From a virus, in IMG/VR virus record IMGVR_UViG_3300045988_163731: a DNA stretch of 63,234 nt. One strand, given 5' to 3'. The notes under the pieces are model-generated. The model made no database searches. It was not told where the DNA came from and saw only the letters and a program-made list of their open reading frames with translations. How positions within the stretch are numbered: position 1 is the stretch's first letter; each line of letters starts with the position of its first letter. The position numbers and the translations under genes were made by a program. This document shows positions 1-63,234 of this stretch, one piece after another.

Positions 1-455
1 AGAAAGGTGGTATAACTGCTACTGCCTCTGCAAATATAGACAAGCAAAAGCTAAAGGTACAGAAAATTCATCATCATATAACAACAATCCGAGAGGATTA
101 TGAAAACAAAACGGTTCACGAAATAGTGAAGCAAAAACCACGCTTCATTACGGTGGAAGATTTGAATGTTAAAGGTATGATGAAGAATCGGCATCTAGCA
201 AAAGCGATAGCGGCACAGAGATTTAATCATCTGTTAGCCAAGCTAAAACGCAAAGCAGAAATAATAGGGATTGAACTTCGGGAAGTTGACAGATTCTATC
301 CAAGTTCTAAAACCTGTCACACTTGTGGACATATACATAAAGGTTTGAAACTCAAAGACAGAATGTATGCTTGTCCAAAATGTGACTATACAGCGGATAG
401 AGATTACAATGCTTCGCTTAATTTGCGGGATGCTAAAGAATATCGGGTAGCTTAA
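1..455 (+). CDS. tnpB: IS607-family TnpB (OrfB, RNA-guided RuvC nuclease), C-terminal part. The ORF enters from the window start and continues the ORF that runs off the window end.
   Basis: Frame-continuous with 62406-63234 through the 75-bp terminal overlap. Contains a CHTCGH...CPKC zinc finger and a DRDYNAS RuvC-III-like motif. Stop codon at 453-455. Confidence 0.85.
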   Translation, partial: KGGITATASANIDKQKLKVQKIHHHITTIREDYENKTVHEIVKQKPRFITVEDLNVKGMMKNRHLAKAIAAQRFNHLLAKLKRKAEIIGIELREVDRFYPSSKTCHTCGHIHKGLKLKDRMYACPKCDYTADRDYNASLNLRDAKEYRVA

Positions 456-634
456 TAACAAAAGTTTCGATATATGTACCGATGGCTAGTCGGGAACAGG
501 CTTGCCTCCTTGTTTAAAACAAGGAGTGTATTGCCAACGCCTTTGGAGTGCTACACAAACGCTAGTAGCTTGCCCCTTTGGGACGGCGAGAGCGAGCACG
601 ATGAACAAGGAATTTTTCTAAGACATATACACTT
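456..634 (+). ncRNA. Candidate TnpB omega-RNA (right-end RNA) scaffold/guide region
   Basis: About 180 nt with no ORF, immediately 3' of tnpB. Holds stable stem-loops such as CTCCTTGTT-TAAA-AACAAGGAG near 503-526. TnpB guide RNAs are known to derive from this position in IS200/605/607 elements. Confidence 0.3.
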
Positions 635-664
635 TTGTCTATGTTTTTAGTAGCAGGAACAGAA

Positions 665-1099
665 ATGAGAAAGAATTGTATTGCGGAAGTTGCTAAGGCT
701 CTCGGTTTAGAGCTGGAAGAAGTGTTTTGTATTGATGGTGATGAGCATTATTTTAGGCTTACCGATACGGGATTAGAAACAAAAAGAAATTTTGAAAGTA
801 AAGATTGGTATCTTGAAATTACTGCTACGCTAAACAGCTTGTTGATTGGAGAAAATGAAGTTATTAAGCTACCCTGGAAACCTGATAATGGTGAAATTTA
901 CTATGTTCCAGATGTTACAACAGATAAAAAATATAGTATATGGAAATGGTTCAATTTTGAGTGTGACCAGTTGCATTACCAAAGGGGAGTTGTATTTAAG
1001 ACCGCTGAGGAAGCCATTACAGTAGCAGATGAAATAATAAGCAATTGCAAAGAGAGATGGAACGTTCAAAAGATGAAATACTCTGGGAAAAGTGTATGA
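665..1099 (+). CDS. Hypothetical protein, paralog of the next gene (shares an LLIG..I.LPWKP..GE.YY.P motif)
   Basis: ORF with AGGAAC-N5-ATG. The internal ATG at 665 is preferred over 635, which has no RBS. Confidence 0.55.
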   Translation: MRKNCIAEVAKALGLELEEVFCIDGDEHYFRLTDTGLETKRNFESKDWYLEITATLNSLLIGENEVIKLPWKPDNGEIYYVPDVTTDKKYSIWKWFNFECDQLHYQRGVVFKTAEEAITVADEIISNCKERWNVQKMKYSGKSV

Positions 1100-1344
1100 G
1101 TGAAGTGCTCGAGCATCTCTTAATAGGTGCAATAGGCATTAAACGGCCTTGGAAACCCCAAGAGGGCGAAGCATATTTTATCCCATGCATAAATTATGTT
1201 GAGTCTCGCATGTCTTTAAAATTTGATTGGCATGGTTCTGATGCAGATTATAAAAGGTATAGGCTTAAAATTGTTTGCAGGACACAAGAGGAGGCTGTAG
1301 AGTTGACTAAGAAAATGATGCTGGTAGCAATAAATGAACAGTAA
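1045..1344 (+). CDS. Hypothetical protein, shorter paralog of 665-1099
   Basis: Shares the motifs LLIGAIGIKRPWKPQEGEAYFIP and EEAVEL with the upstream protein. Overlaps the upstream gene in another frame. Confidence 0.5.
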   Translation: MQREMERSKDEILWEKCMSEVLEHLLIGAIGIKRPWKPQEGEAYFIPCINYVESRMSLKFDWHGSDADYKRYRLKIVCRTQEEAVELTKKMMLVAINEQ

Positions 1345-1912
1345 GCAAAGAAGATGGTTGTTGGTCGGCCCAATCATTTTCTCTTTTGCTATGGCAATGA
1401 CAACGCCAATAATTCAAGTGTATTTCATACAACTTGTAAATCCAAATGTACTCGCAGTTTCAAATATGTTAGCAGTTGGTCTGGCAGCTGTCGTAAATAC
1501 ATCTATCACAAAAGAGAGGTTCTTGAGGTGGTATGATAAGCATTTTACATTCATCATAGTAACAGACATTTTGCTATTTGTAGTTGTATCTTGTGCCGGC
1601 ATGGAAATGGCTGCTATGAGATACATCGGCATGGCTGTGACAAACGCTATATCAACAACATTATGGGTATGCGTTATGCAAAATGCTATCAATAATACTA
1701 TTAAGGGCCAGGATTTAACGATATGGCAGAGTTTGGCTAAGAGCTATGAAATGTATGCTTCTTTAGTAGGCGGTCTAGCAATTCTACTGATTGGTGATAT
1801 ACATATTGAGCTAGCTATAGGAATACAATGCCTGGCCAATTTGTTCATGGGACTGACTGATTTGAGGGCGAGAAAGTTGTTGATGTTAAAGGGCGATGAA
1901 AAGGAGGTTTGA
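1334..1912 (+). CDS. Polytopic membrane protein, unknown function
   Basis: Several hydrophobic spans throughout. Its start overlaps the stop of the previous gene. Confidence 0.6.
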   Translation: MNSKQRRWLLVGPIIFSFAMAMTTPIIQVYFIQLVNPNVLAVSNMLAVGLAAVVNTSITKERFLRWYDKHFTFIIVTDILLFVVVSCAGMEMAAMRYIGMAVTNAISTTLWVCVMQNAINNTIKGQDLTIWQSLAKSYEMYASLVGGLAILLIGDIHIELAIGIQCLANLFMGLTDLRARKLLMLKGDEKEV

Positions 1913-1918
1913 GTATCA

Positions 1919-2128
1919 TTGACAAATAGAGAAAAGGCTATCGCTAGTCTTACGGAATGGTTTAAGTTGTTAAATAATGAGTCACTGGCATTTGCTGTTG
2001 TTGGAATACCCAATGCTGACTTTGTCTGCCAACATTGCATACATGGTACTAGCCGTGGCAAGGCTTGCAAAGCAAAAGGCACTTGTGAAGAAGGTGTTAA
2101 GCAGTGGCTAGAGCAGGAGGAGTCATGA
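1919..2128 (+). CDS. Small Cys-rich hypothetical protein (TTG start)
   Basis: GGAGG about 13 nt upstream. Contains CQHC...CKAKGTC. Confidence 0.4.
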   Translation: MTNREKAIASLTEWFKLLNNESLAFAVVGIPNADFVCQHCIHGTSRGKACKAKGTCEEGVKQWLEQEES

Positions 2129-2316
2129 TTACACATGAAGAAGCTATAAAAGCAGCGAACTTGATATTTGGATTTTGTTGCCAGCAAAAGGATTGTAAGA
2201 GTTGTCCCTTTAAGGGGAAAAGATTTTTTGTACCAGAACAGGGCTATATGACTTGTGGGCTTTATGAGGTGCCTTGTGCATGGAATCGTGTTTGGAATAA
2301 GGGGCGAAAATCATGA
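2125..2316 (+). CDS. Small Cys-rich hypothetical protein
   Basis: Strong RBS GCAGGAGGAG before the ATG at 2125. Contains CC..C..C..C. Confidence 0.5.
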   Translation: MITHEEAIKAANLIFGFCCQQKDCKSCPFKGKRFFVPEQGYMTCGLYEVPCAWNRVWNKGRKS

Positions 2317-2573
2317 AAAATTTAATTATCGGTGCATTAATTGGCATTATAGTTGGTATGCTAGGAACAGCATATGCTTCCAATATTGGTGGTAACAAAA
2401 AGATTACAATTTACACTGACGAGGAAACTAAGATACAGTACATAATTATCGAAGCTTGGGGATCATATATAGGTGAGTATAGTGTAGGAATCTGCCCTAG
2501 ATATACTTCTAATGGAAACTTGTACTATGTAGGTTCAGAGGCTGTAGAAAGGGGAGGGACATATGAAAGATAA
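2313..2573 (+). CDS. Small protein with an N-terminal transmembrane anchor
   Basis: N-terminus is LIIGALIGIIVGMLGTAYA. Its ATGA overlaps the previous stop. Confidence 0.5.
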   Translation: MKNLIIGALIGIIVGMLGTAYASNIGGNKKITIYTDEETKIQYIIIEAWGSYIGEYSVGICPRYTSNGNLYYVGSEAVERGGTYER

Positions 2574-2688
2574 AGCAAAAGAACAGGCGAGTGAACGCAC
2601 AAAGATTCTTAATGATTACAAGAATAAGAAAATCAACTCCCAGGAAGCTATCAAAAGGCTGAGGGAGCTGTGTCAAAGAAAGTAAACT

Positions 2689-2726
2689 AAATGTCTTGCT
2701 GATACCGGCAAGACATTTTTTATGCC
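2689..2726 (+). terminator. Rho-independent terminator
   Basis: Hairpin AATGTCTTGC-N9-GCAAGACATT followed by a TTTTTTAT run. Confidence 0.55.
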
Positions 2727-2805
2727 TTTTTTGTGCTGATACTACATCATTACTACACCCTTGCCAGGCGAAGAATCGTGGCATAATAAGGGTAGAGGTG
2801 ATAGA

Positions 2806-3172
2806 GATGTACGGATATACACAGCAACAGCAGGCACCTGGGCAATGGCTCATGGTGAACAGCTATCAAGATGTACAGCGGGCACTTCTGCCGATGGACG
2901 GCTCACAGATGATGTTTATGATGAAGAATGAGCCTATATTTTATATAGCAAGCATTGTAAATGGGCAGAAATGCATACAGCCGTACACTTTTCAAGAGCT
3001 GACACCGGAGAATATGCCGAAGCAGCCCCCGACAGTAGAGGAGCGTGTACAGAGCTTGGAGAGTAATCTGGCTGACATAGTAGAGCTATTGAAAGGAATG
3101 AGGGCTGATGAATCCAATATTCAAGCAAAGACAAATGAACCAGCAGGGGAACCTACAGCAGTTTCTAAATAA
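2806..3172 (+). CDS. Hypothetical protein with a C-terminal coiled-coil
   Basis: RBS GAGGTGATAGAG before the ATG at 2806. The longer 2696 start has no RBS. Confidence 0.5.
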
Positions 3173-3335
3173 TGTCAAAGACCCAAAACAGCAGGTTATG
3201 ACCATGATACAACATATGTCGCCTGATAAGCGACATATGATACATGATATGCTGCCAAAGGCCAGAGCAATGGCAGGCAGATTTGGCATAAATGACTTTG
3301 ATTCAGTGGCCACTGAAATAAATAAAATCTTATAA
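3108..3335 (+). CDS. Small hypothetical protein
   Basis: RBS-like AAGGAATGAGGG. Overlaps the 3' end of the previous gene in another frame. Confidence 0.4.
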   Translation: MNPIFKQRQMNQQGNLQQFLNNVKDPKQQVMTMIQHMSPDKRHMIHDMLPKARAMAGRFGINDFDSVATEINKIL

Positions 3336-3349
3336 AAGGAGTGATAGAA

Positions 3350-3805
3350 ATGGACGAATCTTTGATTGGCAACATCTTAGGAGGCCTGATTAATCGTGAT
3401 GGAGATAACAACAATTGTATGGGCAACGGCGGTTGGTGGATTATTCTTCTTATGATTTTTTTCTGGGGTGGCAACGGCTTTGGCGGCTGGGGCAATGCAG
3501 GAGCACAGGCAGCAATGGCTAACTATGCTACCCAGGCAGATATTACCAACGGCTTTAACTTCAATCAGTTGCAGAACGACATCAGAGGTGTAGAGCGTGG
3601 ATTGTGTGATACCGGCTATGAAAATGCCCGCCTTATCAATGGTGCTACCAATACCATTGTTGGCCAGGGGCAGAGACTCGGTGAGGCTATTGCGCAGGTT
3701 GGCTTTAATGCCCAGCAGTGCTTGATGAAATTCTTTGAGGCCTTAAAGAATTTCTGCACAAAGATTGAATTGACAAATCTTAATGCAGTAGGCACTTGTG
3801 CATAG
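3350..3805 (+). CDS. Gly/Trp-rich membrane protein (GGWWIILLMIFFWGGNGFGGWGN), unknown function
   Basis: RBS AAAGGAGTGA before the ATG at 3350. One transmembrane span flanked by glycine-rich low-complexity sequence. Confidence 0.5.
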   Translation: MDESLIGNILGGLINRDGDNNNCMGNGGWWIILLMIFFWGGNGFGGWGNAGAQAAMANYATQADITNGFNFNQLQNDIRGVERGLCDTGYENARLINGATNTIVGQGQRLGEAIAQVGFNAQQCLMKFFEALKNFCTKIELTNLNAVGTCA

Positions 3806-3937
3806 TAATATGCACTGGCAATCGGGTGAATTGCTGGAAAATCTAAGTTTACATTTTTGCTCAAATAGCTATATTGATGTATAATTAGCAATGTATAGTT
3901 AACAGAAATATCGATATACTGAGGGGGCAAATGTAAT

Positions 3938-4717
3938 ATGTTTTATGTTTACGAATGGTTTAATACTGAAAATAAAGAAATATTCTATGTTGGAAAAGGC
4001 ACACATAGACGATATAAAGTCAGAAAACATAATGAAAGATTTAATGATTACATCAAAAAATATCCAACTGATAGCAGGATTGTAAAAGAATTTCTTACTG
4101 AAGAAGAAGCATTTAAGTTCGAATATGAATATATACTAAAATTAAAGGCAAAAGGACAGTGTATATGCAATATAGACAAAGGTGGTCATGGAGGTACGAC
4201 TTCATGGTGGAATGATGAAAAGCGTTATCAATATTCAATACATAATGCTATGAAGTCAGAAATTCAAAGGAATCGCATGAAACAAAATAATCCTATGCGT
4301 AATCCTGATGTGGCTAAAAAAACTGCTAAAGCAAAAACAAAACCTGTTATTATAAACGGTAAACGATATGATGGTGTAAAAAGTGCTGCTAAGGCGTTAG
4401 GGATATGGGATATTTCCATATATAGATGGGTAAAAAGAGGCTATGATACAATGGGAAATCCTTGCTATTACGAGGGTGAAAAAGCTAAGAATTTTACCAA
4501 GCATACAACTTGTTCGAAAGCTGTACTAATAGACGATAAGAGATTCCCATCAGTAAAAGCAGCGGCAATTTATTTAGGAACATACTCAGAAAAAATTATT
4601 CGTAATATAAAAGCTGGAAAGCCAGTTTTAGGACATATTTGTAAATACGACAATCAGCAACCAAGCTGCGGGAAATCCGATAACAGTACCGCAGAAGGCT
4701 CAACGACTAACGAGTGA
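3938..4717 (+). CDS. Free-standing GIY-YIG homing endonuclease with C-terminal NUMOD-like DNA-binding repeats
   Basis: N-terminus FYVYEW...EIFYVGKG...R is a GIY-YIG motif. Repeated GKRYDGVKSAAKALGI and KRFPSVKAAAIYLG motifs follow. Confidence 0.85.
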   Translation: MFYVYEWFNTENKEIFYVGKGTHRRYKVRKHNERFNDYIKKYPTDSRIVKEFLTEEEAFKFEYEYILKLKAKGQCICNIDKGGHGGTTSWWNDEKRYQYSIHNAMKSEIQRNRMKQNNPMRNPDVAKKTAKAKTKPVIINGKRYDGVKSAAKALGIWDISIYRWVKRGYDTMGNPCYYEGEKAKNFTKHTTCSKAVLIDDKRFPSVKAAAIYLGTYSEKIIRNIKAGKPVLGHICKYDNQQPSCGKSDNSTAEGSTTNE

Positions 4718-4882
4718 GGACGGAAACCAATAATCTCGACACGAGTGCCCGACTCCTATATTTTTTAGGATGAAGATATAGTCTGAACTTATAGGAAACT
4801 ATAAGATGTATAAGATAAAGAGCTTATACGATAACACAATGGCTGCGAGACTAACCGCAATATTGACAATGTTCGTTATGAG

Positions 4883-5146
4883 ATGAGCAAGAATACTTGC
4901 GACATCACTACCAATGCTACGGCCAATACCCAGAAGATTCTTGACCGCTTGTGTCAGATGGAGGCTACAGCAAAGGATAACACCATTGCACAGCTGAGAA
5001 GTGACTTGCAGGCAGCTCAGTTGACTCTGGGCAACCATGCACAGACTCAGTCCCTTATCGGGGCTTTGAGGCCTACTCCACAACCAGCTTACATTGTGTC
5101 TAGCCCTTACGCTACTAGCTACAATGCTGGTACAACTATCATCTAA
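4883..5146 (+). CDS. Hypothetical protein
   Basis: ORF followed by a terminator. The antisense ORF 4799-5182 is judged spurious. Confidence 0.4.
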   Translation: MSKNTCDITTNATANTQKILDRLCQMEATAKDNTIAQLRSDLQAAQLTLGNHAQTQSLIGALRPTPQPAYIVSSPYATSYNAGTTII

Positions 5147-5173
5147 GAGTGCATATCCGCACCAAACTAAAGG

Positions 5174-5210
5174 CAGGAACATTGCTAAAGTGCGGTGTTC
5201 CTGTTTTTCT
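5174..5210 (+). terminator. Rho-independent terminator
   Basis: CAGGAACA-N14-TGTTCCTG followed by TTTTTCT. Confidence 0.5.
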
Positions 5211-5280
5211 ATTGTAGGGGTGTAGTGAAATGCGACACCCTATACCATTTTCCTGACGTCACGAAAAAGGAGTGATTTTC

Positions 5281-5679
5281 ATGTTAGAAGCAAATTCCCA
5301 GACATTAACAGTAACAGCGAATACAGACCTTACATTCGCAAATATCAACATTCAGACTGGTTTAACAGCAGTCTTGGACAGTGACAATGCAACTATCAGA
5401 CTGAATAGACCAGGTATATACCGTGTAGACTTTACCGCCTATGGCAGTAGCACCGCCGCAGGGACAATTGGAGCCCAGCTGTATGCCAATGATACAGCAG
5501 TCAACAGAGCTTCCAGTGTTGCCACCACCGCAGCAGGGGCACCACAGGCAATAGCTTTTTCTACTCTTGTAGCAGTTGGGAGCACCACGGCAGGCAGAAC
5601 CGCAAAGCTGAATGTAAAATACATCGGTGCAGCTGGTATCTTGAACAATGCTGATGTTATCGTGACAAAGATTGCATAA
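5281..5679 (+). CDS. BclA C-terminal-domain-like / C1q-TNF-like jelly-roll protein
   Basis: Pattern TVTANTDLTF...GIYRVDFTAYGSS...LYANDTAV...AKLNVKY resembles exosporium BclA C-terminal domains. Confidence 0.45.
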   Translation: MLEANSQTLTVTANTDLTFANINIQTGLTAVLDSDNATIRLNRPGIYRVDFTAYGSSTAAGTIGAQLYANDTAVNRASSVATTAAGAPQAIAFSTLVAVGSTTAGRTAKLNVKYIGAAGILNNADVIVTKIA

Positions 5680-5690
5680 GGGGTGATAAC

Positions 5691-6122
5691 ATGAAAGCAG
5701 AAATCAAAGAGGCTTGGCAAAGGATTCTTGCTCATCAGCTGGAGGGGATAATGCTACACAGCAAGTTAAGCACTACATATATGCTGCTAGACTGTAAGAA
5801 GCAGTCAAGGACTCATTCAGCCCACTACATTCAAGAGTGCATTGCACATCAGAATACACTTTTGTACATTGTGAGCGAATATGGCGAGGAAGTACAGCCC
5901 GCAAACCTCACAATCGAGCCTGACAAACATATCTGTATGCCTGTTCGACCACTAGAACGCCATGTAAGGCACGAAAAGGCAAGTGCCCTAGTGAATGTAT
6001 GGAAAGAGTGGGAAACCGCAACAGCGAGCTTCTACGAGGAAATGAAAGCTATTATGCCAGATTGCCCACTGATTAACAAACTTTTGAAGTCGGTCAAGTA
6101 TGAATTGGCCCACATACACTAA
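5691..6122 (+). CDS. Hypothetical protein
   Basis: ORF with an RBS (GGGGTGATAAC) before the ATG. Confidence 0.5.
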   Translation: MKAEIKEAWQRILAHQLEGIMLHSKLSTTYMLLDCKKQSRTHSAHYIQECIAHQNTLLYIVSEYGEEVQPANLTIEPDKHICMPVRPLERHVRHEKASALVNVWKEWETATASFYEEMKAIMPDCPLINKLLKSVKYELAHIH

Positions 6123-6156
6123 AAAAACAGCCCCCACCAATCAAGGTAGGGGCTGT
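6121..6156. terminator. Bidirectional terminator between convergent genes
   Basis: CAGCCCC-N14-GGGGCTG hairpin. An A-run lies upstream and a T-rich stretch downstream. Confidence 0.55.
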
Positions 6157-6160
6157 ACAA

Positions 6161-6940
6161 TTATTCTGTGATTAATGTAATATCGCCTACAAGGTCAGCT
6201 GTTTCGCTGTCAGTGCTGACACAATGGAGTATCTGACGAAATTTCTCAATAGCCTTGGCATTGTACCGGAACGACTCAACCTCTTTGTTTGAGTGCTTGG
6301 CCTTGTCGTGATACCAGGAGCCGTATTCTGCTGTTTTCAGCTTGTGAACATTAGCAAGTCTGCCGATTTTATGAGCCGACACATTAAGCATATTGCCAAT
6401 CTCAGTAGCGGTGTAGGTCTTTTCCTCAGCTTTTGGCAGGGTAACAACATCCTTTTCAGCCAAAGTGTTAGCAGCATAGGCCTTGCAAACTTGCTGATAT
6501 GTACCGCTTGAACCCTCTGCCAGCTTTGCCCAGAGTGCTGCTTCACGGACTTTTGCATTGCGTTCCATGATTGCTAACCGCTTGGTCTTGGATTCGTCCA
6601 ATGGCTTTGCGGTGTAGCTCCCAGTCTTGCGGATAGATGGCAGGACTTCATCAAATACCCAGCTCTCAAACTTCTCTGCTGCTGGCAGTTTTGAATGAGT
6701 GATAAGCCTGTACACATCGCCCTCTGGAATAAAGTTTACCTCTAGTGTACCTTTGCCCTGTGGATGAGGTATGCGGTGTTTTACAGTACACCTGCAATGT
6801 GCAGAAACAGCATCTGCTGGCCGTGCATACCCTAGCATTTTAGCAACATCACTTGCGACAAACATAATCTTGCCGTTATTGTCCCAGGTTCTTAGATTGC
6901 CGAAAACATCACTACTAAAAATTTTTAAATTTTTCTGCAT
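6161..6940 (-). CDS. Phage antirepressor, Bro-N domain plus KilA-C-like C-terminal domain
   Basis: N-terminus FSSDVFGNLRTWDNNGKIMFVASDVAKMLGY...FESWVFDEVLPSIRKTG is a canonical Bro-N domain. The C-terminal domain is shared with 39865-40806. Confidence 0.85.
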   Translation of the reverse strand: MQKNLKIFSSDVFGNLRTWDNNGKIMFVASDVAKMLGYARPADAVSAHCRCTVKHRIPHPQGKGTLEVNFIPEGDVYRLITHSKLPAAEKFESWVFDEVLPSIRKTGSYTAKPLDESKTKRLAIMERNAKVREAALWAKLAEGSSGTYQQVCKAYAANTLAEKDVVTLPKAEEKTYTATEIGNMLNVSAHKIGRLANVHKLKTAEYGSWYHDKAKHSNKEVESFRYNAKAIEKFRQILHCVSTDSETADLVGDITLITE

Positions 6941-7058
6941 GATTTAACCTCTTTTCATTGAAAAAAGGCTATACCTTATGATACAATAATTTCAAGAGGC
7001 ATAGCCTCGTGGATGGATTGTAGCATATTGTCTTTTGTTGGGGAACAGGGGCAATATG

Positions 7059-7235
7059 CTACTCGTTTATACTGGTATATACCTGCTGTATTCCCCGAAT
7101 GACGATTTCGGTTTTTGTTGTATTGAAATGTTTTGCACATTCCTCCAACATATCAGCCTCTTTTTTAGTCATTCTGATTCTAGTTTGAACCTCTCTAGGA
7201 CTTCTTGCAGGTGGTTTACCTGTTTTTGCAACCAT
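7059..7235 (-). CDS. Small ribbon-helix-helix-like DNA-binding protein, first gene of the leftward RHH-antirepressor operon
   Basis: AGGAGGTGAAAAAC-ATG on the minus strand supports the start at 7235 (MVAKTGKPPARSPREV...). The longer ORF starting at 7283 has no RBS. Confidence 0.55.
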   Translation of the reverse strand: MVAKTGKPPARSPREVQTRIRMTKKEADMLEECAKHFNTTKTEIVIRGIQQVYTSINE

Positions 7236-7447
7236 GTTTTTCACCTCCTGTTGCGTGGTTACACAAACATTATAAGAAAACATAGGGAAAGTGTCAAGGA
7301 AAATTTTCCCTAAAACTTAAAGATTGTAAAAAACAGAATTATGATTGCGTTTTTCTTAACAATCATTGCGAATTTTCAACAAATAATTTAAAGTTAATTA
7401 ATTGCTAGTTATGCTAGTGTTGGTATTATTGAACAAGGAAATGTGAT

Positions 7448-8668
7448 ATGACATATTTTATTATAGCGGTGTTGGTTGTAGCTTGTATCGTTATGCACAA
7501 CGACAAAGAGAGATGGCGAGAAGGACACCTGAAAAAACAAGATTTAATAAAAAAAGGGGAAGACTGTTATTATCAAGCGGTCGTGGACGCTAGAAAAATA
7601 AAAGATGAAACTAAAAGAGCAAAAGAACAGATATTGTTTTTAGCAAACAGAGAAGCCAATCTGATAAAGGAAGAGAACAAAAAGAAGATTGCAGATATAG
7701 AGGAAGAACGGAATTTGCTCACGGCTGCAAAAACAGCAGCTATAAAAGATTTTCCAGTGCTTGCTACAATAATAGCAGATTATGAAAATGCCAAAGACCT
7801 TGCAATTGAAAATAATCTTAGATATAAAGACAGGCCAGCGGTAAAGGCTGCTGATGAAGTCAAGAAGATTAGAGGAGAAAAAAGAATACTCATTGTAGAA
7901 AATCACGCATATAAATGGGAGCTGCTGCATTTAAAAAAGCTTTTGCCGTGGCTTGAAGATATTGAGGAAGAAGCGATAACACCAGTCCACGACTATATAA
8001 ATGCAAACTTTGCAGAAAATGATTCTGCTGGATTCTGGCTAACACCTGATGAGTATATGAGATTGCGGAGTACAGAAAAATATCAGCTTGCCCTTAAGAG
8101 ATACTGCACCCGGCATAAATCAAACCAGGAAATAGGCACCGAGTATGAGCGTTTTATAGGCTATATGTACGAAACTAAGGGATATAAGGTTGAGTTTGTA
8201 GGCATAGAAAAAGGCTTAGAGGATTTAGGAAGAGATTTGATTTGTACCAATGACAAAGAAGTTCTCATAGTGCAATGTAAATGCTGGTCGAATAAGAAGA
8301 ACAAAGTTATTCGTGAGAAATACATCAACCAATTATGCGGTACGGCTTTAATGTACAAAATAAAGCATCCAGAATGTAAAAAAACTATAAAGCCTGTGTT
8401 TGTTTCAACAGTGCCATATAGCGATATGGCAAAAGAATTTGCCAAATGCCTAAACATACAATGTATTGTTCAGCCCTTAGAGAAGTACCCAATGGTAAAA
8501 TGTAACATAAATCTCTCGACTAATGAGAAAATATACCATTTGCCATTTGACCAGCAATATGACAAATGCGTTATAAATAAAAAGCTGGGTGAATGTTATG
8601 TAATGACGGTACAAGAGGCAGAAAATAAAGGTTTTAGACGTGCCAGGCGTTGGCTCGGACATAATTAA
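7448..8668 (+). CDS. Membrane-anchored protein with a coiled-coil and an Mrr-cat-like (PD-(D/E)xK) restriction-endonuclease domain
   Basis: N-terminal TM span FIIAVLVVACIVM. The block FIGYMYETKGYKVEFVG...DLGRDLICTNDKEVLIVQCKCWS matches the Mrr catalytic motif (G.D.G.DL...VQCK). Confidence 0.65.
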   Translation: MTYFIIAVLVVACIVMHNDKERWREGHLKKQDLIKKGEDCYYQAVVDARKIKDETKRAKEQILFLANREANLIKEENKKKIADIEEERNLLTAAKTAAIKDFPVLATIIADYENAKDLAIENNLRYKDRPAVKAADEVKKIRGEKRILIVENHAYKWELLHLKKLLPWLEDIEEEAITPVHDYINANFAENDSAGFWLTPDEYMRLRSTEKYQLALKRYCTRHKSNQEIGTEYERFIGYMYETKGYKVEFVGIEKGLEDLGRDLICTNDKEVLIVQCKCWSNKKNKVIREKYINQLCGTALMYKIKHPECKKTIKPVFVSTVPYSDMAKEFAKCLNIQCIVQPLEKYPMVKCNINLSTNEKIYHLPFDQQYDKCVINKKLGECYVMTVQEAENKGFRRARRWLGHN

Positions 8669-8678
8669 CCGCACAATA

Positions 8679-8716
8679 AAACCCCTCTCTATTCCAGAGA
8701 GGGGTTGTTTTTATTT
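8679..8716. terminator. Bidirectional terminator between the convergent Mrr-like and DUF262 genes
   Basis: AACCCCTCTCT-ATTCC-AGAGAGGGGTT, with T-runs on both strands. Confidence 0.6.
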
Positions 8717-8735
8717 TGAAGCCCCCAAAAAAATG

Positions 8736-9455
8736 TTAATTTTGTTGTCTCTTCCCTTTTGCGTTTAAGATTTCAAAAATCATATTAGCTTGTTCTTTAT
8801 CTGTTGTAGATATTGACACGAATATTGTTTGAAGAACTTGATCTCTTATTGCTTTTAATATTTCTACATACTGCGACGAATATACATCTTCCCTACCACA
8901 CCATTTTGTCAAATATTTCCTAATATTTTTTTCTTCTAATTGTTCATAAAAAAACTTATACGCTTCTTCCATACGGCATTCTTCCTCACCCACCGCTTCT
9001 TGAAGATAATTCTTCTCTCTATCTTGTATATAATACGAAAAGAACGGATAATGTGATTGACTTTTTAGAATACGCACAGGCTCTCCATTATCATCTTCAG
9101 TCATTATATATCTAAACAGCTGCTTACTAAGTTTTTCTTCACCAAGCTGGCGAAATCTATCCGAAAGAGCAGAAAAAAGTATTGTAATTGTAGTCAATCG
9201 TTGTTGCCCATCAACTACTTGTATCTCCTTATCAGTCCCTTCGGCATAGTCACCTATAAATAACATAGTTCCCAAGAAATATTGACTATTAACGACCTTT
9301 CCATCCTTTATAGATAAACAACTCAACATATCTTCCAAAAACTCTTTATAATTCTTCTTATCCCATGAATATTCCCTTTGAAACCTCGGAATCAGAAATT
9401 GCCTACCTGAAACTAATACTTCTCTAATCGTCGTATCATATAGTTTTATATTCAT
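8736..9455 (-). CDS. DUF262 (ParB/Srx-like, GmrSD N-terminal type) domain protein. It lacks the DUF1524/HNH half and may be 3'-truncated.
   Basis: IPRFQREYSW...YFLGTMLF...VVDGQQRLTTITILF is the DUF262 signature. The ORF stops at ILNAKGKRQQN, inside the conserved LN.RG..L..DLIKN block as I recall it. Confidence 0.65.
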   Translation of the reverse strand: MNIKLYDTTIREVLVSGRQFLIPRFQREYSWDKKNYKEFLEDMLSCLSIKDGKVVNSQYFLGTMLFIGDYAEGTDKEIQVVDGQQRLTTITILFSALSDRFRQLGEEKLSKQLFRYIMTEDDNGEPVRILKSQSHYPFFSYYIQDREKNYLQEAVGEEECRMEEAYKFFYEQLEEKNIRKYLTKWCGREDVYSSQYVEILKAIRDQVLQTIFVSISTTDKEQANMIFEILNAKGKRQQN

Positions 9456-9526
9456 TTTTTAGTACCTCCACATTTTATTACATCATATCACAATGGGGTG
9501 GCAAATCACCACCCCTATTGCAACCA

Positions 9527-10015
9527 TCACTTCAACCTATATGAAAGTTTTTCAAACTTGCTGGAATAAGCCTCTATACATTCACATGATAAACTACCCA
9601 CGATATTGTTTATCTCTGTAATTTTCTGATTGAGATATTCAATTACACCCTCCACTGACTTCAATTCATATTCCAGGCGAAAAATCGTTTTGTGTCTACT
9701 CTCGACACGCTCGTCAATGTTAGCAATGATTTTTTCAGCATTGATTCTCTTGCCGTCCAACATATCTGACAGCCTTATAGAAAAAATTGTTGCGGCAGAG
9801 TCGTTGTATATTCCATCACGACGGCGGATTGTAATCCAATCACTGTAATTGGATTTATCTTCATAGCAGCCAATATCGGCAAAAGCCTTGCCAAACCTGC
9901 AATTATAGCACTTGCCGTCAAAGGCCTTTACGATAGCCTTTACAGGCTCGACCATATCCAGGGACTTTTTATACTCACGGATACGGACTTGTAATTTTTC
10001 TTGTTCTTTTGTCAT
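9527..10015 (-). CDS. Hypothetical protein
   Basis: ORF in the leftward early operon. Confidence 0.5.
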   Translation of the reverse strand: MTKEQEKLQVRIREYKKSLDMVEPVKAIVKAFDGKCYNCRFGKAFADIGCYEDKSNYSDWITIRRRDGIYNDSAATIFSIRLSDMLDGKRINAEKIIANIDERVESRHKTIFRLEYELKSVEGVIEYLNQKITEINNIVGSLSCECIEAYSSKFEKLSYRLK

Positions 10016-10099
10016 GGTGTAAAACCTCCTTTGATTTAGGCTGATAGCCTTTATCAGTCCTACCAGATGGCGGGTATCTGGTAGGCTAGATAAAATCTA

Positions 10100-10603
10100 T
10101 CATGCGGTTAATGCTTTACGGCCTTTGGAGGTGAAAACCTCACTTCCATGCAAATTTCTAATCTGGTCCATGTCAAGGGTTTTTCTAGTAGTCTTGACAT
10201 AATCGGCAGGCCTCCAATACCACAGCTTCTTTTTAGAAGCCCAGCGGCAGCCAACTTCCTTGATTGCGGTTTTGTTCTGGAAAGTGTTACCACTTATCCA
10301 GATCCAATCGCCGCAAACCTCCAATTCCAGCCCGTCCAGCTTCATTAACTTGTCAAGGGCTGTTCTGAACTCGTCAGACTGGAAGTCATAGCAGGTATTG
10401 GCTTTAGCTCCTCCCTGCTTGCCTCCCTTGCGGTTGCCGTCCTCGTCGAATAGGTGAGCCAAAGCCCATTCATACTCTAGGACAATTGCAACCATAACTT
10501 CATGGTCACCGCCTTTGTCTGGGTGGTTTTTAAGTACCAGCTTGTGGTAAGCCTTTTTTAATTCCTTTACATTCTGAACATCTTTGAAATACTGTAATTT
10601 CAT
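10100..10603 (-). CDS. J-domain (DnaJ-like) protein
   Basis: KELKKAYHKLVLKNHPDKGGDHE carries the HPD motif. RBS GGAGGG precedes the ATG. Confidence 0.85.
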   Translation of the reverse strand: MKLQYFKDVQNVKELKKAYHKLVLKNHPDKGGDHEVMVAIVLEYEWALAHLFDEDGNRKGGKQGGAKANTCYDFQSDEFRTALDKLMKLDGLELEVCGDWIWISGNTFQNKTAIKEVGCRWASKKKLWYWRPADYVKTTRKTLDMDQIRNLHGSEVFTSKGRKALTA

Positions 10604-10639
10604 TTTTAAACCCTCCTAAATCAATTTTGTTTATTTGTC

Positions 10640-10723
10640 CTTAACCTGCACACAGTACCAGGATAATGAAATACACGCTAACCGCTACAAATATGTAGTC
10701 TATAATCTTTTTTACTGTTTTCA
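10640..10723 (-). CDS. Possible 27-aa hydrophobic micro-protein (MKTVKKIIDYIFVAVSVYFIILVLCAG)
   Basis: GAGGAGGTGAAAGC-ATG on the minus strand. Sits between two operon genes. Confidence 0.3.
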
Positions 10724-10918
10724 TGCTTTCACCTCCTCAAGTACAGTGTCAAGCAATTGTTCCGGTGTTAAATTATTAGCCTGGCAGTAAGTTATTATTT
10801 GCCCTACCAGACGTTCAGCGTATGCTTTTTGTGTGAGCTCGTCTCTTGCTGTAGCTACTTGCATAGCTTTAGTGATAATGTCAGTGGCCACTACTCTTTT
10901 GAAATAATCTTTAGTCAT
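10721..10918 (-). CDS. Hypothetical protein, first gene of the leftward early operon
   Basis: ORF with an RBS (GGAGG) before the ATG. Confidence 0.5.
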   Translation of the reverse strand: MTKDYFKRVVATDIITKAMQVATARDELTQKAYAERLVGQIITYCQANNLTPEQLLDTVLEEVKA

Positions 10919-10970
10919 TTTGAAAACCTCCTAAATAAAATTGCTGTTTCAATAAGCAATAACGCTTATT

Positions 10971-11007
10971 TTGATTACATAGTAGCACGGTATTTTTGAC
11001 TTGTCAA
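10971..11007 (-). promoter_or_regulatory. Leftward sigma-A-type promoter (TTGACA-17-TACTAT) with an embedded TTGAC-TT-GTCAA palindrome. Copy 1 of a 37-bp repeat.
   Basis: Exact 37-mer TTGATTACATAGTAGCACGGTATTTTTGACTTGTCAA, present again at 12037-12073. Confidence 0.55.
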
Positions 11008-11041
11008 GCATTTTTTATTATAAAATAAGTTTTTTTGCTTA

Positions 11042-11070
11042 TTGAGTAAGTAGAAAATTTTTGATATAAT
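11042..11070 (+). promoter_or_regulatory. Rightward promoter TTGAGT-17-TATAAT for the small HTH regulator gene
   Basis: Read directly in the sequence: -35 at 11042-11047, -10 at 11065-11070. Confidence 0.45.
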
Positions 11071-11089
11071 TTGTATGGAGGTGTTGAAA

Positions 11090-11293
11090 ATGGATAAAAA
11101 AGAGTTTAAAAAAATGTGGCAGAAATTTTTGATAGACTCAGAAAATACTAATGCTGCCATTGCAGAGGTGGAGGGCTGCACGCCACAAACTCTAGGCAGA
11201 AAAATAAATGACGGTACTATACGACTTTTAGAAGCAGCAAGTATCTTTGAAAAATACGGCTACCGCCTGGAGTTAGTGAAAGATGAGAAGTAG
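11090..11293 (+). CDS. Small HTH DNA-binding regulator
   Basis: RBS GGAGGTG before the ATG at 11090. The helix-turn-helix is AAIAEVEGCTPQTLGRKIN. Confidence 0.55.
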   Translation: MDKKEFKKMWQKFLIDSENTNAAIAEVEGCTPQTLGRKINDGTIRLLEAASIFEKYGYRLELVKDEK

Positions 11294-11328
11294 CACCAGA
11301 ACCGGTACAATAAAAAAGGCATAAGAAA

Positions 11329-11356
11329 AGACCTGCCAAACGGCAGGCCTTTTTGA
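11329..11356. terminator. Bidirectional terminator
   Basis: CCTGCC-AAAC-GGCAGG, with an A-run before and a T-run after. Confidence 0.45.
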
Positions 11357-11366
11357 TTGTATCTTT

Positions 11367-11705
11367 TTATTCGATGTCAAGCACCCATAGAAAATTTGCT
11401 TTTGTGCAAAGTGCTTCCCCGTCCTCGTCGTAGTCTGGGAGTTCGTCTGCACATGGACCGGTACAAATCATTTTGCCGTTTTCTTCCTGGGGGCCGCATA
11501 GCTCACCTACATAATGAGATACAGTCCCAATTATATAATCCTCTATGCTAGAGGTATCCGGGCCGTCATAGTGTCCTTCTTTGATACTCTCTAAAGCGTT
11601 TTCATAATCTTCTTTTAGCTCTTTACGGCAAGCCTCTTTGCTTTCCTCGTCCAAAGCCTCCCAAACCTGCCACCAAAAGCCGAATACTTCTACTTTCTTA
11701 TCCAT
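11367..11705 (-). CDS. Acidic hypothetical protein
   Basis: ORF. Second gene of the short leftward operon driven by the 12037-12073 promoter copy. Confidence 0.5.
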   Translation of the reverse strand: MDKKVEVFGFWWQVWEALDEESKEACRKELKEDYENALESIKEGHYDGPDTSSIEDYIIGTVSHYVGELCGPQEENGKMICTGPCADELPDYDEDGEALCTKANFLWVLDIE

Positions 11706-11949
11706 GATAACTCATCCTTTCCGTCTCCTCCTCAATATCTGTAGCACCTACAGACTTGATAAAGTCTGACATTTCGTCAGACCATGTCTCACCCTCGACC
11801 GTTTCGGCCTTTATAATGGCCGGGTTATCGAAGTAAGGCCCGGCCCAACCTCCGGGATATGCTTTTGCCCAGTCATAGACTAGGGTTGTGGTATGGTAAT
11901 TGTTGCCGTACCACTCTGTACGGCATTCAAATTCAAATCTTTTTTCCAT
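11698..11949 (-). CDS. Hypothetical protein
   Basis: ORF. Its 8-nt overlap with the downstream gene suggests coupling. Confidence 0.5.
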   Translation of the reverse strand: MEKRFEFECRTEWYGNNYHTTTLVYDWAKAYPGGWAGPYFDNPAIIKAETVEGETWSDEMSDFIKSVGATDIEEETERMSYHG

Positions 11950-12036
11950 TTTATACCATCCTTTCTGCCTCCCAGATGGAGGCCTACAAGCCTATAAAAT
12001 AAACTTTAAAGCTGATTTATAAGCTATATTGTTTAT

Positions 12037-12073
12037 CTTGATTACATAGTAGCACGGTATTTTTGACTTGTCA
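12037..12073 (-). promoter_or_regulatory. Copy 2 of the 37-bp leftward promoter/operator repeat
   Basis: Identical 37-mer to 10971-11007. Confidence 0.55.
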
Positions 12074-12399
12074 ATGCTTTTTTGAAAATATTTTGATGTT
12101 CGTTTTTACCTGCATAGCTACAAAGTCAGATGTAGCAAAGGATTGATGGATATATAAAAACATAAAAAAAGAACACAAAAGTATAGACAAAAAAGCTATT
12201 TTAAGGTATAATATTTGTATAGTGATATAGTATATGCAAAGGTCTGGAGAGTGTGCCAGGCCTTTTCTTTTGTCCTTTTACAAATAATTCATTGTACAAA
12301 TTTAATGATTTTTGCTGTATAAATAGAACAAAGATAAAAAATATCCCGACTTAATACAAAAACTATCAAATAATTTGTATAATGACTTAGAAATATAGT

Positions 12400-12840
12400 G
12401 CCATCTGGGGCATGAAAGCATATATAAAGACTATATAGTATATGCGTGTATGTGCTTACATGCGTATGTGACAAAGGAAAGCACTTGAGCCAGCTCACAA
12501 AAGCTATGTATATCATATAGAAGTAAAGCAGCATTGGAGCCATAAAAGGTATGGAGAGCTGAAAGCAAGTGCCAGATGAAAGCATAGGTAAATGCATAGA
12601 GTATATATGTTCGTGCCTATATATCATCATAAAGGTACATAAGTAGATATAAAAGATAGATACCAGGGCATAAGATAGCATATAAAGCCAGATACATAGT
12701 ACAGTGCTATAAAGTCTATAAAGAAGTATAGATATATAGTAAGGATATATCAGTGTAAAGATATTACTATCATTGATATATATCATCAGTATCATAGTAA
12801 AGCACTGTTAGTGATATTGCATTAAAGTCCTGCTATTATC
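12400..12840. repeat. Strand-biased, purine-rich low-complexity tract (ATAG/AAAG/GCATA-rich) with no credible ORF
   Basis: The top strand has almost no C or T runs. The only ORF (12289-12795, minus strand) translates to I/Y/L/S low-complexity sequence. Confidence 0.5.
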
Positions 12841-13213
12841 AATGACATCATAGAGAAGTTTGAGCATTGCCGGTGACATCATAGAGAATCTTTTGGGCTA
12901 TCTAAACAAACTATCCGAAAATCTATTCCTTTTTAATCTGATAGACAAGGATATTCATTATTGTTAATTCAAAAGTATAAATTATTGAAATGAAAGCAAA
13001 GTAGCAAATCTGGAGCTTATTTAAAAGGAAGATAGATGCATAGAACACACTATATAATTTAATGGATATGTTCTGCTATTTTGTCCACCTGCTGCAAACT
13101 GTCAAAAAGTCAAACAATATAATGGTAGATTTTGCCAATGCTGAACGGATTCAATCCATTGATATGACTAGGCTAGAGGGCTTTTCTCTTTACCTCCTAT
13201 AACTGTCAATTAT

Positions 13214-13292
13214 CGGATGTAATAGGCGCGTAGGCAGGCGTGGCGCGCTCGTGTGTAGGCGCGGTCGCTCGCCCCCAGGCGCGTAGTTAATT
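13214..13292. other. GC-rich island with reiterated (T)AGGCGCG motifs. Candidate terminase recognition (cos/pac) site upstream of terS.
   Basis: TAGGCGCGTAGGCAGGCGTGGCGCGCTCGTGTGTAGGCGCGGTCGCTCGCCCCCAGGCGCGTAG sits in an otherwise AT-rich 1.4-kb non-coding region, about 200 bp before terS. Confidence 0.35.
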
Positions 13293-13487
13293 GTTGTTCT
13301 AATAATGTCATATACACATAAAAAACAGGGGGTAGGGGGTGGGGTAGGGACTACCTATATTTACCCCTGTCATTTACCCTATGGAGTCCCCCTCTCGCAC
13401 AAAATATGCAAAATTATAAACTTTGCTTCCATAAAAAACACTAAAGTCAAAAAGATAAATGGAAAGCAAGCAAAGGAGGTGATTTAA

Positions 13488-14042
13488 GTGGCGTTGCTAA
13501 ATGATATGAATTTGGAACTAGGAGTAAATGGCCTAAAGAAAAATGGAGTCATGCCTGAACCAGAGCGAGCTAAAAAAGTTTACGGATTGACTTATAAGAA
13601 GTATCTGTTTTGTAAGTACTATCACGAAACACAGAACGCCACACGGGCAGCAGAAATGGCTGGCTACAAAGGAACCTCCAGAACGGCATTAGGAGTTAAG
13701 GGGAGTAAGCTACTTGACGAAAAGGGCGTATCTGACTACCTGACACATTTGGAAAGCATACAGGAAGCAAAGATGGCTAAAAATGGTATATATAGTCTGT
13801 CCATGACAGAGGTATTTGATATGTATGTAGACTTAGCTCAAAGCACTGAGAATGACAGTGTAAAGAGAGCTGCGTTGGCTGATATGACAAAGATACTAGG
13901 CGGATTTGCTCCAAAGGAAGTGAATATCACCCAGGACATAAATATCAGCAATCAGTTACAGGAAGCTAGGCAGAGGCAGATAGAGTACGCTCACAAGCGC
14001 CTAGCGATGAACACAATAGATGTAAAGGCAAGGGAGTGTTAG
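13488..14042 (+). CDS. terS: Terminase small subunit (Terminase_2/P27-type), GTG start
   Basis: LTYKKYLFCKYYHETQNATRAAEMAGYKGTSRTALGVKGSKLL matches the terS family signature. RBS AAAGGAGGTGA. Confidence 0.85.
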   Translation: MALLNDMNLELGVNGLKKNGVMPEPERAKKVYGLTYKKYLFCKYYHETQNATRAAEMAGYKGTSRTALGVKGSKLLDEKGVSDYLTHLESIQEAKMAKNGIYSLSMTEVFDMYVDLAQSTENDSVKRAALADMTKILGGFAPKEVNITQDINISNQLQEARQRQIEYAHKRLAMNTIDVKAREC

Positions 14043-14262
14043 GCTGCTGTTGTGCGCCAGTGACCTAACATTTTTTAAGGCGGGTAACACCGCCTTTTTA
14101 TATGTCTGCTATGAGGTAATGGCCTTATAGTAGGCTGAGTTTTTCATAATCCTCCTTTTCTTTTATTAGCGGTGTGTCTTTATGGCATACCGCCTTTTTT
14201 ATGGGCGATTCCAGAGTGTGTTGGTGCAACTCCAACTAGCCCTATTATTACGAGGTGAGCAC

Positions 14263-16743
14263 ATGAGTAATCCACAAAGTGAATTAGTAGAGTTCTTGGC
14301 ACAATTTACCCACGACCCATTAGGATTTGTGTATTCCTGCTTTCCTTGGGGTAAGGATGAATTGGCGAATTACAAAGGTCCCGATGCCTGGCAGATTGAG
14401 ATACTTGAAAAGCTAGGTAAAGGCCTCATAAATATTGAAGAAGCAATAAGGCTGGCTGTGGCATCAGGTCATGGGATTGGAAAGGCCAGTACAGATGTTC
14501 TGATTATTGATACGCCTAATGGCAAGCAAAGATGGGGCGATTTAAAAGTAGGTGACTATGTATTTGGGGCTGATGGCAAGCCAGTAAAAATAATTGGCAC
14601 TAGAAAATATAAAGCCATACCTTTCTACAGGGTAACGTTTGATGATGATAGCTATTGCGAGGTTTCCAGCGGCCACTTGTGGAACGTAAAGAACCGCAAT
14701 GACAGGAGAACTGGTAAAGGCTGGCGAACTCTTTCCACTTTGGAAATAGTTGAGGCTGGGGTGCTTCGCAAATCAGGTTACAAGCCTAATGGTGAACAAC
14801 ATTGGGCAAAACAATGGGAGATACCAATACAGGGTGCAGCAGAATTTCCACACAAGGAAACTTTGCTACACCCTTATTTATTAGGGGTATGGTTAGGAGA
14901 TGGCAGCAGAGAACAGCCTACCTACACAAAGCCGTATCCAGAAATTAGGAATAAACTAAAAGCCCTTGGATATAGTGTTAAGCTCTGTAAAGATGACAAA
15001 CGAAACTACATAAAAGGCATAAAACATTTGCTTGTAGATAAGGTGTTTTCCTGCCGTAGCTTTAATCGTTATATCCCTGACGAATACAAATACAACGATG
15101 TTGCTAGTCGTAAAGAGCTGCTATGCGGCTTGCTTGATACTGATGGAGAGATAAACAAAAAAAGTTCTATTCTCTATTCCACCACCAGCAAGCAGTTAGC
15201 AGAAGATGTCCTGTGGTTGGTTCGTTCATTAGGTGGTAAAGCCCAATTGCAGCCAACTGACAAGCAGGGCTGGTACTATGACGACAACCGCAATAGGGTA
15301 AATTGTAGGTTTTGTTATCGCATAACAATGACTTTGCCATTTAACCCTTTCTCAATAAAACATCGCAAGGAAAGGTACAAGCCTAATATTGAGGATAGAT
15401 ACCGCAAGAGGTTCATTGCTTCTATTGAGCCAATAGGCAATGCCGATGGAATGTGCATTACAGTCGATAAGCCTGATGGTTTGTATCTGACTAACGACTT
15501 CATAGTGACTCATAATTCCTGCTTGGTTTCATGGATAGTTCTATGGGCTGTATCTACGCATGAGGATACTAGAGGCATTGTTACAGCCAATACAGAGACA
15601 CAGCTAAGGTCTAAGACTTGGCCAGAGGTGTCTAAGTGGTATCGTATGTTTATAGGCCGTGAGCTGTTTGAGATAACAGCTACAGCCATCTTTTCTGCTG
15701 ATAAAGAGCATGAAAAGACTTGGCGGATAGACGCTATCCCTTGGAGCAAGGAAAACCCCGAGGCATTTGCTGGACTTCATAACCAGGGCAAAAGGATACT
15801 TGTTATCTTCGACGAGGCTTCCGCCATTATCGACGATATATGGGAAGTTACCGAGGGTGCTATGACTGACGCCCACACTGAAATAATCTGGTGTGCTTTC
15901 GGGAATCCTACCCGTAATACTGGCAGGTTCTATGAGTGCTTCCATAGTAAGCACCGCACATGGGATACAAAACAGATTGATTCCAGAACGGTAGCCATTT
16001 CTAACAAAAAGGTACTTAACCAATGGGTAGCGGAATATGGCGAGGATTCTGACTTCGTAAAGGTCAGAGTACGCGGATTGTTCCCAGATGCAGCTGCCAA
16101 TCAGCTGATACCTAGAGGTGTGGTGCAGGAAGCTAGGGAAAGACGACCTGAGAAGAAGCAGTACTCCTTTTCTCCAGTAATCATCGGTGTGGACCCTGCA
16201 TGGACAGGGCAGGATATGTTGGCTATTGTAATGAGGCAGGGGATATATTCTCATGTTTTAAAAACTCTCACAAAGAACGACAATGACCTTGCTGTAGCCA
16301 GAATGATAGCAGGTTTCCAAGACCAATACGGAGCTAGTGCTGTGTTCATAGATATGGGCTATGGTACAGGTATTTACTCTGCCGGCAAGGATATGGGGCG
16401 TGATAATTGGCGTATTGTTCAGTTTGGTGGTAAATCAGACAAAGAAGAATACGTCAACAAGCGTGCTGAAATGTGGTTCGCTATGAAAGAGTGGTTGGTT
16501 AATGGTGGCTGCATTGATAATGAAGCATTAGCTGACGAGCTGGTAGCTCCAGAGGCTTTTGTTAATCGCTATGGTAAACACCAGTTGGAAAGTAAAGACG
16601 ATATGAAGCGCCGTGGCGTACAATCCCCGAATATGGCGGATGCCTTGGCATTGACCTTTGCTTTCCCTGTGCAGAGCGGTTGGAGTCATAAATATAAGAA
16701 ATATAGAAAAGCTGGCAAGATAGCCAAATGGGGTGCACTGTAG
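14263..16743 (+). CDS. terL: Terminase large subunit, interrupted by an in-frame intein in the Walker-A loop
   Basis: RBS GAGGTGAG before the ATG at 14263. Walker-A ASGHGIGK is split from SCLVSWIVLW by about 344 aa. The downstream nuclease region is typical of terL. Confidence 0.9.
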   Translation: MSNPQSELVEFLAQFTHDPLGFVYSCFPWGKDELANYKGPDAWQIEILEKLGKGLINIEEAIRLAVASGHGIGKASTDVLIIDTPNGKQRWGDLKVGDYVFGADGKPVKIIGTRKYKAIPFYRVTFDDDSYCEVSSGHLWNVKNRNDRRTGKGWRTLSTLEIVEAGVLRKSGYKPNGEQHWAKQWEIPIQGAAEFPHKETLLHPYLLGVWLGDGSREQPTYTKPYPEIRNKLKALGYSVKLCKDDKRNYIKGIKHLLVDKVFSCRSFNRYIPDEYKYNDVASRKELLCGLLDTDGEINKKSSILYSTTSKQLAEDVLWLVRSLGGKAQLQPTDKQGWYYDDNRNRVNCRFCYRITMTLPFNPFSIKHRKERYKPNIEDRYRKRFIASIEPIGNADGMCITVDKPDGLYLTNDFIVTHNSCLVSWIVLWAVSTHEDTRGIVTANTETQLRSKTWPEVSKWYRMFIGRELFEITATAIFSADKEHEKTWRIDAIPWSKENPEAFAGLHNQGKRILVIFDEASAIIDDIWEVTEGAMTDAHTEIIWCAFGNPTRNTGRFYECFHSKHRTWDTKQIDSRTVAISNKKVLNQWVAEYGEDSDFVKVRVRGLFPDAAANQLIPRGVVQEARERRPEKKQYSFSPVIIGVDPAWTGQDMLAIVMRQGIYSHVLKTLTKNDNDLAVARMIAGFQDQYGASAVFIDMGYGTGIYSAGKDMGRDNWRIVQFGGKSDKEEYVNKRAEMWFAMKEWLVNGGCIDNEALADELVAPEAFVNRYGKHQLESKDDMKRRGVQSPNMADALALTFAFPVQSGWSHKYKKYRKAGKIAKWGAL
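14485..15516 (+). mobile_element. LAGLIDADG homing-endonuclease intein inside terL (N-terminal boundary approximate)
   Basis: Ends with ...IVTHN followed by S(+1). Two LAGLIDADG motifs: LLGVWLGDGS and LLCGLLDTDGE. Block-A-like STDVLIIDTPNG at the start. Confidence 0.8.
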
Positions 16744-16757
16744 AGAGGAGGAGAGCT

Positions 16758-18956
16758 ATGGAGATAACAGAGGGGTTAGAGATTCTGCAAGGCAGTATAA
16801 AGCAGCCTAGACAGGAAGTGTCTCTAAAAACCCTAAAGAAAAAGGAAAAAGAAAAAATCATGGCTGCTTACAAGCGAAGTCGTGATTCTGCGGAGAAATT
16901 CTATCAAGGCTCAATAGAGCCGTCCTTGATACGGAGGAAGAAAATCTATGACGCTCCCAAAGAATTTTTCAGAAAGAAGTTTCCAAAAATATCTGAGTTA
17001 TCCGATTGGATTAGCCGTGATGTTAAGACCACCATAGATTGGATGTTACCATCTATCATGGAAGTTTTTATTGGCACCGACGACCCTTGCGATATTAAAG
17101 GGCAGTCACTACAGGATGATATAGCAGCCAAAAAGCTACAGTCCATTGTGAAGTACCAGATAAACAAAAAGAATGACTATTTCAGATTCCTCTATTCTTT
17201 CATCAAAGAGGGATTGATTACTAACCTGGGAGTGGCCAAAGTTTACTGGGAGCGGGACGAGACCAGAAATGAAATGGAAGTCATGGTGGATAGTTCCAAT
17301 CTGGACCAATTCTTACAGCTGGAGCAGATGGGGAAAATCGAAATCAAGGAAATGACTATCATAGATGGGCTTGCAGCTATCATTAAGTATGATGAAATAA
17401 AGACTCATTTTAATAACCCTGTTATTGAGAACATGAGTCCGTCAGAACTTCGCTTCACTCCCGATGGGCACACCTTGGCTGAAAGCAAATTTGTAGCCCA
17501 GCGCAAAATGGTCAAAGGAAGCTACCTGAAAAGCAAAGAGCTAGAGGGTGTGTTTCAAGATGTTGATAAAGCCATTAAGGAAGCTGACGACCGCAAGCGT
17601 ACAGGCTACGACCAGTACACCAATAAGTATTTTGATTCCTATGGCAATTTCCTAAACGATGATGATAATGCTTCTAAGGACTTAGTTCTCTATGAGGCAT
17701 ATCTTGATGTTGACTACAACAATGATGGAATATTGGAAAAGGTCATTGTTCATGCTGTTGGCGATGTGCCAATCGCAATACAAGAAAACACCTTTAGAAG
17801 TGTTCCGTTCTTTATCTTTGCCCCTGAGCCTGACCCATATATCCCGTATGGAGAGACTTCATATGCTGATACCTTGGAACAGTTACAGGATTTGAAAACT
17901 GTGCTGATAAGGCAGGTTATCATTGCGGTGGCCAAGAATAATCGACCACAGATGTTCGTTGCAGAACATAAGGTAGACACTGACGCTCTCATTGATGGTG
18001 ATGAGCTTATACCCGTAAGGGACGGGAGTCCAGCGGAGGCTGTCATGTACAGCCCACATATTCCTCTGGACCCTATCACAATGACTCTTGTACAGTACGC
18101 ACAGAATGACATTGAAAGTCAGAGTGGCAGTACAAGGTATAATCAGGGACTTGACTCAAACAGCCTAAACAAAACCGCAAGTGGTATCAACGCTGTAATG
18201 GGTGCTGCTGACAAGAAAATGAAGCTGATAGCACGTATCTTTGCCGAATGTGCATGGGTGCCTATTATCAAGCATATCATTAAGCTGGACCAGCAATTCT
18301 TGGACCCTTATCAGCAGTTTAGGCTAAATGATGAAATGGTCAATATCTCCCCAGAGGAGCTAGATATTGACTATGACTTGGTTGTTAATACAGGCCAGGG
18401 CGCCGCCACAAAAGAAGCCCAAATGAATTATTTAATCATGATAATGCAGCAGCTTTATCCTGCCTTGCAGAATATGGGTGTTGCTACTGAAAAATCATGG
18501 TATGAGACGGCTAAGGACCTGTTGGAGAAAATGGGAATCCGCAATGTGCAGAATTATCTCATTGACCCAGATAGCGACCAGTGGAAGCAGGCACAGGTAC
18601 AGAAACAGCAGGCAGCAGAGCAGGCTGAACAGAAACAGCTTGATACTATGCTAATGCTCCAAAAGGTTAAATTGGAATCTGAATTGCAGAGACAGTCAAT
18701 ACCTCGCATGAATATGACCTCTAATTATAGGGATTTGCCTGTAGAAGCCAAGCAAAGCTATATAGACCAATACTTAAAAGAAAGAGTCCCTGAACCTGAT
18801 ATTTGGGTAAAGGAATTGATGGATGTGTTAGGAGGAAGTTATGCCAAGAGGAATAGCACGCTCCCGAACGGAGCAAAAGAAAGAGAACCTCGCCAAGGTC
18901 AAGAAAGCGGGGCAGGCAGAGGAACTGTTAGCAATGTTATCAGAACTCAAAGCTGA
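16758..18956 (+). CDS. Portal protein (assignment based on position and size)
   Basis: About 730 aa, immediately after terL. RBS GAGAGGAGGAG before the ATG at 16758. C-terminal Q-rich helical region. Confidence 0.6.
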   Translation: MEITEGLEILQGSIKQPRQEVSLKTLKKKEKEKIMAAYKRSRDSAEKFYQGSIEPSLIRRKKIYDAPKEFFRKKFPKISELSDWISRDVKTTIDWMLPSIMEVFIGTDDPCDIKGQSLQDDIAAKKLQSIVKYQINKKNDYFRFLYSFIKEGLITNLGVAKVYWERDETRNEMEVMVDSSNLDQFLQLEQMGKIEIKEMTIIDGLAAIIKYDEIKTHFNNPVIENMSPSELRFTPDGHTLAESKFVAQRKMVKGSYLKSKELEGVFQDVDKAIKEADDRKRTGYDQYTNKYFDSYGNFLNDDDNASKDLVLYEAYLDVDYNNDGILEKVIVHAVGDVPIAIQENTFRSVPFFIFAPEPDPYIPYGETSYADTLEQLQDLKTVLIRQVIIAVAKNNRPQMFVAEHKVDTDALIDGDELIPVRDGSPAEAVMYSPHIPLDPITMTLVQYAQNDIESQSGSTRYNQGLDSNSLNKTASGINAVMGAADKKMKLIARIFAECAWVPIIKHIIKLDQQFLDPYQQFRLNDEMVNISPEELDIDYDLVVNTGQGAATKEAQMNYLIMIMQQLYPALQNMGVATEKSWYETAKDLLEKMGIRNVQNYLIDPDSDQWKQAQVQKQQAAEQAEQKQLDTMLMLQKVKLESELQRQSIPRMNMTSNYRDLPVEAKQSYIDQYLKERVPEPDIWVKELMDVLGGSYAKRNSTLPNGAKEREPRQGQESGAGRGTVSNVIRTQS

Positions 18957-19119
18957 TATTGAGAGGCGGATTTTGAGCCAGATAGCTAAACAGCCAGTGT
19001 GTGACCTTGAAAGTATTCAGTATGAATACAAGGCTTGTCACATGATAATGGATATGCTTCATTCCACTGTGGTTGCTGGTAAGCTGGCTGAGGATAAGTT
19101 AAAGAAAGAGGAGGAGTAA
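18841..19119 (+). CDS. Small coiled-coil protein overlapping the portal 3' end
   Basis: Strong RBS TTAGGAGGAAGTT before the ATG. Confidence 0.4.
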   Translation: MPRGIARSRTEQKKENLAKVKKAGQAEELLAMLSELKADIERRILSQIAKQPVCDLESIQYEYKACHMIMDMLHSTVVAGKLAEDKLKKEEE

Positions 19120-19122
19120 AAC

Positions 19123-20181
19123 ATGGGAGACGAAATGACAGTTAATACCGATGTAACACCAAAGGAAGCACCGGCAACAGAGCCTACTCCAGAGGCTGGT
19201 GGCGAAAGCCATGTTGAAAGCCATGATGATGGTGGTACAAAGTTCACATTTTCAGTTGATGAAAACGGAAATCGTTCTTTGAGCTTGGGAGAGGATAAAC
19301 CTACTGAGCCAGAGGTGCCACAGGAGAGCAATGAACCTGCGGACAATCCACCACAGGAAAATCTTACAGAACCAGCCGTACAGCCTTATGAGAATATGGA
19401 GCAGGTTGTTCAGGCTGCGGGTGCAGGCAATCTTGACCCAGCCAGGCTGACACAAGAACAGCAGCAGTCTATTATTGCTTTACAGCAGAGACAGCAGATG
19501 GAACAACAGCGGCAGCAGTTCATGGCTCAACAGCAGGCGGCAGCCGAGCAGGCACGTCAGCAGGCATTTAGTCAGCTGGCAGTACAGGCCAAAGCGGCTG
19601 CAATGCAGGAGCTAGGCATTAGTGATGATGATTTGACCAATGCTGACTTTATGGAAGATGGTGCTGAGAAAAAGACTAAATTCGAGGCTCTCTACAACAA
19701 GAAGTTGTTAGAGGGGCAGTACAATTACATTCAGAATGAGGTTGTACAGCAGCAGAGAATGGAGGCCTACAATCAGGGCGTTAATGAAATCCAGAGCTTC
19801 TGTGCCGATGAGCGGGTAAAGAATCCTCACTTCCAGCAGACAATTCAGCTGATGGAAACGGCTAAAAATACCATGCCATACAATGTGGCTGCTAAAATCT
19901 TTGCTGCGGAGCATAATATTCAGAATGGAGTATTGACACCTAACGACATTGCGACATTCCGTCAGTATTATGACCACTGCAAAAAGCTGGCCTATCAGAA
20001 TGCTGCTAATGTGACCACCAAGCCAAAGCCTACCGCAAGCGTTCCAAATGTTGAGCGCGCCGGCACCACACAGAACAATGCCGATGTACCACATCTCAAC
20101 ACGGTTAATCTTAGAAGTATGAATCAGTATCAGCGAGATAAAGTTATGCAAAACTATATTTCACAGCTGATAAGTAAATAA
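19123..20181 (+). CDS. Scaffolding protein (acidic N-terminus, Q/A-rich coiled-coil)
   Basis: Composition and position directly upstream of the major capsid gene. Confidence 0.6.
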   Translation: MGDEMTVNTDVTPKEAPATEPTPEAGGESHVESHDDGGTKFTFSVDENGNRSLSLGEDKPTEPEVPQESNEPADNPPQENLTEPAVQPYENMEQVVQAAGAGNLDPARLTQEQQQSIIALQQRQQMEQQRQQFMAQQQAAAEQARQQAFSQLAVQAKAAAMQELGISDDDLTNADFMEDGAEKKTKFEALYNKKLLEGQYNYIQNEVVQQQRMEAYNQGVNEIQSFCADERVKNPHFQQTIQLMETAKNTMPYNVAAKIFAAEHNIQNGVLTPNDIATFRQYYDHCKKLAYQNAANVTTKPKPTASVPNVERAGTTQNNADVPHLNTVNLRSMNQYQRDKVMQNYISQLISK

Positions 20182-20199
20182 TTAATTTTTAGAAAGGAT

Positions 20200-21396
20200 G
20201 TGCATAAAATGCCTATTCCAGAGAAAACAACTTCCCAGTCTGCCTCTTATTTGGCACAGGGTAGCTTGGAACGTGATATGTCAGAGGTGATTACGAACAT
20301 CAGCCCTGCCGATACCCCGTTCCTGTCCAATTTACCTGTTTATGATGAAGCCTACGAAATGAAGATTGAGTGGCAGACTGATGAACTATTGCCACCGGGC
20401 AAGAACCAGCGACCAGAGTTTGATGAGTACAAATTCCCAATGGCTGCTGGTGTTGGTCGTTTACACAATTTCTGTCAGATTATGGCTCAGAGCTGCAAGG
20501 TATCTGATGTAATGCAGAAGGCCCGCAAGACCTACAAGCCTAAAACTGATGAGCTTTCTCGTCAGATTACCAACTACAGCAAGAAACTTGCTTTTGATAT
20601 GGAGTACGCCATTATGAGCAATGCAGAGGCTCATGCAGAAGCTGGCAGCACTCTTGCTATGATGGGTGGTATTCCATACTTTATGAAAGAGGAACTGTTA
20701 GACGTTACATTGTCCACAACTGACGGCAGTGTTACGACCACACAGAAACATGGCTTGTCAACTGGTTCTTGGGTAATGCTCAAAGGAACTAAGCTGCCAA
20801 AGGAACTTACAGCAGGTCAGCGTTATTATGTTCGTTTAGACGATACAACGCCTGATACTAAGTTCACTCTGTTTAACAGCTTGCAGGACGCTGTAGAAAA
20901 GACTAATGGTATTTCTACTCTGACTGACGCTGGCACAGCAGTTAAAGTGTTAATCAACAATGTTGTGGACGCTGGCAATGCCAAGTTCACACTTGATATG
21001 ATTGACGACGCTATGGAGCTGGCTTACTATCGTGGTGGTCACCCTACACAGATTTGGCTTAACCCTACACAGAAGCGCCGGTTTAGCACCCTTGCACGTG
21101 AACTTCATACAGTAAACCGAAATCAGACTGACAAGAAGATTTCTGATGTGACAGATGTCTATGAATCTGATTTTGGTGTGCTGGAAGCAAAGTCCCACCT
21201 CAATTGCTCTGATGATAAGATTTTCCTTATGGACCCGTCTTATTGGGGCTTGCGGTATTTCACTAGACCACATCTGATTCCTAATAGCGAATTGGCCAAG
21301 ACAGGCTCTTATGAGAAGTTTGTTATTACTTCCACTTTGAGTCTACAGGCTTCTCAGCCTCTTGCCTCTGCTGTTATCAATAATGTAGCACGCTGA
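20200..21396 (+). CDS. Major capsid protein (by position and size)
   Basis: About 395 aa after the scaffold gene. A strong terminator follows. Confidence 0.6.
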   Translation: MHKMPIPEKTTSQSASYLAQGSLERDMSEVITNISPADTPFLSNLPVYDEAYEMKIEWQTDELLPPGKNQRPEFDEYKFPMAAGVGRLHNFCQIMAQSCKVSDVMQKARKTYKPKTDELSRQITNYSKKLAFDMEYAIMSNAEAHAEAGSTLAMMGGIPYFMKEELLDVTLSTTDGSVTTTQKHGLSTGSWVMLKGTKLPKELTAGQRYYVRLDDTTPDTKFTLFNSLQDAVEKTNGISTLTDAGTAVKVLINNVVDAGNAKFTLDMIDDAMELAYYRGGHPTQIWLNPTQKRRFSTLARELHTVNRNQTDKKISDVTDVYESDFGVLEAKSHLNCSDDKIFLMDPSYWGLRYFTRPHLIPNSELAKTGSYEKFVITSTLSLQASQPLASAVINNVAR

Positions 21397-21417
21397 TTTT
21401 TTCTTTTCCGGTACATA

Positions 21418-21455
21418 GGAATAGCCCCTTTTTATTAGGGGCTATTTTTATTTTA
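21418..21455 (+). terminator. Rho-independent terminator after the capsid gene
   Basis: AATAGCCCC-TTTTTATTA-GGGGCTATT followed by TTTATTTT. Confidence 0.6.
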
Positions 21456-21469
21456 TGGAGGTGAGACGA

Positions 21470-21781
21470 ATGATTACAAAGCAGGAAGTTGATATTGACG
21501 GAGACAAAATAAGACTGCGAAATACTTTTGATATTGCTGCGGCAAAGGAAGCAGCACACGAGGCCACACAGGAGGGAGATAGCCGTAAGGCTACTTATAA
21601 ATGCATGGGTTACATACCGCCTGAAATGTGGCAGTATGACCCGTGGCTTATACAAGCACGCAAGGCACAGATAGCCGGAGATAGACAGGAATATGCTGAT
21701 TTGCTGCGGAGATTTTTTGATGTGCACAAAGCTCTTAGAGTCACACAAAAAAAGCATTACTTTAATGGGGTGAAATTATGA
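21470..21781 (+). CDS. Hypothetical virion-module protein
   Basis: RBS GGAGGTGA before the ATG at 21470. Confidence 0.5.
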   Translation: MITKQEVDIDGDKIRLRNTFDIAAAKEAAHEATQEGDSRKATYKCMGYIPPEMWQYDPWLIQARKAQIAGDRQEYADLLRRFFDVHKALRVTQKKHYFNGVKL

Positions 21782-22368
21782 TTGCGGTAAAGAATATTTT
21801 CAAGCAGATTCGTATTGACCTCAAAGATATTAATGAGGTTCAGTATTCTGACTGGGATTTAGAAAATGCCATGAACAAAGCTATACGGCTTATGGCCAAC
21901 CACTACTCCATGCATAATACCGACTTTCTGACAAAGTCTATTTTGATTTGTGATACCCCAACCAAACAGCATTTTGCTCCACCTATCAGCGAGCAAATAG
22001 CAGAGAGACTGCACAGCAGTTCATTGCCGGAGGATTTTGTTTCCATAGTGAAAGTTATTCGCCCGGATGGTTATGAATTGCATCCGTCAACAGGCCATTT
22101 GGATGAGCGGAAATATCTTATCTATCGTGGTTGCATTTTTACCCTGGGACCGGTATTGCTGTTCTACAGTTACACACTACCAAATTACAGCAAAGACGAT
22201 ACCGTTGACTTGCCTGTACCATTCTTTGATTTTATCGTGGAGGCCACAAAGATTGTGCTGACTGAAAACTTTTCAGCATTGACAGAATTTATCAATGATA
22301 ATGCAGAGAAGATGATTCCAGCTAGGCGGCTGACAAATGCTAGAGTGCGTTTGCCTTGGAGGGTTTAG
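21778..22368 (+). CDS. Hypothetical head-tail joining-region protein
   Basis: ORF. Its ATGA overlaps the previous stop. Confidence 0.5.
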   Translation: MIAVKNIFKQIRIDLKDINEVQYSDWDLENAMNKAIRLMANHYSMHNTDFLTKSILICDTPTKQHFAPPISEQIAERLHSSSLPEDFVSIVKVIRPDGYELHPSTGHLDERKYLIYRGCIFTLGPVLLFYSYTLPNYSKDDTVDLPVPFFDFIVEATKIVLTENFSALTEFINDNAEKMIPARRLTNARVRLPWRV

Positions 22369-22370
22369 CC

Positions 22371-22859
22371 ATGTTAGTAAGTGAAGCAATGAAACGGATT
22401 CGTTACCGGATTAACGATGATTCTGACACAGGCTACCTTGACGATGTGCTGATAAATTACATTAACGACTCAATCAAGTATTTGTCCCATGCTTTGATAG
22501 CAAGGAACGACCCGATATTGATTAATGAGTTAAGAGTCAGTAAAAACATCGAAAACAAAGTGCCGGATAACTTTGTTAGATTTGCAGGCGGTTTCCCTGT
22601 TGTCAAGAAAGGCAAAAGGTTTTTCCTGGCTGATGATGAAAGTGATTATGTAAACACAAAATACTTCTCTATTCCTCGTGAGGTGGTCTCTGATAGCGAT
22701 GAATTGCCATTCGAGGGTAACGATACCTACCATGCAATTATCATCGACCTAGCGGTAATATATGCCCTCAATCAGCATGAATTTAACGTTGAAAGAGATA
22801 CTGCTATGAGACAGGAACTGGAACAGATTGTTACGCAAGCATTAGGGACGGTGGGCTAA
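22371..22859 (+). CDS. Hypothetical head-tail joining-region protein
   Basis: RBS GGAGGG before the ATG at 22371. Confidence 0.5.
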   Translation: MLVSEAMKRIRYRINDDSDTGYLDDVLINYINDSIKYLSHALIARNDPILINELRVSKNIENKVPDNFVRFAGGFPVVKKGKRFFLADDESDYVNTKYFSIPREVVSDSDELPFEGNDTYHAIIIDLAVIYALNQHEFNVERDTAMRQELEQIVTQALGTVG

Positions 22860-24512
22860 ATGAATTTAAGTTCTAAACACCAACAGAATATTGTTTCTTA
22901 TGGCGATTTCACAGGTGGCTTAAATACCACCACAGTACCAGATATGATTGCTGATAATCAGATGGCTGACTGCGTGAACATGGAGTTCAACCGCACCACA
23001 GGTGCACTACAGACCTGCTGCGGTACTGCTACAGTGTTCCAATGCCCTGACAATATTACCATAGACAAATTGTTTTATGATGAGGTAAACAATGTATTCC
23101 TGTTTACTGATAAGAACACAAAGGCCGTTTATAAAAGTTGCCTTGTAGACATGAGCGGAACTCACATCTATGACAGGGAAAAGGTCGGTTCATTGTCTGG
23201 GAATAAGTCTCCTACAGCTGTTATGTGGGATAATGGCTTGATTATTGCCAGCGGTGGCAGGCTACAGTATTGGAATGGTACGGAGCTGACCACCATAAGA
23301 ATTACCTTTGAGGACGAACAGAATGTTTATCAGTGGGAACAGGTAGAGTCATTGCCTGAAAATACAGTAGCCAATGACTTTTCCCTGGAAACTAATTATA
23401 CCAAAGATGTAAGTTACGTTCGATATAACAATAAGTATTACAAATGCAAAGAAACACACACATCAATTTCTGATTCCCCATCCAAGTGTAATGGTGTGTT
23501 TATTAAGAATGGACGCATTTACACATGGTATGAATACAGATTGCAATGCTCATGTGTGGGCGATATGCGTGGCTGGTACGATGTCAGCAGCGATGATTCT
23601 ACTTCTAAATGGGTTGATATTGGTTATAAAGAGGGCGAGCGGGAGCAGGCATACATTGCTGGTGCCTGTGCATTGTCCTCTGATATTGTAATTATTAAGA
23701 ATGATGGCAAGGTTTATAGACTTGCAGGGGACTACCCCGATTGGACACTGAAAGAAATAGCACGTAATATAACGTGTCTTAACCCACAGTGTTTTACAGC
23801 TGTGCAGGACGGAGTGTTCATAGTTGGCCGTGAGGGTATGTTCTTCCTACAGACCACAGTTGACTATGGCGATGTAAGACCGGCCAATATAGCAAATGGC
23901 ATACTTTCCCTACTATCTACCCTCTCGGTAGAAACAAGCTGGGTAAAGTTTCTGCCAGCATTAAATCAGATTTGGATAGCAGGTTATGAGAATAGATTTA
24001 TTTGCTATGACCTGTCATTCAAAGCATTTTTTCAAAGAAAATTCTATTCCGCTGTAAACGATGTCTGCCCTTACAAGGACTATTTCATGTTGACCAGGGC
24101 ACACAAAGTTGTAGAGCTTTTTGCAGGGATTTACCTTGACGAAAAGTATTCCGAGGACGAAAGCAAGATGGAATGGGCAATGACGGCCAAGAGCCATACT
24201 TCCTTTTATGATTTCTTACTTAAAAGGATTCGTATTACCTATGCGCCTTTGCTGGACGAGTTCGATAGGGCGCAGATGATAACAGCGGAAAACAAAATAA
24301 AGATTGACTTAAAAGAGGCCAACGAAAAGGCTTCTAGGATATATGCAGATGATACCCCTATCATGGAGGACACACGGAATTTGTTCCCAATGAATACACA
24401 GTTTGCCACAAAGTGGCTGGTGTATAGGAAGAATATGTTTGGTGTAGGCTTAGAGGGTGAGGGGTCAGCTGTATTAATAAACCGCATTGATATGGCGGTA
24501 GCAGAGGTATAA
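22860..24512 (+). CDS. Putative tail/virion structural protein
   Basis: 550-aa ORF in the late operon. Confidence 0.45.
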   Translation: MNLSSKHQQNIVSYGDFTGGLNTTTVPDMIADNQMADCVNMEFNRTTGALQTCCGTATVFQCPDNITIDKLFYDEVNNVFLFTDKNTKAVYKSCLVDMSGTHIYDREKVGSLSGNKSPTAVMWDNGLIIASGGRLQYWNGTELTTIRITFEDEQNVYQWEQVESLPENTVANDFSLETNYTKDVSYVRYNNKYYKCKETHTSISDSPSKCNGVFIKNGRIYTWYEYRLQCSCVGDMRGWYDVSSDDSTSKWVDIGYKEGEREQAYIAGACALSSDIVIIKNDGKVYRLAGDYPDWTLKEIARNITCLNPQCFTAVQDGVFIVGREGMFFLQTTVDYGDVRPANIANGILSLLSTLSVETSWVKFLPALNQIWIAGYENRFICYDLSFKAFFQRKFYSAVNDVCPYKDYFMLTRAHKVVELFAGIYLDEKYSEDESKMEWAMTAKSHTSFYDFLLKRIRITYAPLLDEFDRAQMITAENKIKIDLKEANEKASRIYADDTPIMEDTRNLFPMNTQFATKWLVYRKNMFGVGLEGEGSAVLINRIDMAVAEV

Positions 24513-24520
24513 GGAGTGAT

Positions 24521-26464
24521 TTGATGGCAGTAACATTATCTTCTACAGCAAATGGCACATTGAGTAGTGACCTGCTCATAAGCGGTACGCTGAAAATAAC
24601 AGGAGCATTAAATGATGGCACAGAGTCATTAGCGGTATCATTGTATAATGACAATACAGGAGCCACATTTACAGCCTCTGCCCACACCTACAGCAACAGC
24701 CAGACAGTGACTTATTCTTATGCCAATGGCTCCACCATGTCTATTAACCTCAATACTGGCGCATGGGTGTATCAGAGAATTAATAGCGAGGTTGGCAATG
24801 ATAAATACAAATATGTATTTACATTTACCTGGACAGATGGTAACGGCACGCAGACTAATGTGTTGAATGTTGAAACCAAAGAAAACATCACGATTAATGA
24901 ATTTTCTGCCAATGCCCTAGACGACCTCGATGAAACCATTACCGGTAAATGTGATGTGGATATTATTAAGCCAGCAGGGCTAAAGGCAGCCGTTGAAGTT
25001 ACCGCAAACAGTACTAATATGAGCGGTGAGGAAAAGGAAATCACAACTGCTACAGATGTGCTTACCTGGACTTTGCTAGATGATACTGTTTTCACGCTGG
25101 ACTTAGGTAACAAGAAGTTTACCTGCACCAGAAAGGCCGATAACATTGGCGATATGAAGTCTGATGTTTATAGCATAAAAGTATCAATAGGCACTGTAAA
25201 TGCACAGCTAGGCATTATCTCTAATGTGGGATTTCCACCAGATATACAGGACTTCTCTACAGGGAAAGTGTCTGATACGGATACCACCATAAAAGGAACT
25301 TTCAATGCTACCAACATGGATAATTCTGCTGCTAGAGTAACAGTAATTCATAATGGCTATTTGCAGTCAGCAGAAAACAAAGACTATGCTGACACAATGG
25401 AGTGGACCTACAAAGACGGCACCAAGTTTACCTTGAACCCAAAGGATAAGACGTGGACTTACGATAGAGCACAGGCTGACACAACAGACCTACAGCCGGA
25501 TATTTATGTTTTTGAAATTGACATATCCAGCAGATACGGCAAGGATACTGCCACGCTGAATGTTACCACAGACATACCTAAAGCAGAAATTGTTTCTTTC
25601 GTAGCAGAGAATATTGGCGATGATGAGAACCTTATCAACGGAACATTGGAATATACCATGCCTTCCATAGTTCATAACCCAACTATCCGCATTGATGTGA
25701 CAGTTAATGGTATTGCTTATGTTACTACACCATTGCCGATAACTGACCAGGCATTATCCTTTGAATATAGCAATGGTGCAAAGCTGGTAGTCAATCCTGC
25801 TAGCCACACATTCACATACACAAGGGATAGTAATGAGGTAGGCAACAATGAGCCTGACAGCTATGCGTTTGAATTGTCTATAGCGGTAAATGGGCAGACT
25901 ACTACCCAGACTGCTACATCAAAGAGTATGGCTGGCCAAAGAGTTTATGACTATGAGCCTGCCTATCCTGTCAATGTAGCACCTGGCAGTGTTGAACGGC
26001 AAAATACAGCATGGCCAAAGTATGTCATGGAAATTCAGCGAATCTACAGACAGTTCAACGAGAACTTGAACTATTACGAAGCTCTAGCGAACGAGCTAAA
26101 GAAGCAGGTTGCAGAGCTGAAAACCTATGTAGATAATAGGTTCACTGATTATGATAAGACTTTGGATGCTGCGGTAAAGAAACTATCCGCTATCCGTGTT
26201 AAAGCTATTACCGGTGTCGCATATCATGGCGACACAATCCCAGTCCCAGATGGCTCAAAACGTGAGAATTGCGTGTGTCTTGTCAGCTTAAAAGAATGGT
26301 CAAATACACACTCTGACAATAAATATACTTACGATATGTATATTTGGGTAGACCCAAACGGAGTGCTTACTTGTTATACTAAAACTTCTGGCCGTAATGG
26401 CTCAGGAGGTACTTACCCAGGCTGGGCAAATTATCTCGTTATAGATGTTACAACATTAATTTGA
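24521..26464 (+). CDS. Putative tail fibre / host-recognition protein with four tandem beta-sandwich-like repeats of about 110 aa and a C-terminal coiled-coil
   Basis: Repeats end in TVTYSYANGSTMSINLNTGAWVYQR, TDVLTWTLLDDTVFTLDLGNKKFTCTR, TMEWTYKDGTKFTLNPKDKTWTYDR and ALSFEYSNGAKLVVNPASHTFTYTR. Each repeat carries a PD.Y.F block. Confidence 0.5.
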   Translation: MMAVTLSSTANGTLSSDLLISGTLKITGALNDGTESLAVSLYNDNTGATFTASAHTYSNSQTVTYSYANGSTMSINLNTGAWVYQRINSEVGNDKYKYVFTFTWTDGNGTQTNVLNVETKENITINEFSANALDDLDETITGKCDVDIIKPAGLKAAVEVTANSTNMSGEEKEITTATDVLTWTLLDDTVFTLDLGNKKFTCTRKADNIGDMKSDVYSIKVSIGTVNAQLGIISNVGFPPDIQDFSTGKVSDTDTTIKGTFNATNMDNSAARVTVIHNGYLQSAENKDYADTMEWTYKDGTKFTLNPKDKTWTYDRAQADTTDLQPDIYVFEIDISSRYGKDTATLNVTTDIPKAEIVSFVAENIGDDENLINGTLEYTMPSIVHNPTIRIDVTVNGIAYVTTPLPITDQALSFEYSNGAKLVVNPASHTFTYTRDSNEVGNNEPDSYAFELSIAVNGQTTTQTATSKSMAGQRVYDYEPAYPVNVAPGSVERQNTAWPKYVMEIQRIYRQFNENLNYYEALANELKKQVAELKTYVDNRFTDYDKTLDAAVKKLSAIRVKAITGVAYHGDTIPVPDGSKRENCVCLVSLKEWSNTHSDNKYTYDMYIWVDPNGVLTCYTKTSGRNGSGGTYPGWANYLVIDVTTLI

Positions 26465-26475
26465 GGGCACTTCAT

Positions 26476-26889
26476 ATGAGCAAAACATTAGAAGAATACA
26501 TACAAATGTATGAAAAACACACAGGTGAGAAGTTTCAGTTTAACACTGGCTTCTCATTTTTTTATGAGCCAGAACATGGCTTGTGCGAATACAAAATTGA
26601 GGATACAGGCCTTTACTTTTGGCAGATGTGTGGTGACTTAAAGTATTGGGTTGACATTGGTTATAAGGTGTGCCAGCAGTTTGAATTATCATCAATGTCT
26701 GCCTATATCCTGCGGAAGCCTAAACCTTTCATCAGGGCATTGGGATTCAAAATAGAGAGTGAGGAGTGCAAGGATAGGTACAGGCGGTATCACTGCATAA
26801 ATAAAGCAGGCGAGAAGCTGACCGCTACCCAATATGGGAAGAAGTATATTTTTGTTTGGCAGATTCGAGGTGACCAAAACAATGAATGA
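26476..26889 (+). CDS. Hypothetical protein
   Basis: ORF in the late operon. Confidence 0.4.
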   Translation: MSKTLEEYIQMYEKHTGEKFQFNTGFSFFYEPEHGLCEYKIEDTGLYFWQMCGDLKYWVDIGYKVCQQFELSSMSAYILRKPKPFIRALGFKIESEECKDRYRRYHCINKAGEKLTATQYGKKYIFVWQIRGDQNNE

Positions 26890-27577
26890 TTTTAAATTCG
26901 ACCTCCAACTATTCGGCGGAGGAGGTGGTGGCAAAGGCGGTGGAGGAGGTTCTTCTTCTTCATCTTCTTATACGCCTAGTGCACAAGAATTGCAGATAAT
27001 GGAGTACATGAAAGATAATGCCACTAATGCTCAAACTGGCATTACTTCTATGCTTAATCAGTTTAACACAGGAGTAAAAAGCGATGCTTTCAACAATCTG
27101 CTGGGCCAATCAAGTGGCATGATTCAAAGTGGACAGAACACTTATGGTGACTTGCTAAATGGCAAATTACCAACGGCTTACACAGAGAACATGGCTGACG
27201 CTATAAAGTCAGGAGTCAACAGTACAGTAGGTTCTAATATTACCAGTCTTGCTAATCGAGGGGTGCTGAACAGCTCTGTAACTAACAAGGCACTTAATGA
27301 TGTAGAGGGCAATGTAGCAAATGCAATGGCTCAAAACTACAACCAGAATGTCAGCCAGCTTGGCAACTTGGCAGGTCAGCAGATTCAGGCTGCTACAGCA
27401 GGTTATCAGCCATACAGTACCTTGGCTCAATTGGCACAGGGACAGGCTAATACCTTTATTAACAGCCCTGTTAGTGCTTTGCGTGGCAGTGGTACGACTA
27501 AATCTAGTCAGAATAGCGACCCAGGCTTAATGGGTACGATTGGTATGGGCATGAAGATTGCCTCTTTGTTTGCATGA
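26882..27577 (+). CDS. Low-complexity (G/S/N/Q-rich) putative internal virion protein
   Basis: RBS GAGGTGA before the ATG at 26882. Sequence MNDFKFDLQLFGGGGGG. Confidence 0.45.
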   Translation: MNDFKFDLQLFGGGGGGKGGGGGSSSSSSYTPSAQELQIMEYMKDNATNAQTGITSMLNQFNTGVKSDAFNNLLGQSSGMIQSGQNTYGDLLNGKLPTAYTENMADAIKSGVNSTVGSNITSLANRGVLNSSVTNKALNDVEGNVANAMAQNYNQNVSQLGNLAGQQIQAATAGYQPYSTLAQLAQGQANTFINSPVSALRGSGTTKSSQNSDPGLMGTIGMGMKIASLFA

Positions 27578-27593
27578 TAGGAGTGATATAAAT

Positions 27594-28463
27594 ATGAATG
27601 GTTGGGACATGTTCTATGATGGCGCAACTTCATTAGGCGGTAGAATTGCTGAAAATAAAAGAGAGGGTGAGCTTACCGCTGCGTTGCGCAAATTATTTGG
27701 TATGGATAAAAACAGTGGTAACGCCGCTGGCAACAATACGGCAACTAATGATAGTAATGGCAAGATAGACTACGACAATGCTATTGTTAATGGCTTCAAT
27801 CAGTTTACTGCTAATTCCGACAGTCCTTTTACACGGATGATGAGAGCAAATAGTGATGGTACTATTTACAATGTCGACCCAAATTCAGGGACAAAGCTAC
27901 AGGCAACACAGGCTTCTCCATACAATGCTAGTGCAGATTATGGTGTAGACCTTAACAATCCGTATTCTATGGCTATCATGAACGCCAAGAATGATTATGC
28001 TAGAGCACAGAAGCTAGGCGATGAAGCTGCCATGCTCCGTGCTAATGCTGCGGCTGAACAGGCAAGACAGCAGGCACAGGCAGCAGGACTACCACTCCAA
28101 TCTTTCTTGGCAACTAACAATGCCGATTATAACCAAGCAATTGCTATGCAAGATCAGCTAAGAGCAGCACAGGTGGCAGGTAATCAGGGGTTCAGCTATC
28201 AGGATTTGGCAAATGGCAAACTGCTGAATCCGCAAATGACCAATCCAACACAAGGAGTAGTCGAGCAGGCACCTACCAATGCAGGGACAGCACCGGCTAC
28301 CGCTGCCAAGGGTGTTATGACTCCAACAGTGGGCAACCAGCAGACTGTTCAGACACCAACAGCACCTAACACCTACGACATTCAGGCGGGGTGGAACTTG
28401 ATAAAGAACAGACAGAATGGCGGTAGTGCAAATCCTTTTCAGCTGGGGGTCAGGGGGTTTTAA
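27594..28463 (+). CDS. N/Q/A-rich putative internal virion protein
   Basis: RBS TAGGAGTGA before the ATG at 27594. Confidence 0.45.
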   Translation: MNGWDMFYDGATSLGGRIAENKREGELTAALRKLFGMDKNSGNAAGNNTATNDSNGKIDYDNAIVNGFNQFTANSDSPFTRMMRANSDGTIYNVDPNSGTKLQATQASPYNASADYGVDLNNPYSMAIMNAKNDYARAQKLGDEAAMLRANAAAEQARQQAQAAGLPLQSFLATNNADYNQAIAMQDQLRAAQVAGNQGFSYQDLANGKLLNPQMTNPTQGVVEQAPTNAGTAPATAAKGVMTPTVGNQQTVQTPTAPNTYDIQAGWNLIKNRQNGGSANPFQLGVRGF

Positions 28464-28498
28464 ACCCTCTCGACCCCAACTATAAGGCAAAGCTCATT

Positions 28499-29311
28499 TT
28501 GTCATTAAAGGATAAAGGCTTCTCTTATGCTGCCATAGACAAGGCATTGCAATTGTCTGGAGTAGACAGTCAGATTGCTTCTGCCCAAAAGGCTCAATAT
28601 CAGAATATATTCCTTAACGCCATGAGGCAGGGCGATTGGGGTAGCGCTGGCATGGCACTTGCTAATCTGGCAGGGATAGACAAGGCGGGTGCTTCAATGC
28701 TGGGAGCTTACTATCCGTCCTATAAGGATAACTGGGTAGAGGGCAATAAGCGTCAGGACGCTAAAACTAACTTCGGCTATCAGCAACGAATGGCAAAACA
28801 GAAGCATATCTATGGGCAGGAAGATATGCGAACGAAAGCTCAACTGCAAACTATGGCGAATGCTAAAATATTGCAGGATAAAGCCGCTATTGAACAAAAT
28901 GCCAAGCTGGCTTATGCAAAACAGTTGATTAGCATGGGTGTTCCACAGGAACAGGTAATGGCTATGTTGACTGGTGGGGCTAGAAAAACATCAACATCAT
29001 CGTCTGGCGGTAGAGCTAACAAAAATGAGACATATATTGACAATAGTGGCATGGTTCATTATGACAAAGACACTGATAAAGAAATGAGCACCATGCAGGA
29101 CGAGATTAATGGGCTCCAGTACGATATTAAACAGATACAGGGACCTGACGACCCACTCAGAGCAAGCACTGGTGATAAGCACGCAGAATTGCTAAAGAAG
29201 CTGGAGCTTCTACGTCCAAAAATAACAGATGATGATTATCGGACTATGTATGAAACTCTTTATGCACTAAATCAGCAAAGAGACTTAAATTCCGGCTTTA
29301 ATGCAAAATAA
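28499..29311 (+). CDS. Hypothetical virion protein (TTG start, uncertain)
   Basis: ORF directly upstream of the giant gene. Confidence 0.4.
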   Translation: MSLKDKGFSYAAIDKALQLSGVDSQIASAQKAQYQNIFLNAMRQGDWGSAGMALANLAGIDKAGASMLGAYYPSYKDNWVEGNKRQDAKTNFGYQQRMAKQKHIYGQEDMRTKAQLQTMANAKILQDKAAIEQNAKLAYAKQLISMGVPQEQVMAMLTGGARKTSTSSSGGRANKNETYIDNSGMVHYDKDTDKEMSTMQDEINGLQYDIKQIQGPDDPLRASTGDKHAELLKKLELLRPKITDDDYRTMYETLYALNQQRDLNSGFNAK

Positions 29312-29323
29312 GGAGGAAAGTTT

Positions 29324-32300
29324 ATGGCATACTCTAAATATGGTTTATCATTCAAAAATTTTACAGATAGTTATGGTGAATGGGAAGCTAATGGCGGTGT
29401 AGAACAGGCCAACAAAGCCATAGATTTTAAGAATCTACAAAACAATAGCTTTAATGTGCGTGGTTTACCAGGAGGCACTTTTGGCCAATCAGTAATAGAT
29501 AGTGCTCTTGGAGCAGCAGGCAATATTGATGATTTTCTTGGTGGGCCAACAGGACTTGGAGATTATGCCAATAACTATGTCACTGCACAGGAAATGGCTA
29601 TGGGCGAAAAGCCTGAAGCTGATTTCTCTTGGGACTATCTTATAAATGGCCTACCTCGTGATACCGGTAATCTGATAGGCTCTGGAATTGGTTTGGCTGC
29701 ACCTATCGCAGCTGCAACATTGGCAGCACCATTTGTTGGCGTTGGTGCTACTGCTGCTGGTATAGGTGGTGCACTTGCTGGAGCTGGACTGGAGTCTATG
29801 GCTGAGGGTGGTCAAAAAATGCGTGATTCCTTAGCCAATGGTGACTCTCTGGAAACAGCGCAGGATAAAGCAAGGACTGTAGCAGGCGAAAATATGGCGT
29901 TGCTTGCGCCTACAAACATTTTAGGACTGGGAGCGTTAAAGAAAGTAGGGCAGGGATTAAAGACTGCATATAATGGCGGTAAAGCCGTCTCTGCTACTGG
30001 TGGTGCATTAGCAAACTATCCTAAGTTATCACAGGCAGTTGACTTTGCAAAAGGTGCTGGCTGGGCAGGCCTTGGAGCGATGAACGAAGGTGCACAGGAA
30101 GCATGGCAGCAGGGTATTCAAGACAGCGTTGAGCCTGATACTGATTGGGGCATTTTGCCTTGGAATTGGAACGACGAACAGACAGAGGCTTTTGAATCCA
30201 CTATTGGGCCTACAGCTCTTATGGCTGGTGCTGGCGGTGGTGCTAGATTGGCAGCCCGAAAGCTGGGAATGTCTGATGTGCCACAGGTTGATACAGCTCC
30301 ACAGGTTAACAACAACCTCTTCGGTGCTGGCACTGCTGAAATTTCCACACAGGGAGCTGATATTGACGAGCAGGTAGCACACTTGAAAGACGGGTATCAG
30401 TCTGTTATTCCACAGGTTGCAGGTGTGCTGGTTAATGACTTTGGCATTGAGGGTGCTCAAATCTCTAGTGGTTTTAGAACCCGTGAACACAACAGGGAAG
30501 TAGGCGGTGTAGAGAACTCCAACCATGTTGGCGATGGTGAACATGGCGACGCTTTGGACATTGTTCTGCCTGATGGTGTTTCTGCTGAAACAGCAGAAGC
30601 AATCAAACAGAGATTTGAGAACAGTGGTGTATTTGACGAGGTATTGTTCCATGACGCTGGCAGTGGCTACCACCTGCATTTAGGCGGACTGAAAACAGAT
30701 AACATCGGCAACAGCTATGGCTCTTACTCCGGTGATGCTGATGTGGATTCTGCTATCAATGAAATGGCTGAGAAGTACAATCTTGACCCTGCACTATTGG
30801 CAGCAATAGCAGAGCAGGAAAGCGGATTCAATCAGTCTGCACAGTCAGGGGCAGGCGCAATGGGCATTATGCAGTTAATGCCTGACACTGCCGAGGGGCT
30901 AGGAGTGGACCCTAGCGACCTCCGAGGCAACTTAGAGGGTGGAGCAAAATATCTCCGTCAGATGTTGGATAAGTACGATGGTGATGTAGAAAAGGCCCTT
31001 GCTGCTTACAATGCTGGCCCTGGTAGTCTTGATAGCGTAAATGGGGATATTTCCCAGCTGTCAGGTGAAACACAGAAGTATATTCCCTCTGTCATGGAGC
31101 GGTATAATAAGTTCAAAAACAAATCAGGCGGTGGCATTAGCAGTAGTGGCAATATCCTTGATTGGGACTCTACCAATGAGGACTTTTCCAAGCTGGACTT
31201 CTTCCCTAAAGATGGTGAGCAGTCACAGGGGACAGTCAATGAGTTCCTTGAAAACCTTGCCAAGCTGGAGGAAAGTGACGATAAGGCCACCAAGGAAAAG
31301 GGCAGACAGGCACAGGATATTCTACAGCAGTATGGTGATGATACTGAAAAGCTGACAGAAAAGGCTAAGGAATTAGGCTATCAGCAGATAGTAGACCCAG
31401 CAGAGGTACATGGCCGTATTCCTATGAGGCGCATTGTGTCTACAGCTCTGGACAAGGGGCAGGTAACATTTGCCACCAAAAAGGCTGCTGATATTTTCGC
31501 TTCTTCTCCTATCGGCCAGACTATGGAACGGCAGGGGAAAACATTTAAGGTTACTGACAATTTCAAGATGAATGAGCAGGTCAACGCTATTAGTCAGCAG
31601 GTTTATTCTGACAATACAGCTAGGACCAAAACTGTCAAAAATGGTGTTATGGCGGATGCTGCGGCTGCAAATAGAGAACTAAATGGGCAGGCAAGACCTC
31701 CTATCCAGCAAAACGATTCTGTGCTTACTGATGAGGATAGGGGTAGACTCATCAGTGTTATGCCTAATCTGCCACCACAGGTACAACAGCAAATACAGGA
31801 AGCTCTTGCTGAGAACGACATAAAGTCTGTACGCCAGTTGCTTGATGAAGCGACTAATAGCACACCTCTAAACGCTGAAACAGATATTGAAAAAGCAAAA
31901 GCTATAACGAGAGCCTTACTGCAAAATCCAGAAGCAACAACCAGCTGGGACGGCAACGGGGCTGTTAGAACTGCTGCTATAGAGGGATTTATCAACAGCA
32001 ATAATTTAGATGGACTGAATCGTGCTAACAAATACATGGCTCAAAACCTGCGTGACAAAGGCATCAACCCGCTGGAGGTATTGAATCAGAATATAGAAAA
32101 GCCAAACACTTTACCAGCTGTGCAGGGGGAGCGTATGCCATCTACCGATGTACAGCGTGAAGAACCTGCCATTGAGGGAACAGTGGAAGATACTGTCATT
32201 ACTCCTCCGTATAATGGCAATGAGGTAAAAGTTAATAAAGGCGAGCATAACTACTATAAGTGGTTAAGACAAAATGGCTTTGCCCAGCAGGATAGGGCAC

Positions 32301-35300
32301 CAGAAGGCGCACCACAGCTAGCAGAAAACAAAGAATCCACTGGCACGAATAGTGAAAATCAGACCAATTCCCCAACAAGCAAAAATACTGAAATAGAACT
32401 TGCAGATGGATATTCAACTGAATCTGGCAAACCTCTTAATGAAGCAAATGAGCGAGAGTTCATTGTGAAACCTGATGGGAGCAAGGATTTTGGTGAGATT
32501 TCAAGCGATATTTCAGAAGCTACTCATGGTGCGTTAAAATCAGCTCCTATACGGCTACAAGTAGGCAATGAAGTTTTTGGGTATATTCATCTGCTTAAAC
32601 ATGCTAGCCAAATGAAACAAAAAGGATATGATGTGATGGGTTACATCAATCATATCCTAAATAATTTCAATCAAATATACAGCCAGCAAAGTGATAAAAA
32701 GCCAAACCGTTTTGTATTATATTGCAAAGATGATTCAAAAGGCTTTATGCCTATAGACTTGGAATTTGAAAAAGGAAGCGATGATTACTATACGATAGTA
32801 TCTGCAATGCCACATAGAGCAAAAATAAAAGGAACATTGCTCTATGATGGGAGTGCAAATCCATCTATCGCTACCACCGGCGATACCCTTCTTGCAGAGG
32901 CTGACAATAAAGGTGGAGTCAGCAACACTGCGAACACGCATGGGAAGAACAATGTTCCTTCTTCTACCTCTACTATACCACAGAATCAGGATAAGGGCAA
33001 TGAAAATCCTAATGCTTCTAATGAGCCAATGCGTAAGGAACTTATAGAGCAGGCTGCTGCCAATGAAGATACCTGGGTAAATAGCAAGAAAAGCGAGCTT
33101 CACCTTGAAGATGATAACGATACTGTTGTCAAACTCACTCCACAGGAACTGAAATATTATCAAGACTTGATAAAAAAAGGTGTGGTAGCAAAGCCTGAAC
33201 TGTACGAGGAAGCCCAAGAAGATGTTGGCGAAATGGACGACAATGTGGAGATGTCTAAAGAGCAAAAGCAACTCTATGACGAAAGTAGCGACGATAGGGA
33301 TATGCCAAGTGTTGAAGATGAGGCAGAACCTACAGCTGATGAACCACGCACTAAATATAGTAGGGAGAAAAGTCCTGTTGACAAAAAAAAGCCTACTCAC
33401 CATAATGTAGAGTGTAGGGATGTAAAGGAACAAGCGAAACGTTATGTCCAGAGCAGACTTGATAACGGTGCATTAAAAACACTCAAACCGACTGATGATG
33501 TAAATACTGCTATTGAAAAGATTATTGCTCCTATAAAAAGGGAAGTTGATAATCAAGCTGCTAGGTATTTAGAAACTGGCCATGAGCCAGAATATTATCA
33601 GGCTCGTTTAAATATGATTAATTATTACAAGCAACTTGTTGATGAAATAAGGAGGGATTTCAATGCAGGTGATAGACAGTCTGATGTCTACGGACGAGTT
33701 ATTAACGATACTTGGTTCAAACAATCCGCAGGAGAGGGAAGCAACCTCCGAAAAAGTGTTCAAAAGAGAAATGCAGAGATTGAAACACGAGAAGATGAAA
33801 ACTCAGGAGTAAATTCATCCTCTGCAAAAACGGGCAAGACATATGAGAATTATAACCCTAAAACACAAAAGGTATTAGATATGATGTATAAGCACTCTTC
33901 ACGTGATAAGAGTGCTTTTTCTATTGAGCCTATAAATCCACATTCTGCCGAAGCTCAAAAGGAGAACGGCAACAGCAACACTGAACTTGATAGGTTGCCA
34001 AAGGTGCCTATTGCCAAGCTCCGCCAGAGCGAGCAAAGGATTGTCAGATTTGGTAAAGCTATTGGTGTGCCTGTCCATTTTGTTGAGTCAAACGAAACGA
34101 CTAATCGTGGTGTATTCACCCACAATGGTGAAATCTTCATTAACCGCAAGGCAACGGTTCCAGCTCATTCTATCTTTGTACATGAGTTTGTGCATTGGCT
34201 AAAGGCCAGCCCTGAAAATGCTGGTGCATATGATGTGCTTCATGCGTGCTTGGAGAACTCTAGCGGGCTTTTCAATGAGGCACGAATCAATAAGTATCGG
34301 AATAAAATTTTCGATGGCAATAAGATGACTGACGAGGAAATAGTGGAGGAGATTATCTGCGACGCTATGACACAAACCGAGTCAGCCGAAAAGTTAATGC
34401 GTGCTGTTAATAATGTTGATGGTAGCCTTGTCACTAGGATTGCTGGCTGTCTAAAGGCTATGTGGGATAAGTTCTGCGAGTACATGAATTTCAAGCAGCA
34501 TAAAATGAGCAATGAACAGCAGCTGCCAAATGAGTTATCAGTAGCAGAGTTCCAGAGAGCTGATACAGCTTTCAACAAAATTCTGATGAATCTGAAAAAC
34601 GATAATGGCGAGCCTGTATTCCATCGGGTAGGCACAGAGCTTTTGCTGCGTGACAACAACGCAAAGCCTGCAGATACATACCAGCTAAACCCTATCAGCT
34701 ATACTTATGCAGTTGCATACTCCAAGGAAAATAAGGACAATAAGCCTATTGATGAAAAGGCAAAAAACATTCAAAATGAGTATGAGGAGTTATCCGATGA
34801 AGATAAAAAAATCATTGATGACAAAGTGCAAAAACGGCTAGCTGTATTTCAGAATACAGTAGCTGAGAAGATAAGGCAGTCATTCTTAGAACGCTTTACT
34901 GACAGTGATAAGAATTTATCGATTCAGGAATTAAAGAACGATAGTAGAGAACGTGAATGTTTACGAGTATTGTATGAACAATCAAGTAGATATAGTGGCA
35001 AGGTAAGTAATTATAAGGAAGCCCTCCATACATTAGTACCGTGGTATGATACCAATGGGAAAAGTAGGGACCAATTAGTAGAGGATTATAATAGGTTTAA
35101 ACGGCTAGCAGAGGAGATGTTGAATTATGGAACATACACCTTTACCGAACTCTGTAGACAATTTTGCGGACGCGGCAGAGATAATGTTATTAAAAATTCT
35201 GGAAGAAATGTCGAATCAGACCGCGACCTCGAACGCAGAACAAAAGCAACCAAAGGCTTAAGGCAACTGTTCTTAGAGCAGGAGCTAAATAATCTAAAAC

Positions 35301-38300
35301 GTGACAAGCACTCTGAACAGGGTGCTTTTTCTAATGGCAACAAATATTCCCGTGGTGTTGACCTTAGCCCATCGACTGATGGTGTGGCTATTGCTGCCAG
35401 AGCCAACAATAATCTTGTGGCCAACATGAAAGGCATTGTCAAAAAGGCAAATGCCAAGTTTAATCCATTCCACCATGAGGAGCTGGAAAACCTGCGTATT
35501 GATAAGCGTGACGAGAAGAAAGACCTTAACCTTATTGAGTATCAGTTTGTTTCCCCGACCAGGGAGAGCAAGAAGTACAAAGTTATCCAGCCGTTTGTTA
35601 TGAAAGGCAAGCAGGCTATGGCCAAGCAGGAAAAGCTAAGGTTCGAGTTCAATGAGGGCATGAACGAACTTGATAGGCTGCTAGGCTGGCGAGAGGGATT
35701 CCATCGGAATGACCCTAAGTTCAAAGAGCGAAAGGAAGCCCTGAACGAAATACTGTTAAAGGGCGACCTAGAGAGAAAGAATTTCACCAATAAAGAATTA
35801 ATTGAGGCTGGCTATGACGCTGAAACCATCAAGGGCTACCGCAAAATGAGAGCACTCCTGGATAAGGCTTGGAAACTTGCCAATGACATCAAGTCAAGAA
35901 TCAAGTATCAGAGCATAACCAGCTCCACCCTGCGCCGTGCCGAGGCTGATTTTGCAGACTTAAAGGATAAGAACCCATTTGCTGAAATCATCAGCAAGGT
36001 ACACAATCCTGATGGAACTGTGACCATTAACTACAAGGCACCTCATGTAAGGCGTGTGGCAAAGCAGACTGTGCTGCCATCCGAGCTGGAAAACCTCCGC
36101 AAGAACAAAGATGTTCACATTGTGGAAACCACCCAGAGCCTAAAGGGGACTACACAGGTAACTTACTATCAGCGTGAAGCAGGCATGGGCAAATTAGAGG
36201 GATATATCCCTCATATCTTCCACGGCTGGTATGTCTGCAAGGTAGACAAGGACGGCAAGGCCATTGTAGACAAGGACGGCAATGTAGCTATGGATAATAT
36301 CATGACTACAGCCAATTCCCTGTCAGAAGCAGCCAAGCTAGGGCGTGAGCTTGCCAAGGAAAACCCTAACGCTAACTATCGTGTTGTTCCACAGACGTTC
36401 AGCGCACCTGGGGCACAAGAACAGGCTATTGTCATGGGTGACTTTGACTATGCCAAGATAGTAGGCAAAGTGGCTGACTCTATGTCCATGAGTATAACTG
36501 ACGCTCAGGCAATGCTTGATAACACTGTCAAGATGAAAAATCGTGGCAGGTTCTATGGCTATGCTAAACAGCGTAAGGGCTTCAAGGGATTCGAGCAGAA
36601 TGTTTACCTTGCCACTATGAAGTATTTCAACCAGACTGCACGCTATGCAGCTATGGACTCTTTCAAGAGGGATTCCATTAGTATGTATAACCGCATTTTT
36701 GGAGCCTTTGACGATGAGAATGTAACAAAGAGAAGTGCTATGGCCAAGTGGACCAAGCAGTATATCAGTGATATGAATGGTACTCCAACTTGGATTGAGA
36801 AGATGATAAATAACACCTTGCACAATTTCGGGTTGGGCGAGGAGAGAGCAGGGGGCAGACCTGCCTTGTGGTTACAGCAAAAAATCTTCACATATCCTAT
36901 GACCATTCTAAAGCTGGGTGTATTTAACCCGTCCTCTGCCCTGCTGAACCTCACACAGCTCTTTAACCTTTATGGAGCTATGGGAGAAAAGGTACTTAGC
37001 CCACAGGCCTACCAGCGACTCCTACACAAAGGATTTGCTGATACATTCAGGGCAATGAACAATAAGGATAGTGAGCTGGGCAAGTTGCTATGGAAAGACC
37101 TTGGCCTTGATTACCAGATTGGCATGGATATAGCCTCTGGTTATTCCAATGCAGAGGTCAACAACCTTGCTTCCCTGCGAGGTTTTGCAGGTCGTTTGGC
37201 TGGCAAGTCTATGTATTTGTTCAGACAGACCGATGCCTTTGCCAGAGGTGTTACCTTACTGACAGCCTATAACAAGGCGTTAGACGAGGGTAAGAGCAAA
37301 GCAGAGGCCATTGAGTATGCCAAGGAGATAAACGACAAGGTAAACTTTGATGGCTCTGTTGCCGACGAGCCTACCATATTCAGAGCACTTGGCCCAATAT
37401 CCAAGGTTTTCTTGCAGTTCAAAAAATACCCTGTTAAGCAGTTAGAATTGTTCCAGGACTTCTACCTTGATGGCAGGGAACTTGGACTCAACCGCAAGCA
37501 GTCATGGATGCGAATGGCGAAATACATGGCACCATATATGGCAATGTCAGGCATGATGGGTATTCCGTTTGTCAGCCTAGCTAACGGATTGTTCTCCTAC
37601 CTTACAGGTATTTTTATCGGTGATGATGATTGGGATTGGGAGAAGAAAATTAAACAGTTCATGATTACGGAGTTTGGCGAGGACTGTCCTTTGACTCAGT
37701 GGTGGTTGTATGGTGCAGGTTCTTTCATTGGGCTAAACCTTGGCAGCCGTGTAGGTGTTGGCGATTTCTTAGGCTCCGACTCTTACAACTCCGCTGACGG
37801 ATTGGCTGGCCTTGCGTGGAATCAGACCACTCTTGGCTCCACTGTTAATCAGGTGCTAAAGCAGATGTCTTACCGCAATTATGCGGAAGCTCTAAAGGCT
37901 GTTAATCCTACTATGGGTAACATCGTACAGGCATACAAGGGCGAGGTTAGAACCACTAGAGGCCGTATGAAGTATCAGTATCAGAATATGGCTGAAAGAA
38001 TGTGGCGGGCCATTGGCTTTACTCCACTCAATGAAACTTTGGCTGGCGACCTTGCAAGCAATGAGTATGCTGAAAAGCAGGAGCAGACCAAGGCAAAGCA
38101 GGAAGCTGTAGATGATTTCTTAGCAAATCCAAGCAGTGAAAATGCTGACAGACTGAATGAGCTGGGTGTTACTCCAAAATCCTTGGAGAATGAATCAGCC
38201 AGACGGACAATGAACCGCCATCAGCTGAATGAGTTAGCTAAGGAAAAGGAAGCAGCAAAGAAAAAGAAGAAACCAAAGACATACTCTGCCAGCGATTACT

Positions 38301-38317
38301 TAAAAGCTGTGCAATAA
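29324..38317 (+). CDS. Giant (2997 aa) multidomain virion-associated protein. Carries a Gly-rich hydrophobic N-terminus, a Peptidase_M15-like domain, an SLT lytic-transglycosylase domain, and a central HExxH zincin-like motif.
   Basis: RBS AAGGAGGAAAG before the ATG. The M15 motifs are SGFRTREHN...HVGDGEHGDALDIV. The SLT motif is AIAEQESGFNQSAQSGAGAMGIMQLMPDTA. The zincin motif is IFVHEFVHWL. The ORF is unbroken. Confidence 0.8.
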   Translation: MAYSKYGLSFKNFTDSYGEWEANGGVEQANKAIDFKNLQNNSFNVRGLPGGTFGQSVIDSALGAAGNIDDFLGGPTGLGDYANNYVTAQEMAMGEKPEADFSWDYLINGLPRDTGNLIGSGIGLAAPIAAATLAAPFVGVGATAAGIGGALAGAGLESMAEGGQKMRDSLANGDSLETAQDKARTVAGENMALLAPTNILGLGALKKVGQGLKTAYNGGKAVSATGGALANYPKLSQAVDFAKGAGWAGLGAMNEGAQEAWQQGIQDSVEPDTDWGILPWNWNDEQTEAFESTIGPTALMAGAGGGARLAARKLGMSDVPQVDTAPQVNNNLFGAGTAEISTQGADIDEQVAHLKDGYQSVIPQVAGVLVNDFGIEGAQISSGFRTREHNREVGGVENSNHVGDGEHGDALDIVLPDGVSAETAEAIKQRFENSGVFDEVLFHDAGSGYHLHLGGLKTDNIGNSYGSYSGDADVDSAINEMAEKYNLDPALLAAIAEQESGFNQSAQSGAGAMGIMQLMPDTAEGLGVDPSDLRGNLEGGAKYLRQMLDKYDGDVEKALAAYNAGPGSLDSVNGDISQLSGETQKYIPSVMERYNKFKNKSGGGISSSGNILDWDSTNEDFSKLDFFPKDGEQSQGTVNEFLENLAKLEESDDKATKEKGRQAQDILQQYGDDTEKLTEKAKELGYQQIVDPAEVHGRIPMRRIVSTALDKGQVTFATKKAADIFASSPIGQTMERQGKTFKVTDNFKMNEQVNAISQQVYSDNTARTKTVKNGVMADAAAANRELNGQARPPIQQNDSVLTDEDRGRLISVMPNLPPQVQQQIQEALAENDIKSVRQLLDEATNSTPLNAETDIEKAKAITRALLQNPEATTSWDGNGAVRTAAIEGFINSNNLDGLNRANKYMAQNLRDKGINPLEVLNQNIEKPNTLPAVQGERMPSTDVQREEPAIEGTVEDTVITPPYNGNEVKVNKGEHNYYKWLRQNGFAQQDRAPEGAPQLAENKESTGTNSENQTNSPTSKNTEIELADGYSTESGKPLNEANEREFIVKPDGSKDFGEISSDISEATHGALKSAPIRLQVGNEVFGYIHLLKHASQMKQKGYDVMGYINHILNNFNQIYSQQSDKKPNRFVLYCKDDSKGFMPIDLEFEKGSDDYYTIVSAMPHRAKIKGTLLYDGSANPSIATTGDTLLAEADNKGGVSNTANTHGKNNVPSSTSTIPQNQDKGNENPNASNEPMRKELIEQAAANEDTWVNSKKSELHLEDDNDTVVKLTPQELKYYQDLIKKGVVAKPELYEEAQEDVGEMDDNVEMSKEQKQLYDESSDDRDMPSVEDEAEPTADEPRTKYSREKSPVDKKKPTHHNVECRDVKEQAKRYVQSRLDNGALKTLKPTDDVNTAIEKIIAPIKREVDNQAARYLETGHEPEYYQARLNMINYYKQLVDEIRRDFNAGDRQSDVYGRVINDTWFKQSAGEGSNLRKSVQKRNAEIETREDENSGVNSSSAKTGKTYENYNPKTQKVLDMMYKHSSRDKSAFSIEPINPHSAEAQKENGNSNTELDRLPKVPIAKLRQSEQRIVRFGKAIGVPVHFVESNETTNRGVFTHNGEIFINRKATVPAHSIFVHEFVHWLKASPENAGAYDVLHACLENSSGLFNEARINKYRNKIFDGNKMTDEEIVEEIICDAMTQTESAEKLMRAVNNVDGSLVTRIAGCLKAMWDKFCEYMNFKQHKMSNEQQLPNELSVAEFQRADTAFNKILMNLKNDNGEPVFHRVGTELLLRDNNAKPADTYQLNPISYTYAVAYSKENKDNKPIDEKAKNIQNEYEELSDEDKKIIDDKVQKRLAVFQNTVAEKIRQSFLERFTDSDKNLSIQELKNDSRERECLRVLYEQSSRYSGKVSNYKEALHTLVPWYDTNGKSRDQLVEDYNRFKRLAEEMLNYGTYTFTELCRQFCGRGRDNVIKNSGRNVESDRDLERRTKATKGLRQLFLEQELNNLKRDKHSEQGAFSNGNKYSRGVDLSPSTDGVAIAARANNNLVANMKGIVKKANAKFNPFHHEELENLRIDKRDEKKDLNLIEYQFVSPTRESKKYKVIQPFVMKGKQAMAKQEKLRFEFNEGMNELDRLLGWREGFHRNDPKFKERKEALNEILLKGDLERKNFTNKELIEAGYDAETIKGYRKMRALLDKAWKLANDIKSRIKYQSITSSTLRRAEADFADLKDKNPFAEIISKVHNPDGTVTINYKAPHVRRVAKQTVLPSELENLRKNKDVHIVETTQSLKGTTQVTYYQREAGMGKLEGYIPHIFHGWYVCKVDKDGKAIVDKDGNVAMDNIMTTANSLSEAAKLGRELAKENPNANYRVVPQTFSAPGAQEQAIVMGDFDYAKIVGKVADSMSMSITDAQAMLDNTVKMKNRGRFYGYAKQRKGFKGFEQNVYLATMKYFNQTARYAAMDSFKRDSISMYNRIFGAFDDENVTKRSAMAKWTKQYISDMNGTPTWIEKMINNTLHNFGLGEERAGGRPALWLQQKIFTYPMTILKLGVFNPSSALLNLTQLFNLYGAMGEKVLSPQAYQRLLHKGFADTFRAMNNKDSELGKLLWKDLGLDYQIGMDIASGYSNAEVNNLASLRGFAGRLAGKSMYLFRQTDAFARGVTLLTAYNKALDEGKSKAEAIEYAKEINDKVNFDGSVADEPTIFRALGPISKVFLQFKKYPVKQLELFQDFYLDGRELGLNRKQSWMRMAKYMAPYMAMSGMMGIPFVSLANGLFSYLTGIFIGDDDWDWEKKIKQFMITEFGEDCPLTQWWLYGAGSFIGLNLGSRVGVGDFLGSDSYNSADGLAGLAWNQTTLGSTVNQVLKQMSYRNYAEALKAVNPTMGNIVQAYKGEVRTTRGRMKYQYQNMAERMWRAIGFTPLNETLAGDLASNEYAEKQEQTKAKQEAVDDFLANPSSENADRLNELGVTPKSLENESARRTMNRHQLNELAKEKEAAKKKKKPKTYSASDYLKAVQ

Positions 38318-38319
38318 AA

Positions 38320-38356
38320 AAGAGGGCTAGGAGAAATCCTAGCCCTTTATTTTTAT
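38320..38356. terminator. Strong bidirectional terminator at the end of the late operon
   Basis: AGGGCTAGGA-GAAA-TCCTAGCCCT, with TTATTTTTAT after it and AAAAA before it. Confidence 0.65.
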
Positions 38357-38724
38357 GAAATTTTTACTTTTCTATTTAGTTCCATGTAGCAGAACTTCCA
38401 TTGGCTGCCATCTTGCAGAGGGAATCTTAACTCACTGACCGCATTTACGACCACGGTATGTATGATGGGATAGAGCTGCAAAGTCATTTTGCTAACAGAT
38501 AGCAGTTTGATGATTTGATTGTTTTTACAATTCAGCATACCAGGAGAATTAAGAAGTTCTTTAAACATATTCATAGTGAACAAAAATGATAGTGGCAATA
38601 CACACATTCCTAGAAAAAAACTAGATGTTATGTTTTGCGTTCGCTGGTAGGCCTTTAAAAAACCAGCTATGTAGATTGCTACAACAATCAGCAAAGCAAG
38701 ATACACGCAAACTTCTTTCAACAT
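38353..38724 (-). CDS. Membrane protein (about 3 TM spans), unknown function
   Basis: Minus-strand RBS AAAAGGAGGGGTTGAG-ATG supports the start at 38724. Overlaps the upstream gene by 4 nt. Confidence 0.5.
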   Translation of the reverse strand: MLKEVCVYLALLIVVAIYIAGFLKAYQRTQNITSSFFLGMCVLPLSFLFTMNMFKELLNSPGMLNCKNNQIIKLLSVSKMTLQLYPIIHTVVVNAVSELRFPLQDGSQWKFCYMELNRKVKIS

Positions 38725-38725
38725 C

Positions 38726-39223
38726 TCAACCCCTCCTTTTAAAATCATTCATGCCACAATCTGGCAACATCCAATCTACCACACTTAACAACACGGCACT
38801 TCCTAGCCATCGCCATATGTTCTGTATGGGAATATCTTTCAATGAAAAACCTATGAACGCTTCTGATGTACTTATTGTCATTGTAGAAACATTTATTTGT
38901 AATATGCCAAACAAACCCATTACAGCAAAGATACACCACAGACCAGAAACTACTAACTCAGTATAGCGTATCTTCTGTCTTATCGGTGTGAGTGGAGTTA
39001 ATTTTAGGCAGTCTATAAACAGAGGAAAGACAAACAGAAAAATTCCCACAAACAATCCGTCCCCAACATTTAAGGCAAGCACTAGCCAGCTCAATGTAGT
39101 GAGAACTACCCTCAACCCTAAATGTGCTATCAGGTTGGGCTGGTCATGCGCTGTTAATGGATTCCGCCTATACTTGCAGCCATCATAAAATTCACAATAC
39201 CTATCTATTTCACTCAACCACAT
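38726..39223 (-). CDS. Polytopic membrane protein, unknown function
   Basis: Hydrophobic spans throughout. Translationally coupled to the 38353-38724 gene. Confidence 0.5.
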   Translation of the reverse strand: MWLSEIDRYCEFYDGCKYRRNPLTAHDQPNLIAHLGLRVVLTTLSWLVLALNVGDGLFVGIFLFVFPLFIDCLKLTPLTPIRQKIRYTELVVSGLWCIFAVMGLFGILQINVSTMTISTSEAFIGFSLKDIPIQNIWRWLGSAVLLSVVDWMLPDCGMNDFKRRG

Positions 39224-39519
39224 TCACCGCCTATTCACAATCATTTTACCATACTTGGGCTTTTTTGCAAACAAAAAGAACCCTGCCGTCTGATACAGGG
39301 TTCTTCTTGCTTGCTATTCATTTTAGAGAGTTCAGCCATTGCGTGGCAATTAACTACTCTTTTATTATACATCAAGTATTTCAAAAATGCAAATATTATT
39401 TTATTGCTACTTATGCTATTTATGTTCAATTAATTATTTTGATATTTAATTGCTAGTTTTAAAAGTTTTGTTCATTAGAAATGTAGAAAAAATAATTTAG
39501 GATTTGAGAAAATTTTCCT

Positions 39520-39555
39520 TGACTTTTGTCGATAAAATTATTAATATGATTATGT
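39520..39555 (+). promoter_or_regulatory. Promoter TTGACT-17-TAATAT upstream of the RHH gene
   Basis: Read directly in the sequence. A TTAATTGCTAGTT motif lies 65 bp upstream. Confidence 0.4.
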
Positions 39556-39575
39556 CGACCGAAAGTGAGGTGAAA

Positions 39576-39746
39576 AATGTTGGCAAAAAAAATTGGTCGC
39601 CCAGTCGTTGGGCAACCCAAACCAATAAAGCTGACTGTACGAGTAACGGAACAGGCTTTACAGGCATTAGATACATATTGTACTAAACATAATTTATCTC
39701 GTGCTGATGGCGTACGGTTAGCCCTTAACGACTTGCGAAACAAATA
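39576..39746 (+). CDS. Small ribbon-helix-helix-like protein (57 aa), paralogous in type to 7059-7235
   Basis: RBS AAGTGAGGTG before the ATG at 39576. Product is MLAKKIGRPVVGQPKPIKLTVRVTEQALQALDTYCTKHNLSRADGVRLALNDLRNK. Confidence 0.5.
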
Positions 39747-39864
39747 AAGAAGTTCGCCCCTCCGACCAAGAACGAGCGAACTTCACAAGAAAGGAAAAGA
39801 ATACTTTCCTCAAATCTATTTTATCATGAGGTCAGTATTCTTTCAATAAGAAAGGAAAACTGCA

Positions 39865-40806
39865 ATGACAAATATTTTAAACCATGATAATGTAAAACCT
39901 GTAGTAGCTGTAGCCACTGAATACATTGTTGATTACCATCAGGCTGATAGAGCTGTATTGAATCAATTAGTTACCAGCAGTCAGATAGTAGCGTTTTATT
40001 TCAATAAACAGCACAAGCATGTACTTCGAGCAATAGACAATATCATTGCTGAATTTTCAGCGATGACCTCAGAAAACATCAAAGCCCAAAATTGGGCTTT
40101 GACCTCTATGTTCTATACAGCTTCGTACAAGACAGGCACAGGCAAACGCTATCCAATGTACTTTATGAACAGGGATGGATTCTCTCTGCTGGCAATGGGC
40201 TTCACCGGGAAGAAAGCCTTGGAATGGAAGATACGGTATATCCAGGCTTTCAATGAAATGGAAAGGAAGCTGAAAGAACAGGGTATGCTCAAAAATGAGC
40301 ATACCCCTAAACATTCCTCGGCTAACAGCAAGGCTCCCGATGTCGCTCCACCAGAGGTACTGGCACAGGCCAGAGCCAAGACCATGTTAATGAACGCAAG
40401 GACTAGACAGGCAAAGCTATGGAAAACATTAGCTGACGAATCCACAGGAACCTACAGGGAGATTTGCAAAGTGTATGCTGCCAATATCCTAGCAGGGAAA
40501 GAAGTATTGCCACTACCCAAGCCACCCCAAAAGACAATGACTGCAACGGAGCTGGGAGAGGCAACTGGGCTGACTGCAATGAATGTAGGCCTGCTGGCTA
40601 ATAAGTACAATCTAAAAACTGCCGCCTTTGGCCAGTGGGTGTACGATACATTGAAAAATGGCAGGCAGGTAGAATCGTTCAGATACTATGAGTCTGCCAT
40701 ACCGGTAATCAAGGAAATAGCAGAGGCAGAGAGAAAGAATAAAAAGCTGGTAATTAAGACGCCCCTAGCGGAGCTTTTAGGGGATATTATCATATTCACT
40801 AAATGA
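39865..40806 (+). CDS. Phage regulatory protein Rha (N-terminal) with an antirepressor C-terminal domain
   Basis: KRYPMYFMNRDGFSLLAMGFTGKKALEWKIRYIQAFNEME is the Rha signature. The C-terminal half aligns with the C-terminus of 6161-6940. Confidence 0.85.
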   Translation: MTNILNHDNVKPVVAVATEYIVDYHQADRAVLNQLVTSSQIVAFYFNKQHKHVLRAIDNIIAEFSAMTSENIKAQNWALTSMFYTASYKTGTGKRYPMYFMNRDGFSLLAMGFTGKKALEWKIRYIQAFNEMERKLKEQGMLKNEHTPKHSSANSKAPDVAPPEVLAQARAKTMLMNARTRQAKLWKTLADESTGTYREICKVYAANILAGKEVLPLPKPPQKTMTATELGEATGLTAMNVGLLANKYNLKTAAFGQWVYDTLKNGRQVESFRYYESAIPVIKEIAEAERKNKKLVIKTPLAELLGDIIIFTK

Positions 40807-41055
40807 TTGTATGGCCTACAGTCTTTACCCCGCTTGTAGGGGCTGTAGGCCTAAATCAGGGCAAAGAAAAACAACCTGCTCTCGGATACTCGAACTAAAG
40901 AAGAACAGGTTGCTTTTCTCTCACGTAGCCCTAATGGGAATAGACTTTTGAAGAAACGTACCGAAAAAAATTTAAGGGATAATTCTCTTTTATTATAGCA
41001 AAACTAGCAATTAATTTCAAGAGTTTTATTTGCTAATATTGCTAAAGTTGAACAA

Positions 41056-41367
41056 TTATTGTCCAAACATTTTCTTTGACATTAATTCAAACTGCTGGAG
41101 AATAGGCTTCCATTGCTCCATGTGGGAATCTATCAGGCCTTTCATGAATTGGTTTACGGATACATTGTTAATCTTTGCCAGCTGCTTTATGGCTTCGATT
41201 TGTTCCTCTGGGACAATAAGGTGAAGATGTTTTAACTCTACATCTGGGTTGTCAGGTTTCCTGCCTCTTTTCTTTGGCTCCTCCAGCTTGGGTTTTGTGA
41301 TTATATCCTTGGCAGCCTCTTTGTAAACATCAAAAGGGCTAGCAACTTTACTAAAATCTTTCGCCAT
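41056..41367 (-). CDS. ParG-like RHH partition/centromere-binding protein
   Basis: C-terminal RHH HLIVPEEQIEAIKQLAKINNVSVNQFMKGLI. Start codon overlaps the parA stop. RBS GGAGGTAG. Confidence 0.65.
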   Translation of the reverse strand: MAKDFSKVASPFDVYKEAAKDIITKPKLEEPKKRGRKPDNPDVELKHLHLIVPEEQIEAIKQLAKINNVSVNQFMKGLIDSHMEQWKPILQQFELMSKKMFGQ

Positions 41368-42167
41368 TATTCTACCTCCGTTTCAGGCTCTTGATAGTTG
41401 AAGATTTCTTGTATCAAACTCAGGTAGTCTTTAGCAGCATTGCTGTTTTTATCGTAAGAGAAAATATCCTTAACACTGGCTTGGGCTTCCTTAATGGCTA
41501 CATTTTCTCTGATACCTGTTTCAAAAACTTTTGTTTTCATTTTCGTGGCAGCACTCTTAAAGAGTTTGTTCATATCCTGTGCAATGCGGGTGCGCTCATT
41601 GTAGCGTGTCATTATTATGCCCGCTATCCTCAACCTGGAGTTGCAGTATTCCCTGACTGACTCAACGGTAGCATACAGCTGACTCACACCTTGCAGACTC
41701 AGAATGTCGGCCTGTGCAGGAATGATTACCCTGTCTGCTGCGGTCAGCGCATTTGCTGTCAGAGTCCCCAGGGCAGGTGGGGTGTCTATTATGATGAAGT
41801 CATACTCCTTGGCTTTACTGCTACCTTTAATGGCCTCCTGTAGCTTATATGACCTGCTTATAGGGTCTGTCAGTCTGCCATCAATGGAAGCAAGAAACAT
41901 GGAGGCAGGAACAATGTCATACTTCTCTAACTGCTGGATTCCCTCAAACAGCCTTGCCTCACCAACAAGGCACTCCAATATGGTAACGACATCAGCATTC
42001 TGAGTGTCAGTTACAGCGCCACATACTTGTGATAGATTACTCTGTGGGTCCAGGTCTAAAAGAAGAACCCTCTTTCCGTAATAGTCCCAAAGCCCAGCGG
42101 CCAGATTTTGAGCGGTGGTGGATTTTCCTACTCCTCCCTTTTGGTTAGCGATGGCGAAAACCTGCAT
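41367..42167 (-). CDS. parA: ParA/Soj-type partition ATPase
   Basis: Deviant Walker A NQKGGVGKSTT, plus LLLDLDPQ. Confidence 0.9.
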   Translation of the reverse strand: MQVFAIANQKGGVGKSTTAQNLAAGLWDYYGKRVLLLDLDPQSNLSQVCGAVTDTQNADVVTILECLVGEARLFEGIQQLEKYDIVPASMFLASIDGRLTDPISRSYKLQEAIKGSSKAKEYDFIIIDTPPALGTLTANALTAADRVIIPAQADILSLQGVSQLYATVESVREYCNSRLRIAGIIMTRYNERTRIAQDMNKLFKSAATKMKTKVFETGIRENVAIKEAQASVKDIFSYDKNSNAAKDYLSLIQEIFNYQEPETEVE

Positions 42168-42242
42168 GATAATACCCCTTTCAAAAAATTTTTTAAAAAT
42201 TTCTCCAAAACATTTATACAGAAAATACTTTCCAAACTGAAC

Positions 42243-42260
42243 ATAACTAGCATAACTAGC
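42243..42260. repeat. Tandem ATAACTAGC x2 (TAGCA-core sites) about 75 bp upstream of parA. Candidate partition operator/centromere site.
   Basis: Reverse complement GCTAGTTATGCTAGT recurs at 7405-7419. Core spacing is 9 bp. Confidence 0.5.
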
Positions 42261-42689
42261 AGCTTGGGAATGTTGGTATTTATGAATATTCTATACTATT
42301 ATTACATGAATAGCAACAAAAAACTCATGCTAGTTATGAATTAATTGTTCAATAATAGCATGAGTAACAATAATAGCAATAGTAGCAGTTTTTATTATTT
42401 CTATTCCTTGAATAAGTTGTTGTGTTGACAAGTTTCCAGAGATGTAGTATTATGTCTGTAAAAGTTCTTTGAAAATAAAAAAGAGCAGGTCTTGTATGAG
42501 ATGCCAATCTCATACAAGCCTTAGAGTACGATTGCACCATAATCATACACCAAGTTTTCCTGCATATCTTTATGTAGGAATTATAACATAAAAGGTCAGC
42601 GTTGGTCAATCGTACCAGCGCTTTTTTAGTGGAACAATTTAAATAAATTTCAAATAATAAAGTATAAACCAAAAAGATTAATAAGTAAG

Positions 42690-43230
42690 CATTTTGGTTG
42701 TTTGGCGGCGGTTCAGATTATTGTTAGTTTTCTTGACCGTTTGCGACAAGTGGAGAGCGACCACTATAAAAAGGCAGTCTAATCCAGCTCATGCAGAGAA
42801 TGGATTCGTCTTAACGCGATTGTCTTATGTTTGTGTTGCGTTACGGCGTCAGCAGGTAAAGAGTACCAAGCCTGTGTTAAGCCTAAGTCTTGGTATCAGG
42901 ATAAGCTGTTAGCAATAGCAGCGTGGCAAAAGGGAACGGGGGTATCGTCAGGGCCAGCACCATACTAACCAAGGCTGGGGAGGTACATCAGATAAGCGAA
43001 AGCCAAGCAGTCAGACGCTCGATAACGACTGTAGAACGATGTATGATAAGTCACAAACAGAAACACGGATACTCAAACGACGGGGCATTTTATATACTCT
43101 AGTTCCATGTTTAGGCAGACTTTCTTACGCTTGTCGTAGGAGTAGTCTGTCCAAAAGCCGTTGCTCTCACTCCGAAGCATTTTATATACTCTACAACTCC
43201 GAAGTCAACTCTATTCGTTAAAGTTTTTTT
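42690..43230 (+). ncRNA. Candidate structured non-coding RNA region (function unknown)
   Basis: About 540 bp with GC visibly above the neighbouring sequence. Internal 17-bp direct repeat GCATTTTATATACTCTA (about 43084 and 43173). Several hairpins. Only short R-rich ORFs that look spurious. Confidence 0.25.
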
Positions 43231-43264
43231 AATAGCTTGGCTCAATATTTCAGAATGAGTATAT

Positions 43265-43307
43265 ACTACATATAGTGTTTAATGGATAAAGGAATACTAT
43301 ATGTAGT
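43265..43307. promoter_or_regulatory. Perfect 12-bp inverted repeat ACTACATATAGT / ACTATATGTAGT with a 19-bp spacer, upstream of the lysis cassette
   Basis: Read directly in the sequence. Confidence 0.35.
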
Positions 43308-43512
43308 GGTTAATTTAATTAGTTAATTTTAATATGAGTAGTTAAGAATGATACGCATTATCTTCATTGTGTTAATATAAAACATTTGATATAATATAAT
43401 TGCGCACATAAATGAATAAGACCAGCCGTATTTGAAGCCTAACGCGCTCCCCAGATACGGCATGTCTTGTTTGTATATGTGCTTTTTTTATTATCTTTTT
43501 TGGAGGTGGCAC

Positions 43513-43773
43513 ATGGAGAATGAGGACGTCAGGGCTGAAATTCAAGAGATAAAAGAACAACTGATTCAGATTAGGACGATGCTTGAAATTTTAAACAAGC
43601 AGTTCGGTGAGAATCAGCCAAGGCTGGCGTATCTTGAACGTGAAACCGAGAGGCAGAAGGATAGTTTGAAGCAGGCCCACCATAGGATAGATGAGGTGAA
43701 CACCAGAACTTATTGGCTTATCGGTGCCTGCATTACACTGTTGGGTATTTTTGTTAGTGCATTTGTGAGGTGA
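43513..43773 (+). CDS. XhlA-like lysis-associated protein (coiled-coil plus C-terminal TM)
   Basis: RBS GGAGGTGG before the ATG at 43513. C-terminal TM span YWLIGACITLLGIFVSAFV. Confidence 0.55.
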   Translation: MENEDVRAEIQEIKEQLIQIRTMLEILNKQFGENQPRLAYLERETERQKDSLKQAHHRIDEVNTRTYWLIGACITLLGIFVSAFVR

Positions 43774-43779
43774 TTGCTT

Positions 43780-44061
43780 ATGGAGAAATTAAAACAGCTG
43801 TTTACGGCTATTCAGACAAAACAGATTGGGGTACTTGTAACAGTTATGATGGTATTCCTGGCACTGGTAATGTTTAGCTGGCTTATTGGCTTCTGGGCCA
43901 ATGGACTGTGTGGAGCGAAGTTTGATTTGGGTAGCTGTTGGCAGGGGATTTCTGCAGTAGTAGCAGGCATGACAGGTGTAGCTGCCTTGGCTGGCACAAA
44001 GTATGCCCGATACTATCTTGATAGCAAGTATAATTCTGGTGACGGGGAACGACCAGAGTGA
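43780..44061 (+). CDS. Holin-like protein (two TM spans)
   Basis: RBS GTGAGGTGA before the ATG at 43780. Two hydrophobic helices. Confidence 0.6.
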   Translation: MEKLKQLFTAIQTKQIGVLVTVMMVFLALVMFSWLIGFWANGLCGAKFDLGSCWQGISAVVAGMTGVAALAGTKYARYYLDSKYNSGDGERPE

Positions 44062-44079
44062 TTATTAGGAGGTAATATT

Positions 44080-44516
44080 ATGCAGAAGTATATTGGTGTA
44101 GAAAGATTTGAAGCAAGACCTATGACACTCGGCGATTATAATACTTATCGTGGCTGGCAGATGAAAATCCTGCCGACGAGGGATACCTTATAAAGTATCG
44201 TGGCGGCTATGAAAACTGGTGTTCCAAAGAGCATTTCGAAAAATCCTGTGTTGCGGAAGATGATTCTCCATTGATGGCCACAGTATTCAACATGAAGAGC
44301 CCCGATTATAAGAAACGTTTTGAAGCTGAGTACCGTCAGCTAGAAATTCGCTATGAGAGATTGAAGAAGATGTGTGAAAAGTGGGATGCAGGGGAGCTGG
44401 ATTTCACGCCTACATGTCCGAGAGCCACTTACGATAAGCAGATGGCAGCTATGGTTGACTATTTGAGTGTTTTGGAAGTGCGGGCACATTACGAAGATAT
44501 TGATTTGCAGGAGTGA
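44080..44516 (+). pseudogene. Gene split over two frames (44080-44193 and 44142/44271-44516). Either a frameshifted single gene or two small genes.
   Basis: The frame-0 continuation ...ENPADEGYLIKYRGGYENWCSKEHFEKS is open from 44142 with no ATG until 44271, and follows MQKYIGVERFEARPMTLGDYNTYRGW at a -1 offset. Confidence 0.3.
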
Positions 44517-45010
44517 TTGATATGCAGAGAGCAAAGATTATTGAAACTGATTTGAACTTTAGAGGGCTTGATAACCGCAGGGTGACTGATATGATTGTCA
44601 TTCATCATACGGGCAACCCGACTGATGATGATTTGTCTGCTCATGAAATACATGAGAGCCACAGGGCACAGGGGTGGGCTGGTATCGGCTATCACTACGT
44701 TGTGCGGAAAGATGGCAGCATTGAGAGAGGTCGTCCACATTGGACGATTGGTGCTCATGCTGTTGGCGAAAATTCTCATACTATTGGTATCCATGTGAGC
44801 GGTAACTTTGAAGTTGGTCAGCCAACTGACAAGCAGATTGAGGCATTGGCCATGTTGCTGGGGACTATCTGCTATGAGTACCAGCTCCCCATCGACGGCG
44901 ACCATGTAGTAGGACATCGTGATTTGATGGCTACTGCCTGCCCTGGTGAAAATCTGTACAACATTTTGCAGACTGTACGAGGCAAGGCTATTTGGTATCA
45001 GCAGAATTAA
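44513..45010 (+). CDS. Endolysin, N-acetylmuramoyl-L-alanine amidase (Amidase_2/PGRP fold)
   Basis: DMIVIHHTGNP...GIGYHYVV...GAHAVGENSHTIGIH...DGDHVVGHRDL...ACPG carries the zinc-amidase motifs. Confidence 0.9.
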   Translation: MIDMQRAKIIETDLNFRGLDNRRVTDMIVIHHTGNPTDDDLSAHEIHESHRAQGWAGIGYHYVVRKDGSIERGRPHWTIGAHAVGENSHTIGIHVSGNFEVGQPTDKQIEALAMLLGTICYEYQLPIDGDHVVGHRDLMATACPGENLYNILQTVRGKAIWYQQN

Positions 45011-45020
45011 GGAGAGCACA

Positions 45021-45632
45021 ATGCAGAAAATAAAGGATTGGATTTTAAATAACAAATATAAAACAGCCCAGATTATTACCGCTGTAATCCTGATTGTTCT
45101 GCTTGTATTTTTTGTGGTTAAGGCTTGGGAGGCGCACACAACCAAGCCTGTAACTACAATCCCACAGCAACAGGCGGAAACACCGGCAGGAGTTGAAAAG
45201 GCTGCCAGCAATGCTCACATCAAGCTGGATAGCGGGCAGACTAAGCAGGTGTCGGAAACTATCAGGGAAATCAGGGTGACTGAAAAGGAACCGGTATATA
45301 TAATCCAGACAACAGGTGACAAAGCTCAGGAGGCTTCTGAAAAGGCCAGTAAGCAGGAAAAGGCAGACTTCTCTATAGTCACTGATAAAGACCACCCAGA
45401 CGAGGCCGTAGAGCTTGACAAGTTGGATAAGAACACGACTGTTAATCTGAATCAGTATAATGTTCAGGCTTACAAGAAGCACATCAATACAATAGAGTAT
45501 TACCCTGCTGAAAAGATTGTTGGATATACCCACCAATGGAAAATCAGCAAAAGCGGAAAATATATGGGCGTTGGCGTCGATTATGATACGGACGACCAGC
45601 GTATAATGGCGAAAGTGACATATTCTTGGTGA
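45021..45632 (+). CDS. Membrane-anchored protein after the endolysin gene (possible lysis accessory)
   Basis: RBS GGAGAG before the ATG at 45021. TM span IITAVILIVLLVFFVV. Confidence 0.45.
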   Translation: MQKIKDWILNNKYKTAQIITAVILIVLLVFFVVKAWEAHTTKPVTTIPQQQAETPAGVEKAASNAHIKLDSGQTKQVSETIREIRVTEKEPVYIIQTTGDKAQEASEKASKQEKADFSIVTDKDHPDEAVELDKLDKNTTVNLNQYNVQAYKKHINTIEYYPAEKIVGYTHQWKISKSGKYMGVGVDYDTDDQRIMAKVTYSW

Positions 45633-45732
45633 GCTGATTTGCCTAGAAGTGTAACGATATAGATAATTTGTTCGGCAAAATATTGTCAAAAGGAACATAT
45701 AATCTGAACAAATTTACTAAATATATATTTGT

Positions 45733-45954
45733 TGCTATTATTGCTATTTCTGATTATCAAGAACATGAAAATCAATGTTAGCATAACTATCATAATTATC
45801 AAGATTATAGAATATAATTTATTTATCATTTATATCATGACTAGCATTGTTAACATGATTAGCATGAATATCAATGTTATCAATAATAGCATAAAATATA
45901 ATAATGAAAATAAGAACATAATTACCGATATTAGCATGATTAGCAAGTTTAGCA
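45733..45954. repeat. Iteron-like array of at least 10 TAGCA (and TGCTA) core sites, all in a 9-bp register. Candidate centromere (parS) or origin.
   Basis: TGCTA cores at 45733 and 45742. TAGCA cores at 45779, 45842, 45860, 45887, 45932, 45941 and 45950. Every inter-site distance is a multiple of 9. Confidence 0.7.
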
Positions 45955-45983
45955 TAATTACCAAAGAACGGAGGTGATATTTT

Positions 45984-46724
45984 ATGAGTTTTACAAAAGA
46001 TACACTTGGCACTACGGAATCTGTCGGCGGTGTAAGTCTGTTTGAATCCCTACGCTCTAACCAAAATGCCAGCGGAAGCTACAGTGGATTAATGTCTGCT
46101 GGTGACAAAGCTAAGCTGGATGGGATTGAGGAGGGAGCGAATAAATACATCCATCCTGATTCTCTGGCAGAAGTCGGAACATATATGCAGGTTGTTACTG
46201 ACGAACAAGGACATGTAGTTGGCGGCAGGCTGTTACAAGACAGTATGTTAGCTGATTATAGAATAGTGGATGCATATATTACCGATAACAAAGAGATTGT
46301 ACTTGGAGCTAAAAGGCTTAGGCCGCAAATGCCAGGTGAAAATATAAGCTGGAAGCAGGTTGTCGAAAGACCAAATACAATTGCGGGATATGGTATTAAA
46401 GATGCATATATAGCGGAAAGACTGACAGGAACTATTAATGAGAAAAACCTTCCAGCAAGACTGCAAATAGAGCTTGCTGGTCAGCAGTATGCGGATGGTA
46501 TCGATGCTAAGGTTGAAGCCTTAAAGACAATATCTTATGAAAACTTTAGATATCTGTTTGACGAGATGAAAAATATGGCAGATACGATTGCATTGTTAGC
46601 GAAACAGCTCAGCAATATGCAGAGCAAGTTAGATAATATGAGCGGTTCAGGGGGTTCAGGAGGGACATGCCAATGCACCGATGAAGATGTACAAGACACA
46701 GATGTTGACCAGATATTTAACTAA
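45984..46724 (+). CDS. Tail-fibre protein (contains an LMSAGDKAKLDGIE fibre motif)
   Basis: RBS GGAGGTGA before the ATG. The SA.DK.KLD motif is typical of phage tail fibres. Confidence 0.5.
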   Translation: MSFTKDTLGTTESVGGVSLFESLRSNQNASGSYSGLMSAGDKAKLDGIEEGANKYIHPDSLAEVGTYMQVVTDEQGHVVGGRLLQDSMLADYRIVDAYITDNKEIVLGAKRLRPQMPGENISWKQVVERPNTIAGYGIKDAYIAERLTGTINEKNLPARLQIELAGQQYADGIDAKVEALKTISYENFRYLFDEMKNMADTIALLAKQLSNMQSKLDNMSGSGGSGGTCQCTDEDVQDTDVDQIFN

Positions 46725-46770
46725 ATCTGGCTTATCATAATAATTTATTTTTTTCAAGGAGGACAATAAT

Positions 46771-47340
46771 ATGTCTATTTCAAAAAACACTCTACTTACA
46801 ACTCTCAAGAAAATGCGTCAGAAGCAGGATGTCAATTATGCGGTTGCTGTTGAAAAGCTGACACAGGCTACAGATGGCTTTATTGCGAGCTACGCTGTAA
46901 AGCAGAATGGTGTGCAGGTAGGCGAAACCATTAATATTCCTAAGGACTATTTGGTAAAGTCCGCTGCTATCAAAGAGGCAACCAACACCGATGTTCCATA
47001 TACTGGTGCCAAAAAGGGCGATAAGTATATTGATTTTATTATCAATACTACCGATGGTGCAGGCAATGAATCTCATGTTTATCTGGCAGTAAATGATTTG
47101 GTTGATACTTATACTGGCGGCGAAGGCATTGTTGTAGGTGCGGATAACGCTATCAAAGTGAGCATTGATACAGCAAATGCAAATGGACTGGCTGTAGGTG
47201 CTGCTGGTGTGTCCCTGGCTGTCGCTACTGCGTCTGCTGCGGGAGCAATGAGCGCTGCGGATAAGACTGCCTTGGACAATCTTGCAGCAAATAGCGATGA
47301 GCAGGTTACTAATGAGGACATTAATGGTATCTTTGCGTAA
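46771..47340 (+). CDS. Tail-fibre-associated protein (shares the MSAADKTALDNL motif with the upstream gene)
   Basis: RBS AAGGAGGA before the ATG. A/G-rich C-terminus. Confidence 0.5.
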   Translation: MSISKNTLLTTLKKMRQKQDVNYAVAVEKLTQATDGFIASYAVKQNGVQVGETINIPKDYLVKSAAIKEATNTDVPYTGAKKGDKYIDFIINTTDGAGNESHVYLAVNDLVDTYTGGEGIVVGADNAIKVSIDTANANGLAVGAAGVSLAVATASAAGAMSAADKTALDNLAANSDEQVTNEDINGIFA

Positions 47341-47410
47341 GTAAGATTTATGCTGCCATCTGGCAATGGCTAGGTGGCAGCATAAAAACTTAAAAGATAA
47401 AGAGGTTTTT

Positions 47411-47656
47411 ATGGCTATAACTAAAAAAACTTTATTAAAAACCTTATCAACTTTTCTTCGTGAAGTTGATGAAAGGTATTTTGGCACCGATTCAGTAGCC
47501 ACATCAGTTACAGTTTCAAAACGGGTGCCAACAAACCCCAAAAGCCACTGGGGTAGGCTGGGTGATACTACAGAAGGCGAACTGTTTACAAATTTATTGG
47601 CAGTGTCACAAAGTGCTCCAACTACTCAAAATACAATATGGATAAAGTTCATATAG
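47411..47656 (+). CDS. Small hypothetical protein
   Basis: ATG at 47411 (MAITKK...). Confidence 0.35.
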   Translation: MAITKKTLLKTLSTFLREVDERYFGTDSVATSVTVSKRVPTNPKSHWGRLGDTTEGELFTNLLAVSQSAPTTQNTIWIKFI

Positions 47657-47672
47657 AAAGAAGGAATGTTTT

Positions 47673-48542
47673 ATGTCAACTGATGCAAGTATTATTGGCG
47701 TTGAAAAAGGCCAATACAATGTACCGACAAAAGAAGCTGGTAAATATGTAACTGTTCACTGGGAAACAGAGGTAGGCCAGCTTACAGACCTCACAGGTAT
47801 TTCTCATAACGGCATCTACCGGGGTAAAGACCTGACTAACTATTATGCCAGCGGGGAAATGTCCAAGGCTATCGCAAATGGCAGCTTTAAGGATATCTAT
47901 ATCGGTGACTATATCACCAAGAATATCGTTGTTGGCGGTACTACCTATCAGGTTAAGTGGGAAGTTGCTGATATAGATTACTTCTATAAGTCCGGTGATG
48001 CTTCTTGTGATACTCACCATGTAGTCCTGCTTCCATCAAAGGCTGTGTTTGTTAATATTAAGATGAATGATACCGACACCACTAAAGGCGGCTATGCAGG
48101 CAGCAAAATGTGGAAAGAAACCATTCCTGCTGTTGTTACCGGTATCAAGGCCGCGTTTGGTGCAGACCATGTGGTAAAGCATAGAGAATTGCTGACTATC
48201 AAAGTTTCTGCCACTGCTCAGTCTGTTGCTGGAGCTGGTTGGACTGGCAGTAGTACAGGACAGGCTTGGGCTGATGTAGAAGCTAACATTCCGACTGAGC
48301 CTATGGTTTATGGCGGTACTGTATTTGGTTCTAGTGGATATGATGTTGGAAGTGGCGGGAAACAGTTTGCTATCTTCAGATTCAAGAAGGACTGTTATCC
48401 TGATAGAATGTGGTTTTGGCTTAGAGCGGTGGCTTCGGCGTCTAGGTTCTGCCGCGTCAGCGCTAGTGGCTTTGCGAGCTCCCACGATGCTTCTATTTCG
48501 AACTCCTCTGGCGGCTGTCGCCCGTATTTCCTGTTCCGCTAA
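47673..48542 (+). CDS. DGR target protein (putative receptor-binding protein) with a C-terminal variable region
   Basis: Its 3' 100 bp is the VR. RBS AAGGAATG before the ATG. The C-terminus RAVASASRFCRVSASGFASSHDASISNSSGGCRPY corresponds to TR-encoded IAVASASRFCNVSENGNANYNDASNSNSSGGCRP. Confidence 0.8.
   Translation: MSTDASIIGVEKGQYNVPTKEAGKYVTVHWETEVGQLTDLTGISHNGIYRGKDLTNYYASGEMSKAIANGSFKDIYIGDYITKNIVVGGTTYQVKWEVADIDYFYKSGDASCDTHHVVLLPSKAVFVNIKMNDTDTTKGGYAGSKMWKETIPAVVTGIKAAFGADHVVKHRELLTIKVSATAQSVAGAGWTGSSTGQAWADVEANIPTEPMVYGGTVFGSSGYDVGSGGKQFAIFRFKKDCYPDRMWFWLRAVASASRFCRVSASGFASSHDASISNSSGGCRPYFLFR
48425..48524 (+). repeat. DGR variable repeat (VR)
   Basis: 100 bp, 88% identical to 49059-49158. 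All 12 mismatches lie opposite TR adenines. A GC hairpin GTCGCCCC-CTTC-GTGGGGCGAC follows 24 bp downstream. Confidence 0.85.
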
Positions 48543-48596
48543 CCTTGTCGTCGCCCCCTTCGTGGGGCGACATAATCGCCATTTTTAGGAGGTAAA

Positions 48597-49037
48597 ATGT
48601 CAGTATTAGCGAGAAATAGAAGTCTGTCGAAATTGGAGTTCTATACGACAGCTATAACTTTACGCAGAAAAATTACCAGAGAGCTTTTGATTAATTTTCA
48701 TATTAAGAAAAAGAATCAGGAGCTTGATGAATACTCAATTTGGCTGCTATCAAAACTTCGCGAGTCAATTTATGACATAATGCATGATATTGTACTTAAC
48801 ATCACGCGTGCGTATACAATCTGGGCTACAAGCCGTGCTGAAGCAGACGAAAGAAGGATAGCTCAGGACAGGGCTATTGCAGGGTGCGAAAGCATACTAA
48901 AAGAGCTGGAATTTGCTTATCAGGTACTGCCAGTAAGTGTTGAAAGGTATATGGTTTATGTAGAACTGGTTGAGAAAGAAATCGCCCTCATTAAAGGCTG
49001 GCGAAAATCAGACAACAAACGATATAAAAATTTATAA
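48597..49037 (+). CDS. avd: DGR accessory variability determinant (Avd-like small basic helical protein)
   Basis: 146-aa basic protein between the target gene and TR, the canonical Avd position. RBS AGGAGG before the ATG. Confidence 0.65.
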   Translation: MSVLARNRSLSKLEFYTTAITLRRKITRELLINFHIKKKNQELDEYSIWLLSKLRESIYDIMHDIVLNITRAYTIWATSRAEADERRIAQDRAIAGCESILKELEFAYQVLPVSVERYMVYVELVEKEIALIKGWRKSDNKRYKNL

Positions 49038-49058
49038 TTCTATAGGGTATCAGCTAAT

Positions 49059-49158
49059 AGCGGTGGCTTCGGCGTCTAGGTTCTGCAACGTCAGCGAAAA
49101 TGGCAATGCGAACTACAACGATGCTTCTAATTCGAACTCCTCTGGCGGCTGTCGCCCG
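49059..49158 (+). repeat. DGR template repeat (TR)
   Basis: Intergenic copy of the VR. Its AAC codons read as Asn in the VR frame. Confidence 0.85.
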
Positions 49159-49296
49159 CTTCTCATATCAGTCTACTCATAGACACATAACAGGGAATGA
49201 GCGGATATCCTTCCTTTAAAAGGTAAATAACAGTTGTGTGCAGTCCGTCTAAGGGCGCTGATTGCATATGCACAGCTATCCCCTAGGGGTTGATTA

Positions 49297-50490
49297 ATGA
49301 GAGATTTTACAAATGCAAATAGCTTGATGAGTGCCTACGAGCGTGTCAGAAAAACCAGCGGTTGGAAGGAAAGCACACAGCGGTATGGGCTTAATCTTTT
49401 GCGTGAAACCTACTGGTTACAGAAGGCTTTGCGGGAAAGAAACTACGCACAGCATGAGTGCAATACTTTCAAACTATGTGAAAGAGGTCATCTGAGGTTG
49501 GTAAAGGCTTTAGTCACAAGAGATATGGTTATGCAGCACTCTCTTTGCGATACGGTGCTTGTGCCAGAACTGCTAAAGTACATCATTCACGATAACGGCG
49601 CTAGCATAAAGGGCAAAGGCATTAGCTTTACAAGAAGGCGTTTTGAGCAACACCTTCGCTGGCATTATCGAAGATATAGTACCGAGGGGTATATTTTGAA
49701 AATTGACTTCAGGAAATATTTCGATAACATCCAGCATGGTATCTTGAAAAAGCTGATAGCCGAAAAGATACATAATGAAGATGTACAGTATGTATTGAAT
49801 GAAATTTTCAAAGCTAATGAGGTTGATGTCTCATACACTGATGACACGGACATTTTGCAAAAAGTGTTCAGTTCACTCGAGCAAGAAAAAATTGATACAG
49901 CGCTGCTTACCGGTAAAAGATTTATGCCTAAATCCTTAGGTATAGGTTCTCCGGTATCGCAGATTGCAGGTATCTTCTTTCCTTACAAAATAGACAATTT
50001 TTGTAAAACAGTTAAAGGCATTCATTGTTATGATGCATATATGGATGACAGAATTGTGATTCATAAGTCAAAAGAATTTTTGTGGAACTTGCTTGAAGAA
50101 ATAAAGGTACTTGCAGAAAAGCAGGGTATCACAATTCATCAAGATAAAACACAGATTATTAAGCTGTCCCATGGATTCACATTTCTAAAAACTAAATATA
50201 TTCTTACAGAAACCGGCAAAATAGTTAAGAAAATACCCCGCGATGTTGTTACAGTTGAGAGAAGAAAGCTCAAAAAGCTGGCCACACTGGTAGTATCGGG
50301 GGCTATGAGTCGGGAAAAATTCATTACACAGTATAAGTCGTGGAAAGGAGATAAGCAGAGATACTATAACGCTTATCATACTTTGAAAAATATGGATAAA
50401 ATTTTTAGGAGGCTACTAAAATGGATAACGCAACAAGAGAAACTATTAGACGCAAGCAGCAGGAAATCATCGACCTCATCGGAGAGCTGA
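49297..50490 (+). CDS. DGR reverse transcriptase
   Basis: YMDD box (CYDAYMDDRIVIH), DGR-type LGIGSPVSQIAGIFF motif, and ILKIDFRKYFDNI (RT motif 2). Confidence 0.9.
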   Translation: MRDFTNANSLMSAYERVRKTSGWKESTQRYGLNLLRETYWLQKALRERNYAQHECNTFKLCERGHLRLVKALVTRDMVMQHSLCDTVLVPELLKYIIHDNGASIKGKGISFTRRRFEQHLRWHYRRYSTEGYILKIDFRKYFDNIQHGILKKLIAEKIHNEDVQYVLNEIFKANEVDVSYTDDTDILQKVFSSLEQEKIDTALLTGKRFMPKSLGIGSPVSQIAGIFFPYKIDNFCKTVKGIHCYDAYMDDRIVIHKSKEFLWNLLEEIKVLAEKQGITIHQDKTQIIKLSHGFTFLKTKYILTETGKIVKKIPRDVVTVERRKLKKLATLVVSGAMSREKFITQYKSWKGDKQRYYNAYHTLKNMDKIFRRLLKWITQQEKLLDASSRKSSTSSES

Positions 50491-50666
50491 CAAGCCCCGT
50501 TTCTAAAATAGGTGATTATCGTGTAATCAAGTGCTATGAAGCCACTCTTTCTGGTGCCAAGACTATGCCTTATGACACTTCGACTCTTCTGGCAGAGCGT
50601 CAGAAGGTGCGGGACAAGATTAATGCCCTGCAGGCCGAGGTTGCTCAGCTTGAAGCTGAGCAGTGA
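50421..50666 (+). CDS. Small coiled-coil protein
   Basis: Strong RBS TTAGGAGG before the ATG. Overlaps the RT 3' end in another frame. Confidence 0.4.
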   Translation: MDNATRETIRRKQQEIIDLIGELTSPVSKIGDYRVIKCYEATLSGAKTMPYDTSTLLAERQKVRDKINALQAEVAQLEAEQ

Positions 50667-50825
50667 TACAGGTGAAGATTATGCAGCATGATTTTCAGAA
50701 GATTAAGCAGAAAACTGACTTGCAGCTGCAAGAAGAGTTGAGCGTAAGAACCAATGAAGAGCTGATTGAAATGAACATCCGGCTGTTGAGATTGCTTAGT
50801 CTATATGTAATAAGGAGTGATGGTT

Positions 50826-51104
50826 ATGGACAGGCGGTATGATTTAGGGAAGCTGGGGACAGTTTTAGCTGTACTGACTAACAGGGTGACAAAGGATATG
50901 CGGTGTGTATTGGCGGTTGGCATTATGACTCTTGTGGTCAGCTTAATAACTATGGTGATGGTGCTATACATGGCAACGAATGAGTACCGTGCTGGCGCCT
51001 GCATAGTAGGCACTACGGCTATTACTAGCATATGCAAAACAGCTAAGGCAAAGGCAGGTGCACGCGTAGAGTATGCCAAGCATACAATAGATTGTGTGGT
51101 GTAA
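50826..51104 (+). CDS. Small membrane protein
   Basis: RBS AAGGAGTGA before the ATG at 50826. TM spans present. Confidence 0.4.
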   Translation: MDRRYDLGKLGTVLAVLTNRVTKDMRCVLAVGIMTLVVSLITMVMVLYMATNEYRAGACIVGTTAITSICKTAKAKAGARVEYAKHTIDCVV

Positions 51105-51107
51105 GCT

Positions 51108-51356
51108 ATGTTGTGGCACAGAAAACTGGCTAAGAAATTTCTCAATGAGTCAACTCTCACGGACTTCTGGGACATTGTTAAGGAAGCCAAAATCACAACG
51201 CTAGATATGGAGATATTGGATGCCGTATTCATTGATGGCAAAAGTATGGTGCAGGTTTCGATGGAGCAGGGGTATTCTGTGGAAAAAGTAAAAACCACAT
51301 TGCAGCGTGGCTATGACAAGGTGTATCGTGCGCTGGAAAAGCATAATAAGCTATAA
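51108..51356 (+). CDS. Sigma-70 region-4-like small transcription factor (candidate late-gene activator)
   Basis: LDMEILDAVFIDGKSMVQVSMEQGYSVEKVKTTLQRGYDKV reads as an HTH of sigma region-4 type. Confidence 0.5.
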   Translation: MLWHRKLAKKFLNESTLTDFWDIVKEAKITTLDMEILDAVFIDGKSMVQVSMEQGYSVEKVKTTLQRGYDKVYRALEKHNKL

Positions 51357-51364
51357 GTACATTA

Positions 51365-51400
51365 AAAAAGAGACTCCCATTGCAGAGCCTCTTTTTTGTT
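51365..51400. terminator. Bidirectional terminator
   Basis: AAGAGACTC-N9-GAGCCTCTT followed by TTTTTGTT. Confidence 0.45.
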
Positions 51401-51408
51401 ACAAAATA

Positions 51409-51801
51409 TTATTTCATCAAAAAATAAATTAATATAATTATACCTACTGTTATGAAAAAATATTTAGCACAGCTTCCTGTAGATGATGATATTTTTTTAT
51501 GTGCATAAACTGCCCATTCTTCACGACAACCCATCATTCGGTAGTGCATTTCTCCGATGTTTAACAATAACATATTAGCACTCTGTGTGCTAATACCCAT
51601 TTCTGTAAATAATGCACCTGCTTCTTCTCTTAGGGCGAGTAATTCTTGCTTTTCTGATGGCGGGACAATTTTTAATAAATTTCTAATATCTTCTTTCTCC
51701 ATGCCTGCCATCAGAAGATAGATTTTAGGAACTGTGATATTAAGATTGTTTTCGCCACCTATAGATACAGGCTCCATATCCCATTCAAACATTCCTGCCA
51801 A
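51409..51801 (-). CDS. Hypothetical protein with a C-terminal TM
   Basis: ORF. Confidence 0.4.
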   Translation of the reverse strand: MAGMFEWDMEPVSIGGENNLNITVPKIYLLMAGMEKEDIRNLLKIVPPSEKQELLALREEAGALFTEMGISTQSANMLLLNIGEMHYRMMGCREEWAVYAHKKISSSTGSCAKYFFITVGIIILIYFLMK

Positions 51802-51841
51802 TTCCTTTCTTATCTAATGATTTATGCTGAAATATATTATT

Positions 51842-52204
51842 TTAAGAGTTTTTATTTCTTCCTAGCCGTGGGTGGAACTGTAACATTATAGCTCGTACCA
51901 TCTTCTTACCGCAGTACTCTATATGACTTTTTCGCCTATTAGTGTTTAGCAATGGTAGGCCGATGAATACAAATGCTATATCGTTAATATGATTTGCATT
52001 ATTGGTTGACAGTGACAACACAATTCCAGTAATTCTCAGCTTGTCCCAACACAACGCTTGGTCGGTGTCAGCTATTATGGTTCCCGTAGTTAGGTATTGT
52101 GTAGTTATTGCACTTCTATAATCCTGCTCTGGGATAATGTGCCTTGCATGGAAGCTCATTAACATCAGAGGGAGGACTAAGAAAATGGTCAACCGTTTTC
52201 TCAT
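51842..52204 (-). CDS. Secreted protein or lipoprotein candidate
   Basis: N-terminal signal-like MRKRLTIFLVLPLMLMSFHA. Confidence 0.4.
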   Translation of the reverse strand: MRKRLTIFLVLPLMLMSFHARHIIPEQDYRSAITTQYLTTGTIIADTDQALCWDKLRITGIVLSLSTNNANHINDIAFVFIGLPLLNTNRRKSHIEYCGKKMVRAIMLQFHPRLGRNKNS

Positions 52205-52370
52205 GTGTGCTCCTTACTCGGCAGTAATGATGATAACATCGCCGACAAGCTCGACAATGTCCTCTGTGGTTTCAATGTTCTTACCCACGGGTTTATCCTC
52301 CACAATATATATTTCACCTGCTGCGTTGTCCTTTCATCAGCACAGATTGAATTGGGTGATGGCTATGTGG

Positions 52371-53051
52371 TTATTTGGAAACAGTATGCCCTAAACCTAT
52401 ACCGCCATTTCTAACGGCTTCTTCATAAGTTAGGGTAATGATGTCCCGAATCCTATCCTGTTGTTGCTTAGTGAGCTTGGCTATTTTCCCAGGCTCATTT
52501 ATTGTGCCAGTCATTTCTATATGGCTGATTTTCTTTAGAAATGCTGGGTTGTCTTTAAAGAGGACTTCCAGCAGATTGTAAGATGGAGTGTCTTTATCGT
52601 CTTCAATATTTTGAGCTGCCATTATGCTAAGAGGGTCAACCTGTAGAATCTCAGATAGTTTCTCTATCTTATCTCTACGCATATTGCAGCCTTCCCCAGA
52701 TTCCCAGCAGGACACAGTTGCTTCTGTGACACCTGCATAATCAGCAACCTCTTTTTGAGTTAATCCTAAGTGCAGGCGGCGCTCTTTTATAAATTTAGCC
52801 ATTTCCGAAAAATCCGTTGCCCCCATCAAAACAGCGGGTGTAGTGTGCAATGCTTCGGCAATTTTATATAGCTTTATTTGTTTTGGTACATATTTACCTT
52901 TTAAATATTCGCTTAATGTACCTCCACTTATGCCTGTGGCACGTGATAAGTCTACAGCTCTCAGTCCTGCCCTATCCATATAGCGTTTTAGTCGTGCGGC
53001 AAATTCTTTATTATAAGTAGCACGGTCTTTCACAATAACACCGCCTTTCAT
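52371..53051 (-). CDS. CI-like repressor with two tandem XRE-type HTH domains and no S24 peptidase domain
   Basis: Two HTH_3-like blocks: GLRAVDLSRATGISGGTLSEYLKG and GLTQKEVADYAGVTEATVSCWESG. Divergent from a Cro-like gene. Confidence 0.7.
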   Translation of the reverse strand: MKGGVIVKDRATYNKEFAARLKRYMDRAGLRAVDLSRATGISGGTLSEYLKGKYVPKQIKLYKIAEALHTTPAVLMGATDFSEMAKFIKERRLHLGLTQKEVADYAGVTEATVSCWESGEGCNMRRDKIEKLSEILQVDPLSIMAAQNIEDDKDTPSYNLLEVLFKDNPAFLKKISHIEMTGTINEPGKIAKLTKQQQDRIRDIITLTYEEAVRNGGIGLGHTVSK

Positions 53052-53137
53052 GTATACATATATTATACATAAAAATTATGAAAAAGTACATTAAAAATTT
53101 GGAAAACCATAACTTAAATGTTTGTAAAAAAATAATC

Positions 53138-53166
53138 TTGCATAAAAGCTCAAAATGAGTTATAAT
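53138..53166 (+). promoter_or_regulatory. Rightward promoter TTGCAT-17-TATAAT in the repressor/cro intergenic region
   Basis: Read directly in the sequence. Confidence 0.45.
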
Positions 53167-53228
53167 AAAACTCGGAAATACGAAGAAAACAAAATCCGTT
53201 TCCCAAAAAATAAGAAAGGATTAAGACT

Positions 53229-53468
53229 ATGGAATTTGATTACAGCAAACTCCGAGGACGAATTAGAGAGATTCTAGGTTCAGAAGCAAATTTTTGTGAT
53301 AGAATGCCACTAACTCGCTCCTCAGTAAGCCTAAAGTTAAATGGCAAAGTGGAATTTACTCAAAGCGAAATTGCAGCTGCAATGGAAGTTCTTAAACTAC
53401 CTAAGAGCGCAATAGGCGACTATTTTTTTAAAGAAAAACTTCGGAAAACAGAGGAAGTAAAAATCTGA
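53229..53468 (+). CDS. Cro-like small XRE-family HTH protein
   Basis: MPLTRSSVSLKLNGKVEFTQSEI; divergent from the repressor gene. Confidence 0.65.
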   Translation: MEFDYSKLRGRIREILGSEANFCDRMPLTRSSVSLKLNGKVEFTQSEIAAAMEVLKLPKSAIGDYFFKEKLRKTEEVKI

Positions 53469-53485
53469 AAACAAAGGAGGCTAGT

Positions 53486-54292
53486 ATGAATTTAGTAGTT
53501 ATTGAACACGCAGGAGAGCGTGTGCTAACAACAGAACAGTTGGCAGAGGTTTATGAATGTGATGTAAAACGCATATCGGAAAACTTCAAACGCAATGAAG
53601 ATAGATTCGTTGAAAATAAACATTATTTCAAACTAACAGGGGACTCACTTAAAGTATTCAAGGCTTCATTAGGTAATCAGCAAATTGCGGAAAACCTAAA
53701 ATTTGCTCCTACAATCTATCTTTGGACTCGTCGAGGAGCTTCCAGACATTGCAAGATGTTAGGTACAGATAAAGCGTGGGAAATGTTTGACCGGCTGGAG
53801 GAAACATATTTCAATCCAAAACCTAAACAGTTGACACTAACAGAGCAGATGGCTCAGGGCTTGTTGGCTGCCAAGGAACTATTAGAGGTCAAGAACAAGC
53901 AGGTCAAAGAACTTACAGAAACTTGCTCCCAGCAACAACAGGTGATTGGCGAGCTAAAGCCAAAGGCTGATTATGTTGACAAGATTCTGAAAAGCGATTC
54001 CCTAGTAACCATTACACAGATTGCCAAGGACTATGGCATGAGCGGTCAGGGAATGAACAAAGTGCTTCACGACCTGCATATCATCTACAGCTGTAATAAG
54101 CAGTGGCTTTTGTACAGTCAACATCAGGCCAAGGGATATACATTCTCTGAAACAGTGGATATTCCCAGAGAGGACGGGACTACCAAGGTTGTGATGAACA
54201 CCAAGTGGACACAAAAGGGCAGGTTGTTCTTGTATGAAACCTTGAAGAAACGAAACCTGCTTCCGCTGATTGAGAGAAAAGAACAGGAGTAG
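53486..54292 (+). CDS. Antirepressor with an ORF6N N-terminal domain and a KilA-C-like C-terminal domain
   Basis: ERVLTTEQLAEVYECDVKRISENFKRNEDRFVENKHYFKL matches ORF6N. ITQIAKDYGMSGQGMNKVLHDLHII matches KilA-C. Confidence 0.8.
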   Translation: MNLVVIEHAGERVLTTEQLAEVYECDVKRISENFKRNEDRFVENKHYFKLTGDSLKVFKASLGNQQIAENLKFAPTIYLWTRRGASRHCKMLGTDKAWEMFDRLEETYFNPKPKQLTLTEQMAQGLLAAKELLEVKNKQVKELTETCSQQQQVIGELKPKADYVDKILKSDSLVTITQIAKDYGMSGQGMNKVLHDLHIIYSCNKQWLLYSQHQAKGYTFSETVDIPREDGTTKVVMNTKWTQKGRLFLYETLKKRNLLPLIERKEQE

Positions 54293-54295
54293 AAG

Positions 54296-54502
54296 ATGGC
54301 AGAGATAAAGAAAGCAAGAATCCTATACAGCAATATGTGGATAGGGTTCACAGAAGATAAAAGGAACATTGCAGGGGCTTTCAAAAGTATCTGTGATGGT
54401 TTATCCGAGGCAAACAACTTGGGATACTACCGAGGATATTTGGCAGAGATAGCTGCTAAGTTAGGATTGTTCTTGGAAGATGGTGAGAAGCATGACGGAT
54501 AA
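54296..54502 (+). CDS. Hypothetical protein
   Basis: ORF with an RBS (GGAG) before the ATG. Confidence 0.4.
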   Translation: MAEIKKARILYSNMWIGFTEDKRNIAGAFKSICDGLSEANNLGYYRGYLAEIAAKLGLFLEDGEKHDG

Positions 54503-54665
54503 GGTATGGAATGTCCTCTCAACAAAAGAGAGGGTGGCAATCAAGCGCAAAGTCATATCTGATAGACGAAAGGTAGAGGTTTTTGATTTCGTAAGAGATT
54601 GCTTACTTATTATTGGCTATTTCATTATAGTTGGCTTAGCCTGTGGATTTGGAGGGAAGCCATGA
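54492..54665 (+). CDS. Small membrane protein
   Basis: ORF with a C-terminal TM span. Confidence 0.3.
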   Translation: MTDKVWNVLSTKERVAIKRKVISDRRKVEVFDFVRDCLLIIGYFIIVGLACGFGGKP

Positions 54666-54781
54666 GATATTTACAGATAAAAGCCTGTGAGCGAAAGAAA
54701 ACAATGAATGTTGATTTGCTGGCTGTGTTCTTGGGGGGCTGTGTATTAGGCTTCCTGGCTGGTGTTTACATCTGGGGGTAA
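54662..54781 (+). CDS. Small membrane protein
   Basis: GGAGGG before the ATG. Hydrophobic C-terminus. Confidence 0.3.
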   Translation: MRYLQIKACERKKTMNVDLLAVFLGGCVLGFLAGVYIWG

Positions 54782-54786
54782 ATAAA

Positions 54787-55302
54787 ATGGAAACACTTTA
54801 TGAGATTAACGCAAGATATAACGCTGCAATTCAGATGCATGAAGATGGGGTCAGCGAGCTGGTTGATACCGAGACTGGCGAGATAATTCCCATTGAGGAT
54901 TGGCTGGCAGCGTTGCAAATGTCTAAAGAGGAAAAGATAGACAACACTATCAAGTACCTGAAAAACTGCAAAGCATTTTGTGAAGCTGCCAAGGCTGAGG
55001 TCGAGGTCTTAGAGGAACGCATTGCTAAAAAAGCAAAGAAAGCAGAGCATTTAGAAAAGTACCTGCTTTCACAGCTGGGTGATACAAAGAAGATTGAAAC
55101 CCCGCTGTACTGCTTAAAGGTGCGTACTAGCAAGAGGACGATTGTGCCGAAAGATGAAAAGTTTATTCGAGAGCTGCCACATAAGTATTGGAATGAGAAA
55201 ACCACTGTGGCTGCCGATAAGAAAGCTATCAAGAAAGCATTGGAAAGCGGTGTAGAGCTGGCAGGGTGCTCCATTGTAGAGAACAAAACCTTGTCATACT
55301 AA
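54787..55302 (+). CDS. Sipho_Gp157-family protein
   Basis: About 170 aa, coiled-coil, directly upstream of an AAA_24 ATPase. This is the classic arrangement. Confidence 0.6.
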   Translation: METLYEINARYNAAIQMHEDGVSELVDTETGEIIPIEDWLAALQMSKEEKIDNTIKYLKNCKAFCEAAKAEVEVLEERIAKKAKKAEHLEKYLLSQLGDTKKIETPLYCLKVRTSKRTIVPKDEKFIRELPHKYWNEKTTVAADKKAIKKALESGVELAGCSIVENKTLSY

Positions 55303-55321
55303 AAGGAGGAACAAATTAAGA

Positions 55322-55993
55322 ATGTCAAGAGGAATATTAGTAATGGGGGAGAGTGGTTCTGGCAAGACAACAAGCCTGAGAACCCTTAACCCTGAAACAA
55401 CTTTTATTATTGAGTGTGACGGCAAGGGCCTGAGCTGGCGGGGTTGGAAAAACCAGTACGCCAAGGCCAAGAAGAATTATTTCGAGACTGACAATGCCCC
55501 GATGATAGAGGACTTGCTGGACAGGATTAATTCTGGCTTGCCAAATATCAAGGTAGTAGTAATAGACACTCTTAACATGATTATGGTGAATGATGAAATT
55601 CGCCGTATGAAAGAGAGGGGCTATGACAAGTGGGCAGATTTGGCTACTTGTATTTGGGGGTTGATTGATACAGCCCACAACCTGCGTGACGACCTGACTG
55701 TAGTGTGTATGGCACACACACAGACGGAAAGGGACGATTCGGGCTATCAGTTTACCAGAATGAAAACTTCTGGTAAGAAGCTGGACAAGCTGTGTGTAGA
55801 GAGTAAGTTCTCCACGGTACTGTTATCTAAGTGCCTTGACGGAGAGTATATCTTTGAAACGCAAGCGGATAAGAGTACAGCAAAAAGCCCTATGGGCTGC
55901 TTCGAAAAACAAATTCCTAATGACATGGATTTTGTCATTAGGAAAATGAATGAATATGAATATGGAGAATGTGAAAGCGAGGAAAAGAAATGA
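55322..55993 (+). CDS. AAA_24 / Sak4-like RecA-type recombination ATPase
   Basis: Walker A ILVMGESGSGKTT. Walker B VVVIDTLN. Confidence 0.8.
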   Translation: MSRGILVMGESGSGKTTSLRTLNPETTFIIECDGKGLSWRGWKNQYAKAKKNYFETDNAPMIEDLLDRINSGLPNIKVVVIDTLNMIMVNDEIRRMKERGYDKWADLATCIWGLIDTAHNLRDDLTVVCMAHTQTERDDSGYQFTRMKTSGKKLDKLCVESKFSTVLLSKCLDGEYIFETQADKSTAKSPMGCFEKQIPNDMDFVIRKMNEYEYGECESEEKK

Positions 55994-56580
55994 TTGAAAG
56001 ACCTAATGATTGGAATGAAGCCCCAGCAATTATTGGCGGTGCTAGAACCCTGCCAGCAGGCAATTATAAGTGCAAGATTGTAAATGTGGAAGATTCTCTT
56101 TCCAAGGCTGGCAATAAGATGTTAAAGATTTTTTTTGACATTGATGAGGGCGATTATGCAGGTATCTACATGGATAGATACCTCAGTGATAAAAAAAGTA
56201 ATGAGGGAGCAAATTATCCAAGTGCTGGAGTATATTACCAGCTCCTGGGAGAGGGACAGACTGGCAGATTGAAAGGCCTTGTGCAGTGTCTTGAAATGTC
56301 TAACCCAGCATTTAAGTGGAATTGGGATGAACATGCAATGGAGGGCTGTGTATTCGCTGGTCAGTTCCGTGAGGAAGAATATTTCAATCAGAAAGATGAG
56401 CGGAGAACTTCCACTAGACTGGTGTATATTCATCCTCTGGAAGAGCTGGCCAACCTCGATGTACTGCCAGCGAAGCAGGCTAGCAAGGCAGGTGCACCAC
56501 GAACCAGCGCAGATGCAGAACGACAGCTCGAGTCCATTTTTGGTGGGCCTGCTGCTCCACCTGAACAGATTCCATTCTAA
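55990..56580 (+). CDS. DUF669-like protein (ssDNA-binding candidate)
   Basis: Position in the Gp157-AAA_24-DUF669 triad. Confidence 0.55.
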   Translation: MIERPNDWNEAPAIIGGARTLPAGNYKCKIVNVEDSLSKAGNKMLKIFFDIDEGDYAGIYMDRYLSDKKSNEGANYPSAGVYYQLLGEGQTGRLKGLVQCLEMSNPAFKWNWDEHAMEGCVFAGQFREEEYFNQKDERRTSTRLVYIHPLEELANLDVLPAKQASKAGAPRTSADAERQLESIFGGPAAPPEQIPF

Positions 56581-57248
56581 TGTTACTCAGTGGCAGGGTG
56601 ATTGGTGCCAAGGGTGGAAACATATTTGTTTCTATCCCTGTCACCGACACCCAAAAGGAACAAATAGCAACCACTTCAAGGCCTGATGTGGTGGTTGAGT
56701 TTGAGGACGGCAGGCAGATAACAGTCAAGCAAAGGAAAAAAATCTATGTGCTGATAAAGTGCATAGCGGATTGGCAGGGGTACACTCCTACAGAGGTAAC
56801 AAAGGAACTGTTGAAATATGAGTTCATTTCCTCACCGATTAGGGAAGCTATTTCCTCTGACGATTCCTTTTCCTTGTCAGACTGTGATAGAACGACTGCA
56901 AGGCTGTTTATAACGTGGCTCATAGAGTTCTGCTTAACACATGATATACCATGTGGAGAACCGCTCTGGAAGCTCTGTGAGGATATTGAGAAGTATATGT
57001 GGGTGTGTGCAGTAACAAAGCATTGTGCAGTGTGTGGCAAAAAAGCAGAGCTGCACCACTATGACACTGTAGGCACCGGCAGAAACAGAAAAGAGATTTG
57101 TCACATCGGCATGAGGTGTTTACCTCTTTGCAGAGAGCACCATATCCAGATACACAATATCGGGCGCGATGAATTTTGCAAGAGATACATTCTGAAGCCG
57201 ATAAAGATAGACGAACAAATAGCACAAGCATATAAGTTAAAGGGGTGA
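56580..57248 (+). CDS. Cys/His-rich putative HNH-like nuclease / zinc-finger protein
   Basis: CAVCGKK...HHYD...CH...C..C.EHH cluster. Confidence 0.4.
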   Translation: MLLSGRVIGAKGGNIFVSIPVTDTQKEQIATTSRPDVVVEFEDGRQITVKQRKKIYVLIKCIADWQGYTPTEVTKELLKYEFISSPIREAISSDDSFSLSDCDRTTARLFITWLIEFCLTHDIPCGEPLWKLCEDIEKYMWVCAVTKHCAVCGKKAELHHYDTVGTGRNRKEICHIGMRCLPLCREHHIQIHNIGRDEFCKRYILKPIKIDEQIAQAYKLKG

Positions 57249-57252
57249 GAAC

Positions 57253-57798
57253 GTGATATTCAAGCTGAGTGAAAAGAACAATGGGAAAATCGTTACAGAT
57301 GGAAAAGTTAGTCTAAAGGCTAAGGGGCTTTATTTCTTCTTAATGCATTTGGATTTAGAAAAGGATTACTCAATAGAGGCCATTGCTTCGTGCAATAAAG
57401 GCACTAGCGAAACAATCAGAACCGCAATTAATGAGCTGCGAGATTTGAGCTATATAGAGACTTTCGCAGGAAACTCCCGCAATAAAAAAGCGATGAGTTC
57501 TATTCCATATTATGAGGTTATAAGCCACCTGAACAAAGTCTGTGACAGAGAGTTCAAGTGGCAGTCGGAAGCTACCAGGCGATTAATTCGAGCCAGATGG
57601 AAAGAGGGCTATAGACTGGACGACTTCAAAAAAGTTATTGATGTTATGTATGCCGAATGGCACAACACTAACTTTGAAAAGTATCTAAGACCAGAGACTT
57701 TGTTTAGGGCAACTAAGTTCGAGTCGTATTTAAACAGAGATAGTTCCAAGATAAATAAGATACAGAATACTGAGAAACTGGCGGGGACATACTTATGA
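57253..57798 (+). CDS. DnaD-like phage replisome organiser (Phg_2220_C-type C-terminus), GTG start
   Basis: VIDVMYAEWHNTNFEKYLRPETLFRATKFESYLN matches the conserved phage C-terminal domain. Confidence 0.7.
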   Translation: MIFKLSEKNNGKIVTDGKVSLKAKGLYFFLMHLDLEKDYSIEAIASCNKGTSETIRTAINELRDLSYIETFAGNSRNKKAMSSIPYYEVISHLNKVCDREFKWQSEATRRLIRARWKEGYRLDDFKKVIDVMYAEWHNTNFEKYLRPETLFRATKFESYLNRDSSKINKIQNTEKLAGTYL

Positions 57799-58598
57799 CA
57801 GATAAAGATGATTTGGAGCGAAAGCTCATGGTAGATTATCTCCAAACAAGGGCAAAATACTTCAATGAGGATGTAGGCAACTTGGACAAGGTAGATGGCT
57901 ATGACTGCCCCAAATGCAAAAACAAAGGGGCTATAGCGGTGCTGGGCGAGCATGATAATAAGTTTGCCTTGGATATAGTCATGTGTGACTGTACCAAGAT
58001 TAGAAAAACAATCCAGCTTATGAAACAGAGCGGGCTGGAAGAAATGCTAAAGAAATACAAGCTGGAGGAGTTCGAAACCGACGAGGCTTGGCAGAAAACC
58101 ATCAAAGCAAAAGCTATGGGATTCCTGCAAGTGCCTGTGGGAATGTTCTTTATCGGCGGGCAGAGTGGCTGCGGTAAAACATTTATCTGTACAGCCATTG
58201 CCAGGAAGTTGCTATATGAGGGACGGGAGCTGCGCTATGAGATATGGCGGGAAATGTCAACACAGCTCAAAAAGAATATCGGTGACAAAGAGTACACCGA
58301 CCTGATTGACCAGATAAAAAAGGTTGACATTCTGTATATTGACGACTTCCTAAAAGTTCCTGTTGGTGATGAAATAGGCAGGCCGAGTCAAGCGGATTTG
58401 TCACTTGCCCTGGAGATAATCAATTACCGGTACAACAACAAGCTGGTAACACTCATATCAAGCGAGTGGACCAGCAATGAAATTATAGGTTTTGACGAGG
58501 CTTTAGGCAGTCGGATATGTGAAATGGCTGGCAAGTCAAACCTTAATATCCGACGGGACAGAAACAAAAACATGAGAATGAGGGCTATGGAATTATGA
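57795..58598 (+). CDS. DnaC/IstB-like helicase loader ATPase
   Basis: Walker A GGQSGCGKT. Walker B DILYIDDF. Confidence 0.85.
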   Translation: MTDKDDLERKLMVDYLQTRAKYFNEDVGNLDKVDGYDCPKCKNKGAIAVLGEHDNKFALDIVMCDCTKIRKTIQLMKQSGLEEMLKKYKLEEFETDEAWQKTIKAKAMGFLQVPVGMFFIGGQSGCGKTFICTAIARKLLYEGRELRYEIWREMSTQLKKNIGDKEYTDLIDQIKKVDILYIDDFLKVPVGDEIGRPSQADLSLALEIINYRYNNKLVTLISSEWTSNEIIGFDEALGSRICEMAGKSNLNIRRDRNKNMRMRAMEL

Positions 58599-58999
58599 AG
58601 TACCACAACAAAAAGGTAGAGTATGGTGGCAGGCTGTTTGACAGCAAGGCCGAGGCAGATTTCTACAGGTTTTTACTAGAAAAGGTAAAGCTGGTTGAGG
58701 TAATATGTCAGCCTACCGTAGAGTTGCAGCCATCTTTTAAAAAGGATGGAAAAACAGTTAGAGCCATTACCTACACCCCTGATTTCTTCGTTAAGTTCGC
58801 TAACGGCAAAGAAGTTTATGTGGATGTAAAGGGCATGAGTACCCAGCAGGGGGAGCTAAAGCGGAAAATCTGGTGGTACAAATACCCTGACAAGAAATTG
58901 ATATGGGTGGCCACATCAAAGAAATATAGCCTTAGTGGCTGGATTGAATGGGGCTGTTTACATAAGCAGCGGAGGCTGAACAGAAAGGCGAAGAAATGA
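58595..58999 (+). CDS. DUF1064-family protein
   Basis: KYHNKKVEYGGRLFDSKAEADFYRFL...YTPDFFV matches DUF1064. Confidence 0.6.
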   Translation: MKYHNKKVEYGGRLFDSKAEADFYRFLLEKVKLVEVICQPTVELQPSFKKDGKTVRAITYTPDFFVKFANGKEVYVDVKGMSTQQGELKRKIWWYKYPDKKLIWVATSKKYSLSGWIEWGCLHKQRRLNRKAKK

Positions 59000-59193
59000 C
59001 AAGATTGGAAGAAGCAAGTCACGATGTAGCCGAATATATAAGCACATTATCAGAGTATGGTATGACAAAAGTTATGTGCGCTATCTCTTACCCAGGTAAA
59101 TGCTTGTTTTGTAAATGGGCAGAGAATGAAGAAAAGTGCTTAAAGAGTCGGTGTGAGGACGGGATAAAGGCATATTTGGAGGCTGACGAATGA
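58996..59193 (+). CDS. Small Cys-containing hypothetical protein
   Basis: ORF; ATGA overlap with the upstream gene. Confidence 0.4.
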   Translation: MTRLEEASHDVAEYISTLSEYGMTKVMCAISYPGKCLFCKWAENEEKCLKSRCEDGIKAYLEADE

Positions 59194-59912
59194 GTGCAGC
59201 AAGAAAAAAACGGCGGGCAAAAGAAAAGGCTGTAGATAAGGCTATCAAAAAAACTGTTGTACCTGTTGCTAAAGCCAAGGCGGCTGCTCAAATGCTTTTC
59301 AAAATGAATGAGGGCAGAATTAAGCGGTATTGTGAGTGCCGTGTGTTACCCGCCATAGCATTTACAATGCATAGGCGTTTTGGCTGGGGAGCAAAAAAGA
59401 TTGGCAGAATGGCTCTGAAAATAGAGTGGTTCATCAAAGAGTATATAGAGGCTGGGATAAAAGACAAGCGAGTGTATATAACGGTTCCGTGGCTATGGGA
59501 CGGACTAAACGAGGAGTGCAAAATAAACTACATTCCTAGAGAAGTCAACCAAGAGCCAAAAGATGAATCGGATTGCAGGTCATGGCTGGATATTCACGCT
59601 AAGCAGTGTTCAATAAACTGCTTGGAATATTTGGAATGTATATGGCTTTGGATTTTACACACTGAATTTGGGTTTGGTCACAAAAGAATCTTGCAAGCCA
59701 GAGAGGAAATCAGCAAAATCAACCCACTGGAAGTTCCCATCAAAATGATTTACGACATGATGGACATCGTGGAGAAGCTAAAGGCTGCCACAGAAGAAGA
59801 AAAGATAAGATTTACTACTCTACGTGAGGACCTAGAGAAAATGGACATTACTCATAACGGATTTGAGGAAGGTCTGGTGCTTGCGTTTAAAAAGCAAAGA
59901 AAGGGGACATAA
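59190..59912 (+). CDS. Hypothetical protein
   Basis: ORF; ATGA overlap with the upstream gene. Confidence 0.5.
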   Translation: MSAARKKRRAKEKAVDKAIKKTVVPVAKAKAAAQMLFKMNEGRIKRYCECRVLPAIAFTMHRRFGWGAKKIGRMALKIEWFIKEYIEAGIKDKRVYITVPWLWDGLNEECKINYIPREVNQEPKDESDCRSWLDIHAKQCSINCLEYLECIWLWILHTEFGFGHKRILQAREEISKINPLEVPIKMIYDMMDIVEKLKAATEEEKIRFTTLREDLEKMDITHNGFEEGLVLAFKKQRKGT

Positions 59913-60212
59913 ATGTTAAGTGTATATAGAAAAGGTACTAGAAGATATTTTCTAGCTAGAATCATTGAGGAACACGATAATATAACAAGTTCAAAGTTTG
60001 CTATCTGCTACAGCAACAATGCTGACAATACCAAAGCAAAATGCACTGTCAAGATGATAAATGAGGCTTATGGGGATTTGCAAAAGGCTCAGGAAAAGCT
60101 GGATGAGCGGGCAGATTCTCACGGTTGGTCATGGACAGGGGAAAACAAAACAATGCCCCAGTACAAATTGGTGTACAAGGCTGGTAAAACAGTGTTTGCG
60201 CTGGAGGAATAG
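59913..60212 (+). CDS. Hypothetical protein
   Basis: ORF. Confidence 0.4.
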   Translation: MLSVYRKGTRRYFLARIIEEHDNITSSKFAICYSNNADNTKAKCTVKMINEAYGDLQKAQEKLDERADSHGWSWTGENKTMPQYKLVYKAGKTVFALEE

Positions 60213-60688
60213 TGATGGCAGAAAATGTAACGATACCCCATTTTACTTATGTAAGGGATATGTTTTCTAATTACCTTGCTATAAAAAAAGCTGTGCAGGA
60301 GTACCGGCAGGACGCTGGCACAGCAAAGGAAATGTCGCAGCAGTCTCTCAGTAAAACCGACAAGATTCCTATGAAGCAGGTAGAAGCGGAAGCCTTTAAA
60401 GAAATGTTGCCGGTGCCAGCCGTAAGACTCCCTGACGGGACGAAGATTAGCAATCCTGAACGATGGATTGATGTTGTCAATAGTGCATTGAATCACATTA
60501 CAGACAATAACCATAGAGCAGCTATTGCAATGTGGATAATGCATTTCCGTATTGCTGCAATCCTTGAAGAAACAAAAATGAACAAAGCTTTGTTCTATGT
60601 CTTGAAAAGCAGGGTGATTGATTGTGGTGTGGTTCTGGCATACCAAAGGGGGCTGTTGAAAGTTGAGCGCACGAATAAGCCCATGTAA
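60212..60688 (+). CDS. Hypothetical protein
   Basis: ORF. Confidence 0.45.
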   Translation: MMAENVTIPHFTYVRDMFSNYLAIKKAVQEYRQDAGTAKEMSQQSLSKTDKIPMKQVEAEAFKEMLPVPAVRLPDGTKISNPERWIDVVNSALNHITDNNHRAAIAMWIMHFRIAAILEETKMNKALFYVLKSRVIDCGVVLAYQRGLLKVERTNKPM

Positions 60689-60872
60689 AGACTGTGAAAG
60701 CAGGGAAGTAGGCTGCCATGCAGGGTGTGGAAGCTATCTCACATGGCGTGCTGATTTAGACTGTACGATAGCAGAGAAAGCACGCCAGGCAGAGATTAAC
60801 AGTTGGACCGCAACAAGAGCCAAGACGACAGATGAGTGGTTCAGAATCCGTCACATAACATATTATGTTTAG
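60663..60872 (+). CDS. Small Cys-rich hypothetical protein
   Basis: CKDCESREVGCHAGCGSY. Confidence 0.35.
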   Translation: MSARISPCKDCESREVGCHAGCGSYLTWRADLDCTIAEKARQAEINSWTATRAKTTDEWFRIRHITYYV

Positions 60873-60895
60873 CATATTGAGGAGGAACACAATAA

Positions 60896-61201
60896 ATGAT
60901 TCAGTTATCAGAAAATTGGAGATTAACAGCAGATGAAGTACAGTTCATCTTACAGAAGAAGAACATCAGAAAACAATCTGATGGCGGGGCAGAAGAAGTG
61001 TGGGTGAACAAATACTATTATCCCACATTGCAGATGGCATTGCTGGCATACATGACAAAGCAGACCAGAGCCAAGGTGAGAAACTACCAGCCTGATGAAC
61101 TCCGTGAGATTGTAGACCACGTCGATAGCGTGTATGAGAAGCTGGCTAAATTGGCTGGGGAATGGCAGAGAAACATTGAGAGAGGTACAGAAAATGAGTG
61201 A
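60896..61201 (+). CDS. Hypothetical protein
   Basis: RBS GAGGAGG before the ATG. Confidence 0.45.
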   Translation: MIQLSENWRLTADEVQFILQKKNIRKQSDGGAEEVWVNKYYYPTLQMALLAYMTKQTRAKVRNYQPDELREIVDHVDSVYEKLAKLAGEWQRNIERGTENE

Positions 61202-61535
61202 TTATGAAAAGAGCAGAGATTTCATTTTAGAGAAGCTGGATGAGCGTACTTTGTTGGAACAGCTTGCAGAAGAAGCCAGCGAATTATCCCAGGCAGCATT
61301 AAAGCTAATTAGAGCCAAGGGACTGAACAATAATAATACTCCCGTCGGAGAGCAGGAGGCTATGTTATCACTTGCTTTAGAATATATGGATTTACTTATG
61401 GTCTATAGTATGCTACTAGAAAAGGATAGGAAAATTCTTAGAATCACAAAAGCCAATTCTATATTACCAGAGAAAGATATGGAAAACTATTTCAAGTGGA
61501 ATAGGTGGGCTGAACGGCTGGGATATGAGGATTAA
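61194..61535 (+). CDS. MazG-like all-alpha NTP pyrophosphohydrolase (tentative)
   Basis: LAEEASELSQAALKLIR...EAMLSLALEYMDLL resembles the MazG family. RBS GAGAGAGG. Confidence 0.4.
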   Translation: MSDYEKSRDFILEKLDERTLLEQLAEEASELSQAALKLIRAKGLNNNNTPVGEQEAMLSLALEYMDLLMVYSMLLEKDRKILRITKANSILPEKDMENYFKWNRWAERLGYED

Positions 61536-61804
61536 CCATGATAGACAGAACGGCAAAAATAAAAATCATACAGCTAAAAAATATAGTTATTGCAAAAACG
61601 CAACGGCATTAAAGCTAAAGCTTATTACTGTGATTGTGATTTTGATGTAGCAAAAACAATAAAAAGGGCTATTGATTATCTCACAATGGCAGAAGATTTC
61701 AAAGCTGTGCGTGAAGTTATCGGTTGAGGAGGAGATATTAAGTAACTGATTTTATAGATAAATATGTATATTGGTGATATAATGTGTCTATGGAGGTTAG
61801 AGCC

Positions 61805-62452
61805 ATGAACACATCAAATATTACTAATTACAAGCCTAAAGAATTTGCAGAGCTTCTCAATGTCACAGTCAAGACACTTCAACGCTGGGACAGGGAGAAA
61901 ACGCTTGTAGCAAACAGAACCCCCACAAATAGACGATATTACACCTACGACCAGTATCTACAGTTCAAAGGCATTGGCAAAGATGCTGATTCTAGAAAGG
62001 TAGTCATTTACGCACGGGTGTCAACTAGAAATCAGACAGATGACCTTGAGAATCAAGTGGATTTTCTTCAACAGTATGTCAACGCCAAAGGTCTTATAGC
62101 TGATGATATTATCAGAGATTATGGCAGTGGTTTGAACTACAACCGAAAGAAATGGAATCAGCTTCTAAGCGAAGTTATGGAAAACAAAATCAAGATGATT
62201 CTCGTATCTCACAAGGATAGATTTGTCCGCTTCGGCTTTGACTGGTTTGAGAAATTCTGCAACAAGTTCAATGTAGAGATAGTAGTCGTCAAAAATGAGA
62301 AACTGTCTCCACACGAAGAGCTTGTGCAGGATATAGTAAGTATTCTTCATGTATTTTCATGTAGGCTGTATGGCTTACGAAAATACAAAAAACAGATTGA
62401 GGGGGATGAGACTATTGCTAAAGGCGTTCAAAACGGAGATAGCCCCAACTGA
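61805..62452 (+). CDS. tnpA: IS607-family TnpA (MerR-like HTH plus serine recombinase)
   Basis: VVIYARVSTRNQTDDLENQ carries the catalytic Ser. N-terminal HTH FAELLNVTVKTLQRWDRE. GGAGG RBS before the ATG at 61805, with TGGTGATATAAT as an extended -10. Confidence 0.85.
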   Translation: MNTSNITNYKPKEFAELLNVTVKTLQRWDREKTLVANRTPTNRRYYTYDQYLQFKGIGKDADSRKVVIYARVSTRNQTDDLENQVDFLQQYVNAKGLIADDIIRDYGSGLNYNRKKWNQLLSEVMENKIKMILVSHKDRFVRFGFDWFEKFCNKFNVEIVVVKNEKLSPHEELVQDIVSILHVFSCRLYGLRKYKKQIEGDETIAKGVQNGDSPN

Positions 62453-63234
62453 AGTACAGAAAACCAAAATCATTCGTTCTATCGGTGTGGCTAGATTTCT
62501 GTATAACCAATATATCGCCTACAATCTCCGTCTGTATAAGATGTATCAGCGTGGCATACTTGACGAAAAACAGAAACGTTTTGTTACTGCCAACGATTTT
62601 GACAAGTATGTTAATCATAAGCTGAAAAAGGAACTGCCATGGATTGCCCAGTGCGGTTCTAAGGCACGTAAGAAAGCCTTGGTAAACGCTGAACAGGCAT
62701 TTCGGCGGTTCTTCTCTGGTACGTCTGGGTTTCCGAACTTCAAAAAGAAAGCGAATCAGGACGTAAAGCTGTATTTTCCCAAGAATAATAATGGCGACTG
62801 GACAATATGGCGACATAAACTAATGATACCTACGCTAAAACAAGTCAGGCTTAAAGAGTTTGGCTATTTGCCTGTGGGTGCTAAAGTCACCAATGGTACA
62901 GTATCTTATGTGGCTGGACGGTTTTATGTCTCCGTTGTGGTGGATATTGACGAAAAATCCAAGTATAACAAGGATTTGGAAGCATCGTATCATACGGTGA
63001 CGGATGGTGTGGGCATAGATTTAGGCGTGAAAGACCTTGCTATTGTCAGTGATGGCAAAGCTTTTAAAAATATTAATAAGGGTTCAAAGGTCAAACGACT
63101 GGAGAAACGGCTTCGTAGAGAGCAGAGGCGACTTAGCCGTAAATATGAGTTTAGAAAAAAGAAAGGTGGTATAACTGCTACTGCCTCTGCAAATATAGAC
63201 AAGCAAAAGCTAAAGGTACAGAAAATTCATCATC
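62406..63234 (+). CDS. tnpB: IS607-family TnpB, N-terminal part (ORF open to the window end, continues at 1-455)
   Basis: MRLLLKAFKTEIAPTEVQKTKIIRSIGVARFLYNQ is the classic TnpB N-terminus. Overlaps the tnpA 3' end. Confidence 0.85.
   Translation, partial: MRLLLKAFKTEIAPTEVQKTKIIRSIGVARFLYNQYIAYNLRLYKMYQRGILDEKQKRFVTANDFDKYVNHKLKKELPWIAQCGSKARKKALVNAEQAFRRFFSGTSGFPNFKKKANQDVKLYFPKNNNGDWTIWRHKLMIPTLKQVRLKEFGYLPVGAKVTNGTVSYVAGRFYVSVVVDIDEKSKYNKDLEASYHTVTDGVGIDLGVKDLAIVSDGKAFKNINKGSKVKRLEKRLRREQRRLSRKYEFRKKKGGITATASANIDKQKLKVQKIHH
63160..63234. repeat. 75-bp terminal redundancy identical to bases 1-75 (circular assembly overlap)
   Basis: Exact match read directly in the sequence. Confidence 0.95.

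What the first reader, a model, noticed from the sequence alone, without database searches (positions are those of the whole stretch)
7448..9455. Convergent pair: membrane-anchored Mrr-like PD-(D/E)xK nuclease and a truncated-looking DUF262 protein
The 406-aa protein has one N-terminal TM helix, about 150 aa of coiled-coil and an Mrr-cat restriction-endonuclease core (DLGRDLIC...VQCKCW), an unusual architecture. Directly opposite, sharing a bidirectional terminator, is a standalone DUF262 (GmrSD N-terminal type) gene with no DUF1524/HNH partner. That gene appears to end inside a conserved motif. The locus lies among antirepressor and early genes, a typical spot for defence or superinfection-exclusion cargo. 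The Mrr-like gene carries its own upstream TAGCA tandem site.
Basis: partly seen in the sequence, partly recalled or inferred. Interest (0 to 1): 0.7.

Follow-up and report, generated by a model that had tools for sequence, protein, structure and literature searches.

The report
Membrane-tethered prophage nuclease beside broken GmrSD gene
Two unrelated cargo genes sit tail to tail in a variable spot of a gut temperate phage: an intact member of a large, uncharacterised family of membrane-anchored restriction-type nucleases that prophages usually keep next to their repressor and integrase (probably to block other phages), and the first 40% of a bacterial type IV restriction gene that is most likely a leftover.

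Summary
ORF 7448-8668 (+, 406 aa) is an N-terminal membrane anchor, a roughly 80-residue helical stalk, a conserved helical domain, an Mrr_cat PD-(D/E)xK core with invariant E234/D263/Q276-x-K278, and a C-terminal sunset domain. ORF 8736-9455 (-, 239 aa) is a DUF262/GmrSD_N gene. The two share hairpin 8680-8706.

The DUF262 ORF is truncated. Its relatives are 578-597 aa GmrSD_N+GmrSD_C proteins. Homology to them (79% aa to an Acetatifactor gene, 95% nt to a metagenomic gene next to DpnII) stops at codon 236, inside the NAKGKRLxxxDLIKN motif.

The genes are not a system. A sister phage keeps the nuclease and terminator but has TnpB instead of DUF262. In the Pfam family counts for genes flanking 80 other viral loci, GmrSD_N is not among the families listed.

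Those loci place the nuclease family after cI/ImmR/ImmA-type repressors and before integrases. I read it as a lysogeny-expressed single-protein defence or exclusion nuclease. That function is inferred, not tested. The family is absent from PADLOC, from PDB by sequence, and from cultured phages.

The DUF262 piece is most likely a remnant. An anti-restriction decoy role is not excluded.

The parts
7448..8668 (+). Mrr-like membrane-tethered nuclease gene (406 aa). Domains: N-terminal anchor (residues 2-16), helical stalk (17-98), conserved helical domain (about 99-185), Mrr_cat PD-(D/E)xK core (about 226-341; E234, D263, Q276, K278), sunset domain (about 350-400).
7402..7429 (+). Promoter-like site TTGCTA-16-TATTAT with an extended TG, in front of the nuclease gene.
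   Evidence: Consensus scan only.
7404..7430 (+). Units of 9-bp period, GCTAGTTAT GCTAGTGTT (GGTATTATT), overlapping the promoter.
   Evidence: The exact 15-mer occurs a second time, upstream of parA at 42246-42260 (-). The degenerate pattern gives 4 hits against 0.07 expected. Sister phage L002 carries one extra unit.
8680..8706 (.). Bidirectional intrinsic-terminator-like hairpin shared by the two convergent genes. It belongs to the nuclease cassette.
   Evidence: It is conserved with the nuclease gene in L004, where the DUF262 gene is absent.
8715..8746 (.). Junction filler. It lies between the end of homology with sister phage L004 (8714) and the end of homology with bacterial GmrSD genes (8747). 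It supplies the last three codons (QQN) and the TAA stop of the DUF262 ORF.
   Evidence: blastn and alignments.
8736..9455 (-). Truncated GmrSD-family gene (239 aa). Residues 1-236 correspond to the DUF262/GmrSD_N domain minus its last roughly 12 profile positions. The central region and the DUF1524/GmrSD_C nuclease are missing.
   Evidence: Pfam GmrSD_N E=1.1e-31, profile positions 4-187 of 199. PADLOC models of 530-790 positions match only their first roughly 220. 79% identity over residues 1-236 of the 584-aa Acetatifactor protein, which has GmrSD_N at 13-248 and GmrSD_C at 449-570. 95.2% nt identity to L256, which continues in frame past the breakpoint.
7059..7283 (-). 74-aa ribbon-helix-helix-type repressor gene, first gene of the divergent repressor-antirepressor operon. 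Given as context, not as part of either cargo gene.
   Evidence: phrog_876 'transcriptional repressor' E=1.3e-12. A perfect TTGACA-17-TATAAT promoter at 7297-7269 overlaps the palindrome GGAAAATTTTCC.
6161..6940 (-). Antirepressor gene (Bro-N, Ant family). Context only.
   Evidence: Pfam Bro-N E=9.5e-20. PHROG anti-repressor Ant E=4e-44.

Best explanation
The locus holds two independent cargo genes in a hypervariable accessory slot of a temperate phage. The phage is probably a phage-plasmid, because it has ParA and no integrase was found among the ORFs tested.

(1) Gene 7448-8668 encodes an intact, probably active PD-(D/E)xK nuclease of the Mrr type.
- A short N-terminal anchor, oriented N-out/C-in by the positive-inside rule, fixes it to the cytoplasmic face of the membrane.
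- A long helical stalk holds the nuclease and a small sunset domain below the membrane. At 1.5 Å per residue, about 80 helical residues span about 12 nm. The sunset domain is probably nucleic-acid-binding.
- The family is a typical lysogeny-module gene: repressor, then nuclease, then integrase.
- I infer that it is made in the lysogen and acts as a single-protein superinfection-exclusion or defence nuclease. It would cut incoming foreign DNA near its point of entry.
- The resident genome would be spared by spatial confinement, by dependence on DNA modification as in Mrr, or both.
- Shown: the domain anatomy, the conserved catalytic residues and the genomic placement. Inferred: expression in the lysogen, the target, and how self-DNA is spared.

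(2) Gene 8736-9455 is the first 236 codons of a roughly 584-codon GmrSD-type type IV restriction gene of the Lachnospiraceae kind that sits next to DpnII systems.
- It was cut inside the last DUF262 motif when neighbouring DNA was exchanged.
- It lacks the His-Me/HNH (DUF1524) nuclease, so it cannot restrict DNA.
- It is most likely a recent, slowly decaying remnant of former defence cargo.
For: Nuclease gene:
- E234, D263, Q276 and K278 are invariant in 45 homologues of 42-93% identity.
- The N-terminal anchor is conserved in 44 of 45, with positive charges only after it.
- The sunset domain is matched by 26 of 26 C-terminal segments, and the same domain is appended to ribosomal proteins L17, L4 and L20.

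Placement of the nuclease family:
- In L015/L016 the order is cI-like (HTH_3 + Peptidase_S24), then the nuclease, then integrase, all on one strand.
- In 80 IMG/VR loci the upstream neighbour is on the same strand in 59 of 78.
- Of 66 distinct upstream neighbours, 29 have HTH_3, 13 Peptidase_S24 and 12 Peptidase_M78 (ImmA).
- Among the next two downstream genes there are 14 tyrosine integrases and 6 large serine recombinases, plus Abi_2 four times and RelA_SpoT twice.
- In 61 viral contigs of at least 20 kb the gene lies within 5 kb of a contig end in 37, against about 28% expected. That end is on the gene's 3' side in 49.
- It is a solitary gene without a methyltransferase on Hymenobacter plasmids.
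- A validated analogue exists: Epona, Mrr_cat fused to two transmembrane helices (10.1101/2024.07.02.601686).

Independence of the two genes.

Truncation of the DUF262 gene:
-.
- G+C is 32.6% for the DUF262 piece and 36.7% for the nuclease gene, against 41.7% for the window.

Remnant reading:
- Changes polarised onto the phage branch since the 95%-identical bacterial gene are 7-8 nonsynonymous to 7 synonymous. They include near-invariant P5 and I162. The ratio between bacterial full-length genes is 7 to 28 (Fisher p=0.04-0.08).
- No promoter-like site was found directly upstream of the ORF.
- 24 of 25 relatives in viral contigs are full length, so a stump is not a recurrent phage design.
Against: - No experiment or expression data. 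The defence role of the nuclease rests on genomic placement and domain logic alone.
- In this window the nuclease gene is not next to a cI-type repressor or an integrase. It faces an Arc/Ant-like operon, so expression in the lysogen is inferred by analogy and from the operator it shares with parA.
- The family has no PADLOC model.
- The DUF262 ORF is intact. It has a strong Shine-Dalgarno sequence (GGAGGT, 8 nt before the ATG) and keeps the DGQQR NTPase motif.
- Its phage-branch substitutions are also fewer nonsynonymous than strict neutrality predicts (binomial p of about 0.01-0.02). Continued function of the stump therefore cannot be excluded.
- The three phage copies are identical in nucleotide sequence, so they say nothing about selection.
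Confidence: 0.55

Rival explanations
1. The DUF262 stump is a working anti-restriction decoy. The N-terminal NTPase and dimerisation domain is 95% identical in DNA to a bacterial GmrSD gene. It would be expressed by the phage to form dead heterodimers with the host's GmrSD-type type IV enzyme, or to compete for its DNA or NTP, and so protect phage DNA.
For: - The ORF is intact with a consensus Shine-Dalgarno sequence at good spacing, and the DGQQR and FQREYSW motifs are kept.
- It is very close to a bacterial gene that lies in a DpnII + GmrSD island.
- Phage-branch changes are fewer nonsynonymous than neutrality predicts.
- The GmrSD relative BrxU works through a dimer-monomer cycle (PMC10952713).
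- Phages are known to inhibit GmrSD with dedicated proteins (background knowledge: T4 IPI*; see also PMC11322646, listed).
Against: - The cut falls inside the last conserved DUF262 motif, not at a domain boundary.
- No own promoter was detected.
- Substitutions hit near-invariant positions.
- 24 of 25 relatives in viral contigs are full length.
- The sister phage does without it.
- A literature search for phage-encoded dominant-negative truncated defence homologues found nothing.
Confidence: 0.12
2. The two genes form a split two-component restriction system. The DUF262 protein would be a GmrS-like NTPase and sensor, working in trans with the Mrr-like nuclease in place of DUF1524.
For: - The genes are adjacent.
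- The original GmrS/GmrD system is two proteins, and DUF262 occurs without DUF1524 beside other nucleases in Menshen, Dazbog and PD-T4-2 (PMC10952713).
Against: - The genes are convergent and belong to different exchange modules, with breakpoints at 8714 and 8747.
- The nuclease occurs without DUF262 in L004/L005, in L011-L014, in the Hymenobacter plasmid examined, and GmrSD_N is not among the Pfam families listed for the genes flanking 80 IMG/VR loci.
- The DUF262 piece is a cut fragment of a fused GmrSD gene, not a GmrS-type gene with its own end.
Confidence: 0.04
3. The Mrr-like protein serves the phage's own cycle or maintenance rather than defence. Possible roles are degrading host DNA, processing or resolving replicating DNA at the membrane, or acting as a killing function that stabilises the plasmid-prophage.
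For: - In this window the gene sits near early and regulatory genes.
- It shares an exact 16-bp operator-like repeat with the parA promoter region, which ties it to plasmid maintenance.
- Many family members are unannotated.
Against: - The preferred position is between the lysogeny repressor and the integrase, on their strand, not in replication or lysis modules.
- It is present on non-phage plasmids as a solitary gene.
- No conserved partner that could act as an antitoxin was seen.
- It is dispensable in related phages.
Confidence: 0.15

Closest known systems
Mrr / type IV modification-dependent restriction endonucleases (Pfam Mrr_cat, PF04471)
   Same: The catalytic core and motif (E...D...QxK). 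It is a solitary gene without a cognate methyltransferase. The fold matches AF1548, MspJI and AspBHI.
   Different: It has no Mrr_N winged-helix DNA-binding domain. Instead it has a membrane anchor, a helical stalk, a family-specific helical domain and a C-terminal sunset domain. It is not recognised by the PADLOC mREase_IV model. Dependence on DNA modification is untested.
Epona (Vibrio integron cassette defence; Mrr_cat fused to a holin-like domain with two transmembrane helices; bioRxiv 10.1101/2024.07.02.601686)
   Same: A single protein that joins a membrane segment to an Mrr_cat nuclease, is carried on a mobile element and has validated anti-phage activity. It is the nearest functional precedent.
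   Different: Epona has two transmembrane helices of holin type. No stalk, helical domain or sunset domain is described for it.
GmrSD / BrxU / SspE family (DUF262 + DUF1524 type IV restriction and related enzymes)
   Same: The 239-aa ORF is 79% identical to the N-terminal 236 residues of a 584-aa GmrSD_N+GmrSD_C protein. It keeps the (I/V)DGQQR motif. PADLOC HEC-06, Orf5 and SspE models match it.
   Different: It lacks the end of DUF262, the central region and the whole DUF1524 His-Me nuclease, so it cannot be a working member.
Prophage lysogeny-module exclusion genes (lambda rexAB next to cI, P22 sieA/sieB near immI) - named from background knowledge
   Same: Genomic logic: an accessory gene beside repressor, antirepressor and integrase, expressed with the immunity functions, variable between related phages.
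   Different: No sequence or fold relationship. Rex and Sie are not nucleases.
RNase Y (N-terminal membrane anchor + coiled coil + catalytic domains)
   Same: The overall design of a nuclease hung from the membrane on a helical N-terminal region. One family member weakly hits RNase_Y_N.
   Different: RNase Y has KH and HD domains and is a housekeeping RNA-decay enzyme. There is no homology in the catalytic part.

Membership tests
Mrr_cat PD-(D/E)xK restriction endonuclease superfamily | Profile match above the curated threshold | tested here: met
   PF04471: 37.3 bits against a cut-off of 21, E=3.3e-9, residues 230-334.
Mrr_cat PD-(D/E)xK restriction endonuclease superfamily | Catalytic E / D / (E/Q)xK residues present and conserved | tested here: met
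   E234, D263, Q276 and K278 are invariant in 45 homologues.
Mrr_cat PD-(D/E)xK restriction endonuclease superfamily | Restriction-endonuclease alpha/beta fold | tested here: met
Type IV (modification-dependent) restriction enzyme of the Mrr type | N-terminal Mrr_N winged-helix DNA-binding domain | tested here: not met
   No such Pfam hit. The N-terminal 225 residues are anchor, stalk and helical domain.
Type IV (modification-dependent) restriction enzyme of the Mrr type | Cleaves only modified DNA | not testable with these tools
   Needs biochemistry or plating assays.
Known anti-phage defence systems (PADLOC-DB v2) | Match to a defence-system protein model | tested here: not met
   The only hit is a coiled-coil artefact to HamB (E=3.6e-4, residues 29-119).
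Prophage lysogeny-module accessory gene (moron) | Recurrent position beside repressor and integrase, on the same strand, variable between related phages | tested here: met
   for the family. for variability at this site. In this window the neighbour is an Arc/Ant-like operon, not cI-int.
Sunset domain (NCBIfam NF051437) | Profile match | tested here: inconclusive
   The window's own C-terminal segment scores 24.5 bits (E=2e-5), below the curated 27. All 26 family segments match at E<=0.1, best E=3.8e-8.
GmrSD family type IV restriction enzyme | DUF262/GmrSD_N domain with the DGQQR motif | tested here: met
   PF03235 E=1.1e-31. VVDGQQRLTT is present.
GmrSD family type IV restriction enzyme | Complete DUF262, including the terminal N..G..L...DL.K motif | tested here: not met
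   The ORF ends KGKR|QQN*. Profile positions 188-199 are missing.
GmrSD family type IV restriction enzyme | DUF1524/GmrSD_C His-Me nuclease, fused or encoded by an adjacent gene | tested here: not met
   It is absent from the ORF. Downstream lie only 67 bp, the terminator and then the convergent nuclease gene. Full-length relatives have it at residues 449-570.
DUF262-only defence components (Menshen, Dazbog, PD-T4-2) | Best match to those systems' models and a conserved partner gene | tested here: not met
   The top PADLOC hits are the fused types HEC-06, Orf5 and SspE. The nearest relatives are fused 584-aa genes.

The most novel reading that the evidence does not exclude
The 406-aa protein is the founding example of a widespread, so far undescribed single-protein prophage and plasmid immunity family: membrane anchor, stalk, Mrr-type nuclease and sunset domain. 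Such a protein would destroy incoming DNA at the inner face of the membrane, so self/non-self discrimination would come from location rather than from sequence or methylation. In addition, the neighbouring stump of the host-type GmrSD gene may be kept as a dominant-negative inhibitor of that host enzyme. One phage slot would then carry both a defence and a counter-defence.
Probability: 0.1. Interest if true: 0.8.

Novelty: new variant of a known kind. Interest (0 to 1): 0.45.

Why it matters
If the nuclease family protects lysogens, it adds a very common defence gene to the catalogue. It has thousands of homologues in Bacillota (including Negativicutes such as Selenomonas) and Bacteroidota, and it currently escapes PADLOC. 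It would also give a simple test case for immunity by spatial confinement of a nuclease. The slot itself shows how defence cargo turns over: an intact cassette lies beside the stump of a previous one, and the stump is 95% identical to a bacterial gene from a DpnII + GmrSD island. That dates the exchange as recent and points to a Lachnospiraceae (Acetatifactor-like) gene pool. The truncated DUF262 gene on its own is an ordinary remnant.

Tried and rejected
- Megablast of 5500-12000 against 50,697 phage records gave no match. tblastn of the nuclease against the same records also gave none.
- A PDB sequence search with the family profile gave only coiled-coil noise. The same search with the sunset-domain profile gave nothing meaningful.
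- Rfam on 6900-10700 gave one sub-threshold hit (caiA, 24.5 bits against 55.5), which I rejected.
- The repeat search of the locus gave only short two-copy matches, apart from the terminator and an inverted repeat at 10042-10102.
- The AFDB50 fold library was unavailable.
- The many homologues of odd length (235-414 aa) returned by the first protein search looked like a natural family of short DUF262 proteins. I rejected that reading. The cases I inspected end at contig ends or carry frameshifts, such as a GmrSD_C ORF overlapping in another frame in L010 and a 1-nt loss in a GGGAAAA run in L067. Genome-derived loci are 578-597 aa.
- dN/dS against distant bacterial homologues is saturated at synonymous sites and uninformative. 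The three phage copies are identical, so they are also uninformative.
- I asked whether the conserved helical domain is a module shared with other effectors. It is not. 76 of 119 further hits carry Mrr_cat, 18 of them also a SWIM zinc finger, and there is no alternative nuclease.
- A literature search for 'sunset domain' found nothing relevant. A search for dominant-negative truncated defence homologues found nothing.
Full report
**Observation.** The two ORFs exist exactly as described: 7448-8668 (+, 406 aa) and 8736-9455 (-, 239 aa). The 67-bp spacer holds a G+C-rich hairpin of 11-12 pairs (8680-8706) with T-runs on both strands, so it looks like a terminator in both directions. Pfam assigns Mrr_cat to residues 230-334 of the first protein (E=3.3e-9). 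It assigns GmrSD_N (DUF262) to residues 13-236 of the second (E=1.1e-31). The DUF262 match stops at profile position 187 of 199.

**DUF262 ORF: it is a truncated GmrSD gene.** PADLOC models of fused GmrSD-like proteins (HEC-06, Orf5, SspE, mREase_IV; 530-790 positions) match only with their first 200-240 positions. A scan of one genome per species found 553 relatives. In 35 of the 43 best loci I measured, the reading frame runs 578-597 aa. The closest is an Acetatifactor MAG (Lachnospiraceae). Its protein is 584 aa, with GmrSD_N at 13-248 and GmrSD_C (DUF1524) at 449-570. It is 79% identical to the phage protein over residues 1-236, without a gap. In IMG/VR, 24 of 25 relatives are also roughly 530-690 aa.

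**DUF262 ORF: where the cut lies.** At DNA level, homology to bacterial genes ends at window position 8747-8749. The phage reads ...ILNAKGKR-QQN-stop. All relatives continue ...ILNAKGKRLxxxDLIKNKIFE.

**DUF262 ORF: the closest relative.** The most telling relative is a 1,173-bp metagenomic contig (L256). It is 95.2% identical in nucleotides to window 9460-8747. It lies downstream of a DpnII-family gene, as in the Acetatifactor MAG, and it continues in frame beyond the phage breakpoint. The fragment is therefore a recent derivative of a Lachnospiraceae-type GmrSD gene.

**DUF262 ORF: a misleading lead.** The first protein search returned many relatives of 235-414 aa, which suggested a natural class of short DUF262 proteins. 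On inspection this was wrong. The cases I checked stop at contig ends. Others are frameshifted genes whose DUF1524 part follows in another frame (L010), or carry a 1-nt loss in a GGGAAAA run (L067).

**Are the two genes a pair? No.** A sister phage (L004/L005) has a nuclease 93% identical in protein and DNA 94% identical from 6952 to 8714. It diverges immediately after the terminator and carries a 71-aa ORF and a TnpB instead. Similarity resumes only near 10598. A further relative (L203) has the flanking 162-aa gene and the antirepressor, but between them sit four unrelated genes, three of which look secreted or membrane-bound from their sequence. A more distant group (L011-L014) has antirepressor, a small ORF, the nuclease and then a giant 3,280-aa protein.

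The interval between the 162-aa gene and the antirepressor is thus a cargo hotspot. The nuclease with its terminator is one cassette. The block 8715-10597 (DUF262 stump, 162-aa gene, J-domain gene) is another. The 32 bases 8715-8746 between the two homology limits are filler of unknown origin, and they supply the QQN-stop. Both cargo genes are A+T-rich relative to the phage: 32.6% and 36.7% G+C against 41.7%.

**Nuclease: anatomy.** AlphaFold2 with 45 homologues gives a confident model (mean pLDDT 85):
- one continuous helix over residues 2-98;
- helices 104-126 and 132-165;
- an alpha/beta core at 226-341;
- a small beta-rich domain at 350-393.

The first 15-20 residues are strongly hydrophobic in 44 of 45 homologues. 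They have no K/R before them and 2-5 K/R after them. By the positive-inside rule the bulk of the protein is cytoplasmic.

The segment after the anchor varies in length and sequence and is a plain stalk. Residues of about 99-185 form a conserved helical domain. That domain occurs only in this family: 160 representative hits, of which 76 of 119 new ones carry Mrr_cat and 18 also a SWIM zinc finger, with no alternative effector.

The C-terminal 50 residues (YPMIKCNIN..GEKIYHLPFDQQYD...GE.YA.TV.EAE..GFRRA.RW) are the most conserved part. They match the NCBIfam sunset domain in all 26 segments tested. The same domain occurs as an appendage of ribosomal proteins L17, L4 and L20, which suggests nucleic-acid binding.

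**Nuclease: where the family lives.** The family has at least 4,329 homologues in metagenomes, a figure capped by the search. These include named 'restriction endonuclease' proteins of Selenomonas and Phascolarctobacterium and 40%-identical solitary genes on Hymenobacter plasmids. It has no PADLOC model, no PDB sequence relative and no hit in deposited phage genomes.

In one prophage the order is cI-like repressor, nuclease, integrase, all on one strand and facing away from the cro-like early genes. The survey of 80 IMG/VR loci gives:
- the upstream neighbour is co-oriented in 59 of 78;
- of 66 distinct upstream neighbours, 29 carry HTH_3, 13 Peptidase_S24 and 12 the ImmA-type Peptidase_M78;
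- among the next two downstream genes there are 14 tyrosine integrases and 6 large serine recombinases, plus Abi_2 and RelA/SpoT-type genes;
- in 61 contigs of at least 20 kb the gene lies within 5 kb of a contig end in 37, against about 28% expected, and that end is on the gene's 3' side in 49.

This is the classical address of genes that a prophage expresses to exclude other phages.

**Nuclease: this window.** Here the gene faces a P22 immI-like unit. A perfect sigma-70 promoter (7297-7269) overlaps the palindrome GGAAAATTTTCC and drives a 74-aa ribbon-helix-helix repressor and a Bro-N antirepressor. The nuclease's own promoter is overlapped by repeats of 9-bp period (GCTAGTnnT). The exact 16-mer recurs between the parA promoter and the parA start, next to four more units. 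A sister phage has an extra unit. This suggests co-regulation with the partition module of a plasmid-prophage. That link is an inference.

**Mechanism I commit to.** The nuclease is a lysogeny-expressed, membrane-tethered single-protein exclusion or defence enzyme. It cuts foreign DNA close to where that DNA enters the cell. The resident DNA escapes because the enzyme is confined to the membrane, because it needs a DNA modification, or both. Shown: fold, catalytic residues, anchor, genomic address. Inferred: timing of expression, substrate, self-tolerance. The nearest validated precedent is Epona, an Mrr_cat nuclease fused to two transmembrane helices (10.1101/2024.07.02.601686).

**DUF262 stump: remnant or tool?** I polarised the 32 nucleotide differences from L256 with three outgroups. 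That puts 7-8 nonsynonymous and 7 synonymous changes on the phage branch. They include near-invariant P5 and I162. The ratio between bacterial full-length genes is 7 to 28 (Fisher p=0.04-0.08). The nonsynonymous share is still lower than strict neutrality predicts (p of about 0.01-0.02).

The pattern fits a gene that was constrained until recently and is now relaxed. With so few changes it cannot exclude a weaker constraint on a working stump. No promoter-like site precedes the ORF, but it has a good Shine-Dalgarno sequence and could be read through from the upstream genes. I rate 'remnant' most likely. I keep 'dominant-negative decoy of the host GmrSD' as the minority reading. The 'split GmrS-like partner of the nuclease' reading is nearly excluded.

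**Verdict.** The truncated DUF262 gene is ordinary. The nuclease belongs to a large, coherent, uncharacterised family whose anatomy and address make it a good candidate for a new variant of single-protein prophage defence. Interest is moderate (0.45), because nothing about its function has been tested.

Noticed in passing
window 47673-50490: A diversity-generating retroelement. The reverse transcriptase is at 49297-50490 (RVT_1 E=1.4e-11). A 113-nt template repeat lies at about 49046-49158 and a variable repeat at about 48412-48524, at the 3' end of ORF 47673-48542 (289 aa, no Pfam hit). Every mismatch in the repeat core lies at an adenine of the copy nearest the reverse transcriptase.
   Followed up: partly
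window 41056-42385 (-), also 45734-45748 and 45930-45944: A partition module: ParA (41367-42167, AAA_31 E=1e-49) plus a 103-aa protein that I read by eye as ribbon-helix-helix-like (no Pfam hit). It is flanked by arrays of 9-bp GCTAnTnAT repeats on both sides of the parA promoter. No integrase was found among the 10 ORFs tested, so this is probably a phage-plasmid. The same repeat sits in the nuclease promoter.
   Followed up: partly
window 7269-7309: A perfect consensus promoter, TTGACA-17-TATAAT, on the minus strand. It overlaps the 12-bp palindrome GGAAAATTTTCC and drives a 74-aa repressor-like gene and a Bro-N antirepressor. The layout resembles P22 arc-ant.
   Followed up: partly
window 6161-6940, 39865-40806, 53486-54292: Three antirepressor-type genes of different families in one genome: Bro-N, Phage_pRha, and ORF6N+KilAC. 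There is also a double-HTH repressor-like gene at 52371-53051.
   Followed up: no
window 10100-10603 (-) and 9527-10015 (-): A J-domain (DnaJ, HPD motif) protein of 167 aa that belongs to phrog_15863 and has 51 relatives in IMG/VR, and a 162-aa coiled-coil protein of unknown function. Both travel in the same exchange block as the DUF262 stump. A 27-nt-arm inverted repeat lies between them at 10042-10102.
   Followed up: no
L004 7276-8689 and 9910-11815: The sister phage carries two TnpB-type genes (OrfB_IS605/Cas12f-like). One is paired with a serine recombinase, as in IS607. A weak Cas2-like ORF is also present. All sit in the same cargo region.
   Followed up: no
window 14182-16743; L002/L003 gene tables: The gene just after the small terminase gene (826 aa in the sister phages, 853 aa here) has weak Hom_end/LAGLIDADG_3 hits. 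That suggests an intein or homing-endonuclease insertion. I take it to be the large terminase from its position only.
   Followed up: no
L006, L007, L008, L009: In the metagenome assemblies I inspected, contigs break inside this GmrSD gene about 290-370 codons in, just past the conserved 5' domain. This suggests strain-level variation in the 3' half that confuses assemblers.
   Followed up: partly
L015/L016 5001-6824 (P0023, 607 aa): Some family members carry the conserved helical domain twice, and 18 of 119 further relatives add a SWIM zinc finger.
   Followed up: partly

Follow-up and report, generated by a model that had tools for sequence, protein, structure and literature searches.

Class 3 inteins that interrupt P-loops in phage terminases were reported in 2010 and 2016 (PMC2807308, PMC5050341), and they are known from the terminase large subunits (TerL) of mycobacteriophages (Kelley et al. 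2016, PMC5050341; survey bioRxiv 10.1101/2025.01.02.630785). The founding class 3 intein is that of the DnaB protein of mycobacteriophage Bethlehem (Tori et al. 2010, PMC2807308), and it is also the one for which the class 3 splicing pathway has been established (PMC2807308). We took both the block positions and the definition of the class from the earlier work (PMC2807308, PMC5050341): a class 3 intein has no N-terminal nucleophile and carries a WCT triplet at positions B:12, F:4 and G:5. Ser or Thr at position +1 is usual for the class and supports an assignment rather than strictly defining it (PMC2807308). The element analyzed here is likened by its site to TerL1-a, a classic P-loop insertion at GK-T; one common intein site in the TerL ATPase domain lies between the invariant P-loop Lys and the Thr or Ser after it (PMC5050341). 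It was found in a stretch of viral DNA of 63,234 nucleotides (the window), in which the Walker A motif of TerL very probably harbors a class 3 intein that encloses a LAGLIDADG endonuclease of the two-motif type, splicing and homing being predicted from the sequence.

The gene for the TerL precursor extends over 14263..16743 on the plus strand (826 codons and a stop) with the intein in frame. According to the list of open reading frames, the enclosing frame is 14182-16743 (+), with no break across the 826 codons. The most likely start is the ATG at 14263, because a GAGGTGA ribosome-binding site lies upstream of it and both the start and the length of the product agree with a public gene call (P0001, 826 aa). 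Judged by sequence and gene context, the host protein is a phage terminase large subunit of the epsilon15/SU10-like podovirus type. This identity is based on three kinds of evidence. The spliced exteins match the PHROG profile phrog_2 'terminase large subunit' (E = 1.7e-37), and the annotated terminase large subunit of epsilon15 shares 51% identity with the exteins of the window. Moreover, terL is flanked on one side by the gene for the small terminase subunit (13488..14042, +; Pfam Terminase_2, E = 1.7e-11) and on the other by the portal protein gene (16728..18956, +; Pfam SU10_portal, E = 1.7e-126). The PDB contributed less, since a sequence search with the spliced extein returned only weak matches to terminase nuclease domains (8DKR and Sf6 gp2, E = 0.013). 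None of the Pfam terminase models was significant on TerL (Terminase_6N, 14.2 bits against a cut-off of 22), and a megablast search of the phage collection with terL gave no match; in nucleotide sequence its relatives have diverged too far for this, and they were recovered by tblastn.

The N-extein (14263..14484, +; 74 aa) ends in ASGHGIGK, the first part of Walker A, and the C-extein (15517..16743, +; 408 aa and a stop) comprises the remaining ATPase domain, with a Walker B-like ILVIFDEAS, and the nuclease domain. Gly 69, Gly 71, Gly 73 and Lys 74 of TerL are invariant in an alignment of 17 homologues. Between the two exteins lies the intein at 14485..15516 (+), 1032 nt encoding 344 residues from Ala1 to Asn344, which is absent, ungapped, from intein-free homologues. 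The final two codons of the N-extein are GGA AAG (Gly-Lys), up to position 14484, and the insert opens with GCC (Ala) at 14485. It closes with ACT CAT AAT (Thr-His-Asn, 15508-15516), and TCC (Ser) follows at 15517-15519. Walker A is split between Lys and Ser (GHGIGK↓S, the arrow marking the insertion point here and below), and in-silico deletion of the insert yields ASGHGIGKS, a canonical GxxxxGK[ST] Walker A. The junction in intein-free homologues, among them P0002 (82% identity) and epsilon15 TerL (51%), reads G(H/N)GIGK↓S(C/A) without a gap. An empty site could also be seen at the DNA level in one related syntenic contig; the intein-less terL site of L001 reads ...GGTAATGGTATCGGAAAG↓AGCTGCCTTGTGGCTTGG... 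The first C-extein residue, Ser+1 (15517..15519, +), is the Ser of the Walker A GK[ST] and the predicted second splicing nucleophile; as Ser 419 of TerL it is invariant in all 17 homologues, whether the intein is present or absent. Taken together, these observations confirm that the insert is an in-frame intein with boundaries exact to the base.

The initial annotation had proposed that a LAGLIDADG intein interrupts the TerL P-loop at 14485-15516. These coordinates proved exact, and the class of element is supported. The separation of about 344 aa that it gave for ASGHGIGK and SCLVSW is exactly 344 aa, and the codons at 15508-15519 agree with its reading of a C-terminal THN followed by Ser(+1). 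It also suggested an alignment to intein-free terL homologues as a check, and in that alignment GK-S is read straight through with no gap at the junction. What has to be revised is the N-terminal junction, which was called ambiguous between Ala and Ser: the intein-free homologues set the start at Ala1 (GK↓A). The alternative start at Ser2 would imply a class 1 intein with the junction GKA↓S, an N-O acyl shift at Ser and the product GHGIGKA-SCLV. Residue 2 of the insert is indeed Ser, and inteins with Ser1 exist. However, every intein-free homologue reads GK-S and lacks the extra Ala, and across the ten TerL inteins homologous to this one, position 2 may be S, H, Q, G or L and so offers no conserved nucleophile. 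In addition, GKA would ruin the GK[ST] of Walker A, and the insert has the invariant WCT triplet. We therefore regard a Ser2 start as extremely improbable.

With Ala1 as the first residue, we turned to the splicing domain. The N-terminal part of the Hint domain (14485..14811, +; approximately residues 1-109) comprises blocks A and B and is a β-strand region in the structural model. A phmmer search of the PDB aligned insert residues 8-69 with the class 3 DnaB inteins 6RIX, 6RIY and 6BS8 (E = 1e-7 to 2e-6). The core of block B, SSGHLW (14665..14682, +), provides Ser61 (B:7), His64 (B:10, 14674-14676) and Trp66 (B:12, 14680-14682), the block B (T/S)xxH being present as S61-x-x-H64. Blocks F and G, DGMCITVDKPDGLYLTNDFIVTHN (15445..15516, +), provide Cys324 (F:4, 15454-15456), Thr342 (G:5, 15508-15510), His343 and Asn344 (15514-15516), and the His343-Asn344 pair is followed by Ser+1. 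His64, Trp66, Cys324, Thr342, His343 and Asn344 are all invariant across 58 related inteins. Moreover, the H-x-W, the Cys at F:4 and the THN of the insert line up with the class 3 DnaB inteins 6RIX and 6BS8 (RCVEVD...PTHN). Position 1, which is Ala here, is occupied by A, L or G across the ten homologous TerL inteins; in the wider intein family it is mostly A, also G, L, Q, E or R, and sometimes S. The +1 residue is Ser here, S or T in relatives and rarely C. These sequence features identify the insert as a class 3 intein, with the full WCT triplet (W66/C324/T342) and no nucleophile at position 1. The lack of Cys1 or Ser1 is explained by class 3 chemistry, which uses the block F Cys as the first nucleophile.

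An N-terminal Ala is also common to KlbA inteins (PMC2807308), and could be taken to indicate a class 2 (KlbA-like) element in which the N-terminal junction would be the direct target of the +1 residue and no branch would form at block F. Class 2 inteins, for which the archaeal KlbA inteins are the sole known examples, have Cys+1 and Asp at F:4 and lack the WCT triplet (PMC2807308). The insert, in contrast, has Ser+1, Cys at F:4 and a WCT triplet that is invariant in the 58 relatives, and among solved structures it is closest to class 3 inteins. A class 2 mechanism thus appears very unlikely.

The structure predicted by AlphaFold2 for the intein (pLDDT 96.1, pTM 0.92) is in line with the class 3 reading. 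The best Foldseek match in the PDB was PI-SceI (1vde, E = 2.3e-18, TM 0.68), and further matches included the TliVMA and PhoVMA inteins, PI-PfuI and other endonuclease-bearing inteins. The Hint part matched the class 3 DnaB inteins 6RIX and 6BS8, the gp41-1 intein and the Hedgehog autoprocessing domain, and the endonuclease part matched I-DmoI. The modeled fold is that of an intein Hint domain with a nested LAGLIDADG endonuclease.

The homing-endonuclease domain nested in Hint covers 14842..15384 (+; residues ~120-300), limits that are approximate as they derive from predicted secondary structure. Its first LAGLIDADG motif, YLLGVWLGDG (14875..14904, +), contains the catalytic Asp139 (14899-14901) and forms a helix in the model (residues 130-139); the second, LLCGLLDTDG (15118..15147, +), contains the catalytic Asp220 (15142-15144) and corresponds to a modeled helix of residues 206-220. 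Gly 138, Asp 139 and Gly 140 of motif 1 and Asp 218, Asp 220 and Gly 221 of motif 2 are invariant in 58 sequences. Both motifs had been pointed out at the outset (as LLGVWLGDGS and LLCGLLDTDGE), and they are indeed present. The LAGLIDADG pattern is not a chance occurrence, since two Pfam models exceed their curated cut-offs on the insert: LAGLIDADG_3 with 30.5 bits (cut-off 22.5) and Hom_end with 31.1 bits (cut-off 21.1), the matches spanning residues 197-283 and 211-267. From its sequence, then, the insert carries a single-chain, two-motif LAGLIDADG homing endonuclease with both catalytic Asp residues intact. The search with intein HMMs, proposed earlier as a further check, had a divided outcome: the endonuclease models scored above cut-off and the splicing-domain models stayed below. 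Among the latter, Hom_end_hint reached 11.8 bits on the Hint part (cut-off 32.1) and TIGR01443 intein_Cterm 11.3 bits on the insert (cut-off 15.6). As the curated HMMs remain sub-threshold, the splicing domain was assigned from its PDB matches together with its motifs and the fold of the model.

If the element follows the class 3 pathway, the 826-aa TerL precursor would have a split ATP-binding loop and would presumably be inactive. Cys324 at F:4 would attack the Lys(-1)-Ala1 bond with the assistance of His64 and Trp66 of block B, giving a thioester-branched intermediate. The N-extein would then be transferred from Cys324 to the hydroxyl of Ser+1, and cyclisation of Asn344, assisted by His343, would free the 344-aa intein. 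Finally, an O-to-N acyl shift would produce a TerL of 482 aa, in which the P-loop reads GKS without interruption.

One could also imagine that the intein has decayed and no longer splices, in which case the terL allele, and hence the genome, would be defective. Splicing is here a prediction, and the source is a metagenome-type assembly, which need not represent a viable virus; moreover, pseudogenized inteins have been reported, an example being Arthrobacter Arth_1007 (PMC3196547). On the other hand, all residues known to be required (S61, H64, W66, C324, T342, H343, N344 and Ser+1) are intact, as is the reading frame over its 826 codons. DNA packaging would fail with a terminase whose P-loop stayed split; even so, the allele turns up in many samples, with 426 member sequences in the P0001 cluster, and the genome assembles as a circle. 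We accordingly see only a slim chance that the intein is dead.

The endonuclease of the freed intein (Asp139, Asp220) would most likely cut an intein-less terL at a GGAAAG↓AGC/TCC-type site in co-infection, and repair of the cut terL would copy the intein in. The intein occurs in 10 of the 120 closest terminase protein clusters, always at the identical site; the other 110 have GK↓S directly with no insert, and some of them are 90-97% identical to carriers. Nearest-neighbor pairs of a carrier and an intein-free cluster include P0009/P0004 (97% identity), P0048/P0030 (95%) and P0044/P0035 (92%). Carriers are scattered across an identity clustering of the exteins, which was obtained by UPGMA on p-distances and is not a proper phylogeny. 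Homing would explain this patchy distribution among closely related terminases. At the same time, intein identity among carriers roughly parallels extein identity, so that some of the pattern could stem from vertical inheritance and repeated losses instead of recent homing.

The same census bears on whether the segment could be an accessory terminase domain that is kept in the mature protein and never excised. Such a reading might draw on the PHROG 'terminase large subunit' families 36964, 19299 and 15, which match the insert itself. However, the segment is missing from 110 of the 120 closest clusters, which is not what would be expected of a conserved non-intein domain, the outcome named at the start as one that would speak against an intein. 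In addition, Walker A is split between Lys and Ser, the insert has the fold and motifs of an endonuclease-bearing intein, and the element also occurs in unrelated proteins (PhoH, DnaB, helicases and Cas4). Since the same element is found in unrelated proteins, the three PHROG profiles simply include intein-bearing terminases. There is next to no likelihood that the segment is retained. Relatives of the intein with 24-57% identity are spread more widely: they occur in PhoH, DnaB, helicases, kinases, Cas4 and further terminases, at P-loops as well as elsewhere.

Several further observations concern the element and its surroundings. Compared with a 95%-identical sister genome, the first ~50 codons of the intein are strongly diverged and mosaic; this mosaic could trace repeated homing or recombination. 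GC content is 41.8% in the intein, 45.5% in the exteins and 41.7% in the window, values that carry no information on whether the intein was acquired recently. A six-frame scan of the window with an HMM of TerL inteins revealed no second intein beyond that in terL, and positions 13000-17500 had no Rfam match that would indicate a group I intron or structured RNA. A free-standing endonuclease gene on the minus strand was considered and rejected, as the overlapping ORFs there are only 53-62 aa long and were treated as chance.

The intein may also be more than a selfish passenger. It might act as a redox- or temperature-sensitive splicing switch that times the appearance of active terminase, its endonuclease might serve in co-infection as a weapon against relatives that lack the intein, or both. 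The idea of a switch arises because the first nucleophile would be a lone internal Cys324 and the P-loop is split; a post-translational splicing switch has been proposed for DnaBi1 of M. smegmatis, a class 3 P-loop intein. We consider such additional roles unlikely, if conceivable.

In practical terms, the finding matters mainly for annotation: the terL product should be entered as two parts, a terminase of 482 aa and a class 3 intein of 344 aa, and not as a single terminase of 826 aa. With the Pfam and NCBIfam models the Hint domain stays below cut-off, and no intein is annotated in deposited sequences of relatives, that of Salmonella virus PAT1 being one example. The many intein-plus/intein-minus pairs with 90-97% extein identity make the epsilon15/SU10-like lineage handy for homing studies, and a compact class 3 intein with an endonuclease and Ser+1 may possibly find minor use in protein engineering.

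How does the element compare with known inteins? Its closest cultured counterpart is that of the Salmonella viruses PAT1, 65FD and 66FD (Uetakevirus; MT261384, MT580116 and MT580117), whose GenBank records are annotated 'terminase large subunit' only, with the intein unmentioned. The PAT1 terminase has a homologous extein and a homologous intein at the identical site (GHGIGK↓A...IVTHN↓S), and the PAT1 intein also has SSGHLW, the block F Cys and THN. Identity to the window is 44% for the precursor and ~36% for the intein, and the endonuclease region of the PAT1 intein is shorter. In contrast to PAT1, its sister phage epsilon15 has a terminase without an intein.

Like the window intein, that of Bethlehem DnaB lacks an N-terminal nucleophile and has WCT at B:12, F:4 and G:5 (PMC2807308). 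When residues are paired by published block positions, Bethlehem S62, H65 and W67 correspond to S61, H64 and W66 of the window intein (B:7, B:10 and B:12), and Cys320 and Asn341 to Cys324 and Asn344. Both elements have a LAGLIDADG endonuclease and a hydroxyl +1 residue and reside in a phage ATPase gene, but the Bethlehem host is a DnaB-like helicase, and Pro1 and Thr+1 take the place of Ala1 and Ser+1. The best PDB sequence matches, DnaBi1 of M. smegmatis and DnaB-1 of M. chimaera (6BS8, 6RIX and 6RIY; PMC6195587, PMC7664689), are likewise P-loop insertions with Ser+1, and their Hint part matches that of the window intein structurally. They differ in being mini-inteins that have lost the endonuclease and in residing in bacterial chromosomal genes; in addition, the redox partner Cys48 of DnaBi1 aligns with a Phe of the window intein. 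PI-SceI, the yeast VMA1 intein, has the common architecture of Hint and a double-motif LAGLIDADG endonuclease, but it is a class 1 intein (Cys1, Cys+1) of a eukaryotic V-ATPase with only 13-16% sequence identity.

Actinophage TerL inteins are only ~30% identical to the window intein, and their exteins are of the Terminase_1 or Terminase_6 type, whereas the window extein is an epsilon15/SU10-like podovirus terminase. Inteins of this kind are already well known from phage terminases, and the window intein, a further member, alters no concept; what it does is extend class 3 P-loop terminase inteins, whose documented hosts have so far been mainly actinobacteriophages, into the epsilon15/SU10-like podovirus lineage.

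The insert lies in an open reading frame spanning positions 14182–16743 (+), in which the probable start of terL is the ATG at 14263, preceded by GAGGTGA and giving an 826-aa product. An independent public gene call (cluster P0001) has the same length and start. The flanking parts of the protein (exteins) matched phrog_2 'terminase large subunit' (E 1.7e-37) and share 51% identity with the protein annotated as TerL in Salmonella phage epsilon15; Pfam terminase models gave only sub-threshold matches to TerL. A Terminase_2 small subunit gene is located upstream (13488–14042, +) and an SU10-type portal gene downstream (16728–18956, +), with an SU10-type capsid gene beyond the latter. By eye, a terminator-like hairpin can be read in the 220-nt terS–terL gap (14079–14099, GGCGG-GTAACA-CCGCC followed by TTTTT).

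The initial annotation had proposed a LAGLIDADG intein interrupting the terL P-loop, and its coordinates and all its statements about the sequence proved correct. GGA AAG (Gly-Lys) ends at 14484, GCC (Ala) opens the insert at 14485, and ACT CAT AAT (Thr-His-Asn) closes it at 15516, followed by TCC (Ser) from 15517. The insert is in frame, exactly 344 codons long, and contains both LAGLIDADG motifs (14875–14904 and 15118–15147, +). Its removal yields ASGHGIGKS, a canonical Walker A motif.

Alignment with intein-free homologs bore out the proposal. Used as a query, the conceptually spliced 482-aa protein retrieved thousands of homologs; among the best 120 clusters, which were analyzed, 110 had lengths of 463–523 aa and the other ten of 821–836 aa. 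When 17 sequences were aligned, the short proteins showed an unbroken ...G(H/N)G(I/V)GK↓S(A/C)LV..., and every long protein had a block of 337–344 aa exactly at the GK↓S point. The empty site was also found in the DNA of a related contig, L001 (GGAAAG↓AGCTGC), where terL is followed by an SU10-type portal gene. Because the homologs align gap-free and L001 has an empty site, the predicted intein ends are fixed at Lys(−1)↓Ala1 and Asn344↓Ser+1. A start at Ser2 is excluded, as the extra Ala occurs in no intein-free homolog; other TerL inteins have S, H, Q, G or L at position 2.

The insert itself matched Pfam LAGLIDADG_3 and Hom_end above curated cut-offs. Curated splicing-domain models remained below theirs (Hom_end_hint, 11.8 bits, cut-off 32.1; NCBIfam intein_Cterm, 11.3, cut-off 15.6), and the Intein_splicing and Hint models had zero matches to 14485–15516. 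Several PHROG families ('terminase large subunit', 'DNA primase', 'DnaC-like helicase loader') matched the intein part itself, and therefore those profiles include intein sequence. The top matches of a PDB sequence search were the class 3 DnaB mini-inteins 6RIX, 6RIY and 6BS8 (E 1e-7 to 2e-6), with GHLW, MCITVD and VTHN of the insert aligned to AHQW, RCVEVD and PTHN. An AlphaFold2 model built from a 58-sequence alignment was very confident (pLDDT 96.1, pTM 0.92). Foldseek against PDB ranked PI-SceI first (E 2.3e-18, query TM 0.68), followed by other endonuclease-bearing inteins and then by class 3 DnaB inteins (Hint part) and I-DmoI (endonuclease part). An alternative reading of the insert as an intron was rejected because an RNA-family search of the region returned no match.

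Class 3 inteins lack the N-terminal nucleophile, and the block F Cys attacks first; their Trp-Cys-Thr triplet occupies block B position 12, block F position 4 and block G position 5 (PMC2807308, PMC5050341). In the insert, block B is S61-S-G-H64-L-W66, block F is D-G-M-C324-I-T-V and block G is V-T342-H343-N344, followed by Ser+1. Among 58 related inteins, the invariant splicing columns include H64, W66, C324, T342, H343 and N344, and the invariant endonuclease columns include G138, D139, G140, D218, D220 and G221. TerL inteins have A, L or G as residue 1. This intein does not fit class 2 (KlbA), which pairs Cys+1 with Asp at F:4. The initial annotation had noted a start with Ala or Ser instead of Cys and considered the N-terminal junction ambiguous; this ambiguity disappears, since homologs fix GK↓A and, given the class 3 features, the missing Cys1/Ser1 marks a mechanistic class that is already known. 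Judging by family membership, Cys324 would most likely attack the Lys(−1)–Ala1 bond, Ser+1 would receive the N-extein, Asn344 cyclization would free the intein, and an O-to-N acyl shift would leave an intact GKS P-loop. On every membership feature that can be checked computationally, the insert is an intein, a class 3 intein and a LAGLIDADG endonuclease. The original interpretation is supported, and is sharpened to a class 3 intein with the junction GK↓A...HN↓S.

The ten intein-bearing clusters are dispersed across the extein identity clustering, and several have an intein-free nearest neighbor of very high identity (P0009/P0004, 97% identity; P0048/P0030, 95%; P0044/P0035, 92%; P0054/P0047, 90%). 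Among cultured phages, a homologous intein occupies this site in PAT1, 65FD and 66FD, and the site lacks one in epsilon15, phiV10 and many others. The scattered distribution, together with both conserved catalytic Asp residues, fits gain and loss through homing. Vertical descent with loss may also contribute, because intein identity rises roughly with extein identity in the clustering.

A sister contig, L004, shares 94.7% nucleotide identity over 7.9 kb, and its TerL exteins are 99% identical. The first ~50 intein codons are sharply divergent (14485–14640 versus L004 3214–3370), with ~39 mismatches per 180 nt in bins 14443–14622 and 0–6 per 60 nt elsewhere. The starts (ASTDVLI...GTRKYKAIPFY here, LHTYVLE...AEHHYKQVPMY in L004) resemble different TerL inteins, those of P0009 and P0012, respectively. 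This 5' end looks like a recombination mosaic adjoining the homing site. That conditional (e.g. redox-dependent) splicing gates packaging, or that the endonuclease serves phage–phage competition, seems improbable; the evidence consists of an analogy with DnaBi1 and the mosaic hot spot at the intein 5' end.

Several other features of the window were observed. Positions 1–75 are identical to 63160–63234, which points to a circular assembly or else to a complete phage genome of ~63,159 bp with overlapping ends. An apparent diversity-generating retroelement (DGR) spans 47673–50490 (+). Its reverse-transcriptase ORF (49297–50490, +; Pfam RVT_1, E 1.4e-11) begins shortly after a 113-nt template-like repeat (49046–49158), whose other copy (48412–48524) is at the 3' end of an ORF at 47673–48542 (+). 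The copies are 86% identical, and 14 of the 16 mismatches are adenines in the RT-proximal copy; adenine-specific mismatches are a hallmark of DGR adenine mutagenesis. A giant ORF (29324–38317, +; 2997 aa) has Peptidase_M15_3 and SLT lytic transglycosylase domains near the N-terminus and probably encodes an ejected internal virion or tail protein of a podovirus. The ORF at 7448–8668 (+; 406 aa) has an Mrr_cat restriction-endonuclease domain (E 3.3e-9). A 65-nt direct repeat (10952–11016 and 12019–12083; 88% identical, 1067 nt spacing), in a region poor in long ORFs, may be a regulatory element or promoter present in two copies.

An intein-only search detected relatives, 30–57% identical, in PhoH (MRGR↓T), AAA_33 kinases (GCGK↓T), DnaB, DEAD/ResIII helicases (GSGK↓T), dCTP deaminase (VEGK↓S) and other terminase families. 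All complete relatives finish in HN (almost always THN) followed by S, T or C; nearly all have H-x-W and the block F Cys, and most a non-nucleophilic residue 1. Related inteins (24–36% identity) were found in 847 deposited phage genome records, in terminases, helicases, DarB-like proteins and Cas4 exonucleases, including those of mycobacteriophages such as LittleE. No relevant paper came from a literature search on intein combined with Uetakevirus, epsilon15 or PAT1, and the PAT1 GenBank record is annotated only as 'terminase large subunit'; the intein in this podovirus terminase lineage has apparently gone without annotation. It has value for annotation and can serve as a model of homing.

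The element type is already known, and this clean, well-conserved example is unsurprising to a specialist. The Lys↓Thr P-loop position of mycobacteriophage TerL is a classic intein site, and class 3 inteins have been described in TerL (Kelley et al. 2016, PMC5050341). For actinobacteriophages, a 2025 survey counted 293 inteins in terminases; the class 3 LAGLIDADG inteins were nearly confined to TerL and Cas4 (bioRxiv 10.1101/2025.01.02.630785). In Salmonella virus PAT1 (Uetakevirus; L002 2474–4924, corresponding to MT261384.1 23824–26274), a homologous class 3 intein interrupts the same terminase GK↓S site; 65FD and 66FD carry the intein as PAT1 does, whereas epsilon15 lacks it.

Follow-up and report, generated by a model that had tools for sequence, protein, structure and literature searches.

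The window analysed here, a stretch of 63,234 nucleotides of phage DNA (IMG/VR record IMGVR_UViG_3300045988_163731), contains a late operon that ends in a giant gene on the plus strand, read as one ATG-to-stop frame of 9 kb that encodes a protein of 2997 aa (Table 1). AAGGAGG, a strong ribosome-binding site, lies 7 nt 5′ of the ATG. The original prediction described a single unbroken ORF at the end of the late operon, and both parts of this description hold: the frame is intact in more than 120 relatives of 2316 to 4096 aa, so it is not a chance ORF, and the gene closes the operon, since a terminator directly follows its stop codon and the next two genes lie on the minus strand. Comparing those two genes with the POI1126 and RHph_TM loci brought up no similar sequences.

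Table 1. Features of the giant gene and its flanks (positions in the window; aa, residues of the 2997-aa protein)
Feature	Position (nt)	Strand	Basis
Whole gene: giant virion/ejection protein, polyvalent type (probable), 2997 aa	29324..38317	+	ORF and full-length relatives
Ribosome-binding site AAGGAGG with spacer before ATG	29310..29323	+	Read from sequence
N-terminal chassis domain, aa 1-350	29324..30373	+	Hydropathy, composition, distant relatives
Gly/Ala-rich hydrophobic segment, aa ~110-160, putative membrane-interacting	29651-29803	+	Hydropathy
Peptidase M15 (LAS-type) domain	30455..30688	+	PF08291 aa 378-429 and HxH motif aa 450-452
SLT lytic transglycosylase domain, aa 477-572	30752..31039	+	PF01464, E 5e-27
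Region conserved only within the close family, aa 610-964	31151..32215	+	Relative comparison
Cassette bay S1, aa ~965-1212	32216..32959	+	Variable among relatives
S1 occupant, ~135-aa domain, aa 1043-1177	32450-32854	+	Conserved signature
Semi-conserved spacer block between S1 and S2, aa 1211-1344	32954..33355	+	Relative comparison
Cassette bay S2, aa ~1345-1512	33356..33859	+	Five cassette types
Conserved HExxH block, aa 1513-1810, candidate zincin-like (MPTase-type) peptidase	33860..34753	+	Conservation
HExxH motif H1620-E1621-H1624	34181-34195	+	Invariant residues
Cassette bay S3, aa ~1811-1999	34754..35320	+	Seven cassette types
C-terminal chassis module, aa 2000-2997, IVP-D/gp16-like body	35321..38314	+	HMM, AF2, BFVD, tblastn
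Bidirectional intrinsic terminator, end of late operon	38321..38348	.	12-bp stem, directly 3′ of stop
Two small convergent genes, hydrophobic multi-helix proteins	38353..39223	-	ORF reading

The late genes upstream encode a large terminase, a portal and an SU10-type major capsid protein (PHROGs and precomputed Pfam). The capsid protein is SU10/PaP3/POI1126-like, and capsid, portal and terminase all group with podoviruses. In agreement with the earlier claim that no tail tube or sheath genes precede the giant gene, we found no tube, sheath, tape measure, tail-chaperone or baseplate signal among the upstream late genes with PHROGs or Pfam, an absence that holds only as far as these profiles reach, several of the genes being unannotated.

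The N terminus is glycine-rich and hydrophobic, as expected from the prediction, with a hydropathy maximum at aa 117-156 (LIGSGIGLAAPIAAATLAAPFVGVGATAAGIGGALAGAGL) and a G+A content of 36% across aa 101-200. This domain was present in 64 of the 98 distant giants, N-terminal every time. The M15 peptidase that follows (PF08291, E 2e-8) scores 34.7 bits against a cut-off of 23.2, and its motifs H..GDALD (aa 399-412) and HLH (aa 450-452) can be seen by eye, as can the E-S, GxMQ and AYNxG motifs of the SLT domain, confirming the two cell-wall hydrolases first read from the sequence. The SLT domain is 56% identical to that of SPbeta YomI, and its PDB relatives include T7 gp16 and the tape measure protein 9b45, which was the best match. 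Beyond the hydrolases, aa 610-964 were found in about 117-120 of the 120 close relatives versus 3 of the 98 distant giants.

At the other end, the C-terminal module consists of a helical part, an alpha/beta domain (aa ~2194-2404) and a large helical domain (aa ~2427-2979), with one hydrophobic helix (aa 2747-2765). An exhaustive HMM search recovered 2073 cluster representatives, 252 of them with E <= 1e-30. Proteins carrying the module are mostly 2000-5855 aa long, and it is C-terminal in 71 of the 71 tabulated matches, at most 38 aa from the protein end. It matches the C-termini of five giant-protein PHROGs, the best-scoring of which is named 'DarB-like antirestriction', and tblastn found it in the DarB-like genes of POI1126, PBC5, Parlo and Atu_ph08 and also in RHph_TM phages, with ~22-28% identity to the phage homologues over 200-400 aa. 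The AF2 model of the module (pLDDT 71.7) aligned over ~1000 columns to terminal chunks of polyvalent, methylase or helicase giants in BFVD, and it also matched podovirus proteins of ~1400-1500 aa from CRP-4, CRP-5 ('internal virion protein D'), ICP2, P12053L and CW02. A weak but collinear hhalign alignment with the T7-type gp16 body covers 636 columns (E 9e-4, probability 22%), and its top-confidence segment pairs SVADEP..FR..G..QFKKYPVKQ of the module with KVADE..LR..G..QFKSFTIKS of gp16. The module profile did not match gp16 sequences in the PDB, no match to solved gp16 structures was obtained, and the comparison with the N4 C-terminal domain was not significant (E 0.16).

Between these ends lies the HExxH block, which was found in all 120 close relatives and in 35 of the 98 distant giants, with HExxH kept in 41 of 44 blocks. 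H1620, E1621 and H1624 are invariant, and so is E1644, even versus a 22%-identical paralogous module. The motif that had been called zincin-like is real, but a zincin fold is only a candidate assignment, as no homologue of the block turned up in Pfam, the PDB or phages and its AF2 model is poor (pLDDT 51); with the MPTase region of N4 it matches at the motif level only (E 0.004).

The close relatives (more than 120, on gut contigs of ~60-66 kb) reveal how the rest of the protein is organized. The 120 compared have aa 1-965, ~1550-1800 and 2000-2997 in common, and what varies is three interior sites, with four cassette types at S1, five at S2 and seven at S3. Exactly at these variable sites, relatives carry PBECR1 (S1 of P0060 and P0066), an insert containing ddrB-ParB (S2 of many relatives, among them P0027 and the S2 representative of P0011), ART-PolyVal (S3 of P0118) and a second HExxH module (S3 of P0082), and this family context upholds the polyvalent character first proposed. 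The spacer block between S1 and S2 is kept in roughly 90-108 of the 120. Among the distant relatives with the C-terminal module, LPD23, LPD3, SNF2/ResIII helicases, DNA methylases and Zeta toxin occur, and all 11 distant giants scanned combine a muralytic domain with polyvalent-type domains. The protein has probably grown to 2997 residues through exchangeable effector modules between conserved ends. The 2997-aa protein itself has no nameable effector domain except the two cell-wall hydrolases in Pfam, PHROG, PDB and phage searches, so effector activity is extrapolated from relatives; MuF and ArdC modules, suggested for the unannotated segments, were sought and none was found. Long helical K/E-rich regions had also been described, which holds only in part: four stretches of ~60 aa do reach K+E of at least 30% (aa 1254-1316, 1797-1861, 2045-2105 and 2131-2192), whereas the protein as a whole has just 15%.

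Taken together, we propose with a probability of about 0.72 that the gene product is the large internal-virion (ejection) protein of a phage of ~63-66 kb, most likely a short-tailed phage of the human gut, and that it consists of a chassis carrying cargo. Three parts make up the chassis: the N-terminal hydrophobic domain with the M15/SLT pair, the HExxH block and the ~1000-aa C-terminal module. Most likely the protein is the functional counterpart of T7 gp16 (IVP-D) and N4 gp50 and its sequence most likely places it in the lineage of F116/Bcep22-type podovirus giants known as 'DarB-like' virion proteins, as a further member of an established class. That it is injected, as originally suggested, we infer from two published findings: JC1 gp69 (4515 aa) was detected in the virion by mass spectrometry (PMC9144972), and PBC5 p23, BcepMigl gp69, H66 gp60 and the C-terminal domain of N4 gp50 have been placed in the extended T7 IVP-D family (HMM-HMM E 8e-19; PMC4819975).

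In such a mechanism, a few copies would be incorporated into the head as the virion assembles and would leave through the tail before the DNA. The N-terminal part may engage the membrane, M15 and SLT would make local cuts in the peptidoglycan, at peptide and glycan bonds, and the C-terminal module could form part of a cytoplasmic-membrane conduit for DNA entry. The interior cassettes would reach the cell at time zero, with host nucleic acids or defences as their presumed targets, and the HExxH block may cleave the polypeptide, releasing the cassettes.

An unlikely alternative, to which we still give some weight, is that the protein serves only as a structural ejection or internal-core protein, its interior 1400 aa being spacers or relics and 'polyvalent' being true of its relatives alone. 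Family-internal conservation aside, aa 610-2000 drew no match from Pfam, PHROG, the PDB or phages, which would fit this, and the S1 occupant, common to only 33 of the 120 close relatives and marked by the conserved signature G.IH..KH ... YY.(I/V).(S/T)A.P, has no Pfam, PDB or phage match and no significant hhalign similarity to the PBECR1 cassette found in its place in relatives. However, the polar residues H1089, K1092 and H1093 of this occupant are invariant across variants only 38-47% identical, and it recurs in 11 distant giants at differing positions, as expected of a shuffled functional domain. The S2 and S3 segments are found elsewhere too, the invariant HExxH residues and E1644 argue likewise, and it is unlikely that a 63-kb phage would keep 4 kb of non-functional coding.

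It is very improbable that the protein is a tape measure with muralytic domains from a long-tailed phage, like SPbeta YomI. The resemblance to YomI, which some records name a tape measure protein, the best PDB match of the SLT domain, the Gly-rich hydrophobic segment and the very great length all speak for it. The similarity is nevertheless limited to ~130 aa of SLT, with nothing further in common and a different virion type, and the upstream genes lack tube, sheath, tail-chaperone and baseplate signals and have podovirus-type capsid, portal and terminase. A tape measure of 2997 aa would also call for a tail of roughly 450 nm, by the rule of thumb of ~0.15 nm per residue. Moreover, the C-terminal 1000 aa are homologous to giants of the EM-verified podoviruses POI1126, PBC5, Parlo and Atu_ph08 (PMC5492332), in line with the first view that this is no simple tape measure.

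We give hardly any credence to a true DarB-type antirestriction protein, with a methyltransferase and helicase shielding the incoming DNA from type I restriction. The name comes from the best-scoring PHROG of the C-terminal module and from phage homologues annotated alike, and P1 DarB, the source of that name, matches the proposed picture of a large protein that is carried in the head and enters the cell along with the DNA. But the 2997-aa protein lacks methyltransferase and helicase domains, the part in common is the C-terminal module and not the DarB enzymatic core, and in distant relatives helicase/methylase is one cargo type among several. P1 is also a myovirus with a DarA/Hdf-dependent packaging route, unlike the present phage (PMC9144972). 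Equally far-fetched is a role outside the virion, in conjugation-like or plasmid delivery or as a secreted cell-wall hydrolase: the element, with its ParA-like gene, could perhaps be a plasmid, POI1126 is a plasmid prophage (PMC5492332) and polyvalent proteins occur on conjugative elements too, but the giant gene is the last of a terminase-portal-capsid operon, Pfam listings show no T4SS genes, according to Iyer et al. (PMC5512222, also for conjugative elements) lysozyme and DdrB-ParB domains occur in polyvalent proteins of the phage type only, and JC1 gp69 is in the virion (PMC9144972).

Among known systems, the F116/Bcep22-type giants (Bcep22 gp75, JC1 gp69, BcepMigl gp69, POI1126 gp30 of 4841 aa, PBC5 p23, Parlo and H66 gp60) share with our protein the homologous C-terminal module and, as last gene of the morphogenesis operon of a ~60-kb podovirus, are followed by two small minus-strand genes, after which lysis genes come in all Bcep22-like phages (PMC9144972). 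POI1126 gp30 also has a single HExxH in the same context as ours, 'G.I.(I/L)N ... HE..H', about 1065 aa from its C-terminus. Unlike these proteins of proteobacterial phages, ours is smaller, lacks methyltransferase/helicase cargo, has the muralytic pair M15 + SLT and comes from a gut phage of low GC whose host is probably one of the Firmicutes or Negativicutes.

With T7 gp16 and the IVP-D family (Hardies et al. 2016), the protein shares an SLT near the N-terminus, a C-terminal body that is long and mostly helical, a gene position that closes the internal-protein block, the fold matches to CW02, ICP2 and P12053L proteins and the VADE..R..G..QFK..(V/I)K motif; PBC5 p23, a listed member of the extended family, is matched directly by its module. 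It is 2.3 times longer than gp16, and what it has in addition is ~1400 aa of inserted cassettes, a 360-aa N-terminal domain and an M15 peptidase. The virion RNA polymerase N4 gp50 (Schitoviridae) is likewise giant (~3500 aa) and is encapsidated and ejected, as we propose for our protein. Its layout is similar: the hydrophobic N-terminal domain comes first, intracellular cargo follows, and an HExxH (MPTase) region precedes a large C-terminal domain, assigned to IVP-D by Hardies et al. (PMC4819975). The cargo here, however, does not include an RNA polymerase.

Phage-type polyvalent proteins (Iyer, Burroughs, Anand, de Souza and Aravind 2017) are also huge, multi-domain and encoded among late genes, with a lysozyme-class domain and an HExxH block. 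Orthologues of our protein carry PBECR1, ddrB-ParB, ART-PolyVal and LPD, and the domains of close and distant relatives are those that define polyvalent proteins in that study (PMC5512222), where H. pylori jhp1044 shows the same mosaic domain turnover among close relatives. The 2997-aa protein departs from that class in having no Pfam-recognisable polyvalent-specific domain, MuF or ArdC-N. Neither the ~1000-aa C-terminal module nor the N-terminal domain appears to be singled out there as a universal chassis.

The lysis genes give a weak XhlA match and Amidase_2 and, together with a binned Anaerovibrio MAG, hint at a Firmicutes or Negativicutes host, whose envelope may mark a departure from the T7/N4 paradigm. 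A ParA-like gene lies at 41367-42167, so the phage may live as a plasmid prophage; POI1126, which has a homologous giant gene, replicates in this way (PMC5492332).

The giant gene had been predicted to be a single unbroken frame at the end of the late operon, and both points hold. It is one ATG-to-stop frame of 2997 codons, with the Shine-Dalgarno consensus AAGGAGG read from the sequence 7 nt 5′ of its start. The frame is kept in one identical protein and in more than 120 relatives of 2316-4096 aa, which are encoded on contigs of ~60-66 kb, and the contigs that we looked up came from human gut metagenomes. The gene closes a rightward operon because a terminator lies directly 3′ of its stop and the next two genes are convergent. 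Its length and its last place in a terminase-portal-capsid operon are those of phage-type polyvalent proteins. In a Megablast search the gene had no nucleotide match among 50,697 phage records. The positions of these and other features are collected in the table.

Features of the giant gene, its product and the surrounding genome (nucleotide positions unless marked aa)
Feature	Position	Strand	Description
Large terminase gene	14182	+	Beginning of the rightward operon
Portal gene	16728	+	Rightward operon
Major capsid protein gene	20200	+	Rightward operon; SU10 type (Pfam, precomputed)
Four late genes	26461-29311	+	142, 247, 301 and 270 aa; directly 5′ of the giant gene; no Pfam or PHROG match
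Giant gene	29324-38317	+	2997 aa; last gene of the operon
Hydrophobic segment	aa ~110-160		Gly/Ala-rich
Peptidase_M15_3 (PF08291)	aa 378-429		E 2e-8; 34.7 bits against a cut-off of 23.2; only profile positions 43-90 of 108 matched
SLT (PF01464)	aa 477-572		E 5e-27; 94.2 bits against a cut-off of 21.3; AEQES, the catalytic Glu-Ser motif, at aa 496-500
Bay S1	aa ~965-1212		4 cassette types; PBECR1 in relatives P0060 and P0066 (Pfam)
S1 domain	aa 1043-1177		G.IH..KH and YY...(S/T)A.P signatures
Bay S2	aa ~1345-1512		5 cassette types; ddrB-ParB in relatives P0027 and P0011 (Pfam)
HExxH block	aa 1513-1810		HExxH at aa 1620-1624; Glu at 1644
Bay S3	aa ~1811-1999		7 cassette types; ART-PolyVal in relative P0118 (Pfam); second HExxH module, a 22%-identical copy, in relative P0082
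C-terminal module	aa 2000-2997
Terminator hairpin	38321-38348	both	12-bp stem and T-run
Two small genes	38353-39223	-	Convergent, directly after the giant gene; very hydrophobic multi-helix proteins
Partition ATPase gene	41367-42167	-	ParA/CbiA type
Direct repeats	43061-43193		Two of 41 nt, 92 nt apart, both ending GCATTTTATATACTCTA; intergenic, 5′ of the lysis cassette
Diversity-generating retroelement	47673-50490		Complete
Retroelement target ORF	47673-48542		289 aa
Retroelement VR	48412-48524
Retroelement TR	49046-49158
Reverse-transcriptase gene	49297-50490		RVT_1
Insertion	~61784-63234		Right end of the window; MerR/resolvase-type serine recombinase gene, then OrfB_IS605/Cas12f1-like TnpB gene

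BLAST of the giant protein against its best 120 relatives gave a map of conserved and exchanged parts. Residues 1-965, ~1550-1800 and 2000-2997 occur in essentially all 120, at mean identities of about 83%, 76% and 88%, and the three interior bays S1, S2 and S3 are replaced in many of them, in some cases by different inserts despite flanks of 94-98% identity (S1 in P0009, S3 in P0002). The cassette types in the table result from clustering of these inserts, and the named Pfam domains of the relatives fall exactly within the bays. In the giant protein itself only the M15 peptidase and the SLT transglycosylase can be named, with effector cargo named only in orthologues and distant giants, that is, very large proteins outside the close family that carry the C-terminal module. 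Both hydrolases had been expected from the sequence and score above the Pfam gathering thresholds; by eye, the M15 zinc-ligand motifs H..GxAxD and HxH are present, as are GxMQ and AYNxG in the SLT domain, and wall cleavage of these two kinds would be the sole activity assignable to the protein at the level of Pfam. The glycine-rich hydrophobic N-terminus was also found, and K/E-rich helical regions are present, though as four stretches of ~60 aa and not the long ones described. Searches of eight segments against Pfam and PHROGs at loose thresholds returned only M15, SLT and C-terminal PHROGs, and the MuF, ArdC and other anti-defence modules raised with the original prediction were not found by Pfam in the whole protein or its segments.

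The C-terminal module has a far wider distribution than the close family. Residues ~2630-2985 match the C-terminal ends of five PHROG families with profiles 2434-4647 positions long (the top one named 'DarB-like antirestriction', E 1e-16; phrog_10089, E 1e-16), and tblastn with the module matches the giant genes of Ochrobactrum phage POI1126 (gp30, 4841 aa), Sinorhizobium PBC5, Agrobacterium Atu_ph08, Serratia Parlo, the Rhizobium RHph_TM phages and one Vibrio phage. When 1.84 billion cluster representatives were scanned exhaustively by HMMER with a profile built from four sequences of aa 2000-2997, 2073 proteins were detected at E <= 1e-3, 252 of them at E <= 1e-30, mostly 2000-5855 aa long, and the module ended no more than 38 residues from the C-terminus in 71/71 tabulated matches. 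Eleven distant giants, 19-31% identical to the first member of the alignment, were scanned with Pfam, and every one has a muralytic domain (SLT in 6, Transglycosylas in 3, Glucosaminidase in 2) along with ResIII, SNF2, Helicase_C, ddrB-ParB, LPD23, LPD3, ART-PolyVal, DNA methylase or Zeta toxin domains as other cargo of the set. The N-terminal 350-aa domain was detected in 64 of 98 distant giants and was N-terminal every time. Because the N-terminal domain, the muralytic domain, the HExxH block and the module recur across giants, we define the conserved chassis, as it can be read from the proteins, as made up of a hydrophobic N-terminal domain, a hydrolase of the cell wall, in many cases an HExxH block, and lastly the C-terminal module, with variable cargo between them.

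Comparison of the module with predicted viral structures gave 80 matches at E <= 1e-3, many of which are terminal chunks of giants whose names reflect what they carry (chromatin-remodelling ATPase, DNA methylase, large polyvalent protein-associated domain, PolyVal ART). Matches over the whole module were to podovirus proteins of ~1400-1500 aa, namely 'internal virion protein D' of Roseobacter phages CRP-4 and CRP-5 and proteins of Vibrio ICP2, Celeribacter P12053L and Salinivibrio CW02. These agree with the 'extended T7 IVP-D family' of Hardies et al. 2016, IVP-D being internal virion protein D, or T7 gp16, in which the phiRIO-1 gp37 set (CW02, ICP2, SIO1, P12053L), epsilon15 gp17, T7 gp16 and the N4 gp50 C-terminal domain were brought together from sets merged at an HMM-HMM E of 8e-19 (PMC4819975). 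The same family includes the F116 group, with the very large H66 gp60, PBC5 p23 and BcepMigl gp69, and H66 gp60 was likened there to N4 gp50 as IVP-D homology joined to a domain that must act intracellularly (PMC4819975). Table 2 of that paper counts PBC5 p23 as an IVP-D (PMC4819975), and our tblastn of aa 2450-2997 against a 2.3-Gb database matched it (orf23/p23) at E 1e-8. The layout is also that of IVP-D, with SLT on the N-terminal side and the gene at the end of the tail/internal-protein block. Current descriptions make N4 gp50 the third ejection protein, in the gp16 slot.

Beside this strong published support, one-to-one hhalign of 136 module sequences with six T7-type gp16 bodies may lend weak direct support (E 9.4e-4, probability 22%, 636 collinear columns). 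Its segment of highest confidence pairs the near-invariant SVADEP.IFR..GPISKVFLQFKKYPVKQLE of the module with KVADE.AMLR..GALGKMVMQFKSFTIKSLN of T7, and a second pairing sets GYIPHIFHGW against GTYVPHVYD. The module profile did not match gp16 among PDB sequences, hhalign with the N4 C-terminal domain was not significant, and no resemblance to the solved structures of gp16 or of further ejection proteins was found. POI1126 is a podovirus by electron microscopy that replicates as a plasmid prophage, and ORF30 is its largest gene (PMC5492332). The homologue JC1 gp69 was detected in the virion by mass spectrometry (PMC9144972), and by analogy the giant protein could be delivered with the DNA.

The analysis demonstrates the architecture of the giant protein, its pattern of chassis and cassettes, where the module lies and how widely it is distributed, and homology to giant proteins of known podoviruses. 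For the giant protein we infer an ejection mechanism at every step, to which we give a probability of about 70%. A few copies would be co-assembled into the head, probably through the C-terminal module, as for the corresponding region in N4. Upon adsorption the protein would leave the particle before the DNA; its hydrophobic N-terminal domain would engage the membrane, and M15 and SLT would locally break peptide and glycan bonds in the wall. The C-terminal module would join a conduit at the cytoplasmic membrane, placing the interior cassettes in the cytoplasm at time zero, and the HExxH block may release them.

The domain in the S1 bay of the giant protein has two signatures that are invariant across variants of 38-47% identity, and the domain recurs in 11 distant giants at positions 934 to 1583, which at the sequence level looks like the behaviour of a shuffled functional domain. 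It had no match in Pfam, in PDB by profile or in phages by tblastn. We do not call it PBECR because hhalign with the PBECR1 cassette of relatives was not significant, similar-looking motifs notwithstanding. Were the giant protein a purely structural ejection protein with inert spacers in its interior, the lack of any assignment for its own cassettes would be expected, but it has invariant polar residues, and its cassettes turn up again in other giants, both of which speak against spacers; we regard that explanation as improbable. Delivery of functional cargo by an ejected chassis stays our preferred reading. Two proteins carry domains of other kinds: P0290 (1603 aa), with a C-terminal module 30% identical to the query, has a GGDEF diguanylate-cyclase Pfam domain, and P0126, a 284-aa fragment 93% identical to the query HExxH block, has HATPase_c-type domains (PF02518, PF13589). 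By their Pfam matches, these appear to be further cargo types of the chassis.

A zincin-like HExxH was part of the original prediction; the motif is there and, with E1644, is invariant in aligned relatives, but the block, a candidate zincin, had no match in Pfam or PDB. The topology predicted by AF2 is helix, two strands, helix (HExxH) and helix (Glu), at a pLDDT of only 51 from a 7-sequence alignment. A profile of the block matched nothing among PDB sequences, and tblastn against phages gave nothing significant. Zincin-like MPTase, with its HExxH on one helix and a Glu on the following one, is the hub domain of polyvalent proteins and was proposed to autoprocess the chain (PMC5512222); hhalign with the N4-type MPTase region reached E 0.004 and a probability of 9% over 32 columns, a likeness at the motif level only. 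The HExxH profile found 11 fragments and no giants in a database of 5.8 billion proteins, whose word index seemingly misses domain-sized queries inside very long proteins. A family-specific profile located the block in 35 of 98 giants, its median distance from the C-terminus being ~1280 aa, and 41 of 44 blocks keep HExxH. The alignment consensus of distant giants retains the motif RGV..NG.I.INR....F.HE..HW, and a single HExxH, in this same context, occurs in POI1126 gp30 and in the RHph_TM protein.

The upstream part of the operon is of podovirus type. Detectable relatives of the capsid protein belong to podoviruses (including PaP3/Bruynoghevirus, Ochrobactrum POI1126, Rhizobium RHph_TM and Sulfitobacter phages). 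The four late genes directly 5′ of the giant gene are candidates, by analogy, for partner ejection proteins because their slot is that of T7 gp13, gp14 and gp15. By tblastn, the late genes nearby had no match in the POI1126 and RHph_TM loci, the POI1126 stretch being compared without its capsid and portal genes. As had been claimed for tube and sheath, the scanned upstream late genes, several of which are unannotated, gave no tube, sheath or tape-measure signal. A tape measure protein is very unlikely and was rejected for its missing defining features: no tube, sheath or chaperone gene was detected among the scanned genes 5′, where a tape measure gene would lie between tail-tube/chaperone and baseplate/distal tail genes, and tape-measure similarity is confined to the SLT domain with no homology along the length, in keeping with the original prediction. 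A true P1-type DarB antirestriction protein, as the top PHROG name would have it, is just as improbable and was rejected in turn, since the N6-adenine methyltransferase and helicase domains were not found and no methylase or helicase family reached E <= 1 in Pfam with the whole protein or its segments. Delivery by a route other than the virion is equally hard to credit and, like these two, fails one defining feature. Downstream, the gene order has a parallel. In Bcep22-like phages the giant gene is followed by two conserved minus-strand hypothetical genes, and the window has the same order plus the terminator, its own pair encoding small hydrophobic proteins for which no similar sequence was found at the POI1126 and RHph_TM loci.

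A much broader claim can be framed, in which the N-terminal domain and the C-terminal module form a universal self-packaging, self-ejecting podovirus vehicle whose hot-swappable bays turn over between ~95%-identical gut phages, the S1 H..KH domain, S2 and S3 are new anti-defence or host-takeover effectors, and the HExxH block is a new autoprocessing peptidase clade that cuts bay boundaries after injection. We consider this combination doubtful. If the ejection mechanism is true, the gene family would be a natural catalogue of proteins injected by phages at time zero, and near-identical gut phages that differ only in their bays would point to candidate anti-defence effectors and the host systems that they counter. 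It would also widen the gp16/N4-vRNAP principle, in which an ejection protein brings along an intracellular enzyme, to include an abundant group of human-gut phages that probably infect Firmicutes or Negativicutes. The module, at ~1000 aa and in more than 2000 cluster representatives, offers a practical handle for injected cargo in metagenomes and would correct misleading cargo-derived annotations such as 'DarB-like / DNA methylase / chromatin-remodelling ATPase'.

The concept had been published before. Iyer et al. 2017 defined polyvalent proteins, reporting extensive domain mosaicism among orthologues, e.g., H. pylori jhp1044, and domains restricted to phage-type members that include lysozyme, DdrB-ParB and PBECR2 (PMC5512222); IVP-D fusions were described in 2016 (PMC4819975). 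Giant virion proteins of the Bcep22 type were covered by the JC1 study of 2022 and by older Bcep22/BcepIL02 papers that it cites (PMC9144972). The giant gene adds a new member, clean and abundant, from gut phages, with cargo of no assigned function, and the gain is in breadth and a clean example, with no new principle. As side results, the module is widespread and strictly C-terminal, the N-terminal domain is conserved, and three defined bays turn over between ~95%-identical phages; together these make a useful synthesis and search handle, not a new category.

Elsewhere in the genome, the partition ATPase gene and the kinship with the plasmid prophage POI1126 suggest that the phage may be maintained as a phage-plasmid. 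An Amidase_2 endolysin gene is adjoined by a weak XhlA match, and the direct repeats 5′ of the lysis cassette may be promoter or operator elements. The sole match among GTDB species-representative genomes, 94% identical over the C-terminal module, was a 45.7-kb contig (CAKPYV010000018.1) of a Hadza gut MAG labelled uncultured Anaerovibrio sp. The ParA gene, the lysis genes and this bin hint weakly at a host among Firmicutes or Negativicutes, the Anaerovibrio hint being weak because it comes from binning only. The right end of the window is an IS607-type insertion according to Pfam matches on a near-identical contig. The repeat of the diversity-generating retroelement is 113 nt long, and its two copies are 86% identical, with core mismatches that are all A in the copy just 5′ of the reverse-transcriptase gene and C, G or T in the other, which forms the 3′ end of an ORF that probably encodes a receptor-binding or tail-fibre protein.
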